Notes under the pieces: generated by a model | Database searches by the model: none | The model's input: only the letters and a program-made list of their open reading frames with translations | What the model was told of the DNA's origin: nothing | Part shown: piece by piece, positions 1-64,000 of the stretch | Numbering within the stretch: position 1 is the stretch's first letter | Layout: each line of letters begins with the position of its first letter | Translations under genes and position numbers: made by a program | Source of the DNA: Malacoraja senta | Taxonomy: Eukaryota | Assembly (NCBI GenBank): GCA_038087875.1 | Contig: CM075985.1 | Span: 40,548,001-40,612,000 of the forward strand | Direction of reading: 5' to 3' | Length of the DNA stretch: 64,000 nt

Positions 1-132
1 GTATCGTGTGTGTAGGAAGGATCTTCAGATGCTGGTTTAAACTGAAGATAGACACAAAAGGCTGGAGTAACTCAACAGGTCAGACACAATCTAAGGAACA
101 TGTTACGTTTTGGGTTGGGTCTGAAATAGGTT

Positions 133-290
133 CCTGCATACCTTTGGAATGTGGAAGGAAACAAGAGCACCCGGTGAAAACCCATGCGATCAAAGGGTAA
201 AGGAGCAAACTCCATACAGACAGCACCCATATTCAGGATCAATTTCGGATCTCTGGCACTTTTTGGCATCAACTTTATGGCCAGTGTACA
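133..290 (-). mobile_element. HE1/V-SINE-like tRNA-derived SINE, partial
   Basis: Reverse complement of the recurrent SINE body (caaactccatacagacagcaccc, ggagcacccgg..aaaacccatgcg) seen in more than 15 copies in the window. Confidence 0.75.
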
Positions 291-304
291 GCCCCATAGT
301 CTTG

Positions 305-930
305 AACTTAATTAAAACGACAAGTGTTGCATTTCCTGCGGTTGCAAGGGAAAGTGTCAGAAGAGGGGGTAGTTTGGGTGGGAAGGGACGAATTGACCAG
401 GACGTTACGGAGGGAGCGGTCTCTGCGGAAAGCCAACAGGGGAGGAGATGGGAAGATGTGGCCAGTGGTGGGATCCCATTGGTAGACAAAAAAAGCTGGA
501 GAAAATCAGTGGGTAAGGCAGCATCTGTGGAGCGAAGGAATAGACGACGTCTCGGGTCGAGACCCTTCTTCAGATTGATCTTGGGGTGGGAGGTGACATG
601 AAAAAGAAAGGAAGAGGCGGAGACAGTAGGCTGTGGGAGAGCTGGGAATGGGAGGGGAAGGAGGGAGAAAGCAAGGACTACCTGAAATTAGAGAAGCCAA
701 TGTTCATACTGCTGGGGTGTAAACTACCAAAGCAAATATGAGGTGCTGCTCCTCCAATATGCGGTGGGCCTCACTCTGGCCATGGAGGAGGCCCAGGACA
801 GAAAGGTCGGATTCGGAATGGGAAGGGGAGTTGCAGTGTTGAGCCACCGGGAGATCAGGTTGGTTATTGCGAACTGAGTGGAGGTGTTGTGCGAAGCGAT
901 CGCCAAGCCTGCATTTGGTCTCACCGAGGG
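305..930 (-). mobile_element. Penelope-like element fragments (GIY-YIG endonuclease C-terminus, 3' terminus, plus an upstream ORF piece in partial tandem)
   Basis: ORF 704-937(-) GETKCRLGDRFAQHLHSVRNNQPDLPVAQHCNSPSHS..LEEQHLIF resembles the Penelope GIY-YIG region; the terminal repeat with a hammerhead-like motif follows at 546-573. Confidence 0.85.
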
Positions 931-959
931 TGATCATCCGCTGAATAATCCAACCACAA

Positions 960-1300
960 TTTTGTTTGGAGGTGGAAAGAAATAATAGAAATTGTATTCA
1001 TTGCAACGTGTAAAAAGAGTTGAGATACTGTATTATAATTTTGCTCCATGTCCTTGTGGTATATATCATGTCTTGATTGGTGAATATGTTTAGTTTGTGG
1101 CTTTATTTGAAGCTGAAATAATATGTGAGTGCTTCATTGAGCATAACTCAAACTGGTAACTACGCACTTCGTCCAAGCACATTATCGCACGCGTCATGCA
1201 AGCCGTCTTAAATAACCACCTAAACTGTCATTTGGCAACTTAAAAAGCTGCCAAGGTTGCCCGGCTGACATGAGAGAAAAAAATTAAGTGACAGCCCTGC
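960..1300. mobile_element. Possible hAT-like DNA transposon end
   Basis: Ends in aattaagtgacagccctg (reverse complement cagggctgtcac, a CAG-start terminus); no partner TIR found. Confidence 0.25.
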
Positions 1301-2029
1301 AAGGTGTATAATATGTTTGACACTGTCATAGGCCTTACTTGCATATGCTGTCACAGCGCACTGTAGTCTCTAAACAAGCCTTCAGTGGTTTTCCTTGCCC
1401 TCCATTTCAGAATAATAGTGTTTTAAGCCAATAACTCGACACTAGCACTGGCAATAAATAAATAAAGAAATCAATAAAGCGCAGCTTTCCAGCCCCTTAT
1501 CTCATTGGCTACGCTCGGCTGCAAATCTGTGTCAATCTGGTGGACCATCTTCCTCTAGTCGTGGGGGTGCGGAATTGGGGGGGGGGCTCACAAGTGAAAC
1601 GGCTTAGGGCCTCTCTTCATCTAATTCCGGACCTGGTCACACCACCAGTCACACACCTCCAATCAGTGAAGCAACCTTCCACCATCATCCTCTGCTTCCG
1701 TCCATGGAGCCATTTGCTATCCATTCAGCTTTCTCTCCTTGGATCTCATGCGATCAAACCTTCCAGAGCACGGAACCTACCATGCGGAACCTTTTCGAAT
1801 ACCTTACTGAAATCCATGCACACAACATATACAGCTCTGTAGAGCTTCCACAGCTCGAGTTGTGCAAAATGGAGAGCACATTTCCTGTCAGTCAGGCAAT
1901 TTCCATTGAGGCACTAATTGTGTTCAGTGTGTTGGACTGAGGGGGAAAAATGGGATTAATGGATGAGATTAACTTTCTCCAGTTGTTGTGATACACTGTA
2001 AATGGATCGATTGTAATGTGTACGAAGTA

Positions 2030-2215
2030 ACTGCAGATGCTGGTTCAAACTGAAGATAGACACAAAAAAGCTGGAGTAACTCAGCGGGGCAGGCAGCATC
2101 TCTGGAGAGAAGAAATGAAGAAGGATCTCAACCCGAAGCGTCAACAATTCCTTCTCTCCAGAGGTGCTGCATGTCCCATTGAGTTACTCCAACTTTTTGT
2201 GTCTATCTTCGGATC
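2030..2215. repeat. Inverted pair of Penelope terminal repeats (hairpin)
   Basis: Arm 2052-2112 (gaagatagacacaaaaaagctggagtaactc..ctggagagaag) is near-complementary to 2151-2210; the spacer holds a degenerate tgaagaaggatctcaacccgaagcgtc. Confidence 0.8.
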
Positions 2216-2984
2216 GATTGCAATCATATATTAACTTTCTGCTGACTGGTTAGCACACAACAAAAGCTTTTCACTGTAAACAGTTTTCACTGTTTCACAA
2301 TAAACTAAACTGAACTGAGATTATTAATACTTCATACCTGTGCATACACCTGGGCAAATGAATTTTAAAATATTTCTTGACGATAACCTGCTTATGTATT
2401 CAATTGACAGTGGGTGTATTGATTCAATGGTTCAATGGCACTTTATTATCGCATATACCAGGGTTCAGTGAAATTCCATTTTGCATACAGTTCAGTCAAA
2501 CATTTACGATACACAAGGACAATCATAATTTAGTACAAGACTACAGTATAGATTACATTGAGACAATATACAAGAGTTACCACATTTCCACTAACATTTT
2601 GCATAAATCAAAATTCCAAAGTTGTAAACAGTGTAGAGATTTAACTTGACCGTATAACCTATTGCTTTGGTGGTAGCACTGGTTTGGAGTTGCAGGGTTT
2701 AGCCCACAATGTTTGGTATTAGTGTAATATCACAATATCAGGATTATTCTTGCATGGAACAGACACTGATCCACAGCCCCAAATTGAATTTGATATCATG
2801 AATTAATTGGCCATTGTACACTTGGCCTGACATTCCTTATCAAGATTACCAGAAGGGACAACCTGCCCAGTCAATGTTACCTCAAAGTGACTATGTGGTG
2901 AACATGGATTGACTTGGAAGGTTTCCCGAATGATCAGCACACATTGAAATGATAACGCAATCAACTGTTATTCAATGCACAGAT

Positions 2985-3300
2985 ACTTTGTCCAGAGTAG
3001 GGGAATCGAGGACCAGAGGGCATAGGTACAAGGTGAAGAGGAAAAGATTGAATAGGGATCCGAGGGGTAACTTTTTCACACAAAGGGTGGTGGGTGTATG
3101 GAACAACTGCCAGAGGAGGCAGTTGAGGCTGGGACTATCCTATCGTTTAAGAAAAAGGTACATGGATAGGAGAGGTTTGGAGGGATATGGACCAATCACA
3201 GGCAAGTGGGACCAGTGTAACTGGGATATTGGTGGCCGGTGTGGGCGAGTTTGGGCCAAAGGGCCTGTTTCCAAACTGTATCACTCTTTGACTCTATGAT
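2985..3300 (+). mobile_element. CR1 LINE 3' fragment
   Basis: Translation SRTRGHRYKVK..RGNFFTQRVVGVWN is the typical CR1 ORF2 C-terminus. Confidence 0.85.
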
Positions 3301-4329
3301 TCTGTTAATGCAATTAATTAACGACAATCAAGTACATTGTTTGAAGCTGTTCCCATTCCTTATGCAGATACCAAGTAACCCAATCAAGATAACTCAATGT
3401 TAGGTGCCTGGAAAATGTAGAGTACTCACTAAGATCTGGTACTTTAGTGACCTTCCTTCCATTATAAAGTCAATAGTGAGGATGTCTGCTGTTGATTGCA
3501 CAATGCGCAATTTCATTTCCTCATTTATTCACTGCACCACAAGCTTTAACCAGCGACAAAACATACTGCAGATACGTGTCGTCTAGCCCATCAGAACATT
3601 CCAAACTCAACATCTCAAGTACAAGAACAACAAGGTCGGCAGATGTGTGGGAACCTGACCTGGGATCCATCCTGACTTAGAAATGAATCACCGTTTGTTC
3701 ATAATTGAGTTTAGTTTAGAGATATGTCATGCCGGCAGTTAGAAATAAACAGGCCACGAGAGGGTAGGAGACCAGCACAGGGGGGTCAAAGAGGAGGGAG
3801 AATGTTGGATACGGAGGACGATGTTTCACTGGGAGGTGAGGACTCCTTCCCGTAGAAAAATGCTCGGAGGCGGAGGCAACTGAAGAAGAGCTCTACATCA
3901 TGGTGAGCCTGTTCTGTATCAGAATGAAGTCGGGGGGGGACCCCGGAGAGCTTTACCGTACATTGTGGGGACCAGTAGCGTAGAGGTCAATGGCCGGAAA
4001 CTGGGCCTACAAACCATGTGAGTTGAAGTCTTTGGCCGGCTGGTGGCCGGTGAAGAGGCGAGGATCGGCGGAGTCAATGGGCCCACGAGCGGCTAGAGTG
4101 CAGGTAAAGGTTGGCGTTAAACATGGCCTGGAAGCTTTGTGGGCCGATGGTGGCATCTGCAACAGTGTCAGTAGGTCAGGCCTGGAAGCTCCATTAACCA
4201 TTCTTCAGCCCACTTGTTTCGTTGATCAAGATTCAGCTGTAATTTTTGATAAATATGTTCACTGTTTATAATACCAACTACGTCAATGTCATCTGCAAAG
4301 TTTCTAATCATGCTGCACATTTTCATCTA

Positions 4330-4690
4330 AGTCGCTTAAATAAACCACAATCAGCAACGGGCCCTGCACTGATCATTGAGGGACACCTCAAGTCACAGGC
4401 CTCCTGTGTGAAAAGCAACCTTCCACAATCACCCTATGCTTACTTCCATGAACCTGGTTCATTGTTTTGGCAGCTAGTTCTCCCTGAATGCCATGAGCTC
4501 TAATCATCGAGAGAAGCCTACCATGCAGAAACTTATCAAAGGCCTTGCTGAAGATCATATGTACAATGTCTATGACCTAATCATCATCAACCTTCTTGGT
4601 TACTTTTTCCAAAATTATCAGATTGGTGAGGCATGACCTCCCATGTACAAAACCACGCTGACTAGCCCCTGTCTCTACAAATGCATATTT
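4330..4690 (-). mobile_element. Degenerate CR1 RT fragment
   Basis: Minus strand of aacttatcaaaggccttgctgaagatcatatgtacaatgtc reads like the CR1 D-V-I-Y-x-D-F-S-K-A-F-D-K block. Confidence 0.6.
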
Positions 4691-4734
4691 ATCTTATCTC
4701 TCAGAATCCTCTCCAGTAACTTACTTACCACAAG

Positions 4735-5271
4735 GAGGGAGCCCGGAATCCCTTGTTGGGGACCCCCGGAGGAGAAGAGCTCCGACCCGCCGGCCCCCAG
4801 CCTTCGATATCTTGAAGTCGCGGACTGCGGAGCTGCTAGCCGCGGGCGAAGCGCAGATCTACGGACTTACTTACCTTCCGGAGCGGGATCCCTGGCCGAG
4901 AAGAGCTCCGACCGCCGGCCTGCGGCCCACGTCATCTTGAAGCCGCGACCTCTGGTAATGAAGCACCTATTCGGGTCTTACCTTTCAAGTCAAGTCAGGT
5001 CAAGTTTTATTCAGACAAGAGGGCCTGTACATCTGGGCGCCCGTAGCGGCGACTGCAGAGGTTATTGCCCCGACCACGGGGGGAAATGGAAGAGGACTGA
5101 CTGTACCTTTGTGCCGTCCACCATAGTGAAGAATGCTGTGGTGGATGTTTGTGTTAAATTTTTATTGTGTATTGTGTGTTCTTTTTTAATTGTGCCGATG
5201 CTGGCAAGTTCATTTTACTGCTCTTTATTGTGTATGTGATGAATAAATCTGATTGATTGATTGATTGATTG
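4735..5271 (+). mobile_element. CpG-rich non-autonomous retroposon-like element ending in (gatt)n
   Basis: GC/CpG-rich body with an internal duplication (gagaagagctccgac(c)cgccggcc at ~4772 and ~4898); 3' block shared with 14079-14156; aataaa followed by (gatt)5 tail. Confidence 0.6.
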
Positions 5272-5640
5272 TAGGCTCACTGATTTATAGTTTCTAGGTT
5301 TTGCTCTGTAGTCCTTCTTAAATAGATGCACAACATTTGCCAACCTCCAGTCATCCGGCACCTCACCCATGTCTAACAATGATTCATATCTCTCAGTCAG
5401 GGCGCTTGCAATTTCTTCTCTAGCTCTCCACAATGTCCTCAGATATATCTGATCAGGTCTGGGAGAATTATCTACTTTCATATGCTTTGGATGTCCAGCA
5501 TCTCCTCGGCCATAATACGAACTGTCCTCAAGACATCTCCATTTCCCGTTGCAAGCTCCCTCATCTTTAAATCTTTCTTAACAGTAAAAACAGGGGAGAA
5601 ATACACATTGAAGATCTTGCAGCTCCTCACATAGATGACA
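5272..5640 (-). mobile_element. CR1 LINE RT-upstream fragment
   Basis: ORF 5215-5481(-) SPRPDQIYLRTLW..VPDDWRLANVVHLFKK..PRNYKSVSL is a CR1 ORF2 motif. Confidence 0.85.
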
Positions 5641-5744
5641 GCGTTTTTTTTCTGAGGGGCCTTATTCTTTATCATGTTACCCTCATTCCTTTAAGATAGG
5701 AGCGAAGAAGACTGTAACAATTTGTGAAAACTGTCCATCACGGG

Positions 5745-6000
5745 TTCTGACCTCCCCGCCATTGGAGCCTCAAAAAGGCAGCAAGCATCACCACACCCAC
5801 ATCACCCTGGCCACACACTCATTTCACCCCTGCCATGATGTAGAAGGTACAGGAGTCTGAAAACTGTAACGTCAGGTTCAGGAATAACTACTTCCCTACA
5901 TCCTTTAGGCTATTAAACACTACAACCACAAACAAGCTCTTAACAACATAGAATATTATTGTTATTGTTGCACCATTATTGTTTGTTTTTGTGTGCACAT
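5745..6000 (+). mobile_element. Rex1/Babar-like LINE 3' fragment
   Basis: catcaccctggccacacactc..agaaggtacaggagtctgaaaac..ggttcaggaataac..ttccc block recurs at ~33490, ~62170 and ~15110. Confidence 0.6.
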
Positions 6001-6011
6001 ATGAGTGTGTG

Positions 6012-6013
<2 letters not shown>

Positions 6014-6065
<52 letters not shown>
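6014..6065. repeat. (TA)n microsatellite
   Basis: About 26 TA units read directly. Confidence 0.98.
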
Positions 6066-6069
<4 letters not shown>

Positions 6070-7387
6070 CATACACGAATATGATCTGTATATATGTGTA
6101 TTTGTAAGTATGTGTATATATACACACACACTGATTTTTTAATTTCTTGTTTCTTATATTGGTTACAGTGTACTATGTTTACATATTCTGTCGTGCTGCT
6201 GCAAGTAAGAATGTTATTGTTCTATCTAGGACATCTCTATATAACTAAAAGCGTTGGCTTGTTTGTGCCCACGATGTGTCTGTGTGTGTCAATCTGGTTA
6301 ATTCCTATCTTCTTCCTAATGCTAGGCCACAGCCTTCCTATTTTCACACACTTTTCCCGTGGTGGCGATATACATCTTCCCCTCACATTTCCACCTATAT
6401 TTCCGAAGGTATTAATCGTGGAATTTTTAAAAACAGCACGATTTCTTCAAACTCTACCATTTTGGAAACAAAATACGGGTGACTTCACAATGCACTCACA
6501 AGGCAGGACGGGTCGCTCCAGGAGGGACGGGCACTCCAGTGCTCCAAACCTCCCTCCCCCCTCCCCACCCCCCTCCAGTGCACCAATCACAATGGGCTCT
6601 CAAGCTGCCGAGTGCCACACCCCTTGCCCCCACCCCGCCGGGTTATTCATGATTAAAGTTGTTTTTAAAGCCAAACGGGTTGCGTTGGGGGAACGGGTGA
6701 GTGCTGGAATATTGTGTTGGGGGAGCAGACCCAACGGGTCTGCATTTGGTCTAGGATGACAATATAACAATATTGAAACTTGCACGAACATAAAGAATCT
6801 TTCGATTCTTCTTTGCCAGAGTTGACCCCAAAATTGATAAGTATATTCGGTCATGAAAATTGTTGTCTAATATTACCAAATAATGTTGATCAACCGGAAA
6901 AGAATGGAGGTGATTGGATGGGAGGTGAGGGGATGGGGGGGGGGGAGGAATGCCACTTGCAATCTAACTCAGACAAGTGTGATTTGATGAATTTTGGGAA
7001 GTCAAATCAGGGCTGGCCAAATCTATTGCAGGATTGTATATGGAGCTGTATCTTGGTGTACAATTACATAAAAATGGCATCATAGTTTGATAGGGTAGTG
7101 AAGGGGATATATGTCTGAAGAATCGCCTCGACTCAAAACGTCACCCATTCCTTCTCTCCAGAAATATTGCCGCTGAGTCTCTCTAACTTTTTGTGTCTAT
7201 CTTCGGTTTAAATTAGCATCTGCTGTTAATTCCTACACAGAGTATATGTTATGCCTTGTTTCCTCAGCCATGGTACTGAGGACTAGAGTTGGGGTGTCAT
7301 GTTCCAGTTGTACAGAATGTTGAACAGGCAACCATTATTAATCTGTGCTATTTAGGGCCTCAGCTGATTTGTTGCACAATAGACTCT

Positions 7388-7497
7388 AATAGTAAGTTTA
7401 AACGAGAACTTACCAGTTCGAAGTTTTATCTTTATTTTATGAGGAGTAACGTTGAGGGATTACGTGAAGAAGACCCCGTCCAGCCGCACACGCGTCA
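7388..7497 (-). repeat. DIRS-A right ITR plus right extension
   Basis: 7388-7466 is complementary to ICR 7614-7690; 7461-7497 is complementary to the left ITR. Confidence 0.9.
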
Positions 7498-7613
7498 ATC
7501 TTTCAAAGCAGCGGAGTGACAATCACAGACGATAATTACTGAAGTATGATAGTCAGATGCATAAAGACTTAGAACTACCAGCTTGATCCTTTTATGAGGG
7601 TGGGAGCGGAGGG

Positions 7614-7725
7614 CACGTAATCCCTCAACGTTACTCCTCATAAAATAAAGATCAAACTTCAAACTGGTAAGTTCTCGTTTAATCTTACAATTTTACTTCG
7701 GAGTCACGTGAGTGACTACGTGAAG
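7614..7725 (-). repeat. DIRS-A internal complementary region (ICR)
   Basis: Joins the complement of the right extension to the complement of the left terminus (attttacttcggagtcacgtgagtgactacgtgaag). Confidence 0.9.
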
Positions 7726-7890
7726 ATTTCAAAGTTCTGTGATTTCACACCGTGGATTCAAATCCAGGTGTTCACTGCATCGATTGACTCTATTTGAGTA
7801 AGCACAATCAACAATGCATAACCACAACATTTGAATGTAATCAGTTAATGGTTTTATTTATTTTAATAAAAGTAACAAATTTAGGCCCAT

Positions 7891-8882
7891 TTATTGTAAT
7901 GGGGGATTTAATACTGTATCCCGCACGGCATCACCAAACCCTCTGAGATCTTTAGTCTCCTTATGGTAATACTTGTGAAACATCTGTTCACTTGCCCATC
8001 CTGCGGCCGCGAGAATAAGGTCTATTGTCTGAATCCCTGGCCGCTGATGTTGATGCCGCCCTGGTGGAATGAGATTTAAATTTATCAGTATCAATACCTG
8101 AATATCTCAACACCTGTTCAACCATCGTGAAATTGTTTGTGTTGACACTTTCTTATGAGGCTTTTTATGACTAGTAAAAAATGCCAATTCGGTGCCTCTT
8201 AAAACTTTTGTTGTTTCTATGTAACATTTCACATATGTTACTACACAGTCGTGGATCTGTAGGATATGATAAAAAAATCCAACTTGCATCCTGTGAACCT
8301 AGGTCTACTTTGCTTCAGTAAATCATAGACATAGAATGTCACGGCATTTGGCCCTACTTTCATTCTATCAATTCTGAGTTTCTGTAATGTTTGAACTTTC
8401 TGAGCTGAAACTAATGCCATGAGCATAACCAATTTCATGGTGATTTTGGATAATGACAGAGTTTCAACTGGATTCCAATTCCTTAGCAACATCAGTACAT
8501 CTTTTACATTCCAAATTTCTGTATACCTAGGTCTGGGAGGATTAGAGTTCAAAATTCCTTTCATAAACCTACAGACCCAAGGATGTGCTCCTATTGGAGT
8601 TTGTTCTGATTCACTGCTTAAATATGCAGAGAGTGCACTTCGTGCAGTATTAATTGCACTATAATTTAATTTTAATTCATAGTATAGAGTAGAAAGGAAC
8701 TCTATTACATCTGAAATTTCTGCTGGGTTATATGCAATATGTTTCCCTGAACAAAACTCCTCCCATTTCTTTATATAGGAGATGTACTGCTTCTGGGTAC
8801 TATTCCTCCAGGCTGTTGTTATAACATCCACCGTACGGTCTGATAATCCTTTTCCAAGATATGGCCTTCTTAGAATCTGCAT
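7891..8882 (-). pseudogene. DIRS tyrosine recombinase, frameshifted
   Basis: ORFs 8241-8882, 8107-8289, 7891-8094: INTARSALS, PPRPRYTEIWNV, ALVSAQKVQTL (K where the catalytic R is expected), QTISRWL, AAAGWASEQMFHKYY. Confidence 0.9.
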
Positions 8883-9193
8883 TTCAACAAACCAATATGA
8901 TCATGTAAAGGATATGGTTCACCAGTCACAGGGTGTACAAGCAGTTTAATCTGCTTTGGAATAACCATAAGGTTTTTTTTGATTATTTTTAACACCAGTG
9001 GGTACCATAGCTGTTTAGGCCAATCTGGTACTGCCAAAATCCCTGAGGCTGAATCTTGTTTAATTTTCTGTATGCATCTGTGGATTAAACAAAATGGCGG
9101 AAACGCATACAGAAACATACCACCCCAATGTAGCGAGAAAGCATCCACCGCTACTGCTCCAGGATCAGGTTCCCATGACACATACTTAGGCAA
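8870..9193 (-). pseudogene. DIRS C-terminal pol domain (adenine-methyltransferase-like)
   Basis: VDAFSLHW..LYAFPPFCLI..LAVPDWPKQLWYP is the conserved AFPPF block found downstream of RNase H in DIRS. Confidence 0.7.
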
Positions 9194-9593
9194 ACTGGTG
9201 GTTCAAACTTGATGCAAACAGATCAATTTCTGGCATTCCAAATTGTGTGATAATTTGTGTGAATATTTTCCGATTTAACATCCATTCTGTATTATCATTA
9301 AATTTACGTGATCTTTTGTCTGTAATTGTATTAAATTTACCTGGTAAATATATTGCTGACAGCCAAATTTTCCTGGCAATACACCAGGTCCAAATTTCAT
9401 TCGCTAATTTATCACATGATTCTGATTCTATACCACCCATGTGATTTATGTATGCTACAGCTGTAGTATTGTCAACCTGTACCTGAACATGCATATTTCC
9501 CATATCAGTGCAATAAGCTCTAAGGCCGTAAAATGCGCCTAATAGCTCTAGCAAATTGATTCCCACATTTTCCAGCCAAGGTACTTCATTCAC
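9186..9593 (-). pseudogene. DIRS RNase H
   Basis: INLLELLGAF, VQVDNTTAVAYINHMGG, LSAIYLPGKFNTITDKRSR, PEIDLFAS. Confidence 0.92.
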
Positions 9594-9943
9594 ATTCCAC
9601 CTACCTCCACAGCTGGAAATCGTGTTAGTAGCGCCGCAACCCAGCGCACTTACGTTAGTATGTAGAGTGACGGAAGGTGTTTCTACCAGAACTTTTCTGG
9701 AAGCATTAGGAACATTGTTAATCCACCATTCTATTTCTGTAATGGATTAAATTGTTAATTTCATGGGCCTGTCAAAATGCCCTCTATTCATTTTTAACGC
9801 TTGTACCTTAGCTCTCTGTAAACATTGATAATGCAATGGTCCAAACGTGACCGCTGGAAACCCTGCAATTAATTTGCCTAGCAAGCTTGCCACTTCTCTA
9901 ATTGAAGGTGTGTCCTCGTTAATGAGTTTTATGCAACCTTCAA

Positions 9944-10660
9944 TTAACTGCAGCTTTTATCTTTTGGCAAAGTGATTACCATGTGTTCGGAGTTAATTGT
10001 GAACCATAGGTAATCAATCTTTTTGCTTGGTAACAATTTAGATTTTTGTAGGTGACTAACGAAACCTAATTTCTCAAAAATGTATTTGACTCTGGATACT
10101 GACAATTTTGCAGCAGCCAAAGTGTCCCCTACAATGAGGATATCCTCTAAATAAGCCATTAATACATGGCCCTCAGCTCTTAACAGAGCTAAAATTGGTT
10201 TGAGCAATTTAGTGAATAATCTTGGTGCTGAAATCAGACCATTGGGCAATGCTTTAAATTGCCATAACTGACTCATCCATCTAAATTTCAAATATCTTTG
10301 ATCTTTACCATGCATTGCCACGGAATAATATGCATCTTGCAGATGTATGCTTGCCATGTAGCAATTTTCTGTGATTAGCTGAATTGCATTAGTAAATGTT
10401 TTCATTTTGAAATGTTTGTATTGTACATAAAGGTTAAGATTTGTCAGATCCAATATGATTCTACATCCACCATCCTTTTTTGTTCTTGGAAAAATATTTG
10501 ATACAAACTGATGGTGTTGTTCTACTGACTTCTCTATTACCCCCTTTTTGGTTAAAGTTTCTAATTCTCCTTTGATCAACGTATTCTCTTCTTTTGAGAA
10601 AATTCGTGACCAGTTTGAATTTGCTTGCCTTGCAGGATCCAAATGTGGATAGAAACTCAA
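9944..10660 (-). pseudogene. DIRS reverse transcriptase
   Basis: KKDGGCRIILDL, HFKM, SIHLQDAYYSV, LPNGLISAPRLFTKLLKP, YLEDIL (YLDD motif mutated). Confidence 0.95.
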
Positions 10661-10712
10661 TTTTGAATCCTACAATGCTATTTAGAATAAAAGAATCATT
10701 TGTTATTAACCG

Positions 10713-12277
10713 TCATTCTTTTAGGAAGAATCGTAACCTTCCCCCTACTTGTGAATGTGAAATATTTATTGTATTCCTTACCAGACCAGGACCCCCTACC
10801 TCGAGGTTTGCCACCGGCAATTGTCCGCTTCTGGTAGGCACATTGTAACCTCCACGTACCCCCGGTGCAGCACGCCAACGTGTATACGAGAATGGTCGGC
10901 TTGTTCCTTCTCCAGCACCAGTATTCCGCCTGTAGGGATACTGCCTTCGCACCGCTCTGCTCATCATCGGTGGTTTCATCATCATGCCACTCAAGTTTCT
11001 TGACTCTTCATTCAAGTCCTTTTAGCTTCTTTGCTAGATTTTCTCCAAACAGCTGCTTAGGCATTTGTATGTTGTTTGGTTTGCAGAGCCCTGCATACTT
11101 AGGATGAATATTTGGTCTTATTGCATTTTTACGAATATAATTTATTTCAAAAATGTGCATCACACATCAGTGCTAGAGCATCTTGTTGTGAATCTGATAC
11201 ATAATCATCATCCAAACCTCTGGCAAATGCCGTGATGCCTGACCCCAGCAATTTCAATATATGTTTCAATTTCAATTCTTGTGAGCGTAAACCAATGCTC
11301 AAATAACCCCAAATCAAGTTATTTACTGCTGGAACTGTCAGCAATTCACAATTTGCTGGGGCCTCGTACTGTTTCAGTCTCATCCATAGTTACTTCCTGG
11401 AGCTGATGGGAGAGTAGATAGTTTATATTCATTGCTATTTCCTCCCTCAAAGGTTCCCCCTTAATCTAGGAACAGCAAACTTTTGTGCTAGTCCAGGAAC
11501 TTTCAGCTCTGATAATGGGCTCTCATCCTCATAGAATTCATCTTCTGAATCTAGATGTTCCTATTCAGGTTTGGTAAATTCTGGCTCCCCTGTTTCAGGT
11601 AAGTCTATGCCAGATTCCTCATGCGCGGGCTCTCTTATAGGCCCACGGATAGGCAGCCCTGTTTCAGGTGCTGCTGGCGCTGGCTCAACTCTAGGCCAAC
11701 GCTTCATAATTTTCCCTTTAGGAACTTTCGGTGCTGGCACATAAGTACGTTTGTACTGTCTTTTTTGAGACATTTCTGGTACTGGCTCTTCAGTAGGCCA
11801 GCACATATACTGCCCTTTTCCAGGCATTTCTGGCACTGGCTCTCCTGTAGGCCAACCACTGTAATACCTTTGCACAGTCATTTCTGATGGCTTTCCTGTA
11901 GGCCACCCTTGTGCCTGTCCCAACCAAGGCACACCCTGTGCTGTATCCTCCATTGGCCAACACCGACCTGATTCCTCCTGTGGGGGTTCTTTGTAAATCC
12001 CCATCAGGAGCTCTAAACTGGCGACCCTTGCAGCCATAACGTTTTCTGCTGAAGGAGGGTATACCTCCGGGTCTGACTCTCCCGAGTCTACAGGTCGGGC
12101 CGACTTTTGTCCAGCCTTGCGCCCCGCCACCGGCGGTTTAACGGCACATTCGACCGTAACGGGAGTTGATGGCTTCGATGCCACTGCCTCCTCTTCCTGA
12201 CGCCCGCTACCCTTAGCATCGGGGGTTTTACCTGCGGTGCGTCCCTGGCCTCTCCTTCCCCTACGCTCTTTCTCCAT
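10713..12277 (-). pseudogene. DIRS gag-like ORF1, interrupted
   Basis: ORFs 11561-12277, 11147-11383 (YEAPANCELLTVPAVNNLIW) and 10713-11015 lie between the left ITR and RT. Confidence 0.75.
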
Positions 12278-12329
12278 TATGAGTTTGTGTGGACATCTGC
12301 CAACACGTCTGAGCAGGAAGAAAAGCGCC

Positions 12330-12391
12330 CTGTAAGTAAAAACGAAACCACTTACCTTGTCCGATTTTTACTTTAAATTTGCTTTACTCAC
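12330..12391 (-). other. Putative 62-nt GT-AG intron in the DIRS-A 5' leader
   Basis: gctcctccagcg|GTGAGT ... tttcgtttttacttacAG|g, upstream of the gag ATG at 12277. Confidence 0.55.
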
Positions 12392-12451
12392 CGCTGGAGG
12401 AGCTCCTGCTCCTCCACACACGGTCATGAACGCTATGGGTCTGATCGATAA

Positions 12452-12515
12452 TGACGCGTGTGCGGCTGGACGGGGTCTTCTTCACGTAGTCGCTCACGTG
12501 ACTCCGAAGTAAAAT
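12452..12515 (-). repeat. DIRS-A left ITR
   Basis: tgacgcgtgtgcggctggacggggtcttcttcacgtagtcgctcacgtgactccgaagtaaaat. Confidence 0.9.
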
Positions 12516-13122
12516 CGAAGGTCTGAACTCTGAAAAAAAATCAAGAAATTCAAGTTGTCACTCATCCAGGGACTGAATAACAAAACACCTTAGTTTTTCG
12601 TATCTGGCTTGAGAACTCTTAACATTGATCTATTTTGTTTCATAGTGTAGTCCCTTTATAAAATGGCCATCCCCAGTCATCCTCTGTCCACACTGTTTTC
12701 CAAGGGCACCTCTCCTATTTTCAGCTCTGCTCTCAACAAATATTAATCACATTATCCCTCTCTCTATCTATCATCTCTCTCTATCTCGCTATATCTCTCT
12801 CTCTCTATCTCCCTATCTCTCTCCATTTATCTCTCCATCTCTCATCCCTCAGCTCTATCTCTCTTTCCTTCATCTATTTAATTTCTGCAAATTGAAATCA
12901 TTAATCAGTCTGAGAGCACTGTGTGTGACTGAATTACATCAGAGCATCAGTCCCTGAGGCATACCACTGGTCACGGGCTTCCTATGTAAAAAAAACAACC
13001 ATCCACTACCATTCTATGTCTCCTACCACCAAGCCAACTTTGTGTCCAATTGACTAGCTCACGCTGGATCCCCTCTTTTCCAACCTAATGGACCAGCCAC
13101 CCATGTGGGACCTTGCTGAAGG

Positions 13123-13385
13123 ATGGCATGGTGGCATAGTAAAAGGGCTACTGCTTTACAGCGCCAGAGACCCGGGTTCAATCCTGACTACAGGTGCTTT
13201 TCTATATGGAGTCTGTCCGTTCTCCCCGTGACCTGCGTTGGTTTTCTCCAAGATCTTCAGTTTCCTCGCACACTCCAAAGACGTACAGGTTTGTACGTTG
13301 GCATAAAAGGTAAAATTGCCCCAAGTGTGTGTAGGGTAGCGTTAATATGCGGGGATCGCTGGTCGGTGCAGACACGGTGGGCACT
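13123..13385 (+). mobile_element. HE1/V-SINE-like SINE
   Basis: tRNA-like head (ggcatggtggcatagtaaaag..gggttcaatcctgac) plus the V-SINE-like body. Confidence 0.85.
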
Positions 13386-13419
13386 CGGGTAGGGGGGGCG
13401 CTGCTCTGGGCAGCGGCCA

Positions 13420-14157
13420 TGTCAGCAGCGCGTCAGTTTTTTCAACTTTTCCTTATTTTTTAGTATGTTTTAAAGTATGTATAGTGTGTTTCTTTGTGTG
13501 TCTTGTGTGGGGGGTGGTGTGGGGGGGTAAGGGGGAAATTGGTTCGGTCGCCTCCTCCATGGAGAGGCGACTTTTTCCAGGTCGCCTCCCCCGTGGCCTA
13601 ACATCAAGGATCGGCGCGGCCTTTCCCGGAGACGCGCCCGGGGCTTCAGCGGCAGGCGCAGCGTGGACTCTCGGCGTGGAGCGGGTGAGCCCTCGCTGGG
13701 GCTCGCTGGAGGGGAGCGCTCCATTTCGCTGGCCCGGGGTAGCCGGCAGCCTGAAGTCGGAGCCTGAAGTCGCGGTCTGCAGAGCTCCAGCTGGTGCGGC
13801 GTCTACAGCCCGGGATCCCTCGTGGGGGACCCGGGGGAAGAAGAAGAAGCCATCACTGCCGGCCCGCGGCCAACTTCTACCGCGGGGCCGGCATGGACTT
13901 ACCAACACCCCTGCAGGGGAGATTCGACCGCCGGCCCTGCAGTCTACGGTGCTTCTGGCTGCGGCGGAGACTTTAAATCTCGACAGCCGGCCTGCGGCAT
14001 ACAACAACTTAAAGCCGCGGTCTCCGGTGAGGAAGAGCCGATCCTGGACTGATTCTGGACTCTGGTCCTGTCCACGGAGGGGAAATGGAGGAGGATTGGC
14101 CAAATTTGTGTGCCTTCCACCACAGTGTTGAATGCTGTGGTGGATGTTTGTGTTACA
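13420..14157 (+). mobile_element. CpG-rich non-autonomous element related to 4735-5271
   Basis: Shares gac(a/c)gccggcctgcggc and ggggaaatgga..tccacca.agtg..gaatgctgtggtggatgtttgtgtta with the 4.7-5.3 kb element. Confidence 0.6.
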
Positions 14158-14413
14158 TCGCTGTATCGCTGCTGACAACCCAAAAATTCCACCAGCTTGG
14201 CTGTGTGGTCATTAAAATATAATACAATACAAAAAATGTCTCTGAGATATAGGAGGAAACCGGAGCATTTGGTGGAGATCCACGCGTCATAGGGAGAACA
14301 TGAAAATAATACACGCTGTACCAGAGATCAGGATTGAATCCAAGTTGCTGGACCAGAGGGGCACCAATTCTGCCAGTTGCCTCAATGTACTGCCTCTTAA
14401 AAAGAAAATTCAA

Positions 14414-14727
14414 AGCCTGTCCCACTGTACGAAGTAATTCAAGAGCTCTCCCGAGTTTAAAAAAAACAACCAAACGCGTGGTAAGCACGTAGAATGTACG
14501 TAGCGGGTAGGTCGGAGCTCGGGACGTCTCTTAGCAGCTCGTTATGCTAACGGCAGGTACTCGGGAAACGCGATAAGGTCGTGAAAACTCGTGAAGATTT
14601 TTCAACGTTGAAAAATGTCCACGAGAGCCCCGAGTACCTACGAGCTGCTATTACCGTAATTCTCCGAGTTCGAATCAGGGGAAACTCGGGAGAACTCTTG
14701 AATTAGCTCGTACAGTGGGACAGGGCC
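14414..14727. mobile_element. Harbinger-like MITE
   Basis: TIRs gcctgtcccactgtacga..ttcaagagctctcccgagttt and aaactcgggagaactcttgaa..tcgtacagtgggacagggcc. Confidence 0.8.
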
Positions 14728-14764
14728 TTTAAGCGTTGTCCAAGCACACACTCTCAGGGCAGAA

Positions 14765-15065
14765 TTAGGTTAGTTTAGTTTCGAGTTACAGCGTGGAAAC
14801 AGGCATTTCGGCCTACCAAGTTTGCGATGATCAATGATCCCTTTACATTGGCACTATCCTACACAAACTAGGGACAAATTACAACTTACAAGCCAATTAA
14901 CCTACAAACCTGTACGTATTTGCAGTGTGGGAGGAAACTGGAGCACCCGGAGAAAACCCATGCGTTCACCCATCATACAAACTCCGTGCAGTCTGCACCC
15001 ATAAGTCAGGATCGACCCGGGTGTCTGGTGCTATAAGGCAGCAACTCTACCGCTGCTCCACCTGC
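14765..15065 (-). mobile_element. HE1/V-SINE-like SINE
   Basis: Full reverse-complement SINE from the tagtttagttt tail to ggcagcaactctaccgctg. Confidence 0.88.
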
Positions 15066-15459
15066 CACTCCTAAGTATAGATATAGGGAAAGATACAGCA
15101 GCCTGAAAACCGTGGCAGCCGGATTCAAGAACAGTCTCTTCTAAGCAATCATCAGGCTCTTCAACACTACACAAAACCAACTTCAGCATCTATGATCATC
15201 TACGGACTGTACAATGAACTTTGTTTTTGCGCTATTATGATAGTCCAGTATTACAGTTATTAATTTATTGTTTTATTGGTTGTTTTATATTATCTCTGTG
15301 TTATTAAAGTTACATGCTGCAGCAAGTAGGATTTTTGTTGTTCTATTGTTGATACATATGACAATTAAACGAATCTTACCTCACATTTGATTTTGGGTAA
15401 AGCTCACTCCATATTACCCCCACCATACACTCAGGAAAAGTACAAAGAACAAGTACATG

Positions 15460-16480
15460 TTTAAGAAAAACTGCAGATGCTGGAAAAATCGAAGGTAGAC
15501 AAAAATGCTGGAGAAACTCAGCGGTGAGGCAGCATCTATGGAGCAAAGGAATAGGTGACGTTTTGGGTCGAGACCGTTCTTAAGACTGATGTGGGGGTGG
15601 GGGCGGGAAGAAGAAAGGAAGAGGTGGAGACAGTGGGCTGTGGGAGAGCTTGGAAGAGCGGGGGAAGGAGGGAGAAAGCAAGGACCAAACATCCTATAGC
15701 GGAGCAAGGTGGACCACTCCTGCTAAAAGCTGACGTGTAGAACGCAACGGAACTGAACGTGGGTGGGCTTTTTTTTCATCCATTTCCGTAACCGGACCCG
15801 ACCCGACCCGACCCGACTCGCAGTGTAATCAACGTTCCGGGGGAACAGTTTGTGTTAATACATTAAAATTCTGAAAATGAGGAGAAGACTTTTACCAAAT
15901 AACTTTTATTTTTACGAGAATGTTTCCGTAACCGGCTTCTGTCTCCGCTCTATTATCCTATGGGATGTTTGGTGCGGAGACGGAAGCCGGTTACGGAAAT
16001 GGGGCCTTAAATTACGCCTGAATCTGCCCATGACCGTACTAAGTCTTTTTCGTCGAGTGATCTATCTTGCTCGCTATCAAATCTTTGGCAAGGACTACCT
16101 GAAAATGGAGAAGTCAATGTTCATACCCAAGTGAAAAATGATATGCTGCTCCTCCAATTTGCGGAGGGACTCACTATAGCCATGGAGGAGACCCAGGAAT
16201 GGGAGGACGGGTTGAAGTGCTAAGCCACCGAGAGATCAGGTTAATTAATGCGGACTGAGCGGAGGTGTTGGGCGAAACGATCGCCAAGCCTGCGCGTAGT
16301 CTCACCGATGTAGAGCAGTTGACACCTAGAGCAGCGGATGCAATAGATGATGTGGGAGGAGGGGCAGGTGAACCTCTGCATCACCTGAAAAGACTGCTTA
16401 GGTCTTTGGATGGAGGCATGGGGGGAGGTAAAGCGACAAGTGTAGCATTTCCTGCGGTCGCAAGGGAAAGTGCCAGGGGA
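15460..16480 (-). mobile_element. Penelope-like 3' fragment interrupted by a MITE
   Basis: ORF 16241-16657(-) PGTFPCDRRKCYTC..IIYCIRCSRCQLLYIGETTRRLGDRFAQHL (GIY-YIG); terminal repeat at 15460-15600. Confidence 0.9.
15686..16087. mobile_element. 402-bp MITE with 8-bp TSD (hAT- or P-like)
   Basis: TSD gcaaggac at 15678-15685 and 16088-16095; TIRs caaacatcctatagcggagcaaggtggaccact and (reverse complement) caaagatttgatagcgagcaagatagatcact. Confidence 0.85.
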
Positions 16481-16489
16481 GGGAAAGGT

Positions 16490-16865
16490 TAGGCAACGGG
16501 GCTTCCTCTCTTCGACTATAGATGGGGTTCTCACCAGGGTCTCTTCTATATCCCGTTGCTTCGCTCTCACTCCCCATCCCCCCACTCGTGACAAGTCCCC
16601 CTTGTCCTCACCTTCCACCCTACCAGCTGTCACATACAACAGATAATCCTCTGACATTTATGTCACCTCCAACGGGATCCCATCACTGGCCACATCTTCT
16701 CATCTCCTCCCCTTTAGGCTTTCTGCAGAGACCGCTCCCGCTGTAACTCCCTGGTCAACTCATCCCTTCCCACCTAAACCACCCCTCCCCTGGTACTTTC
16801 CCATGCAACGGCAGGAAATGCTACACTTGTCGCTTTACCTCCCCCCTTGACTCCATCCAAGGACC
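16490..16865 (+). mobile_element. Inverted upstream segment of the same Penelope-like element
   Basis: + strand ends in PGTFPCNGRKCYTCRFTSPLDSIQG, overlapping the start of the adjacent - strand segment. Confidence 0.75.
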
Positions 16866-17679
16866 TAAGCATGCCATGCTATCCAAACACATTAGATATA
16901 CCATACACAGATATAATCAATTCAAAGGGGAAGAATATCATGCAGAATATCGATCTCAGTATTGTAGCGCATCAGTTCCAGAGAGAAAGACTAATGATCA
17001 CAGTGGATAGAGGTAAATCAGACCTTTCCATAGCCTACGGAAAACTGTTCAGAAGCCAGGTAACAGAGGGGAAGAAGCTGTCGCTGAGGCTAGTGGTACG
17101 TGCCTTCAATCGTCTGTACCTTCTGCCAGACGGGAGACAAACCTATCCATATGTTTCATAATTTTACATATTTCTATCAGGGCTCCCCTCAACTATTTGG
17201 AGCAGCGAACCAATGTAAGGACTCGGTTTTGGCAATGATACAAAAATAGATGAAATGGCACGGTTTAATGAGGAAAGTGTGATTCTACAACAGGATGTAG
17301 ATAGCTTGAGTGATTAGTCAAAACCTGGCTAATGTGTTTAATGTGGGAAACTGTGAGGTCATGCTGAAGATAGACACAAAATCCTGGAGTAACTCAGCGG
17401 GACAGGCAGCATCTCGAGATAGAAGGAATGGGTGACGTTTCAGGTCGAGACCCATTTTCGGACTGCAGAAGTCGTTGGAGAGAGGAGGAGAACTTCTTCA
17501 AAGTAGGCATGCCTTGAGGAGATTTCTCAGTGGAGCAGCCAAATTGTGTAGGAAGGAACTGCAGATGCTGCTTCACACTGAAGATAGACACAAAATGCTG
17601 GAGTAACTTAGCAGGACAAGCAGCATCTCAAGGTAGAAGAAATGGGAGATGTTTCGAGTCATGCTCTTTGGCATGAGGA

Positions 17680-18180
17680 ATCGAGTCAGCATGCCCCAAT
17701 CAGTATCAATGGTGCCAAAGTAGAAATGGTTGAGAGCTTCAAATTATTTGCTGTAAATATTACCAACGAACTTTGTTGGACCAAACACATTGAAGTGACA
17801 GCCAAGTTGGCATACCAATGCCTCCACCTCCTCAGACGACTGAGGAAATTTGGTATGTGTCCAATGACTCTTACCATCTTCCATAGATGCAACATAGAAA
17901 GCATACTATCAGGTTACGTCACAGCTTGTTTTCCGAATAGCTCTGCCCAAGACCACAAGAAATTGCAGAGAGATGTGGATGTAGCCCAGTCCATCCCACA
18001 GACCAGACTGCCCATCATTGTCTCGATTTACACTTCCTGCTGGTTCAGGAAGGCAGCCAACATAGTCAAATGCCTTTCTCACGCTAGTGATTACTTTTTT
18101 CTCCACTACCATCAGTCAGAAGATGCAGAGCTTAAAGGTGTAGAGCACCAGACACAGTAACAGCATCTTCTCCTCTGTTA
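17680..18180 (+). mobile_element. Rex1/Babar-like LINE RT C-terminal fragment
   Basis: APISINGAKVEMVESFK..LRRLRKFG..IESILSG..KKLQR. Confidence 0.85.
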
Positions 18181-18345
18181 GCAGGCCTTTGAATGGTCGT
18201 TCCATATGTTCGGACCCAGTCCCAATTCTACTCTACCTCAATATGACTATTGGATTTTGTCACTGGAACTGTTGTATAATAATGTTGAGAGCTATATTCT
18301 TCAATCTAATCTGTATCTTATCCTTCAGTCTGCCTATTGTACTTG

Positions 18346-21300
18346 CGTTTGGCTTGATTGTATTTATGTATACAGCAGCAAAATCAATGCTGTTCACCGT
18401 ACCTTGGTACACATCACAATAACAAACCTCAAGCTAAACCTTAACTGGTGGATTATTGTCTAAATGGAGAGAGACTGTAAATGAGTGAAGTTCAGATGGG
18501 ATCTTGGTATTCAAGTGCATGCATCAAAATATGTTAGCAGCAAGCCCAATAACCAATGAAATAATTCAGTCTTTACTGCAAAGGGGGTGGAATTTAAGAA
18601 TAGGAAGGTTATATTGGAATTATGCAGGATGATAGTGAGTCAATAACTCGAATACCGCACACAGTTTTAACATAAAAAATGGTATAGGAGCATTGGATGC
18701 AGACCAGATGAAATTTACCAAACTAAGTCAAGGGATGAAAAGGTTGTCCCATCAAGAACGGTAAACAGTTTAGGACTGCATTCCTTGGAGTGTAGAAAGT
18801 GATGAGTGACCTTATTCACACATGCAATATCTTAAGGGGCTTTTCATGATAGATGTTGAGATGTTTCACTGGTGGGAACGTCTAAAAACAATGGGAAACA
18901 ACTACAGAATACGGGACCAGTTGTTTAAAACTGAGGTACATAAAAATTACTTCGTTCAGAAGGGAGTGAATCACTGGAATTCTGTGCCCAGAGGTGGTGA
19001 TGGCCAAAGCATGAAATATGCTTAAGAACAGATAGATACATTTTCAGGCAATTAAGGGTTATGGGGTAATGGAACAGAGTAGTAGTCTACTCCTGCTATT
19101 TTTCTTGTGTTCTTGACGATTACCATCATGAATAAAGTTAGAACTTGCAATCAACATTTCGAATAGTGGAGCCTCACAGTGGCACAGCAGTGGAGTTACT
19201 TCCTTTCAGTACCTGTGACTCAGGTTTGATCCTGACTGAGGGTGCTGTCTGTACCAAATTTGTATGTTCTCTCTGTGACCGTATGGGTTTTCCCCTGGTG
19301 CTTCGGTTTGCTCCCAGTTCAAAAGACCAGCAGGTTTGTAGGTTAATTGGGCATCTGTAAATTGTCCCATGTGTATAGGATAGAACTGTGTAGGTGGCAG
19401 AGTGACGCAAGGGGTGGCATGGAGGAACAGCGGTAAAGTTACTACAGAGGCAGAGACCCAGATTTGATCATGCTGTATGTATGGATTTTTTACGTTCTCC
19501 CCGTGACCTGTGTGGATTATCTCTGGAGGTTCCAGCTTCCTCCCACACTCCAAAGACGTACAGGTTTGCAGGTTCATTAGCCCCAAGTGTGTGTAGGATA
19601 GTGTTAGTGTGTGGGGATCACTGGTCAGCGCAGACTCTATGGGCGTTAGGGCCTGTTTCAATGCTGTACCTCTAAACCAAACTAATCGAAGGAGCTGAGG
19701 CCAACTAAACAGTGATCATTTTATTGAATGGTGGGACAAGTTTGGTGACTATTCTCAGGGGCTGATAGCCTACTACTGTTCTCTTTCCTCCTGTTCATGA
19801 TAGCTCCCCTCATGGAGGAAACTAGACCTTGGAGGCCAAGGTTCCAAACTGAGGAGCAAATTGTTTTATTTTTCTCCCAGACGATAATGAATCGTGGGAA
19901 TTTTCAACTACAGAGAGTGTAGATTCATTACGTTATAGAGAATGATAGATTTTTGGGAAGTTGTAGGTTATTGGTTACAGATTTTTCTGGTCAAGAGTAG
20001 ATCAGTCATGACCCAATTGAGCTGCAGAAGAGACTTTACTCATGGCCAACAAATACTTCATTTTTCATGTTATCTCTACAATTACCCACTACAATCATTG
20101 CACTCTTACTTGCCTATGATTGCACTCACGTTTGGCTTGATTGTAGTTATGTATACAGCAGCAAAATCAATGCTGTTCACCGTACCTTGGTACACATCAC
20201 AATAACAAACCTCAAGCTAAACCTTAAATGGTGGATTATTGTCTAAATGGAGAGAGACTGTAAATGAGTGAAGTTCAGATGGGATCTTGGTATTCAAGTA
20301 CATGCATCAAAATATGTTAGCAGCAAGCCCAATAACCAATGAAATAATTCAGTCTTTACTGCAAAGGGGGTGGAATTTAAGAATAGGAAGGTTATATTGG
20401 AATTATGCAGGATGATAGTGAGTCAATAACTCGATTACCGCACACAGTTTTAACATATAAAAGGGTATAGGAGCATTAGATGCAGACCAGATAAAATTCA
20501 CCAAACTAAGTCAAGGGATGAAAAGGTTGTCCCCTCAAGAACGGTAAACAGTTTAGGACTGCATTCCTTGGAGTGTAGAAAGTGATGAGTGACCTTATTC
20601 ACACATGCAATATCTTAAGCGGCTTTTCATGATAGATGTTGAGATGTTTCATTGGTGGGAACGTCTAAAAACAATGGGAAACAACTACAGAATACGGGAC
20701 CAGTTGTTTAAAACTGAGGTACATAAAAATTACTTCTTTCAGAAGGGAGTGAATCACTGGAATTCTGTGCCCAGAGGTGGTGATGGCCAAAGCATGAAAT
20801 ATGCTTAAGAACAGATAGATACATTTTCAGGCAAGTAAGGGTTATGGGGTAATGGAACAGAGAAGTAGTCTACTCCTGCTATTTTTCTTGTGTTCTTGAC
20901 GATTACCATCATGAATAAAGTTAGAACTTGCAATCAACATTTCGAATAGTGGAGCCTCACAGTGGCACAGCAGTGGAGTTACTTCCTTTCAGTACCTGTG
21001 ACTCAGGTTTGATCCTGACTGAGGGTGCTGTCTGTACCAAATTTGTATGTTCTCTCTGTGACCGTATGGGTTTTCCCCTGGTGCTTCGGTTTGCTCCCAG
21101 TTCAAAAGACCAGCAGGTTTGTAGGTTAATTGGGCATCTGTAACTTGTCCCATGTATATAGGATAGAACTGTGTAGGTGGCAGAGTGACGCAAGGGGTGG
21201 CATGGAGGAACAGCGGTTAAGTTACTACAGAGGCAGAGACCCAGATTTGATCATGACCATGGTTGCTGTATGTATGGATTTTTTACGTTCTCCCCGTGAC

Positions 21301-24300
21301 CTGTGTGGATTATCTCTGGAGGTTCCAGCTTCCTCCCACACTCCAAAGACGTACAGGTTTGCAGGTTCATTAGCCCCAAGTGTGTGTAGGATAGTGTTAG
21401 TGTGTCGGGATCACTGGTCAGCGCAGACTCTATGGGCGTTAGGGCCTGTTTCAATGCTGTTCCTCTAAACCAAACTAATCGAAGGAGCTGAGGCCAACTA
21501 AACAGTGATCATTTTATTGAATGGTGGGACAAGTTTGGTGACTATTCTCAGGGGCTGATAGCCTACTACTGTTCTCTTTCCTCCTGTTGATGATAGCTCC
21601 CCTCATGGAGGAAACTAGACCTTGGAGGCCAAGGTTCCAAACTGAGGAGCAAATTGTTTTATTTTTCTCCCAGACGATAATGAATCGTGGGAATTTTCAA
21701 CTACAGAGAGTGTAGATTCATTACGTTATAGAGAAGGATAGATTTTTGGGAAGTTGTAGGTTATTGGTTACAGATTTTTCTGGTCAAGAGTAGATCAGTC
21801 ATGACCCAATTGAGCTGCAGAACAGACTTTACTCATGGCCAACAAATACTTCATTTTTCTTGTTATCTCTACAATTACCCACAACAATCATTGCACTCGT
21901 ACTTGCCTATGATTGCACTCACGTTTGGCTTGATTGTATTTATGTATACAGCAGCAAAATCAATGCTGTTCACCGTACCTTGAAACACATCACAATAACA
22001 AACCTCAAGCTAAACCTTAAATGGTGGATTATTGTCTAAATGGAGAGAGACTGTAAATGAGTGAAGTTCAGATGGGATCTTGGTATTCAAGTGCATGCAT
22101 CAAAATATGTTAGCAGCAAGCCCAATAACCAATGAAATAATTCAGTCTTTACTGCAAAGGGGGTGGAATTTAAGAATAGGAAGGTTATATTGGAATTATG
22201 CAGGATGATAGTGAGTCAATAACTCGAATACCGCACACGGTTTTAACATAAAAAAGGGTATAGGAGCATTGGATGCAGACCAGATGAAATTCACCAAACT
22301 AAGTCAAGGGATGAAAAGGTTGTCCCATCAAGAACGGTAAACAGTTTAGGACTGCATTCCTTGGAGTGTAGAAAGTGACGAGTGACCTTATTCACACATG
22401 CAATATCTTAAGGGGCTTTTCATGATAGATGTTGAGATGTTTCACTGGTGGGAACGTCTAAAAACAATGGGAAACAACTACAGAATACGGGACCAGTTGT
22501 TTAAAACTGAGGTACATAAAAATTACTTCTTTCAGAAGGGAGTGAATCACTGGAATTCTGTGCCCAGAGGTGGTGATGGCCAAAGCATGAAATATGCTTA
22601 AGAACAGATAGATACATTTTCAGGCAATTAAGGGTTATGGGGTAATGGAACAGAGAAGTAGTCTACTCCTGCTATTTTTCTTGTGTTCTTGACGATTACC
22701 ATCATGAATAAAGTTAGAACTTGCAATCAACATTTCGAATAGTGGAGCCTCACAGTGGCACAGCAGTGGAGTTACTTCCTTTCAGTACCTGTGACTCAGG
22801 TTTGATCCTGACTGAGGGTGCTGTCTGTACCAAATTTGTATGTTCTCTCTGTGACCGTATGGGTTTTCCCCTGGTGCTTCGGTTTGCTCCCAGTTCAAAA
22901 GACCAGCAGGTTTGTAGGTTAATTGGGCGTCTGTAACTTGTCCCATGTATATAGGATAGAACTGTGTAGGTGGCAGAGTGACGCAAGGGGTGGCATGGAG
23001 GAACAGCGGTTAAGTTACTACAGAGGCAGAGACCCAGATTTGATCCTGACCATGGTTGCTGTATGTATGGATTTTTTACGTTCTCCCCGTGACCTGTGTG
23101 GATTATCTCTGGAGGTTCCAGCTTCCTCCCACACTCCAAAGACGTACAGGTTTGCAGGTTCATTAGCCCCAAGTGTGTGTAGGATAGTGTTAGTGTGTGG
23201 GGATCACTGGTCAGCGCAGACTCTATGGGCGTTAGGGCCTGTTTCAATGCTGTACCTCTAAACCAAACTAATCGAAGGAGCTGAGGCCAACTAAACAGTG
23301 ATCATTTTATTGAATGGTGGGACAAGTTTGGTGACTATTCTCAGGGGCTGATAGCCTACTACTGTTCTCTTTCCTCCTGTTCATGATAGCTCCCCTCATG
23401 GAGGAAACTAGACCTTGGAGGCCAAGGTTCCAAACTGAGGAGCAAATTGTTTTATTTTTCTCCCAGACGATAATGAATCGTGGGAATTTTCAACTACAGA
23501 GAGTGTAGATTCATTACGTTATAGAGAAGGATAGATTTTTGGGAAGTTGTAGGTTATTGGTTACAGATTTTTCTGGTCAAGAGTAGATCAGTCATGACCC
23601 AATTGAGCTGCAGAAGAGACTTTACTCATGGCCAACAAATACTTCATTTTTCTTGTTATCTCTACAATTACCCACTACAATCATTGCACTCTTACTTGCC
23701 TATGATTGCACTCACGTTTGGCTTGATTGTATTTATGTATACAGCAGCAAAATCAATGCTGTTCACCGTACCTTGAAACACATCACAATAACAAACCTCA
23801 AGCTAAACCTTAAATGGTGGATTATTGTCTAAATGGAGAGAGACTGTAAATGAGTGAAGTTCAGATGGGATCTTGGTATTCAAGTGCATGCATCAAAATA
23901 TGTTAGCAGCAAGCCCAATAACCAATGAAATAATTCAGTCTTTACTGCAAAGGGGGTGGAATTTAAGAATAGGAAGGTTATATTGGAATTATGCAGGATG
24001 ATAGTGAGTCAATAACTCGAATACCGCACACGGTTTTAACATAAAAAAGGGTATAGGAGCATTGGATGCAGACCAGATGAAATTCACCAAACTAAGTCAA
24101 GGGATGAAAAGGTTGTCCCATCAAGAACGGTAAACAGTTTAGGACTGCATTCCTTGGAGTGTAGAAAGTGACGTGTGACCTTATTCACACATGCAATATC
24201 TTAAGGGGCTTTTCATGATAGATGTTGAGATGGTTCACTGGTGGGAACGTCTAAAAACAATGGGAAACAACTACAGAATACGGGACCAGTTGTTTAAAAC

Positions 24301-27285
24301 TGAGGTACATAAAAATTACTTCTTTCAGAAGGGAGTGAATCACTGGAATTCTGTGCCCAGAGGTGGTGATGGCCAAAGCATGAAATATGCTTAAGAACAG
24401 ATAGATACATTTTCAGGCAATTAAGGGTTATGGGGTAATGGAACAGAGAAGTAGTCTACTCCTGCTATTTTTCTTGTGTTCTTGACGATTACCATCATGA
24501 ATAAAGTTAGAACTTGCAATCAACATTTCGAATAGTGGAGCCTCACAGTGGCACAGCAGTGGAGTTACTTCCTTTCAGTACCTGTGACTCAGGTTTGATC
24601 CTGACTGAGGGTGCTGTCTGTACCAAATTTGTACGTTCTCTCTGTGACCGTATGGGTTTTCCCCTGGTGCTTCGGTTTGCTCCCAGTTCAAAAGACCAGC
24701 AGGTTTGTAGGTTAATTGGGCATCTGTAACTTGTCCCATGTATATAGGATAGAACTGTGTAGGTGGCAGAGTGACGCAAGGGGTGGCATGGAGGAACAGC
24801 GGTTAAGTTACTACAGAGGCAGAGACCCAGATTTGATCCTGACCATGGTTGCTGTATGTATGGATTTTTTACGTTCTCCCCGTGACCTGTGTGGGTTATC
24901 TCTGGAGGTTCCAGCTTCCTCCCACACTCCAAAGACGTACAGGTTTGCAGGTTCATTAGCCCCAAGTGTGTGTAGGATAGTGTTAGTGTGTGGGGATCAC
25001 TGGTCAGCGCAGACTCTATGGGCGTTAGGGCCTGTTTCAATGCTGTACCTCTAAACCAAACTAATCGAAGGAGCTGAGGCCAACTAAACAGTGATCATTT
25101 TATTGAATGGTGGGACAAGTTTGGTGACTATTCTCAGGGGCTGATAGCCTACTACTGTTCTCTTTCCTCCTGTTGATGATAGCTCCCCTCATGGAGGAAA
25201 CTAGACCTTGGAGGCCAAGGTTCCAAACTGAGGAGCAAATTGTTTTATTTTTCTCCCAGACGATAATGAATCGTGGGAATTTTCAACTACAGAGAGTGTA
25301 GATTCATTACGTTATAGAGAAGGATAGATTTTTGGGAAGTTGTAGGTTATTGGTTACAGATTTTTCTGGTCAAGAGTAGATCAGTCATGACCCAATTGAG
25401 CTGCAGAACAGACTTTACTCATGGCCAACAAATACTTCATTTTTCTTGTTATCTCTACAATTACCCACTACAATCATTGCACTCTTACTTGCCTATGATT
25501 GCACTCACGTTTGGCTTGATTGTATTTATGTATACAGCAGCAAAATCAATGCTGTTCACCGTACCTTGAAACACATCACAATAACAAACCTCAAGCTAAA
25601 CCTTAAATGGTGGATTATTGTCTAAATGGAGAGAGACTGTAAATGAGTGAAGTTCAGATGGGATCTTGGTATTCAAGTGCATGCATCAAAATATGTTAGC
25701 AGCAAGCCCAATAACCAATGAAATAATTCAGTCTTTACTGCAAAGGGGGTGGAATTTAAGAATAGGAAGGTTATATTGGAATTATGCAGGATGATAGTGA
25801 GTCAATAACTCGAATACCGCACACGGTTTTAACATAAAAAAGGGTATAGGAGCATTGGATGCAGACCAGATGAAATTCACCAAACTAAGTCAAGGGATGA
25901 AAAGGTTGTCCCATCAAGAACGGTAAACAGTTTAGGACTGCATTCCTTGGAGTGTAGAAAGTGACGAGTGACCTTATTCACACATGCAATATCTTAAGGG
26001 GCTTTTCATGATAGATGTTGAGATGGTTCACTGGTGGGAACGTCTAAAAACAATGGGAAACAACTACAGAATACGGGACCAGTTGTTTAAAACTGAGGTA
26101 CATAAAAATTACTTCTTTCAGAAGGGAGTGAATCACTGGAATTCTGTGCCCAGAGGTGGTGATGGCCAAAGCATGAAATATGCTTAAGAACAGATAGATA
26201 CATTTTCAGGCAATTAAGGGTTATGGGGTAATGGAACAGAGAAGTAGTCTACTCCTGCTATTTTTCTTGTGTTCTTGACGATTACCATCATGAATAAAGT
26301 TAGAACTTGCAATCAACATTTCGAATAGTGGAGCCTCACAGTGGCACAGCAGTGGAGTTACTTCCTTTCAGTACCTGTGACTCAGGTTTGATCCTGACTG
26401 AGGGTGCTGTCTGTACCAAATTTGTATGTTCTCTCTGTGACCGTATGGGTTTTCCCCTGGTGCTTCGGTCTGCTCCCAGTTCAAAAGACCAGCAGGTTTG
26501 TAGGTTAATTGGGCATCTGTAAATTGTCCGATGTGTATAGGATAGAACTGTGTAGGTAGCAGAGTGACGCAAGGGGTGGCATGGAGGAACAGCGGTAAAG
26601 TTACTACAGAGGCAGAGACCCAGATTTCATCCTGACCATGGTTGGATTTTTTTATGTTCTCCCCGTGACCTGTGTGGATTATCTCTGGAGGTTCCAGCTT
26701 CCTCCCACACTCCAAAGACGAACAGGTTTGCAGGTTCATTAGCCCCAAGTGTGTGTAGGATAGTGTTAGTGTGTGGGGATCACTGGTCAGCGCAGACTCT
26801 ATGGGCGTAAGGGCCTGTTTCAATGCTGTACCTCTAAACCAAACTAATCGAAGGAGCTGAGGCCAACTAAACAGTGATCATTTTATTGAATGGTGGAACA
26901 AGTTTGGTGACTATTCTCAGGGGCTGATAGCCTACTACTATTCTCTTTCCTCCTGTTCATGATAGCTCCCCTCATGGAGGAAACTAGACCTTGGAGGCCA
27001 AGGTTCCAAACTGAGGAGAAAATTGTTTTATTTTTCTCCCAGACGATAATGAATCGTGGGAATTTTCAACTACACAGAGTGTAGATTCATTACGTTATAG
27101 AGAAGGATAGATTTTTGGGATGTTGTGGGTTATTGGTTACAGATTTTTCTGGTCAAGATCAGTCATGACCCAATTCAGCTGCAGAACAGACTTTACTCAT
27201 GGCCAACAAATACTTCATTTTTCTTGTTATCTCTACAATTACCCACTACAATCATTGCACTCTTACTTGCCTATGATTGCACTCA
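18346..27285 (+). repeat. Tandem array of five ~1.78-1.79 kb units
   Basis: Unit starts (cgtttggcttgattg) at 18346, 20129, 21922, 23715, 25508; marker ORFs spaced 1783/1793/1793/1793; units are mosaics of decayed CR1, SINE and LINE-tail pieces. Confidence 0.98.
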
Positions 27286-27724
27286 TGTGTGGTGTATTAT
27301 GACTGGATAGCATGCAAAACATCGTATTTCGCTGTATTTTTTACGCATTACAATAATAAATTAAATTAAACTTTAGGGAGAAGGGAGCAGAATAATGTGG
27401 CCTCAATCAGTGGATGAGTAATATGGACTAAAACATTAGTTTGTACTAGTTCTGCCAGTGACCTTTGGGCCTATTCCTGCTTCTGGTTTCTTGTGTACAT
27501 GTATTTGATGTCTCTTGCTTATTGTGGTCACTGCTGTGAGTTGCAACTTATGTTAAAAAGTGAATTAGTTCAGCACTATCCGAGCAAATTTAAAAGCCGT
27601 TTTTAAAAGTGCAGACTTAAATCTGGTGTCGTGAGGGAGAAACACAGTTTTCTTTGGGTTAATTGAAATGATTTTAGTTAAGAGCTGAAAATTATAAAAT
27701 TAATATAAATTAATATTTTGACCT

Positions 27725-28005
27725 TAGACTTCAGAGGTACAGCACGGAAACAGGCACTTGGCCCACTGAGTCCTCGCTGACCCCCGTATTATACCACGAC
27801 ATGTGAAAATTTACAATTTTACCAAAAACAAATTAACCTAAAAAACATGTACTTCTTTGAGATGTGACAGGAAACTGGAGCACCCAGAGAAAAACATCGC
27901 AGTCACAGGGAGAACATATATCACACCCTACAAACAGCACTGTTAGTCAGAATCGACCTAAGTCTCTGCTGCTATAGGCAGCAACTCTACTGTTGCAACA
28001 CTGAG
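27725..28005 (-). mobile_element. HE1/V-SINE-like SINE
   Basis: Reverse-complement SINE body and head (ggcagcaactctactgttgc). Confidence 0.75.
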
Positions 28006-28617
28006 GATATCTTGAATTACAAAAGCAATAATTTGGGCTCATCACCAACCATAGAAGCACCTGCATTCTTTATTTGGTACATTAATATGGAATTTATTGC
28101 ATTGAAATAGGCCCACAAGCCTGCCCTGTCGTTCAATACAATCCCACAGTCATTTCTGATCCGATTTGGTTAGCACACAAACAAAGGTGTTTAACTATAT
28201 CTCAATACAAGTGACAATAATAAACCAATACCAATGCTATTGTGTAAGTTCTTCCCATATCTGATAGATAGGACCTTGATAAATTCATAGACACCATTGC
28301 CGTCTATATCCACCACCATGTGCTGCACAGTTTCAATGTCCAAATTAGCTTCCAATATAACTTCTTTACGGAATTCCATTTTGCGTTGAAAGATACTACA
28401 TAGAAACAGGACCTTCAGTCCATCATGCTGACCACCGGTCACCCCTTCACACTAGTTCAATGTTATCCTACTTTCTTGCCCAATTCCCACACATGCTAGG
28501 GGAAATTTACAGAGGTCAATTAACTGAAAAACCCACACATCTGTGGAATGTGGGAGAAAACCAGAGCACCCGGGAAGAACCCAGGTGGTCACAGGAAGAA
28601 CGAACATAATCTACACA

Positions 28618-28793
28618 GAAGGTAGACAAAAATGCTGGAGAAACTCAGCGGGTGGGGAAGCATCTATGGAGCAAATTAATATGTGACGTTTTGGGGCGAG
28701 ACCCTTCTTGGAGGGTCTATTCATTCGCCTATTCCTTCACTCCATAGATGCTGCCTCGCCCACTGAGTTTCTCCCGCATTTTTGTCTACCTTC
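28618..28793. repeat. Inverted pair of Penelope terminal repeats (second subfamily)
   Basis: gaaggtagacaaaaatgctggagaaactcagcggg..catctatggag versus ctccatagatgctg..ctgagtttctcccgcatttttgtctaccttc. Confidence 0.8.
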
Positions 28794-29366
28794 GATTTTT
28801 CCAGCATCTACAGTTTTTTCTTAAAGACAATCTACACAGACAATACCAGAGGTCAGGATCTAACGCTGGTCTCTGGTGCTGTGAGGCAGCAGCTCAACAA
28901 GCTGTGGACAGTGTTCGGTTACTCCTTTTTGTTCTGCATTGTAATGATTCAAGTCAGGATAGGCGATTGGATTTATGGGTCTCCTGAATCATAAAATAAC
29001 ATTAGGAGCAGTTAGCAGCATAAGAATGGAGCGTTATCTGAAACGTAATTACAGTTCCAGGCAACTACGCCCTGCCATTCCATTCCATTTGCTATAGAGT
29101 GCGAAAAAAAAAGTGCTGTAGTAACTCAGCAACATCTCTGGAGGACATTGACAGGCGCTGTTTCAGATTGGGACCCTACTTCAGACTGACAATAGTCACC
29201 TATCCTTTTTCTCCAGAGATGCTGCTCGACCCTATGCTCTCCGGAGTTGTGTCCTGACCTGTTGAGTTACACCAGCACTTTGTGTATTTTACTTTGTTGT
29301 AAATCGGCATCAGCACCTCCTCGTGTCTACATTGCTGTCAATTGTTTCGAGCTGGTCCAATGACAT

Positions 29367-29411
29367 CGCTCGACAACTGGTGACGACCCATCGTATTTTT
29401 ATTCTGATTGC
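29367..29411 (+). promoter_or_regulatory. MHC X1-X2-Y-like promoter module
   Basis: cgctcgacaactggTGACGAcccatcgtatttttattCTGATTGc, 75-120 nt upstream of the leader ATG, in locally CpG-rich DNA; spacing resembles the X-Y module of MHC promoters; Y box has 1 mismatch. Confidence 0.55.
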
Positions 29412-29486
29412 ATGATGAGATCCTGCTTTGATGTTGGTGAAGTTAGGCTCAGTTGTTGCTGTTGACTGCGAGAGGTAGTGCGCGAA

Positions 29487-29538
29487 ATGATTCTGTTCAT
29501 CTTGCTGAGTTTCTTCCGCGTACAAGGGGCTCAAGCAG
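29487..29538 (+). CDS. Signal-peptide (leader) exon of an MHC class I-like gene
   Basis: ATG..MILFILLSFFRVQGAQA+G then GTAAGT donor; phase 1 matches the alpha1 exon acceptor and regenerates G-P-H-T-L. Confidence 0.7.
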
Positions 29539-29834
29539 GTAAGTTAATGATTCTCATTTTATTCGCTACTGGCTAAACGCGTCTTGACTTTATCTCTATC
29601 TGGACAGGAGGCGACTCAGGTTAAAAATGCGCGCGTTAGTCTGAGATTCATGCGGACGTTAAAAGGGTTTAATATCCCCTGTTTCAGTACAATCCAGACT
29701 GGAATTTCTGTATTGATTTGCACCATGCCTCGTTTCCTTTGTGGAAGAAGGAACTGCAGATATCGGTTTAAACTGATTTTAACTCGTGTAAAACAAACAG
29801 GAGCGAGGCACTCACTAGGGTTTCCTCGATGCTC

Positions 29835-30720
29835 CGCTCTTGCCCCCCCCCCCCCCCCCCCGCATTCGTAACAAGGACAGAGTCACCCTTGTCTTCACCT
29901 TCCACCCCATTAGCCGTCGCATACAGCATATAACCCTCCATCATTTTGCCATCTCCAACAGGATCCCACTACTGGCCACATCTTCCCATCTCCACCTCTT
30001 TCTACTTTCAGTGGAGACCGTTCCCTCCGAAATTCCCTGGTCAACTCGTCCTTTTTCACCCAAACCGCCCCCTCCCCAGGTACTTTCCTCTGCAACAGCA
30101 GGAGATGCAACACCTGTCCCTTTCCCTCCCCCCTCGACTCCATCCAAGGACCCAAACAGTCTTTCCAGGTGAGGAAGAGGTTCACTTGCACCTCCTCCAA
30201 CCTCATCTACTGTATCCGCTGTTCCAGGTGTCAACTTCTCTACATCAGCGAGGCCAAGCGCAGGCTGGGCAATCATTTTGCTGAACTACTCCGCTCAGTC
30301 CGTCTTAACCTATCTGATCTCCTGGTTGCTCAGCACTTCAACTTCCCCTCCCATTCCCAATCTTACCTTTCTGATCATCGCTTGTCAGAGGGAGGCCCAG
30401 TTCAAATTGGAGGACCAGCACCTCATATTTCGCTAGGGTAATTTACAACCAAGCGGTATGAACATTGAATTATCTAACTTTAAAATAGCCCTACCTTTCC
30501 CTCTCTACCCCTCCCCCTTCCCAGTTCTCCCACCGGTCTTACTGTCTTCGACTACATTTTATCTTTGTCCCTCCCCTGACATCAGTCTGAAGAAGGGTCT
30601 CGACCCGATAGGTCGCCCATTCCTCTCCAGAGATGCTGCCTGCCTGCTGAGTTACTTCAGCATTTTGTGTCTACCTTCGAGTTAAACCAGCTTCTGCAGT
30701 TCTTTCCTACACAAAGTGCA
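29835..30720 (+). mobile_element. Penelope-like 3' fragment with terminal repeat
   Basis: NKDRVTLVFTFHP, PGTF.CN, SSNLIYCIRCSRCQLLYISEAKRRLG (GIY-YIG); hammerhead-like motif at 30587-30614. Confidence 0.9.
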
Positions 30721-30769
30721 TTGTTTGACAGGTTCATGTTTATGGCCAAATGTGGGTAGAGAGCGAGGC

Positions 30770-32200
30770 ACAAGCACAATGCAAAATCAGTAAAAGATTA
30801 GCACACACTGTGGATTTTGTTATTGACTGAGTGACAACTCTTAGCTCCAAACGTGCGGTCGTCACCTTTACGTGGTTCATTAATGATTTGGATAAGGGGA
30901 TTGAATGTTTTGTGGCCAAGTTTGCAGATGATGTTAAAATAGGGGGAGAGGCATGCAGTGTATAGGAAGCAAGGACTTTGCAGAAGGACGTGTACAGGTT
31001 AGGAGAGTGGGCAGGAGGTAGCAGATGGAATTCAGTATAGCAAAGTGTGGGAGACATGCATTTTGGTAATAAGAATAAATGCGTAGATTATTTTACAAAT
31101 GGAGGGAAAATCCAGAAATCGGAGGCGCACAGTGACATGGGAGTGTTGGTGCAGGACTCCCAAAAAGTTAATTTGCAAATTAAATCGGTAGTCAGGAAGG
31201 TGATTTATATCAAGAGTACTGGAATACAAAAACAGAGATGTCATTCTGAGGCTCCAAAAGCGCTGGTCAGGCCACATTTGATGCACAGTGTGCAAATTTG
31301 GGCGCCCTATCTGAGGAAGGATGTGCTGGCTCTGGCTCAGAGGAGGTTTACAAGAATAATTCCATGAAAGAGTGGGTTAGCATATGGTGAGCGTTTGACA
31401 GCACTGGGCCTCTACTCGCTGTAGTTGAGAAGGTTGAGGGGGGAACCTCATTGAAACTTACAGAATAATGAAAGGCATAGATAGAGTGGATGTGGAAAGG
31501 ATGTTTCCACTGGAGGGTGAGTCTAGGACCAGAGGTCATAGCCTCTGAATTAAAGGGTGGTCTTTTAGAAAGGAGGTGAGGAGGAATTTCTTTAGTCAGA
31601 TGGTAGTTAATCTGTGCAACTCATTGCCACAGAGGGCTGTGGAGGCCAAGTCAGTGGATATTTTTAAGGCAGAGATCGACAATTTCTTTATTAGAACGGG
31701 TTATCATGGGGAGAAGGCAGGAAAATGGGATTAGGAGGCACAGATCAGCCATAATCGAATGGTGGAGTAGACTCGATGGACCGAATAGCCTACTTCTACT
31801 CCTGTAATGTGAACGTGTACAGGTTAGGAGAGTGGGCAGAGAAGTGGCAGATGAAATTCAGTATAGCAAAGTGTGGAGACATGCATTTTGGTAATAAGAA
31901 TAAAGGCGTGGATTATTTTACAAATGGAGAGGGAATCCAGAAATCGGAGGAGCACAGTGACATGGGCGTGCTGGTGCAGGACTCCCAAATAGTTAATTTG
32001 CAAATTGAATCGGTAGTCAGGAAGGTGATTTATATCAAGAGGACTGGAATACGACACAATACCGCCCGATTTGTAAGAGTGCCAAAGGTCACAGGGAGAT
32101 GACAGCGGAATGGCGTTGAGAGGGAAAGATAGGTTAGCCATGATTAAATTGTGGAATAAACTCGATGGACTGAACAACCAAATTCTGCACCTTTGACTAA
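30770..32200 (+). mobile_element. CR1 LINE 3' half plus a local duplicate of its middle (31814-32051)
   Basis: FADD region at ~30920, KALVRPHL..VQIWAP, RRFTRIIP; the second segment repeats 30989-31230. Confidence 0.88.
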
Positions 32201-33790
32201 TGAAGTGAGTCAAAGTTCAGAACATGAGGGATGATCTTTTTAATTCTTCCCAGACTGGTGTGTCTGGAACCTAAATTCACAGTTTTAAAATAAGTGTTCA
32301 GACATTCTTATGGCACCAAAACACGGTGACACTTGTGTATTGCCTAGGTTAGGTCTGCTATATAATTGTAGGTAGTTGTATGCGAAACGATGCATTTCGC
32401 TGTACCTAGGTGCATGTGACAATAAAATATCATTGAATCATTGAACTCAGTGCAGTAATGAGATGAAATCTTTTCACCCAGAGGGTAATTAATCTTTCAA
32501 ATTCTCTGTCCAAGAAGGCTGCGGGCATTCAGTCAATCAGATGCTTGAGGCACAGATAGGAAGATGCTTGGATACAAAAGGAAGTGTGCGTTAGTTCGGA
32601 AAAATGGTGGTCTGCTAGAGAATCGGTTATGATCTTATAGAATAGCAGAGATTGAGCACAAAGGATGAATGGCACCATTTTGCTTATGTTAGGTTTGTTC
32701 CCACTCCACAAGAGAGTCCAGAAGGAAAGTAAGTATAGAGTGTTCAATTGTCATATGTGCTGACTACAAAACAATGACATTCTTGCAGCAGCTTAGCAGA
32801 CCGGTAAGTCAATACAAATAGATAAGATACTAAAAATGTAGTAAATTGATAATCCCAATACTTGTGCGAAAACACCTCGAATACTTTGTTCAACCAACGA
32901 CAGTCCATAGGTCTACAGGGTCCGACTCGACACATCACCTATCCATTCTCACCAGCAATGCTGCCTGATCTGCTGAGTTACTCCAACACTTTGTCTGGTT
33001 TTTGTTCATTATTCATAGTTGAGTTTAGTGTAGTTCATGGTTCAATATACGGGAAGATTTTAATGATCACATTCTAGCACGCATCTCCAGAGCCAAACAA
33101 AACAATGACATTCTCCTTCGATGGTAATAATCTAATTTGGTGAAAGGGGAAACAGACATAGATATAAAGAATAACATATTTATAGCAGTTCCATTGTAGG
33201 AAAATGCTTCAATAAGATTCGTAAGAATATTATTCTGTAACATTTTACTTCGAGCAGTATAATGGCATTACATGACAATTAGCAAAATAAAAATTTAAGG
33301 TGCATCTTAAATAAAGAATAAGAGGAAGGGATATTTAGAGAGCAATTCTACGACATAGACCTGCTCTTCAGATGAAGTACTTACATTTGTGAATATTCAG
33401 GATGTTATACTGCCCGGTTCATCATGGGTACTGCTCTCCCCACCATCGAAGGGATCCACACGAGACGCTGCCTCAAAAAGGTAGCCAACATCATCACCCT
33501 GGCCACACTCTCATTACCTCCTACCATGGGGAAGAAAGTATAGGTGCTTGAAAACCATGACCTCCAGGTTCAAGAATAGCTTCTTCTCAACAACTATCAC
33601 GCACGTGAACACTACCAAACGCTAACCTCAACTGTGAAATTCTATGGACTATCTTTGGTTGCAATAAGGACTTTGAGATTTTATTTGCCCTAGTATTGTG
33701 GTTAGTAATTTATTGATTGCATTTTTGTTAGTTTTACTATGTATTTTCTATGTGTTTGTCTGCACAGACCTGTTATCATGCTCTGAGTAA

Positions 33791-34048
33791 NNNNNNNNNN
33801 NNNNNNNNNNNNNNNNNNNNNNNNNNNNNNNNNNNNNNNNNNNNNNNNNNNNNNNNNNNNNNNNNNNNNNNNNNNNNNNNNNNNNNNNNNNNNNNNNNNN
33901 NNNNNNNNNNNNNNNNNNNNNNNNNNNNNNNNNNNNNNNNNNNNNNNNNNNNNNNNNNNNNNNNNNNNNNNNNNNNNNNNNNNNNNNNNNNNNNNNNNNN
34001 NNNNNNNNNNNNNNNNNNNNNNNNNNNNNNNNNNNNNNNNNNNNNNNN
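33791..34048. other. Assembly gap (258 N) adjoining (AT)n
   Basis: N run read directly. Confidence 1.
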
Positions 34049-37000
34049 ATATATATATATATGACAATTAAGCACTCAACTCTTGATTAAAACTGGAAGA
34101 TGGATTGCAATGCTGAGGAACAATGCCGAGGGAGGAGCTGCGTAGGGAGGAACTGCAGATGCTGGTTGAAACCGAAGATAGACACAAAAAGCTGGAGTAA
34201 CTCAGCAGGTCAGACAGCGACTCTGGAGAAAAGGAATAGGTAGCGTTTCAGCTCGAGACCATTCTTCAGACTGATAATCAGGGGAAAGCGAAACGAGAGA
34301 TACCGACGGTGATATAGAGAGATATAAGAACAAATGATTGAAATATATGCTTTGAATGAGCTGTTGGTCTTAAAAAATATATAGAATGATCAGAGTTTAA
34401 AATCTGAATATGTTTTCATCAGAAAGATGATGAGTGAGTGGGATGGAGCAAGCTAGCACAATTATGACAAAGTCTGAAGAAGGGCCTCGATCAGAAACAT
34501 CACCCATTCCTTCTTTGCAGAGATGCTGCCTGTCCCACTGAGTTACTCCAGCATTTTGTGTCTATCTCTATAGCTGGTCAGGCAGCATCTCCGGAGAACG
34601 TGGAAAGATTACGTTTGGGGTGAACACCCTTCTACAGAGTGAAGAAGGGGTCTTGACCCGAAACATCTATCCATCATCACATATCCATGTTCTCCAGGGA
34701 TGCTGCCGTACCCACTAAGGTGCTCCAGCACTATGCGTCTCTTTCTTTGTGAACCAACATTTGTAGTTCCTTGTTTCTACAGTGTAAATTGACTGTCATT
34801 TGTAGGTAAGTGATAGAATCTGGAGAGAGATGATGAGAATTTGCAGAGAATAAGAATGGGTTGGTCAAGAGCAAGAGTTTAATTGTCATCTGTACTGGCA
34901 ATGGAACAATGAAATTCTTAAGCACATATTAAATATAAAACATTCAATGACACAATCAATTAATATTAGTTATATTAGGTAACCAGACCATAACAGTGGA
35001 AAAACAAAACTGCAACCAAAATAAAGTCCACCACAGATCAGAGTTGTTGAGGAATGGTTGTGGTTAGTGTTGTGCAGCGTTTAAAAGTCTGCTGCCCGTG
35101 AGAAAAAAGCTGCTCTTAAACCTGGAGCTAACAGTTCCCAGGCTCTCTAACCTCAAAGACAGTTCATTGGTTCAATTGTATTTTATTTGTGGCAAGTACC
35201 GAGGTACAGTAAAATTCATTTTTGTATACAGTTTAGTACAATTATCACTATACATAAGCCCTTAGATACATCTTAGATAATCATCTCAGATACAGTACAA
35301 GTATGTAGCAGTACTACGCTTAGACAGCATACAGTGTCGCCTGTTTTCGGTGCCATTTTCACGTCCCAGTTGTTGCAAGTGAGGGTTCTTGGCCTGACCA
35401 TGAGGCCCATTGTCCTGGTGTTGTTTCAGGGTCGGCCTGGCCAACCGAAGCTGTGGTGTCCTCTACTACTGCAGGGTGCAACTGGTCCTTGTGCCCGGCC
35501 TCTTGGAGCGGCGCCTGGAACAGCCAAGCCCCAGGCTGCTGCAGGGCCTCCAGCGCCCATTCCGCCGTTGAGGCATTGCATTCCCTCCCGCAGCCAGTCT
35601 GCCTATAAGTCATCCATCTGACCCCTTCCACTCTGGCCGGTCGAGCTTGGCCTTCCAGTTTGGTCTTCCATCATCGGTGCACAGCGAGCAAGAACTCGGT
35701 CCATGATGGATGGGCCAGATCTTCCGGGTGAATTCCCGGTCCAGGGTGGCCGGCACTGAGAGTATGGCTAGGGTGGTGTGGGCCTCTGATGATATTAGCT
35801 GTCTTTCTGAGGCAGCACCTCCTGTAGATCCATTCAATGGTGGGATGGAATGGTATGGAATTAGTGCATCATGGTCAGTGGACTCTGGCGGCTGAATTGT
35901 CTGTTTGTGTGTCTCTGTGACTTATGTGTGGAGAATGCTTTGAAAGTAAGAGTAGGCGAAGGGGCATTCTAAATGATGGGATGCACATATCATTGTAAAG
36001 GGGGCCCTCAAAGTATTGACCTGTAAAATGCTAAATCCTTCTGTCCAGGGATGCTGCTTGTTTCACTGCGTTACTCCAGCATTTTGTCTCTATCTTTGGT
36101 GTAAACCAGCATCTGCGGTTCCTTCCTACACAGACACATGAAGGATTCACACAATGGATTCTGTTTGTATGGGGTTTATACGTTCTTCCTGTAACCGCTC
36201 GGGTTTCCTCTGGGTGCTCCGGTTTCCTCCCACGTACCAAAGACGTGTGGGTTTGTAGGTTTATTGACCGCTGTGAATTGCCTTGAGTGTGTAGGATGTG
36301 AAACAGGGAAAACACAGAACTAGTGTATGGGCGATTGATGGTCAGTGCAGACTCAGTGGGCAGAATGGCCTGTTTCCATGCTGCATCTGTTAAAAAAGAT
36401 TGGTGAGCGTGATACCCAAATTCAAACGTCACGGAAAAACCAACACATCATAGTTTGTTCAGACAAGAACACCCAAGAATGTTTTTATTCAAAGAGAACA
36501 ACAAAGTAATAAAGGTTTGCATGTACAAAGTCCAACCGTGAGCATTGCTTAATCTAATCTTATACTTACAACATTGTAGACATAGGGCATTCAGCACAGG
36601 GAGGCTGTCCCATTGGGGGGGAGGGGGGGCAGAGAACAAAGGGGGAACAGTGGGGGTGGGGTCGCCACCAAGAATGAAGGTGGAAATGGTGGGGATGGGG
36701 CTGCTGCCATGTGTGGCAACAGGCAGTGGATAGGAGGACTGTTCGGTACTTTTGTAACTTTGTCTGCGGCAACGCATGGCGACACCTTTGTACTGCCTAG
36801 GTTCAGCTTAATTTATTGTCACGTGTACCGATGTACAGTGAAAAGCTTTTTGATGCGTGCTAACCAGTCAGTAGAGAGAACATACATGGTTACGATCAAT
36901 GCTTTTATCGTGTAGGGATACATGATAAGGGAATAATGTTTAGTGCAAGGTGAAGCCAGCAAAGTCCAGTCAAGGATAGACCGAGGTTGTGTGGAAAACA

Positions 37001-37184
37001 AAGCATTTCACTATACCCATGTACCCTGGGTACATGTGACAATAGAGTATCATTCATTCATTCATTAGTCCTATTCCTCCCACCTTATTTTCCATAGAAC
37101 ACAGTCACCCATGGCCGCCAATGCTCCTTTGATTTTTTTTTGTGCCATTTACCTGTGTTGAGCTGGTTAATGGGTTTTGTGAAA

Positions 37185-37500
37185 TATAGCACAGTGGTGC
37201 AATGGTAGAGAGCTGCTGCCTCAAAGTGCCAGAGACCCTGGTTCAATCCTGACCTCGGGTCTGTCTATGTGGAGTTTGCACGTTTTCGCTGTGACCGCAT
37301 GGGCTTCCTCCGGGTGCTCCGGTTTCATCCCACACCCCAAAGGCATGCACGTTTGTAGGTTAATGTGCCTATGTAAATTGCCCCGAGTGTAAGGAGTGGA
37401 CGAGAATGTGGAATAACTAGAGTGAATGGGAGATCAATGGTCAGCATGGACTCAGTGGGCTGAAGGGCCCATTTCCATGCTGTAACTGTAAACTAACCTA
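37185..37500 (+). mobile_element. HE1/V-SINE-like SINE
   Basis: gcacagtggtgcaatggtagag..ggttcaatcctgacc head; ends taaactaacctaaa. Confidence 0.85.
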
Positions 37501-37789
37501 AAGACCAATAAAATTACTGATGTATTGCAAGTGGCTGGATTCAAAGCTATTTAAACTACTGAAGACAGGTTCTGACAGAAAACGTTACCTGTCCATTCCA
37601 TCCACAGATGCTGGCTGACTCACTGAGTTCCTCCAGTATTTCATTGCTCAGGATTCCAACATAGTCTACTTGTTTGAATAATACTGTTGTTTGGTATTTA
37701 TGTGATATTTTTGCATTAGAATTTCATGCTGAAATGTTTATACCTTGAACAAAGGGCAGTCACGGTAGTTCCGCACGATACCGTGAATG

Positions 37790-38030
37790 CAGTGCCGGAG
37801 TCCCGGGTTCGATCCCGAGGTCTGTACGGAGTTCGTACGTTCTCCCTGTGACCTGCGTGGGTTTTCTCTGAGATCTTTGGTTTCCTCCCACATTCCAAAG
37901 ACGTGCAGGTTTGTAGGTTAATTGGCTTGGAAAATGTAAAAATTGTCCCTAGTGGACGTTAATGTGCCACTGGTCAGCACGGACCCGGTGGGCCAAAGGG
38001 CCTGTTTCCATGCTGTATCTCGAAACATAG
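37790..38030 (+). mobile_element. HE1/V-SINE-like SINE
   Basis: cccgggttcgatccc..gttctccctgtgacctgcgtgggtttt..gggcctgtttccatgctgtatct. Confidence 0.85.
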
Positions 38031-38063
38031 CCACGTTGAACATTGCTGAAAAGGATAGTAAAA

Positions 38064-38390
38064 GCCTTGTCCCACTGTACGAGTTCATTCAAAGAGTTCT
38101 CCCGAGTTTGCCCTGATTCGATCGCGGAGATTTACGGTAGTAGCCACTCGTCGGTACTCGGGGCTCTCGTGGACATTTTTCAACACGTTGAAAAATCTTC
38201 ACGAGTCTTCCCGAGCTTACCTGCCCATAGCGAGTCTTCCCGAGTACCTGCCGTTAGGGTTATAAGCCGCAAAGAGGCGTCCCCGAGCTCCGACGTACAC
38301 GCTACGTTCATTATCCGTGCTTCCCACGAGTTAGATTTTGTTTTAAACTCGGAAGAGCTCTTGAATCAACTCGCATCGTGGGACAGGGCC
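38064..38390. mobile_element. Harbinger-like MITE, same family as 14414-14727
   Basis: gccttgtcccactgtacgag ... atcgtgggacagggcc TIRs and shared internal sequence. Confidence 0.8.
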
Positions 38391-39160
38391 ATAATTCATT
38401 AATGCTTGCAAGAATAATCATGTTAAAATTGACTTTAGTAAAATACAGAAAACGCTTTGCAATATGCAGTAGGTCATATGTGGGGAGGAAAGCAGAGCTA
38501 ATGTTTCCGGCCAGAGACCCTTCAGGACCGGGAAGGAGTAGAAAGAAGAATTGATGAACTGAAGATGCTGGTTAACAAAAACAGCCACAGTGTTGGAATA
38601 ACTCAGTGGGACGGGCAGCATTACTGGAGAACGTAGGATAGTGATGATTCAGGTCGGGACCATTCTTCAGACTGATTGTGAGGATAAATAAAGCTGGAAG
38701 AGAGGAGGGGCAGGACAAAGTATGGCAAATGATAGGTGATAGATACCACCATTACCGCCTCCTCACCCACGTTCACCTATTACATGCCCCTCCTCTGAAG
38801 AATGGTTTCAGCCCGAAACGTTGCCTATTTCCTTCGCTCCATAGATGCTGCCTCACCCCCTGAGTTTCTCCAGCACTTTTGTCTACCTCCTCTCATCCAG
38901 ATTCCTTCATCGCCCCCTCCCCATCCACACTGCCCATACAAACCTCCCATAATTAGTCTGAAGAAGGATCCTATTCCACAACAACATATATCCATGTTCT
39001 CCAGTGATACTGTCTGACCTGTCGAGTTGTCCCAGCACGTTGTTTCTTTTTCTTGGAGAAAAAAAGAAGCATGTTAAGTTGCAGGAAGTGTGGGGGAGGG
39101 AGAATGTCTTTCAAAGATAAACACAGAAAGCTGGAGTAACTCAGAGGGACATGCAGCATC

Positions 39161-40074
39161 ATCCGCTGCCTCGAGGATATAAAGTGTTGGATGGCCCAGA
39201 ACTTCCTCCAACTAAACGAGAGTAAGTCTGAGGTCATCCTTCTCGGACCCTCGAACTCAATCAAAATGATAGCAGGCAGCCTTGGAAGCCTTACCCCACC
39301 ACTCAAACCTCACGTCAAAACCTTGGCGTAATATTTGACTCAGCACTAAAATTTGACAAACAGGTCCATGCCGTGGTAAAAGCTAGCTTCTTTCAGCTTA
39401 GGACGATAGCTAAAATAAAACAATTCTTCCACTTTGATGACCTCGAAAAGAGCATCTACACATTTATCTCCTCCCGCCTAGATTACTGCAACTCCCTTTA
39501 CACTGGCATCAGCCAATCTTCCCTGTCCCGCCTGCAACTGGTCCAAAACGCCGCAGCGAGAATCCTGACGGGCACGCGAAAAAAAGACCACATCACCTCG
39601 ATCCTGGCCTCTCTCCACTGGCTCCCTGTGCGGTTCCGTATACATTTCAAGATCCTCCTTATGTCTACAAAGCCCTCAATGGGCTTGCCACCACCTACAT
39701 TAAAAGTATTCTCTCCCACCACTCCACCTCCAGGTCCCTCAGATCGGCCGACTTGGGGTTGCTGAATATCCCGGGGTTTAGACATAAGCTCAGAGGCGAC
39801 CGCGCCTTTGCGGTTGCAGCACCTAGACTGTGGAACAGCATCCCGCTTCCCATCAGAACTGCCCCCTCCATCGACTCCTTTAAGTCAAGACTAAAAACGT
39901 ATCTATACTCCCAAGCTTTTCTTGACGTCCTCTGAGCGAGGGCTATATGTATATATGTATGTAGTTTGTTTGTTTATACTATTCTTATAACAAATGTAAA
40001 GCACTTTGGCCAACGCCAGTTGTTTTTTAAATGTGCTATATAAATAAATGTGTCTTGACTTGACTTGACTTGAC
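39161..40074 (+). mobile_element. L2 LINE 3' fragment with (cttga)n tail, nested in a Penelope terminal repeat
   Basis: FFQLRTIAKIK, SRLDYCNSL, LQLVQNAAARIL, LASLHWLPVRFRIHFKILL; flanks rejoin as gcagcatc|tctggagagaagg. Confidence 0.93.
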
Positions 40075-40754
40075 TCTGGAGAGAAGGAATGGGTGACATT
40101 TCGGGTCGAAGCTCTTTTCCAGACTTTCAAAGCATTATCCGGTAGAATTTAATGAGATAGACATCTGTTTTTGGTCAAATGCGTTATCTGAAAGCTGAAT
40201 GTAAATTGCACTGTTAAGGCTTTACAATACTTAATTGGTTAAAATGTGCATTAGGGTTAGATCACAGCATGTCTCAATTGCATGTCAACCCAGTATCATA
40301 AAAACAACTGCTGTAGGAACTCAGGTGGTAGAAGAACATCTTTGTAAGTAGGAACTGCAGATGCTGGTTTACACTGAAGATAGACACAAAATGCTGGAGT
40401 AACTCAGTGGGTCGTGCAGCATTTCTGACAAAAAGAAATAGGTGACGTTTCAGGTTGAGACCCTTCCTCACATCTTCAAGAGTCAAGAGTGTTTTATTGT
40501 CATATGTCCCAGATAGGACAATTAATTTCTTACTTGCTGCACAACAGAAGGGAATGAAATTTGGAGGGAATTAAATTTTTCACAATGATTTTTAACTGGT
40601 ACAGTAAATCATTTCTATTATTAATAAACCATTTCCTGTGGTATGTAGTAATATTTTCAAATCAATATTTGAAATGACATAAGACCAAGACTGCATGAGA
40701 AGTCATCTTCTGATACAGTTTAGGATTTGGCAGGAAATGCTAAAAATATGGTTT

Positions 40755-41055
40755 GGCCCGATGGTGCAGCGGCTGATCTGCTGCCTTACAGTGCAAGGGA
40801 CCCGGGTTTGACCCTGACTACGGTTTCTGTCTGTATGGAGTTTGTACGTACTTCCCATCCCATGACCGGTGCGGGTTTCCTCCGGCTGCTCCTGTTTCCC
40901 CCCCACACGCCAATGACATACCAATTGCGTTACTAAAATGCTAAATTGTCCTAAAGTGTGTGCATCGAATAGTGATAGTGTGCGGGGATCACTGGTCGGC
41001 GTGGAATCGGTGGGCTGAGGACCTGTTTCTGCACTGTATCTCTAAATCAAACTAA
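40755..41055 (+). mobile_element. HE1/V-SINE-like SINE
   Basis: Head gatggtgcagcgg..cccgggtttgaccctgac; tail ctgtatctctaaatcaaactaaa. Confidence 0.82.
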
Positions 41056-41639
41056 ATACCCAGAAAGCATGGACAATGTTAAGCTTAAGGAGAGCAAATC
41101 TGAATTTACATTCTGGACCTTCATCATTTATTTCGGCAACTAAAATGCAGCAATTTTATTTACCTCCACAGACGCTGATGGATCATATTTCTGTCAAGTT
41201 TATAGCACCACGTCATTATTTTACCTTCTTTTCTACTGAAAACGGCAAGGTTGTTTGGTCGTTTTTATACTGTAATCATAACCTAGAACATGGGTCTTTT
41301 GCTGATTAATATTGAGAGTCGAGTCCAGCAATACATTCCTCAGGGCTAGAGCAATTATGCTCTTGACCTGCTGTGAATGTATCAGAGAGAAGAGTAAGGA
41401 TGTGTAAAAGTGTAGTTATGCCTGCTGAAGTATGTACATTTTGAGAAGGGAGGGAAATCACCAGTTCAGAAGACATTTAACAATGTTACACTTAAAGCGT
41501 TTATAAATATTTGTGAGGTCGGTTCAGGTTATTTGATTGGAAGGTAATTTTCCCCGAGTGAATGTGGGTGGTAGGAAAATTGAGAGGGAAGGGAAGTTAA
41601 TGGGAATGTGAGTTTAAATAGAAACATAGAAACATGGAA

Positions 41640-41890
41640 AATACTGTCGGTGCAGGAGTAGGCCATTCGGCCCTATGCAACATGATCATCCAAAATCAGT
41701 ATCCGATTTCTGCTTTTTCCCCATATCATTTGATTCCATAGCCCTAAGAGCTAAATCTAACTCTCTCTTGAAAACATCCAGTGAATTGGTTCCACCGCCT
41801 TCTGTGGCAGAGAATACCACAGATTCACAACTCGCTGGTTGAAAACGTTCTTCCTCATCTCAGTTCTAAATGGCCTACTCCTTCGTTTTA
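41640..41890 (-). mobile_element. CR1 LINE 3' end
   Basis: (atagaaac)n reverse tail and ccttctgtggcagagaat..cacagattcacaac. Confidence 0.8.
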
Positions 41891-42029
41891 AACTGACACC
41901 TGGTTCTGGACCCCCGCAACAGTTGCACAGTTTTATGTGGGATTAGTTAGTGCTTGACCGCTCGCACATACACAAGTTTCTGTGTTCGATGACTTTATTT
42001 TCCTCAGAGTTTTGATACAGACGTTGATA

Positions 42030-42330
42030 GTTTAGTTTAGAGATACAGAGCACAAACAAGCCCTTCGGCCCACCGAGTCCGCACTAGCCAGCGATTCCCG
42101 CACTATCGCTACCTTAACGCACACACTAGGGACAATCTAATATTTACACCAAGCAAATTAACCTACAAACCTGTACGTCATTGGAGTGTGGGAGGAAATC
42201 AAAGGTCTTGGAAAAAACCCATGCAGGTCACGGTGAGAACGTACAGACAGCACCTATAGTCAGGATCGAACCCATGTCTCTGACGCTGTAAGGCAGCAGC
42301 TCTACCTCTACTGCACCGTGCCGCCCATAA
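42030..42330 (-). mobile_element. HE1/V-SINE-like SINE
   Basis: Full reverse-complement copy. Confidence 0.85.
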
Positions 42331-44496
42331 TAATGCTGCCCAAAGGAACAGTTTCCTTGTTTTTCAATCATCAATATTCTCACCATAATGGGCCATAAAA
42401 AAGTACTTCCTGTAGAAAACGTTCAGTAAATTGGGGAGAAAAGATTAAAAATAATTGTTAAATTAAATTGTAAAAGACAATGTCAAAATAAAACAAATGT
42501 GATCTATGAACTAGTTGATAGCTGCCTTACCTCAGCCACCATCCACTGAATGCTGCCGAGTGGTATATTTGTGGGATACTTTGTAGGATTACATGGAATA
42601 AAAATATACATCAAACATAATTGATTTAATTTGCACACAGGATGCCAGGTTTTATTTACACTCTATTTGTATACACAGAACAATGCTGCACAAGGCAGGA
42701 TGTATAGGAAGGAACTGCTGAAGCCGGTTAAAACCGAAGATAGACTCAAAAAGCTGGAGTAACTCAGCGGGACAGGCAGCATCTCTGGAGAGAAGGAATG
42801 AGTGACGTTTCTGGTCGAGACACTTTTTCAGACAGGATTTTCTGCCCATGAGATCTAGGCCGACCGTGAAGCCTATTAAATTAATTCCACGTCACCATGT
42901 GGTTTATAGTCCTCTATTTCCTGCTTGTTCATGTGTGTGTCTGCATATCCTCATATATTGTGCTGTAGTATCTGCATCCACCTTTTCTGGGAGTGTGTTC
43001 CACGCACCTACCACGTTCTGTGTCCCTAAGTAGCCTCTTGTGCATCGGCATAAACTGGACGACCATTTTAAAAAGCACGCATTCTGTCTGTCAACACCTG
43101 CTGGATCTCCCAGCTGCTAACCCTTTCAACTCCCCTTCCCAGTACCAGACCAACCTTTAGCTTCTTCCATTGCCAGAGGGAGGACACATGAAATCTGGAG
43201 GAGCAGCACACCATGTTCTACTTGGATAGCTTACAGTCCATGATATGAACATTGAATTGCTTAATTTGAGGCAATACCCTCCCCTCCCACCCCTCCCCCC
43301 CCCCCCACACCCGCTCTTTCCTGTCCACCCTGGGTGTGCACCTATTTCTCCCATTACCACCCACCCTCCCAATCACTCAGTTCCATTCCTCGTTCTTTAT
43401 GCATCTCCCCTCCTCAATTTTCTCATTACACTTTTATCCCCTATCTCTCTCCTCCCCCTGTCTCGTTCCACCTATGGCCCTTCATCTGGCTTTAGCTTTC
43501 ATTCCTCTTATCTCCTTACATGACACCCTTTGTCTCTTGTGTAAGAAGGAACTGCAGACTCTTCGTCAGACCCTTGGTCGCCTTTTCACCTATCTACTTA
43601 TGAAAATCTGTTCTTAAGTCGCACCAGCTTCTCATTTTCACCCAACAAATAGTTTACAATGGCCTGTTTCCCTTATCATCGTTACGTTTTTGCATATCTT
43701 TCATTCATTGTTCTTTTTCTCTCTACATCATTGTCTATATCTGTTTTTCCCTTATCCCCAAAAAAACGATGGGTGATACTGGGTGAAACTTCAGACTGAT
43801 GTTTCGGGTTGGGACCCTTCTTCAGACTAACCCTGCTTGAGACTGAAGTAGTGTCCTGACCCGAAGTGCCATCCAGCCTTTTTCTCCAGAGATGCTGCCG
43901 GTCTCGCTGAGTTACTTTAGCACTTTGTGTCTAAGGTTGATAATTAGTTTTTTATCAAGATTTTTTGGTGATGTTAATTTCTGCAGGTTCACAGGGGAGA
44001 CTGTGAGAGTAAACAGTTGAAAAACTAGTCTAGCAGGAAATGTGTTGTATTTGCGTAAGTGTAAATGTGGGGCCTCTCCAGTGAAATGAGAGGGGAACTC
44101 CCTGACAAAGGGGGATGTGGTGAACTATCAGAAAGTCACCAGGAGGTCATATCAAAACAGAAGTTAAATTTTACATTCATATTTTTAAATTCTGCTCTTG
44201 ATGTACTGGCGTGGTGCAAACCGATTTAGACAACCTACTGTATATTGCAGCTCAAGATGATATAGAGGTATAGCATTGGAACAGGCTCTTCAGCCCACCA
44301 TGTCCACGCTGAACAGCGATCCCCGTACGGTAGCTATATCCTATACACTAGCAACAATTTATAATCTTTACCAAAGCCTATTTTACTTCTGAGTCACGTG
44401 AGTGACTACGTGAAGAAGGCCGTCAGCATGCATGCGCGTCATTACGTCTAACGCATTGAACAACGACTGGCTGGCAGGCGCGTAGCTCCTCCAGCG

Positions 44497-44558
44497 GTAA
44501 ATTTCAAACCTGCAGGTAAGTTTTAAACATATTTCCAGGTTCTGTTTTTTGTCTTGCA
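44497..44558 (+). other. Putative 62-nt GT-AG intron in the DIRS-B 5' leader
   Basis: gctcctccagcg|GTAAAT ... tttttgtcttgcAG|g; same exonic context and length as DIRS-A. Confidence 0.5.
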
Positions 44559-45879
44559 GGAAGTTCTTTTAAAGAGTTTTTCCTGCTGGATATAGTTCGG
44601 GGCGAAGTCCGAACGGGCCGCGGGAAATCCGGTTATGGACCATGGGGAGATCCCGGTCACGCACCGCGGAAGCGCGTGTAGCCGACGGCCGTCTGGTTTG
44701 CTACCCATGTCGCTGACAATGCGGTCAGCGGCTCCCAGACCGCTGTGGTTCCCCAGAAAGGGGGTAAATCCAAGAATAAGTCGGTTAGGCCTATGGACTC
44801 GGAGGAGTCAGGCCAGGCGGGTTCCCCTCCGACATACCTGGGTACGTCCTCGGACGTTTAACCCAGGTGGAGCATGGATAGCGCACTCGGGCATTTATCC
44901 CACAAATGTGGTGCTCAATCATGATATAGGTCCGTAGAAGGGGCCACATCAGCGCATGTATCCTCAGAGGCCTGCGGCAGCACCAGTTTCAGGGCTTCTT
45001 ACGAATCTCCCTCCCTGTGGAGGGTAGTGCGAGTGGTCAGTGTGTAACTGACTTCAAGTTCGGAAGTATGTCCGTGGAACATACTGGGGCACATGCGTAT
45101 GGCTTCAAGGGAATCCTCGCAAACGAAGGTGTTGCTGCCGGATGAGTTGGTTCCAGCCATTGGCAGAAAACCCGGAAGGGGCCAGAGTTCCCCTCACGCT
45201 ACAAGCTTTGCTAGCATCAGCTACCTCACGTCACGTCATTACATGAACAGGTGACAGCTGTAAGATACCATGCACCTGTAAATTGTTCCTGAAAGTGCCG
45301 GTAGTGAGCAGCGCTATCAGGGGTGACATTGGAGGGGGCATGACAACTCAGGAAATGAAACCAGCCGCCGAATCTTCTATTCAGATAAGACCTATCCAAC
45401 AGGTAAGACCTGGATGAAGAAGCAAAAGCTGTCGGACTAATCATGGTACAAACGACGAGCAAAGCTTCATCGTTTCAGCGACGAAACACCCCACGCCTCC
45501 ATCGGCAGTAAGCGGTTCACTGAAGCCGGTGGAAGTTTGTAAGCTGGGCAGAGGTCTTTCAGGCCAAGGCGCAAGCCGGTCTCAGGTAAAATATTAAATC
45601 CATGTACCCTACCAGTCCTACTCTCCAATCAAGGACGGAAATAGAACCCGCATCAGGGTCCTTTGAGCTTACCATAAGACCACCGGTAACCATGGAGGTA
45701 GGTGGTCTCGTTCTTTCCGAAACAAGAGATATGTGGACCATTTACAAGTTGGTAATATTTACACTTGTTATTTGTACAAATGCCAATGATAACATGAGAT
45801 TCAGATCCGTTTATAAACTAAAATTATAACATGTGATTAGTTTATACTGCACAGTATACAAGGGTTCCAAGCAGGCTTG

Positions 45880-46215
45880 GAATTGTGGCCAAAGTTCTCT
45901 TTCGAGGCAGGCTCAGTATTATGGCCAGGTTTGCCTTTCGAGACAAGCTCGGAAATATGGCTAGAGTTGTCTTTCGAGGCTGGCTCAGAATTATGGCCAG
46001 AGTTGTCCTTCGAGGCAGGCTCAGTATTATGGCCAGGATTGCCTTTCGAGACAGGCTCGGAAATATGGCCAGAGTTGTCTTTCAAGGCAGGCTCGGAATT
46101 ATGGCCAGAGTTGTATTTCGAGGCAGGATCAGTATTATGGCCAGGATTGCCTTTCGAGACAGGCTCGGAAATCTGGCCAGAGTTGTCGTTCGAGGCAGGC
46201 TCGGGTTTATGGCAG
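45880..46215 (+). repeat. 36-bp tandem repeat (~9 units) inside DIRS-B pol
   Basis: ttcgag recurs at 45901, 45937, 45973, 46009 and onward; translates as 12-aa repeats EAGSELWPELSF. Confidence 0.95.
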
Positions 46216-49200
46216 GCGGGGCCTGTTCATTGAGAAAGATGGACGATGTCGGTTCATCCTTCATTTAATTCGCATTTGCAGTATGGACATTTCAGAATAG
46301 GAAACTTCGTTACTGTCTAACAACTGATTTGCATAGGAACTTTATGGCATGCATCGATCTCAAAGATACATACTATTCAGTTCCCATTCACATGGATCAC
46401 CGGAGATATTTGAAATTTATCTGGATGGGTGAATGATAACAGTTAAAGCGTTGCAAAATGGGCTAACTTCAGGTCCCAGGTTATTTACCAAATTACTAAA
46501 ACCGGTGCTTGGACTGCTCAGAGCTAAAAAAAATCCCACCTGTTATGGCCTAGCTGGATGATATTCTAAACGCTGTATTTTGCTAAAATTAACTTTCAGC
46601 CGCAAATTATATTTAGGAAATTCGGGTTTCTCATCCATCCAGTTCAATTTAAGTTGATACCAACTAGAGTTATTGATGATTGGGATTTACCTTTAACTAT
46701 TAATTTGTCTGTGACTCCGCCCTAAAGCAAGAGATTGGAATTAATAGGAGCCTGCAACAACCTTGTTGTTATGAAGCAGCCTTCTATTCATCAAGTGTAA
46801 TTGGCAATATAGTAGCTATGTTTCAGCTGTGCAAGTTGGGCCTTTGCATTATCAGAACTTACAAGGTGCAAAGGAGTAACCTCTCAAGTACCATGTAGGT
46901 CATTTTTAACAGACCTATGCTATTACCAGCTGAAGCTACCAATGTCACAAAGGTGGACGACCAGTATTCGGCATTGCTCCAGTAATTATGGTCAGTAAAT
47001 CTTCAGTTATATTACAAACTGATGCTAGTGCTCAAAGATGGAAAATTTCGAATGCCATCTCTAGTTACGGAGGCGGATGGAATTTGCATGAGTTACCAAT
47101 TCTTCAGTTATTGGTATCAACTACCTATAGACACTAGGTGCATTCTAATGGTTAAAGGATTATTGTGCGAATATGCATAATCTGCATGCTCAACTCCAAG
47201 TTGATACACTGTGGTGGTGGCATATGTTAGTCACATGGGTGCAATCAAGTCAAAGTATCCTGTGATAATTTACCTAACCTCATTTGGCGCAGGTGTATCA
47301 TCACGTAAAACCAATGACAACACAGAATGGATGTTGGATCACAAAGTATTTTATGACATTATGGCTCGATGGAACACCGAATATCGATATGTTTGCATCC
47401 AGGCTCATTCACCGGTTGCAAAAATATGTGGCATATCAGTGGCGAGAGGTACATTCTCGCTACACGGGAGAGGAATGTTCTTTTATGTCTTTCCTCCATT
47501 TTGCCTCATCAGTCGGGTCTTGCAATAAATCCAGCAAGATCCCGCGTAAGGTTTCCGTACTGTCTGACTGGCCTATGCAGCCATGGTTCCCGCGAATGTT
47601 GGGAATAATAATAGAACCTTATATGCTTTATCTAAACATAAAACGTTGCAGGTTCAGCCTGTGACTCGGGAAACCAGCCTCTGCATGATAAAACCAATTC
47701 ATTGACTTGCAGACTCTGAGAAGACTGTTCCTGCGGCTCGGGTTGTCAGACCGATCCATGTGTGTGCTCACTGCAGAGTGGAGGGATAGCACCAAAAAAT
47801 CAGTACATTTCCACTTCAGGAGATGGGAAGAGTTTTGTTTAAATGCTAATGTTACACATAATACGGCACAGATAACTGACGTCTTGGAGTTCATTTTCAA
47901 ATAGGTCTTTGACAATAAATTAAGTTATAGTGCCATTAACTGTGCCAAGCGTGCCTTCTCATCATATTTGCTGCAGCGAGCGGGACCCACTCTGTCGGGT
48001 CTCACACTCTGATATCCAGATTTATAAAGGATATCTTTAACACAAATTCTCCCAGGCCCAGGTACACGGAAGTATGGGATATTGACATTGTGTTAACACT
48101 ACTACATAAGGTAGTTACCCTCATGGCCCCGGTCTCAGCGTAACGGGTCCAGTCACTACATAAATTGCGACTGGACAGGATGGTTACATCTGCAAATAAT
48201 ATAATATTTTATGTTTATGATTTAATTAAGCAGAGCAAACCAGGGGCGTCAGGTCTCAAGCTAGTCTTCATGGCATACCCCTTGGACCTTCGGTTATGTG
48301 TGGTCACACATTTACAACAATACGTCATGGTCAACAAGAGCCTTAGAAGCTCTAAACTAGCAAGGTTTGTTAAAACGGGGTTTTGGCTTATGCAGGAGTA
48401 GATACGAATATTTTCAAATCTCACTCCACCCGGGCTGCTACAACATCAGCAGCAAGGGTTATGTACGTTCCGCTGGACCGCATCCTATCGGCTGCAGGAT
48501 GGTCAAACGAACGAGCTTTCCAAACATTTTAAAATAACCCATTGCCAGACCGGGGGTATTTGCCAACTCTATTTTAGATTCAAATTTATAGTTTCCTATC
48601 GGATGAGACGGGTTACTATTATTATTATTTGTTCATTAAGAAGCATCAGTATGTTTTAAATCTATGTCATTTCTGTATGCATTATGAATGTTTCCCTTAT
48701 CTGTGGTCAACTGATGCAGTTGTGCTTGTGTGGACTCGTTTTCACGGCATGAAATCATAGAGCTTTGAAATCTTCACGTGACTCCGAAGTAAAATAGTAA
48801 GATTAAACGAGAACTTACCAGTTTGAAGTTTGATCTTTATTTTATGAGGAGTTACGATGAGCGATTACGTGCCCTTCGCTCCAAACCATCGTATCATAAA
48901 GATCACTCGGTAGTTCTAGTTCTCTCAAATCTTACTATATTCAGTTCAACAACTGTGTTCTGTGATTTCACACCGCTGCTTTGAAAGTTGACGCGCATGC
49001 GTGCGGACGGCCTTCTTCACGTAATCGCTCATCGTAACTCCTCATAAAATAAAGATCAAACTTCAAACTGGTAAGTTCTCGTTTAATCTTACTATTAAAC
49101 TACAAATTAGTCTTTGGAGTATGGGAGGAAATTGGAGCACCCAGGGAAAACCCACAGGTAGAATGTAACAACTCCATACAGACAGCACCCAAGGTCAGGA

Positions 49201-49712
49201 TTGAACCGGGTGGTCTCTTGAGCTATAAGGCAGTAACTCTACCGCTGTTCCACTGTTACCCTTGTTTGGGGGATCATGACAGAAGCCTCCTCCTGGCAAT
49301 CCCCGGAACCGGCGACAACAATGCACTCTGTGACGCGTCGGGCGATCAATTCTGTCAACATGTTGGACGACGACAGGAGCCAACAGAGAGCTACATGTCG
49401 TCTGACACACGAGTGAATGAACCGTAATCAACTGAAGGTTACGACATAAATATGATGTGAAGCAACTAATTGAGAAAGCAGCATAGAGAGTGCAGCATAG
49501 AAACAAGCCCTTTGACCCACCAAGTCCATGCCAACCTTTTTGGTACCTGATCTGTTTTTATCTTCCTGATATTTCCAATACCTACCCTTAGATTTTACTA
49601 TTTAACGACACACGGAGTAATGTATGGTGGACTGTGAACCGAATAACTGCCGTGACTTACCTTTGTGGGTGGAATATCAGAATATCAAATTATTTCCTAA
49701 TGTTGATCAGTA

Positions 49713-50005
49713 CGGGCGGCACGGTGGGGGCAGTGATAGAGTTGCTGCCTTGAAGTGCCAGAGCCCCGGGTCCAATCCTGACTATGGGTGGTGTCTGTAG
49801 GGAGTTTGTACATTCTCCTCATGACCAGTGTGGGTTTTCTCCAAGATCTTCAGTTTGCTCCCACACTCTAAAGAAGTTCAGGTTTGTAGGTTAATGGGCT
49901 TGATATAAATGTAAATTGTGTGTAGGATAGTGTTAATGTGCGGAGATTTGTGCAGACTCGTGCTGAAGGGCCTGTTTCCATACTGTATCTCTAAACTAAA
50001 CTAAT
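49713..50005 (+). mobile_element. HE1/V-SINE-like SINE
   Basis: gggcggcacggtgg head to ctgtatctctaaactaaactaa tail. Confidence 0.88.
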
Positions 50006-50368
50006 TGAAGTAAACTTGACATTTAGAATCATATACAGCATATAAACAGGCCCTTCAGCCCAGCTTACTATGTCGGCCAAGATGCTCCATCTATCCTTGA
50101 CCCACCTACCTACCTTTTAGCTTAATTTAATTTATTATTAATGTCACGTGTACTCTTTTGCAGTGAAAATGGTTATTGTGTGCTGTCCAGTCAGTGAAAA
50201 TACTACATAACAATGAAGCAGTTCACAATGTATAGATACACGATAAAGGGGATCATGTTTAGTGCAATGTAAATCCAATTGGTGTTTTGCCGATTTCCCT
50301 CCAAACCTTTCCTATCCATAGACATTTCTATTACTTGACAATAATTGTATTATTTTATTTGTGTCTAG

Positions 50369-50629
50369 GGCCTCACACACTGATCTATTACTACACCCTG
50401 AACCACGGGGGTACTCATCTACCAGAATATAGTGTCGTGGGTGTACTGGACGATTGTGAGATACAGTATTATGACAAAAACATGGTTATTACAGTTCCAA
50501 GACAGAAATGGATGGCGGCTGCATTTGACAGGAGTTACTGGGTAACAAATACGGTCTCCGAAACTGGTTTCCATGGAATCATCAAAGGGCTAGTCGATGA
50601 ATGGATGCGGAGGCAGAACGAAACAGCAA
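50369..50629 (+). CDS. MHC class I-like alpha1 domain exon (261 nt, phase 1/1)
   Basis: tttatttgtgtctAG|gg..gcaa|GTtagt; GPHTLIYYY..LPEYSVVGVLDD..YYD..PRQKW..YW..RRQNET shows H3, Y7, GxxD, W, Y59, R84 and the N86 NxT sequon of class I alpha1. Confidence 0.92.
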
Positions 50630-51239
50630 GTTAGTTCATTCATTTGAATATATTTGGATTGTGATCACTGGAAATAAAAAAATCTCGAAGAAGTACCTCG
50701 CTGTGGCAGAGATCCAGGTTTGATCCTGATCTCGAGCAAGTTTACACGTTCTCCCTGTGACCATACATATTTCCTCCAGGTGCTCCGGATTTGTCCTAAA
50801 TCTTGTAAACGTGCAGGTTTGTAGGTTAATTGTGCTCAGTAAATTACTGTTGTTGTGCAGAGAATGGGTGAGAATGTGGGTAACATAATGTAGATGTGTA
50901 GGAATGAACTGCAGATGCTGGTTTACAGAGGAGATAGACACAAAATGCTGGAGTAACTCAGCGGGACAGGCAGCATCTCTGGAGAGAAGGTGTAGTTTTG
51001 GGTCGAGACACTTCCTCAGACAGAGTTTCTTCCCTGTCTGAGGAAGGCTCTTGACTGGAAACATCACCCATAACTTCTATCCAGAGATGCTGACTGTTCA
51101 GCTGAGTGACTTCAGAATTGTGAATTGATTATCGATGGTCGGCATGGACTCATTGGGCCGAGTGGCCCGTTTCCATGCTGTGTCTAACCTAATTAAGAAC
51201 TGCAAATGCTGGAAATGTGAAATAAAAAATAAAATGGCA

Positions 51240-51395
51240 GTGGGGGGGAGGGGAGGGAGGGGAGAGAGGAGAGAAGAGGGGAGGGGAGTGGGTGGGAGGG
51301 TGTGGGGTGTGAGGGGAGTGGAGGAGGGGGAGGTGGAGGGGGAGGGAGGGAGGGAGGGGAGGTAGGTGAGTGGGGGTGAGGTGTTGGGAAGTGGA
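51240..51395 (+). repeat. G-rich low-complexity tract (G-quadruplex-prone)
   Basis: Many GGG/GGGG runs read directly. Confidence 0.85.
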
Positions 51396-51409
51396 AGAAC
51401 AAAGGATGT

Positions 51410-53208
51410 CCCTTGCAGTCAGAAACAGGTGAATTGATCATGGGGAACAAGGACATGGCAGACCAATTGAATAACTACTTTGGTTCTGTCTTCACTAAGG
51501 AAGACTTAATTAATCTGCCGGAAATAGCAGGGGACCGGGGGTCAAATGAGATGGAGGAACTGAGTGAAATCCAGGTTAGGCGGGAAGTGGTGTTAAGTAA
51601 ATTGACTGGATTAAAGGCCGATAAATCCCCAGGGCCAGATAGGCTGCATTCCAGAGTACTTAAGGAAGTAGCACCAGAAATAGTGGATGCATTAGTGATA
51701 ATGTTTTTAAACTCTTTAGATTCTGGTGTAGTTCCTGAGGATTGGAGGGTAGCTAATGTAACCTCACTTTTAAAAAAGGGAGGGAGAGAGAAAAAGGGGA
51801 ATTACAGACCAGTTAGTCTAACATCGGTAGTGGGGACACTGCTAGATTCAGTTATTAAAGATGGGATAGCAGCACATTTGGAAAATGGTGAAATCATTGG
51901 ACAAAGTCAGCATGGATTTATGAAAGGTAAATCATGCCTGACGAATCTTATAGAATTTTTCGAGGATGTAACTAGTAGAGTGGATAAGGGAGAACCAGTG
52001 GATGTGTTATATCTGGACTTTCAGAAGGCTTTCGACAAGGTCCCACATAAGAGATTAATATACAAATTTAAAGCACACGGTATTGGCGGTTCAGTATTGA
52101 TGTGGATAGAGAACTGGCTGGCAGACAGGAAGCAAAGTGTAGGAGTGAACGGGTCATTTTCAGAATGGCAGGCAGTGACTAGTGGGGTACCGCAAGGCTC
52201 AGTGCTGGGATCCCAGCTATTTACAATATATATTAATGATTTGGACGAGGGAATTGAATGCAACATCTCCAAGTTTGCGGATGACAACAAGCTGGGGGCA
52301 GTTTTAGCTGTGATGACGGTGCTAGGAGGTTGCAAGATGACTTGGATAGGCTGGGTGAGTTGGCAAATGCATGGCAGATGCAGTATAATGTGGATAAATG
52401 TGAGGTTATCCACTTTAGTGGCAAAAACAGGAAAGTAGACTATTACCTGAATGGTGGCCGATTAGGAAAAGGGGAGATGCAACGAGACCTGGGTGTCATG
52501 GTACACCAGTCATTGAAAGTGGGCATGCAGGTGCAGCAGGCAGTGAAGAAAGCGAATGGTATGTTAGCATTCATAGCGAAAGGATTTGAGTATAGGAGCA
52601 GGGAGCTTCTACTGGAGTTGTACATGGTCTTGGTGAGACCACAGCTGGAGTATTGCGTACAGTTTTGGTCTCCTAATCAGAGGAAGACATTTTCCATAGA
52701 GGGAGTACAGAGAAGATTCACCAGACTGATTCCTGGGATGTCAGGACTTTCATATGAGGAAAGACTTGATAGACTCGGCTTGTACTCGCTGGAATTTAGA
52801 AGAATGAGGGGGTATCTTATAGAAACTTACAACATTCTTAAGGGGTTGGACAGGATAGATGCAGGAAGTTTTTTTCCAGATGTTGGGGAAGTCCATAACA
52901 AGGGGTCACAGTTTAAGGATAAAGGGGAAATCTTTTAGAACTGAGATGAGAAAAACATTTTTACACAGAGAGTGGTGAATGTCTGGAATTCTCTGCCACA
53001 TAATGTAGTTGAGGCCAGTTCATTGGCTATATTTAAGAGGGAGTTAGATGTGGCCCTTGTGGTTAAAGGGATCAGGGGGTATGGAGAGAAAGCCAGTACA
53101 GGATACTGAGATTGTTGATCAGCCATGACCATATTGAATGGCGGTGCAGGCTCGAAGGGCCGAATGGCCGCCTCCTGCACCTATTTTCTATGTTTCTATG
53201 TTTCTATG
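51410..53208 (+). mobile_element. CR1 (HER1-like) LINE, 5'-truncated, RT with frameshift
   Basis: ORFs 51413-52438 and 52330-52938: [37 protein letters not shown]; (tttctatg)n tail. Confidence 0.97.
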
Positions 53209-53324
53209 ACCTGGTATTGGATACTTTATAACATTGTTGGTGAAATGTGAAAACTCTCTGCATACCTTGGGTATTCATTATGAGCACATATTCATGTGTT
53301 CATGATTCATGATTAATTACGTTT

Positions 53325-54585
53325 TAAAACTTGCTTGACTAATCTTCTGGGATTTGTTGAGGATGTGACAAGTAAAATGGATGAAGGGGTGCCAGTGGAT
53401 GTAGTGTATCTAGTCTTTCAGAAAGCCTTTGATAAGATCCCGCACGGGAGACTGGTGAGTAAAATTAGAGCACATAGTAAGGTGTTGACGGATAGAAAAT
53501 TGGTTGGCAGACCGGAAGCATAGAGTAGGAGTGAACGGGTCCTTTTCAGAATGGCAGGCAGTGGCGAGTAGAGTGCCGCAAGGCTCGGTGTTGGGGCCGC
53601 AACTGTTTACCATATATATTAATGATTCGGAAGAGGGAATTAGGGGCAACACAAGCAAGTTTGCGGATGACGCAAAGCTGGGTGGCAGTGTGAACTGTGA
53701 AGAGGATGTTAGGAGGTGGCAGGGTGACCTGGACATGTTGAGTGAGTGGGCAGATGCATGGCAGATGCAGTATAATGCAGGATAAATGTGAGGTTATCCA
53801 CTTTGCCGGCAAACACAAGGGGGCAGATTATTATCTCAATAGGGTTAGTTTCGGTAAGGGGGAGGTACAGCGAGACCTGGGTGTCCTTGTACACCGGTCA
53901 CTGAAAGTTGGCGTGCAGCTAATGGAATGTTAGCCTTCATAACAAGAGGATTTCAGTATAGGAGTAAAGATGTTCTTCTGCAGGTGTATAGGGCTCTGGG
54001 GAGACAACATCTGGAGTATTGTTTACAGTTTTGGTCTCCTAATTTGAGGAAGGACATCCTTGTGATTGAGGCAGTGCAGCGTAGGTTCACGAGATTGATC
54101 CCTGGGACGGCGGGACTGTCATATGAGGAAGAATTGAAAAGACTAGGCTTGTATTCACTGGAGTTTAGAAGGATGGGGGGGGTATCTTATAGAAACAAAT
54201 AAAATTATAAAAGGACTGGATAAGCTAGATGCAGGAACAATGTTCCCAATGTTGGGCGAGTCCAGAACCAGGGGCAACAGTCTTTGAATAAAGGGGAGGT
54301 CATTTAAGACTAAGTTGAGAAAAACCGTTTTCACCCAGAGAGTTGTGAATTTATGGAATTCCCTGCCACAGAGGGCAGTGGAGGCCAAATCATTGGATGG
54401 ATTTTAGAGAGAGTAGGATAGAGCTCTAGGGGCTCGTGGAGTCAAGGGATATGGGGAGAAGGCAGGCAAGGGTTATTGATAGGGAACGATCGGCCGTGAT
54501 CACAATGAATGCCGGTGCTGGCTCGAAGGGCCGAATGGCCTCCTCCTGCACCTATTTTCTATGTTTCTATGTTTCTATGTTTCTA
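53325..54585 (+). mobile_element. Second CR1 LINE 3' half in tandem
   Basis: FQKAFDKIPH, PQGSVLGP, FADDAKLGG, QFWSPNLRKD; same (tttctatg)n tail. Confidence 0.95.
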
Positions 54586-56336
54586 AAACATTGCTTTGTG
54601 TTACCTCTTTGGTTACACATATAACAAATTATATATAATCTTTAACTCTGGACAGGGTAAGGTGTGCACAATACATCACAATATTATGAACTGGTCAATT
54701 TCTATCAATTATCCATATCTTGCAATATTTATTATTTTTAAATTACGTAAATTAACATGAATGAGACATTTATGGGATTATCGTTAGATTCATTTTAACC
54801 ATGTTTATTGAATCATATAGCCTTCAAAAGTATGTTTTTTTGCATATGTACATTATACATATTATCTGCAACGTTGTTATGTTTATGAGTTTTATGAGCA
54901 CATTGCCAGGGCTCAAGGGTGTGAACAAGAGGGAATGATTGTGCAAGCCAGGGCTTTATTCCATGGAGCACAGGAGGCTGGTGTGATCATATAGGGGTGC
55001 TTAAAATCATGAGGGGAATAGATAGTGTATGCACCGAGCCTTTTACCCAGAGAAGGGGAATAAGATAACCAGAGGACATGGGTTTAATGTGAGAGGGGGA
55101 AGATTTAATTGGAACCCGGGGGGGGGCAATCTTTTTGCTCAGTGAGTGGTCAGTATATGGAATAACCTGCCAGAGAATGTAAAATAACAATATTTAAAAG
55201 ACACTTGGACAGGGACATGCATGAATATTTTTTCGAATGATACAGTATCTACCCATTGCAGGGTATATGGGACTAGCTCAGATGGAGCATCTTGGTTAGC
55301 ATGAACAAGTTGAGCCAAAGGGCTTGTTTCCATGCTGTGTGTCTCTCTCTATGTCTAAGAGCGCCGCTGCCTCACAGCTCCAGCGATCCCGGTTCAGTCA
55401 TCTGCAGTACAATGTTTGTTTTCCAGTGTCCTCCCACATACCAAAAATGTGCTGATTTAGTAGATTAATCCACCGCTGCAAATTTCTCTTCATAAAGTTG
55501 GATTTGTGGCATTGATAGAAACGAGGAAGATCTGTTTTGGGGAAAATTAGTGTTGGAATGATTTTGATCTCTGGGCTAGAGTGGGCTCAGGAGGCTGAAA
55601 GGCCTCTTTCTCTGTCACATTGAATTATGGGCAGTTATTTACCCTTGAATTGCCTTATTTCTCATTTCAGTCAGTGTAATATTGAACTAATTGTCTGGAT
55701 TGAACTATTTAAAAATTCTAGATGAAAGAAAGTGCAGACGCTGGTTAAGATTTAGAGTTAGATTTAGTTCTTAAGGCTAAAGAAATCAAGGGTTATGGGG
55801 AAAAAGCAGGAACGGGATACTGATTTTAGATGATCAGCCACGATCATATTGAATGGTGGTGCTGGCTCGAAGGGCCGAATGGCCTACTCCTGCACCTATT
55901 TTTCGAAGTTTCTATAATTACTATATATTCGGCTATTTGTGGTGTTTCTTGAAAAGACGAAGACGAGAGAAACTAAAAGACCTGCAGAACCCAACTAAAT
56001 GACTGCAGAAAGCAGCTTGAAATGAAGGCTCTTTATCTATACAACATCATTACTTTTTATTCGGCTATCAATGTTTGTGGTGTTTCTTATTGGAATGAAA
56101 GCATCATCCAAATGTTGTCCTTTCCTTATTGCTCCTGGGAGCTGGTTGGCATGAGCTCATTACCTTCATCCTTGAGTTCACAAGCTGTTCTTTATCTCTG
56201 GGCTAAAGTTCACAGACTCTTCTTTTCAAGGAGTGAGCTGTTTTTAAGCAAACTCACCAGCAAAACCTTACACATTCTTACACTCCCCCCCCTCCTTTGA
56301 TTCATCAATCAATGCCAGAGGGAATGAATCACATAA

Positions 56337-57350
56337 GGCCCCTGTCCCACTTGGGTGACCTCCACCGCGACCTCTGGCAAGTTTGCCCGCGACCCATAGT
56401 CGCGGCAAACTCGCCACGAGGTCGTATGATGTCTTCGTCACTCTCGTTCATGGTTGAGAGTGGTCTACGCATAGTCGAGGCTCCAGCTCGGTCGTGCCGT
56501 ATTTTTCAAAATGCTAAAAATTGACCGCGACTAAAAATAGGTCGCCGTGGGAAAAATCGTAGTAGGTCGTGTTGCTAGTCGTAGGTAGTCGAAGGTGGTC
56601 GAAGGCAATAGCTCCGGGGTGAAAAAAAGGTCAGTGGAAAAAAAAGGTAATTTAAACAGCAGAACGTCTCCTCTTTCACACCAAGGCATGTTCATTCATA
56701 GCTGGAGAGTTTTTTTGCAGAGGAGACTTATGTTTTAGAGATGGCACAAAAAAGGCAGCAGCGCAAGGGGGTGGCACAACCCTCAAAAAAGCCTGCCATG
56801 CAGGTGTTGACCACCCAGGAGGAGGAGTTGCAGGAGGTGATAGTGCAGGAGGAGGTAGCCCTGCATGACAGACCCCTGCAGGAGAATACCAGGGTGGTAG
56901 TATATGTCCCCACCACAACCCCATCCTACACTGCCTCATTTGAAGGCAGCAAAGCAGCCCTTTCTACTTGCCTGACACAGCATCAGAGGCAGATGCCCCA
57001 TTGGTGGTGAGGGAGGGCTGGAGGATGGTTATGCCCTACAGCTTCACCAGGCAGCAGGAGGGGGACCTTGAGGAACGGTTCCAGCAGAATGCCATCCTGT
57101 ACGAAAAGGAAAATGAGGGGTACAGGGACAGGGACAAGAATGGCATGCTTGCCATCCACTGCCCCTGATGTGTGTTTAAGTTCCATATTTTGTCAAAGCC
57201 CAACGCCACTCTCTTCCAGTCATGTGGTGTACTGGGACAGTCCATCACATCATCTCCATTCAACAACTGAGACCTCTTCTTGTGCTTCCTCTTCACTATT
57301 GCTCTTCCCCTTCTGCCTTTCTTAAAAGGCCGCTGAAGCAAAAGGGCTAC
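56337..57350. mobile_element. Harbinger deletion derivative (MADF/Myb-like fragment on +, transposase fragment on -)
   Basis: Starts taa|ggccctgtcccac, the same TIR as the MITEs; + YSFTRQQEGDLEERFQQNAILYEK..YRDRDK; - PSTPHDWKRVALGFDKIWN and GAVDGKH; right TIR not found. Confidence 0.78.
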
Positions 57351-58369
57351 TGCAAACAGCAGTAGTTGTATTTTTAGTAACCTCCTCCAAACTAGTTCCT
57401 TCCTTGTTGCATGGTTCAGAATGATTTTTTAAAAAACCTGGGAGGCATTTTTTAGTGAGCAAAAAATGCAGACATGACATCATTTTATCAGGTGATTATT
57501 TGAGCTGTAGACACTCGTCACTGGTAGTTGTTGGTTTTCGGTGTGGTCCTCTGAAGTGGAAGGGTGTCGTGCTCATTCACGGACCAATTTGTTAGAGACC
57601 ATCCACGAGTAAGAATACCAAGGAAAGGTAGTGCAGTTACACATCACTGAATATCTTTAACCTATTCAATGCCACCCCCGAGTGTACCCGGGCCATGGCC
57701 AATAGTAAAAATAAACTTGGCAGTGAACAGCTTAATGGTCTCCATATTTTGTAGAAAGCCTTCATTGCCCATGAGGGGTGAGCCTTATTATATCTATGTT
57801 TCTCTAAATATAGGAAGCACTTTTGTGGTGAAAGAAGGGGCAGCTCGGGCCTCGAAAGGATCTAACCTTATGTGCAGCTTTACATTTGTTTATAGGCAAT
57901 AAGCAAAAAGAATACAATAAAAGATAAAAAATGATCATAATTATAAGGAAAGCCAGGAGATCATGCGGCACGGTGGCACAGTGGTAGAGTTGCTGCCTTA
58001 CAGCACTTGCAGCGCCAGACTCCCGGGTTTGATCCTGACTATGCCTACGATCCTGACTATGACCTGATCGTCGCCTACAGACCAAAGGATCGACTGCCGC
58101 TCAACAGAAAAGTCCAATAACGGACATGACGTTGCTGGGGGTGGGACTTGTCAGCGATTGGTCCAGAACCCCTTGTCCATCACATCACTGTGAAGCGATG
58201 AACATTGTCCCAAACCTCCGCTCCACCCGATCCAAAGCCCGGGGAGGGTGGCCGTGGGAGAGTGGGGGCTGTCCCGAGGGATGCGCACATGCGGCCGCTT
58301 TCAACTTGGTGCTTGGGTTCAGATTACACAGTCACCCTTGGCTTGTGTGGGGAAAATGCCCCCATGCTC

Positions 58370-59300
58370 CCGTCTCTCCTTTCCCTCTCCCCTATTCTCT
58401 CTCTCCCCCTCTTCCCTCTCTTCCCCCTTTTCTCCCCCCCCTCTCCCTCCTCCTTCTCTCCCCCCCCACTCTCTCCCCCGTCTTTCTCCTCACTCCATCT
58501 CCCCATCTCTCTCCCCCTCTCTCTCTCCCCTCTCTCTCTCCCCGCTCTCTCTCCCCTCTCTCTCCCCGCTCTGTCTCCCCCTCTCTCTCCCCCCTCTCTC
58601 TACCCCCACTCGCTCCCCCCACTCGCTCCACCTACTCGCTCCCCCACTCGCTCCCCCCACTCGCTCCCCCCACTCGCTCCCCCCACTCGCTCCCCCCTCT
58701 CGCACCCCCAATCACCCCCTCTCGCACCCCCTCCCCTCTTCCCCCTCTCTCTCCCCCATCTCTCTCTCCCCCTCTCTCTCTCCCTTCTCTTTCTCCCCCT
58801 CTCTCTCCCCCCTACCTCTCCCCCCTCTCTCTCCCCCTCTATCTCCCCCTCTCTCTCTCTCCCCATCTCTCCCCCCTTCTCCCCCCTTCTTATCTCTCCC
58901 CTCTTCTCTCTCCCCCTTCTCACCCCCTCTTCTCTCTCCCCTCTTCCCGCTCCATTCTTTTCTCTCTCCACGCTTCCCTCTCTCCTCCTTTCTCCACTCT
59001 TCTCTCTCTCCTCTCTCTCCCCTCTTATCTCTCTCTCCCACCTCTCCCCCTTCTCTCCCCGCTCTCCCCCCTCTCTTCCCAACTCTCCCCCCTCTCTCCC
59101 CCTCTCTCCCCCTCTCTTCCCCCTCTCCCCCTCTCTTCGCCCCTCTCTCCCCCTCTCTCCCCCCTCACTCCCCCCCTCTCACCCCCTCTCTTCCCCTCTC
59201 TCTCCCCTATATTCCCCTCCTCTCTCCATTCTCTCTCTCCCGTTCTCTCACACCTCCTCTCCCCCCTCTCTCCCCCTTCTCTCCTCCTTCTCCCTCTCCT
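58370..59300 (+). repeat. ~0.9 kb CT-rich polypyrimidine tract with cactcgctccccc sub-repeats
   Basis: Read directly; accounts for the long Pro/Leu/Ser-rich ORFs. Confidence 0.97.
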
Positions 59301-59304
59301 CCGT

Positions 59305-59437
59305 CTCCACCGGCGGGAGTGACCCACAGTCATTGACCGCGATGCACCGCCATCGGACCCCAACCCCCACATCAGGAGTGGTGGAGAATCACCGGTGCAT
59401 TGCGGTCAATGACTGTGGGACAATCCCGCCGGTGGAG
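59305..59437. repeat. 45-bp inverted repeat (3 mismatches) with a 43-nt spacer
   Basis: ctccaccggcgggagtgacccacagtcattgaccgcgatgcaccg versus cggtgcattgcggtcaatgactgtgggacaatcccgccggtggag. Confidence 0.95.
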
Positions 59438-59483
59438 AGAGAGAAGGGGGAGAGAAGGGGGAGAGAGAAGGGGGAGGGGGGTG

Positions 59484-59683
59484 NNNNNNNNNNNNNNNNN
59501 NNNNNNNNNNNNNNNNNNNNNNNNNNNNNNNNNNNNNNNNNNNNNNNNNNNNNNNNNNNNNNNNNNNNNNNNNNNNNNNNNNNNNNNNNNNNNNNNNNNN
59601 NNNNNNNNNNNNNNNNNNNNNNNNNNNNNNNNNNNNNNNNNNNNNNNNNNNNNNNNNNNNNNNNNNNNNNNNNNNNNNNNNNN
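59484..59683. other. Assembly gap (200 N)
   Basis: N run read directly. Confidence 1.
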
Positions 59684-60442
59684 ACGCGCGCACGGCGAGT
59701 ACAAGTAATTCGGAATGGGACCTACAAAGAATGTGAAGCAAATCAGCCGAAAGAGGAGCTCTGGACATGGATTAAATCAGACATTAAGATGTGTGAGGAT
59801 GGTATCTGGAGACAAAGAGACATGGGTCAAGCCAGTTTGCACCACAAGCACCAATGCCATTCCTTGCCCAACAAATCCACTCACAGGTTCATCTCAACTC
59901 GCACACCACCCCTCCCCCTCCAGCAATTCCAAGACAAGCTGGTGGGTATGAGGTTTTTAGGAAACATTTTCAACAAATAGCTTAGTGATGTGCAACGTGC
60001 CAGTTTAACAAATCATGACTTCTAATGGTAATGCCAACATTAGGGTCCCCCAGCAAACAGCTGGCCCAGTCCCAGCACCTACAGCTTGACTATGTTTCTC
60101 TTCCAAAATGCTAGGGGGATATTGATGTTTTTATTTTAGTTTAGTTTAGAGATGCAGTGCGGGAAACAGGCCCTTCGGCCCTCTGAATACGCGCCGACCA
60201 GCTATCTTCGGTTTTCTCCCACACTTCAAAGATGTACAGGTATGTAGGTAAAATTGGCTTGGTAAAAGTTAAACAAAATTGCCCCCTAGTGCGTGTAGGA
60301 TAGTGGTAGTATGTGGGGATCGCTTGGCGGCGTGGATCTGATCGGCCAAAGGGCCTGTTTCAACACTGTATCTCCTAAACTGAACTAAACTAAAATCATT
60401 CCAGTTGCTCCTGTATCGCCGTTCCTCCTGTTTTCAGATGCG

Positions 60443-60830
60443 TAGTTCTGTCGACCATTGTCGATCATCTTTGAGTCGGCTAGTTGTGTAGACCATTGTA
60501 GATCATCTTTGGGTCGGCTAGTTCTGTAGACCATTGTCGATCATCTTTGGGTCGGCTAGTTCTGTAGACCATTGTCGATCATCTTTGGATCGGCAGGTTT
60601 GAGATGTGTAGTTCTGTAGCCCATTGTCGATCATCTTTGGGTCGGCTAGTTCTGTAGACCATTGAGGATCATCTTTGGGTCGGCGGGTTTGAGATGAGTA
60701 GTTCTGTAGACCATTGTCGAACATCTTTGGGTCGGTAGGTATGAGATGTGTAGTTCTGTACACCATTGTCAATCATCTTTGGGTCGGTTAGTTTTGTAGA
60801 CCATTGCCGATCATCTTTGGGTCGGCGGGT
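60443..60830. repeat. Minisatellite of mixed 38-bp and 52-bp units
   Basis: tagttctgtagaccattgtcgatcatctttgggtcggc starting at 60443, 60481, 60519, 60557, 60609, 60647, 60699, 60751, 60789. Confidence 0.95.
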
Positions 60831-61370
60831 ATGTGCCGGAAACCATCTTGCGATGTTATGGGGCCTTGCTGCACTTGGTCATTTTTTTCGCACTTAATCG
60901 TTTGATGCAAGGAGGCTAATCTTGGGAAGGAGTGTCATCTTCATCCGCGTCGTTGCTACTGGAATGTTTGCCAGATCCGAGATCTATTTTCAGATTTTCT
61001 TGCTGAAGGGTTTCCAGATCAGGGTACAAACTAGGCGGCTGCTGTTTATTCCCATCCTTCTTTAGTTCTTTATTTTCGTGTTTTAGTTCTTTATTTTCAG
61101 CTTCTTATGTTTTGGATTTGAGTGCTTCCTCTCGCAACTGTGCATGCTTTGCCACTAACTGTTCTTTAATGGTTGCCTACTTTCCATTTAGGTGCATCTT
61201 TGCTGACCTTGTTCCAGTGCTGCTAAGGACGATCTGCTTTGCTCGTTGTCCATTTAGATACGTTGCCTTTCCCAAGGCCTTTTCAATATCTTCCAAAGAC
61301 CATGGTCGTTTGGAGGTACATTTACTCAACTTCTGCTTTCTTTTTCCAGTTCCCATCATTGCTCTTTAAA
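60830..61370 (-). mobile_element. Possible pogo/Tigger-like transposase remnant
   Basis: KRPWSLEDIEKAL resembles an HTH-psq N-terminus, followed by Lys-rich and acidic segments with many stops. Confidence 0.3.
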
Positions 61371-61404
61371 TTATTTTTTTATTTTTCAAGGATCTCATGT
61401 TTCG

Positions 61405-61720
61405 TTTTTTTTCTACTTTAGAGATACAGTGCAAAAAAGGTCCTTAGCGCCACTGTGTCTCCACCGATCAGCGACCCCTGCACATTATCACTATCCAACA
61501 CACACTGGGGACAACATTTATATTCATACCAAGCCAATTAACCTACAAACCTAGATGTGTTTGAAGTGTGGCGAGAAACCGAAGATCTGGGCGAAAAATC
61601 ATGCTGTCACAGGGAGAATATACAAATTCCATACAGACAGGACCTGTGGCCGGGATCGAACCCGGGTCTCTGGCGCTGTAAGTGCTATAAGGCAGCAACT
61701 CTACCGCTGCGCCACCATGC
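61405..61720 (-). mobile_element. HE1/V-SINE-like SINE
   Basis: Full reverse-complement copy ending ggcagcaactctaccgctgcgccaccatgccgc. Confidence 0.9.
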
Positions 61721-62149
61721 CGCAATATCAGGTTATATCATATGTTATAGAAATCATTATATCTATTAGGTTATATCATGTGGGGCTTGTAATTGTTACA
61801 ATTACTGCAGATTACTTCAAATTAGGGGGTTCGAGTTGACTTCCAAACCAGAGAGAGATTCACCATCACGTGGAGGAAATATACACAATGAACAACGACC
61901 AAGGACTTTTAATGAAGCAGAATCTTTACCACCGGGGGTGCGCCGATGAGATTCGATGTGTGGGTTTTCCGTCCAGCGCTCCTGCTGATATGCCAACTGT
62001 TAGAACGTACTTTTGAATAACGTTCAGAGTCCAGTGGTAGTTTTAAGGTTCCCTTATTCACAGTTTGCAGTTGTTAGATATCCAGGACAGAGATCACAAG
62101 ACAAATTAAAAGGACCGACAGAACAAAGCTGAAACCATGCATGAGTCGC

Positions 62150-62490
62150 TGCATTCAAAAGGCTGCCAGCATCATCAAGGATCCACACCATCCTGGCCAC
62201 TGACTCATCTCCCCACTGCTTTCAGGTAGAAGGTACAGGAGCCTGACATCTGCAACATCCAGGTTCAGGAATAGCTGCTTCCCCATAGCCATCAGGCTAT
62301 TAAACACAACTCAATCAAAACTGAACATTAATAGCTCATTGCACTTTATCTGATTATTTATGTGTGTATATATACATTCAATAGAATATGGTCACTGATC
62401 TGTTCTGTACTTATTTATGCCTACTATATTCTGTTGTGTAGTTGTGCTGTGTTGTGCAAGAATTTCATTGTCCTATCTGGGACACATGAC
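62150..62490 (+). mobile_element. Rex1/Babar-like LINE 3' end
   Basis: gccagcatcatcaaggatccacaccatcctggccac..agaaggtacaggagcctg..; ends gacacatgacaa. Confidence 0.7.
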
Positions 62491-63634
62491 AAACTCTCTT
62501 GAATCTCTTGAATCTTGAAAACAGCAGGATAAGGAATTCATCAGGTAGACACAAAATGCGGGAGTAACTCAGCGGGTCAGGCAGCAACTCTGGAGCGAAG
62601 GAATAGATGATGTTTTGCGTTGAGACCCTAATCAGAATAAGACGGGTCACCGTTTCTCCAGAGATGCTGTCTGACCCGCTATTACTCCAGCTTTTTGATT
62701 CTGCTTTTGGTTTAAACCAACATCTGCAGTTCCTTGTGCACACCCAAGTTGTGTCCTTTCTTTATTGGTCCTGATCCCAGGGGGTTGGTTGGCATTACCT
62801 ATTTACCTTTGTCCTATTAAGGGATTGTTGGTCACATTTCTGCCTTTGTCTTTTATCAATTATCATCTTACGTTCACAAGTTGTTCTTTGCCTCTGGGCA
62901 TGTTCAGACTTCTTTTCAAGGAATCGGTAGTTTCTCGCAAACACCTCAGCAATTCTCTTCAAATCCCTAAAGATCGTAGCCTGTGCATTATCCAGAGATG
63001 CTGCCTGACCGGCTGAGTTACCCCAACACTTTGTGTCTTTCTTAATTTTAGGAAGGAACTGCGGATGCTGATTGAAACCGAAGATTAACACAACAAGCTG
63101 GAGTCACTCAGTGGGGCCAGGCAGCAAGTCTGGAGAAAGGGAATAGGTGATGTTTCAGGTTGAGGACCTCCTTCACACCTGCCACCAAAATGTCACATAT
63201 CTTTTCATCTGAGAGGCTGAGTGGACTCCAGCTTCTGGTGTCTATCTTGTATCTTTCTTAAATTGTGTTTTACTTCATGCATGTGGCAATAGTTGGTTTT
63301 ATATTATTGGCAGAAAATCCCATTGAAAGTAGGAAGTATTCTGTATTATAAGCAACAGGTGGAATGGAGATGCATCTGTTTACAATGCCCTGTTACAATG
63401 TCCTGTTACCGTGACTCCCATGACTTATTTACGAGTTATTTAATCACCAGTTCCAGTGTGAGGAAGGATGAGAATGGCAAAGGAAGGGAAGCTTGCATAA
63501 CCAAAAAAGGTTGTAAATATAATTAGAAAGAAAAAAAAAAGAAAGTGCATGTAAGGTTCAGGAGGATGGAATCAAGCAGGAGCTTTGAGGAATGTAAAGA
63601 AAGGAGGAAATAACTCAAGTGGGTGAGTAGAGGG

Positions 63635-63905
63635 TGGGCACAGCGGCACAGCTGGAGAGTTGCTGCCTTGCAGCACGTGCAGCGTTGGAGACCTGCCTTC
63701 AATCATGACTACGGGTGCTGTCTGTAAGGAGTTTGTACGTTTCTCCCGATGACTACGTGGGGTTTCTCCGAGATCTTTCGGTTTCCTCCCACACTCCAAA
63801 GACATACAGGTATGTAGGTAAATCGGGATTAGAAAAAATGTAAATTGTCCCCTAGTGTGGGCTGAAGGGTCTGTTTCTGCGCTGTATCTCTAAAGCTTAA
63901 AAACT
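63635..63905 (+). mobile_element. HE1/V-SINE-like SINE
   Basis: ggcacagcggcacagctggagagttgctgcc..ctgtatctctaaa. Confidence 0.85.
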
Positions 63906-64000
63906 AAAGGGGCTTATTGGCTTTGGCGAGTCGGATTACAGAAAATCCCACATCTTTTTCAAGGTTTCAAGGTCAGTTTATTGTCACATGTACCAATTAA

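Follow-up and report, generated by a model that had tools for sequence, protein, structure and literature searches.

A Skate UGA Gene: Exons for the Signal Peptide and Alpha1 Domain of an Elasmobranch Non-Classical MHC Class I Molecule

Sequence evidence assigns the two exons described here to a skate copy of the elasmobranch gene UGA, which belongs to non-classical MHC class I; one encodes the signal peptide, the other the alpha1 domain. The window, by which we mean the whole 64-kb stretch of DNA that was analyzed, covers two of the approximately six exons of this gene. The explanation that we favor, with a probability of about 85%, combines UGA identity with a class I fold, endosomal cycling and the display of lipid-type ligands, all three predicted. 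Judging from orthologues and the literature, the heavy chain would fold as a class I molecule with beta2-microglobulin, the conserved Tyr-x-x-Ile/Val motif of its tail would direct endosomal cycling as in CD1b-d, and a conserved hydrophobic, lipid-type ligand, not a diverse peptide pool, would be shown to T cells.

The find is correct but not new, for the lineage already has a name and a crystal structure, and orthologues have been predicted in many elasmobranchs. The earlier note on this DNA had rightly recognized a non-classical elasmobranch class I gene; its further statements, that the gene could not be assigned to a named lineage and might be lineage-specific, give way to the placement within UGA presented below.

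Leader and Alpha1 Exons

The features of the locus are as follows, with L001 denoting the locus of Amblyraja radiata.

29393..29538, + strand: exon 1 (5'UTR and signal peptide), coding at 29487-29538, MILFILLSFFRVQGAQA plus the first base of Gly1, donor GTAAGT at 29539
29539..50368, + strand: intron 1, 20.8 kb, containing an assembly gap, with blocks colinear with A. radiata intron 1
33791..34048, no strand: assembly gap (run of N) within intron 1, its flanks keeping order and orientation relative to L001 14615/15291
50369..50629, + strand: exon 2 (alpha1 domain), both boundaries in phase 1 and donor GTTAGT at 50630; 87 residues when the split Gly codon is counted
50630..64000, + strand: first part of intron 2 (over 13.4 kb long), without an alpha2 or alpha3 exon
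51.4-54.6 kb: LINE reverse-transcriptase fragments in intron 2 (RVT_1 match, E = 5e-26)
58.1-59.3 kb: CT-rich low-complexity block in intron 2
59484-59683: second assembly gap, in intron 2

Direct reading of the sequence confirms what had been claimed at the outset, namely a 52-nt leader and a 261-nt alpha1 exon with clean boundaries and matching phase. The coding part of the leader runs from the ATG at 29487 through MILFILLSFFRVQGAQA and one additional G to a CAG/GTAAGT donor after 29538, while the alpha1 exon (50369-50629) follows a polypyrimidine tract and AG upstream of 50369 and ends in CAA/GTTAGT at 50629. Their join is in phase 1 and reads G-PHTLIYYY... without a stop; both exons are intact, with consensus splice sites.

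The pairing of the two exons across 20.8 kb, likewise proposed before, is confirmed by orthologues and by an mRNA with the same join. The latter (L002) is a spliced, intronless contig of 3455 nt from a related skate (Logan SRR11241640), whose first two exons land on both places in the window: nt 6-154 correspond to 29393-29539 and nt 152-414 to 50367-50629, each at 91% identity. This alignment carries the 5'UTR of exon 1 back at least to 29393. The contig contains an uninterrupted ORF of 334 amino acids, and its six exons span 78 kb at the A. radiata locus. The N-termini of orthologues share the layout of exon 1, the skate proteins beginning M(REVVRE)MILFILLSFFHVQGALAGPHTLIYYY, and of the class I exon plan (leader, alpha1, alpha2, alpha3, transmembrane, tail) the leader and alpha1 exons with their phase-1 junctions are seen in the window, the remaining exons being present in the A. 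radiata orthologue. Short contigs from four sequencing runs cross both exon borders into the intron (92-100% identity, no exon enrichment) and are thus evidence neither for nor against splicing. One X2 contig is wholly exonic (50370-50605), which is not a clean junction signal.

Placement in the UGA Lineage

By far the strongest signal among solved structures comes from PDB entry 9CH4, entitled 'Crystal structure of shark nonclassical MHC CLASS I, UGA' and released on 2026-03-18, which the alpha1 domain of the window matches at E = 1e-34 with approximately 62% identity; the next PDB chain follows at 5e-11, and in all, 253 class I chains in the PDB come within E <= 10. Among 1.84 billion representative proteins, the best E value of the same domain is 5e-42. 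The Pfam profile MHC_I is matched at E = 1.5e-5 with 25.1 bits, below its gathering cut-off of 28.3 bits because only half of the model is present (positions 3-83 of 179). Relatives of the gene behave in the same way: the sawshark (Pristiophorus) protein P0003 matches 9CH4 at E = 1e-138, and the orthologue P0160 has 9CH4_A as its top PDB match (2.8e-115, 58% identity over 268 residues), with the next chains at 1e-48 or worse. The AF2 model of P0160 (pLDDT 86) shows the standard class I fold, to which class I chains match at Z values of 25-29.

The phylogenetic tree of alpha1 sequences, which left out UFA and 9CH4 itself, places the window together with Amblyraja, Leucoraja and Pristiophorus in a 100/99 clade on a long stem. 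The domain is approximately 89-90% identical to the RefSeq models of Amblyraja and Rhinoraja, and it keeps 39 of the 41 positions that are conserved in at least 13 of 15 lineage members, the exceptions being G29D and Q75L. RefSeq models of the lineage occur in at least 13 species of sharks, rays and skates. Linkage of UGA to the MHC has been stated (PMC10751288, PMC12562908). Our literature search found no mention of 9CH4 and no primary paper on UGA or UFA, and the supplements of PMC10751288 attach no lineage names to skate accessions.

Architecture of the Locus

The gene has the giant-intron architecture that is typical of the UGA lineage. The window is colinear with the A. radiata locus from upstream of the gene through intron 2, and blocks of its intron 1 match A. 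radiata intron 1 (L001 10.1-41.9 kb) at 83-93% nucleotide identity. The gap at 33791-34048 does not disturb this correspondence, since the match on the 5' flank reaches 33570 in the window and 14615 in L001 while, on the 3' flank, 34151-34270 and 34509-34978 correspond to L001 15291-15411 and 15399-15881, respectively, in the same order and on the same strand on both sides. No N was filled in, and the true length of the gap may differ; being intronic, it leaves the reading frame untouched.

The last colinear match (55238-55285, equivalent to L001 46082-46129) is still approximately 7.3 kb short of the alpha2 exon of A. radiata. In that species the leader is separated from alpha1 by 31.8 kb, compared with 20.8 kb in the window, and alpha2 then follows 11.3 kb on and alpha3 20.4 kb on. 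Searching the 64-kb window by tblastn with four lineage proteins (both strands, E up to 10) revealed no alpha2, alpha3 or transmembrane exon; the matches were to leader and alpha1 only, in keeping with the earlier proposal, which places the remainder of the gene beyond the window. The downstream stop-free segments are LINE reverse transcriptase or low-complexity sequence, and all window ORFs besides the two exons are transposon-derived. The alpha2, alpha3, transmembrane and tail exons must be downstream of the window. With exons lying 10-30 kb apart among transposons, such a gene is easily missed by automatic annotation. In a further difference from the skate orthologues, an upstream segment of 1.8 kb is present as five repeats.

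Alpha1 Residues, Groove and Ligand

Ungapped alignment with the classical molecule 6LUP verifies the class I hallmarks that had been read by eye as Y7, Y59, R84 and the N86 glycan: Y7, Y57 (equivalent to HLA Y59), R82 (equivalent to Y/R84) and N84-E-T (equivalent to the N86 glycosylation site) are all present. The cysteine noticed at exon residue 30 is also there, and 14 of 15 lineage members share it. The reported lack of a charged ERETQ-type stretch in the alpha1 helix is real in this skate, the helix start being uncharged (VTNTVS), but it is not a trait of the lineage, since shark UGA has YWERCT. The same helix start is the part that stands of the claim of a more hydrophobic helix; over the whole groove face, a crude count gives five hydrophobic residues at groove-facing alpha1-helix positions both in the window and in nurse-shark classical UAA.

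Regarding the ligand, the alpha1-helix positions that show polymorphism in classical genes hardly change here across the shark-ray split, as in FHG(I/L)IKGQ. In the alpha2 domain of orthologues, aligned by hand on C101/C164 and KW146-147, T143 is replaced by F and Y159 by L, whereas K146, W147 and Y171 are kept. Of the eight residues that hold peptide termini in classical molecules, orthologues retain six, so peptide or lipopeptide ligands are still conceivable; classical (UAA) molecules combine all eight or nine such residues with a polymorphic alpha1 helix, a combination that was not found here. The Tyr-x-x-Ile/Val tail motif (YQNI/YQTI/YENI/YESI/YNxV) is found in 12 of the 15 aligned lineage models, from 11 species, and the tail motif of human CD1B is YQNI (PMC5002281). 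A review states, by personal communication, that UGA is CD1-like and binds lipids of the CD1d type (PMC12562908), while CD1-likeness and lipid binding have been stated for UFA (PMC10751288).

Alternative Explanations

The notion of a chance pair of ORFs, or of an orphan exon unrelated to any gene, has nothing in its favor apart from the fact that the window holds no more exons, and is ruled out with near certainty by E values of 1e-34 to 5e-42, by the orthologous mRNA with the same splice join and by the colinearity of the window with the orthologous locus. It is improbable, if far less so, that the two exons are the intact-looking start of a duplicate that is dead or silent, the functional UGA being another copy and the present locus being broken downstream or untranscribed. 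The remaining exons do lie outside the window, no transcript evidence was found for this species, the contigs of four runs giving no sign of splicing, and the window has a unique L at position 75, where Q is present in 14 of 15 relatives. Against such decay, both exons are open with consensus splice sites, the lineage-conserved positions are kept almost completely (39/41), the dN/dS of the alpha1 exon is 0.37 versus A. radiata, and relatives show 87-91% conservation of promoter and 5'UTR; moreover, colinearity with the one annotated A. radiata gene speaks for the ancestral locus and against a stray copy. We consider it similarly unlikely that UGA, which has been described as a single- or low-copy gene, has been duplicated in this skate and that the locus represents a diverging paralogue, in which the groove-face Q75L and the uncharged helix start would accompany an altered specificity for ligand or trafficking.

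A different possibility, to which we also assign a low probability, accepts a non-classical class I gene but lets it present peptides, with their termini anchored much as in classical molecules. The earlier suggestion that the molecule may still anchor peptide termini holds weakly, insofar as the three alpha1 anchors (Y7 and the equivalents of Y59 and R84) are kept in the window; K146, W147 and Y171 of the orthologues point the same way, as does the fact that in sequence the family resembles classical class I and MR1 more closely than CD1. The substitutions of T143 and Y159 across the lineage (in the hand alignment) speak against it, together with the near invariance of alpha1-helix positions that vary in classical genes, the endosomal tail motif of CD1 type and the lipid ligands that the review cites for UGA (PMC12562908). 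Retention of peptide-terminus residues is also compatible with other cargo, for chicken YF1*7.1 keeps them yet carries acylated ligands (PDB titles 9EB2-9EB6). Our preference remains with a UGA molecule that would cycle through endosomes and display lipid-type ligands.

No candidates for a lipid-presenting, CD1-like branch of the MHC are older than UGA and UFA, which would carry this function back to the origin of jawed vertebrates. A further skate gene model provides one more data point on the conserved residues of groove and tail; the overall picture of UGA is unchanged by it.

Comparison with Known Class I Systems

Shark UGA (9CH4) is the best solved match by far, and the skate orthologue aligns with it at Z = 29.2. 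The two share the motifs LDGCE (with free Cys30), VPRQxWM and FHGIIKG, the N84 glycan site and, in alpha2, MNRYFKxLLExDC. They differ at the helix start, which in the window is YWVTNT instead of the acidic/basic YWERCT, as well as in G29D and the unique Q75L. The closest relatives are annotated in RefSeq as 'class I histocompatibility antigen, F10 alpha chain-like', and include Amblyraja radiata XP_032898133, Leucoraja erinacea XP_055521884/5 and the Rhinoraja longicauda model; leader and alpha1 are 85-90% identical to these skate orthologues, with which the leader/alpha1 join and the giant introns are shared. In contrast with two of these models, which have an upstream ATG giving the MREVVRE extension, the window has CTG at that site, so translation would start at MILF, as in the L002 mRNA contig.

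The UGA-sister lineage, represented by Leucoraja XP_055486430 (P0007), shares FHGI(I/V)KG and MNxYFKxLLExDC and also has 9CH4 as its best PDB match (2.9e-60); the P0007 gene shares its contig with a copy of UGA. It is ruled out as the identity of the window gene by its alpha1 identity of 44-47% and its lack of Cys30, and its tail is different. Classical UAA of nurse shark (6LUP) has an alpha1 domain of the same length, aligning without gaps, and the same Y7, Y57, R82 and N84 glycan site, but the identity is approximately 30% (E = 5e-11) and the alpha1 helix of UGA is conserved across orders, not polymorphic.

With CD1 of mammals, birds and reptiles, UGA shares a reported functional analogy in its lipid ligands, a Tyr-x-x-hydrophobic motif in the tail of orthologues, in which YQNI is identical to that of human CD1B, and a locus apparently low in polymorphism and copy number. 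Special sequence kinship is absent: the orthologue's best 60 PDB matches by sequence include no CD1 chain, and chicken CD1-1 (24% identity, Z = 25.4) ranks below classical chains. Membership of CD1 is rejected on this sequence comparison, in which MR1 and classical class I chains are the PDB matches next in line behind UGA.

Structure of the gene and pairing of its exons

Judged from its sequence, the class I gene of the window is a further member of the already named UGA lineage and not a new lineage. Two of its exons lie in the window:

29487 to 29538, + strand: coding part of the leader exon from its ATG, MILFILLSFFRVQGAQA plus one further G, read directly
50369-50629, + strand: α1 exon, 261 nt, open, preceded by a pyrimidine tract and AG and ending in CAA/GTTAGT

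The leader donor, read directly in the window, is CAG/GTAAGT after 29538, and a phase-1 join of the two exons yields G-PHTLIYYYTLNHGG...RRQNETA. Re-reading of the sequence found the coordinates, lengths, splice sites and translation of both exons in the earlier note to be all correct. The window has CTG where two RefSeq models have an upstream ATG, so that the start is the MILF methionine, as in L002, a 3455-nt Logan mRNA contig (run SRR11241640) from a related skate.

The pairing of exons 20.8 kb apart, also proposed previously, is borne out by skate protein N-termini and by transcript evidence. Skate proteins start M(REVVRE)MILFILLSFFHVQGALAGPHTLIYYY, in which the same leader is joined to the same α1 as in the window, and one member of this cluster, P0160, is encoded uninterrupted on L002. 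The latter aligns to the 98 kb Amblyraja radiata locus (L001) in six blocks over 78 kb, as a spliced mRNA does; nt 6-154 (exon 1) and nt 152-414 (exon 2) of L002 align to window 29393-29539 and 50367-50629, respectively, both at 91%. Since the A. radiata introns measure 31.8 kb (leader-α1), 11.3 kb (α1-α2) and 20.4 kb (α2-α3), a first intron of 20.8 kb is normal for this gene. The public contigs compared with the window cross both exon borders and are uninformative on splicing. Within 50250-50650, contigs from other samples (X1-X3) match the α1 exon together with its flanking DNA at 92-97% identity and may stem from relatives, alleles or paralogues; an X1 contig of low depth is identical to the window.

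Intron 1 contains an assembly gap (N run, 33791-34048), which, being intronic, cannot alter the reading frame. To its left, the window aligns with L001 as far as 33570 (L001 14615); to its right, 34151-34270 corresponds to L001 15291-15411 and 34509-34978 to L001 15399-15881, with the same order and strand on either side. The alignment supports order and orientation across the gap. Overall, the window is colinear with L001 from about 14.7 to 55.3 kb.

No α2, α3 or transmembrane exon was found anywhere in the window by tblastn with four lineage proteins. The region 3' of α1 holds LINE reverse-transcriptase fragments, a CT-rich block and a second assembly gap (59484-59683). Given that colinearity stops at window 55285 (L001 46129), 7.3 kb before the A. 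radiata α2 exon, and is followed by repeats, α2 is expected past 64000. The repeats noted here are:

51398-54600, + strand: two neighbouring LINE reverse-transcriptase fragments in intron 2 (RVT_1, E=5e-26), of a family with further copies, 76-92% identical, dispersed over the A. radiata locus
58063-59483, + strand: long CT-rich low-complexity block with spurious Pro/Ser/Leu ORFs of 360-590 aa, adjoining the second gap

Upstream region and neighbouring elements

Immediately 5' of the leader (29357-29412, + strand) lie a CCAAT box (29357-29361), TGACG (29381-29385) and CTGATTGC (29404-29411). Because the mRNA contig of the related skate covers 29393 onward, CTGATTGC is, in that skate, part of the transcribed 5'UTR. 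Further upstream are:

18360-27400, + strand: 1793-bp unit in about five head-to-tail copies, starting near 18360, 20119, 21912, 23705 and 25498
17642-18157, + strand: 172-aa ORF (Pfam ALKBH8_N, E=5e-8) in a transposon-rich stretch
8244-12277, - strand: retroelement ORFs, encoding the N-terminal SAM-like domain of a tyrosine recombinase (8244-8882, E=3e-6) and, at 9947-10660, a reverse transcriptase (E=1.5e-14)

The counterpart of the 1793-bp unit is single in A. radiata (L001 3695-5556, 85-88% identity). The ALKBH8_N ORF is probably part of a repeat, not a cellular gene, and the retroelement domains suggest a DIRS-type element.

Placement in the UGA lineage

The 86-residue α1 peptide matches Pfam MHC_I (E=1.5e-5, on the α1 half of the model) and 253 PDB chains of class I molecules, a likeness that, at the sequence level, is more than chance. 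The best chain is 9CH4_A (E=1e-34), from the entry entitled 'Crystal structure of shark nonclassical MHC CLASS I, UGA' (released 2026-03-18); the second is nurse-shark classical class I, 6LUP (E=5e-11). Among 1.84 billion representative proteins the top match is from Leucoraja erinacea (84% identity, E=5e-42), followed by two Pristiophorus japonicus proteins with 61-62% identity to α1.

When the skate orthologue P0160 was modelled (pLDDT 86) and compared with solved structures, 9CH4_A again came first (Z 29.2, 58% identity over 268 residues). In sequence searches, 9CH4 is matched by sawshark P0003 at E=1e-138 and by P0160 at E=2.8e-115; for the latter, the chains that rank next in the PDB, from MR1 and classical class I, reach about 1e-48. 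Leucoraja P0007, whose gene shares a contig with a UGA copy, is much weaker (E=2.9e-60) and hence represents a sister lineage. In a maximum-likelihood analysis of 70 α1 domains, the window forms a clade on a long stem (support 100/99) together with Amblyraja, Leucoraja and Pristiophorus, and a further search added Rhinoraja, Pristis, Mobula, Hemitrygon, Heptranchias, Heterodontus, Stegostoma, Scyliorhinus, Cetorhinus and Mustelus to the lineage. The 9CH4 match and this clade uphold the earlier proposal of a non-classical elasmobranch gene; that note could not place the α1 sequence in a named lineage by eye, but it falls in UGA, and the presumed novelty fails, since UGA already has a name, a crystal structure and predicted orthologues from many elasmobranchs.

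The window keeps 39 of the 41 α1 positions that are the same in at least 13 of 15 members, its departures being G29D (also in Hemitrygon) and Q75L (unique). Cys30, described as 'unpaired' in the earlier note, occurs in 14 of the 15 and, on this alignment, is a lineage hallmark. The protein is about 10% diverged from Amblyraja and Rhinoraja, and dN/dS of the α1 exon versus A. radiata is 0.37, from few changes.

RefSeq isoforms of Leucoraja erinacea LOC129716032 (P0152, P0177) combine a GPR139-like receptor and the UGA heavy chain in one protein (663 and 574 aa). Neither the window nor the 98 kb of the A. radiata locus contains a GPR139-like sequence, and the fusions are probably read-through artefacts of the gene models.

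Groove, ligands and comparison with other class I molecules

In UGA orthologues the ectodomain is of standard class I type and has both disulfides; a transmembrane helix follows, and then a short tail, which carries YQNI, YQTI, YENI, YESI or YNxV in 12 of 15 aligned lineage models. The α1-helix motif FHG-I/L-IKGQ is nearly fixed over sharks and rays at residues that are variable in classical genes, a pattern consistent with one conserved receptor or class of ligand. The possibility that peptide termini are still anchored has partial support. Y7 and the equivalents of Y59 and R84 are present in the window, and K146, W147 and Y171 are kept in the α2 of orthologues, whereas T143 is replaced by F and Y159 by L (α2 numbering inferred from a manual alignment anchored at C101, C164 and the KW motif). 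Peptides or lipopeptides may be ligands for UGA. The heavy chain would pair with β2-microglobulin, recycle via endosomes and present hydrophobic ligands, and the skate protein is probably a presenter of this predicted kind.

Crystal structure and mass spectrometry are said to indicate human CD1d-type lipids for UGA (personal communication, PMC12562908), and a 2023 paper described UFA as CD1-like and located it in a cluster of class Ib genes within the MHC (PMC10751288). The tail motif YQNI of some UGA orthologues is common to human CD1B (PMC5002281). Chicken YF1*7.1 keeps similar peptide-terminus residues, yet carries N-acylated ligands, according to PDB entry titles.
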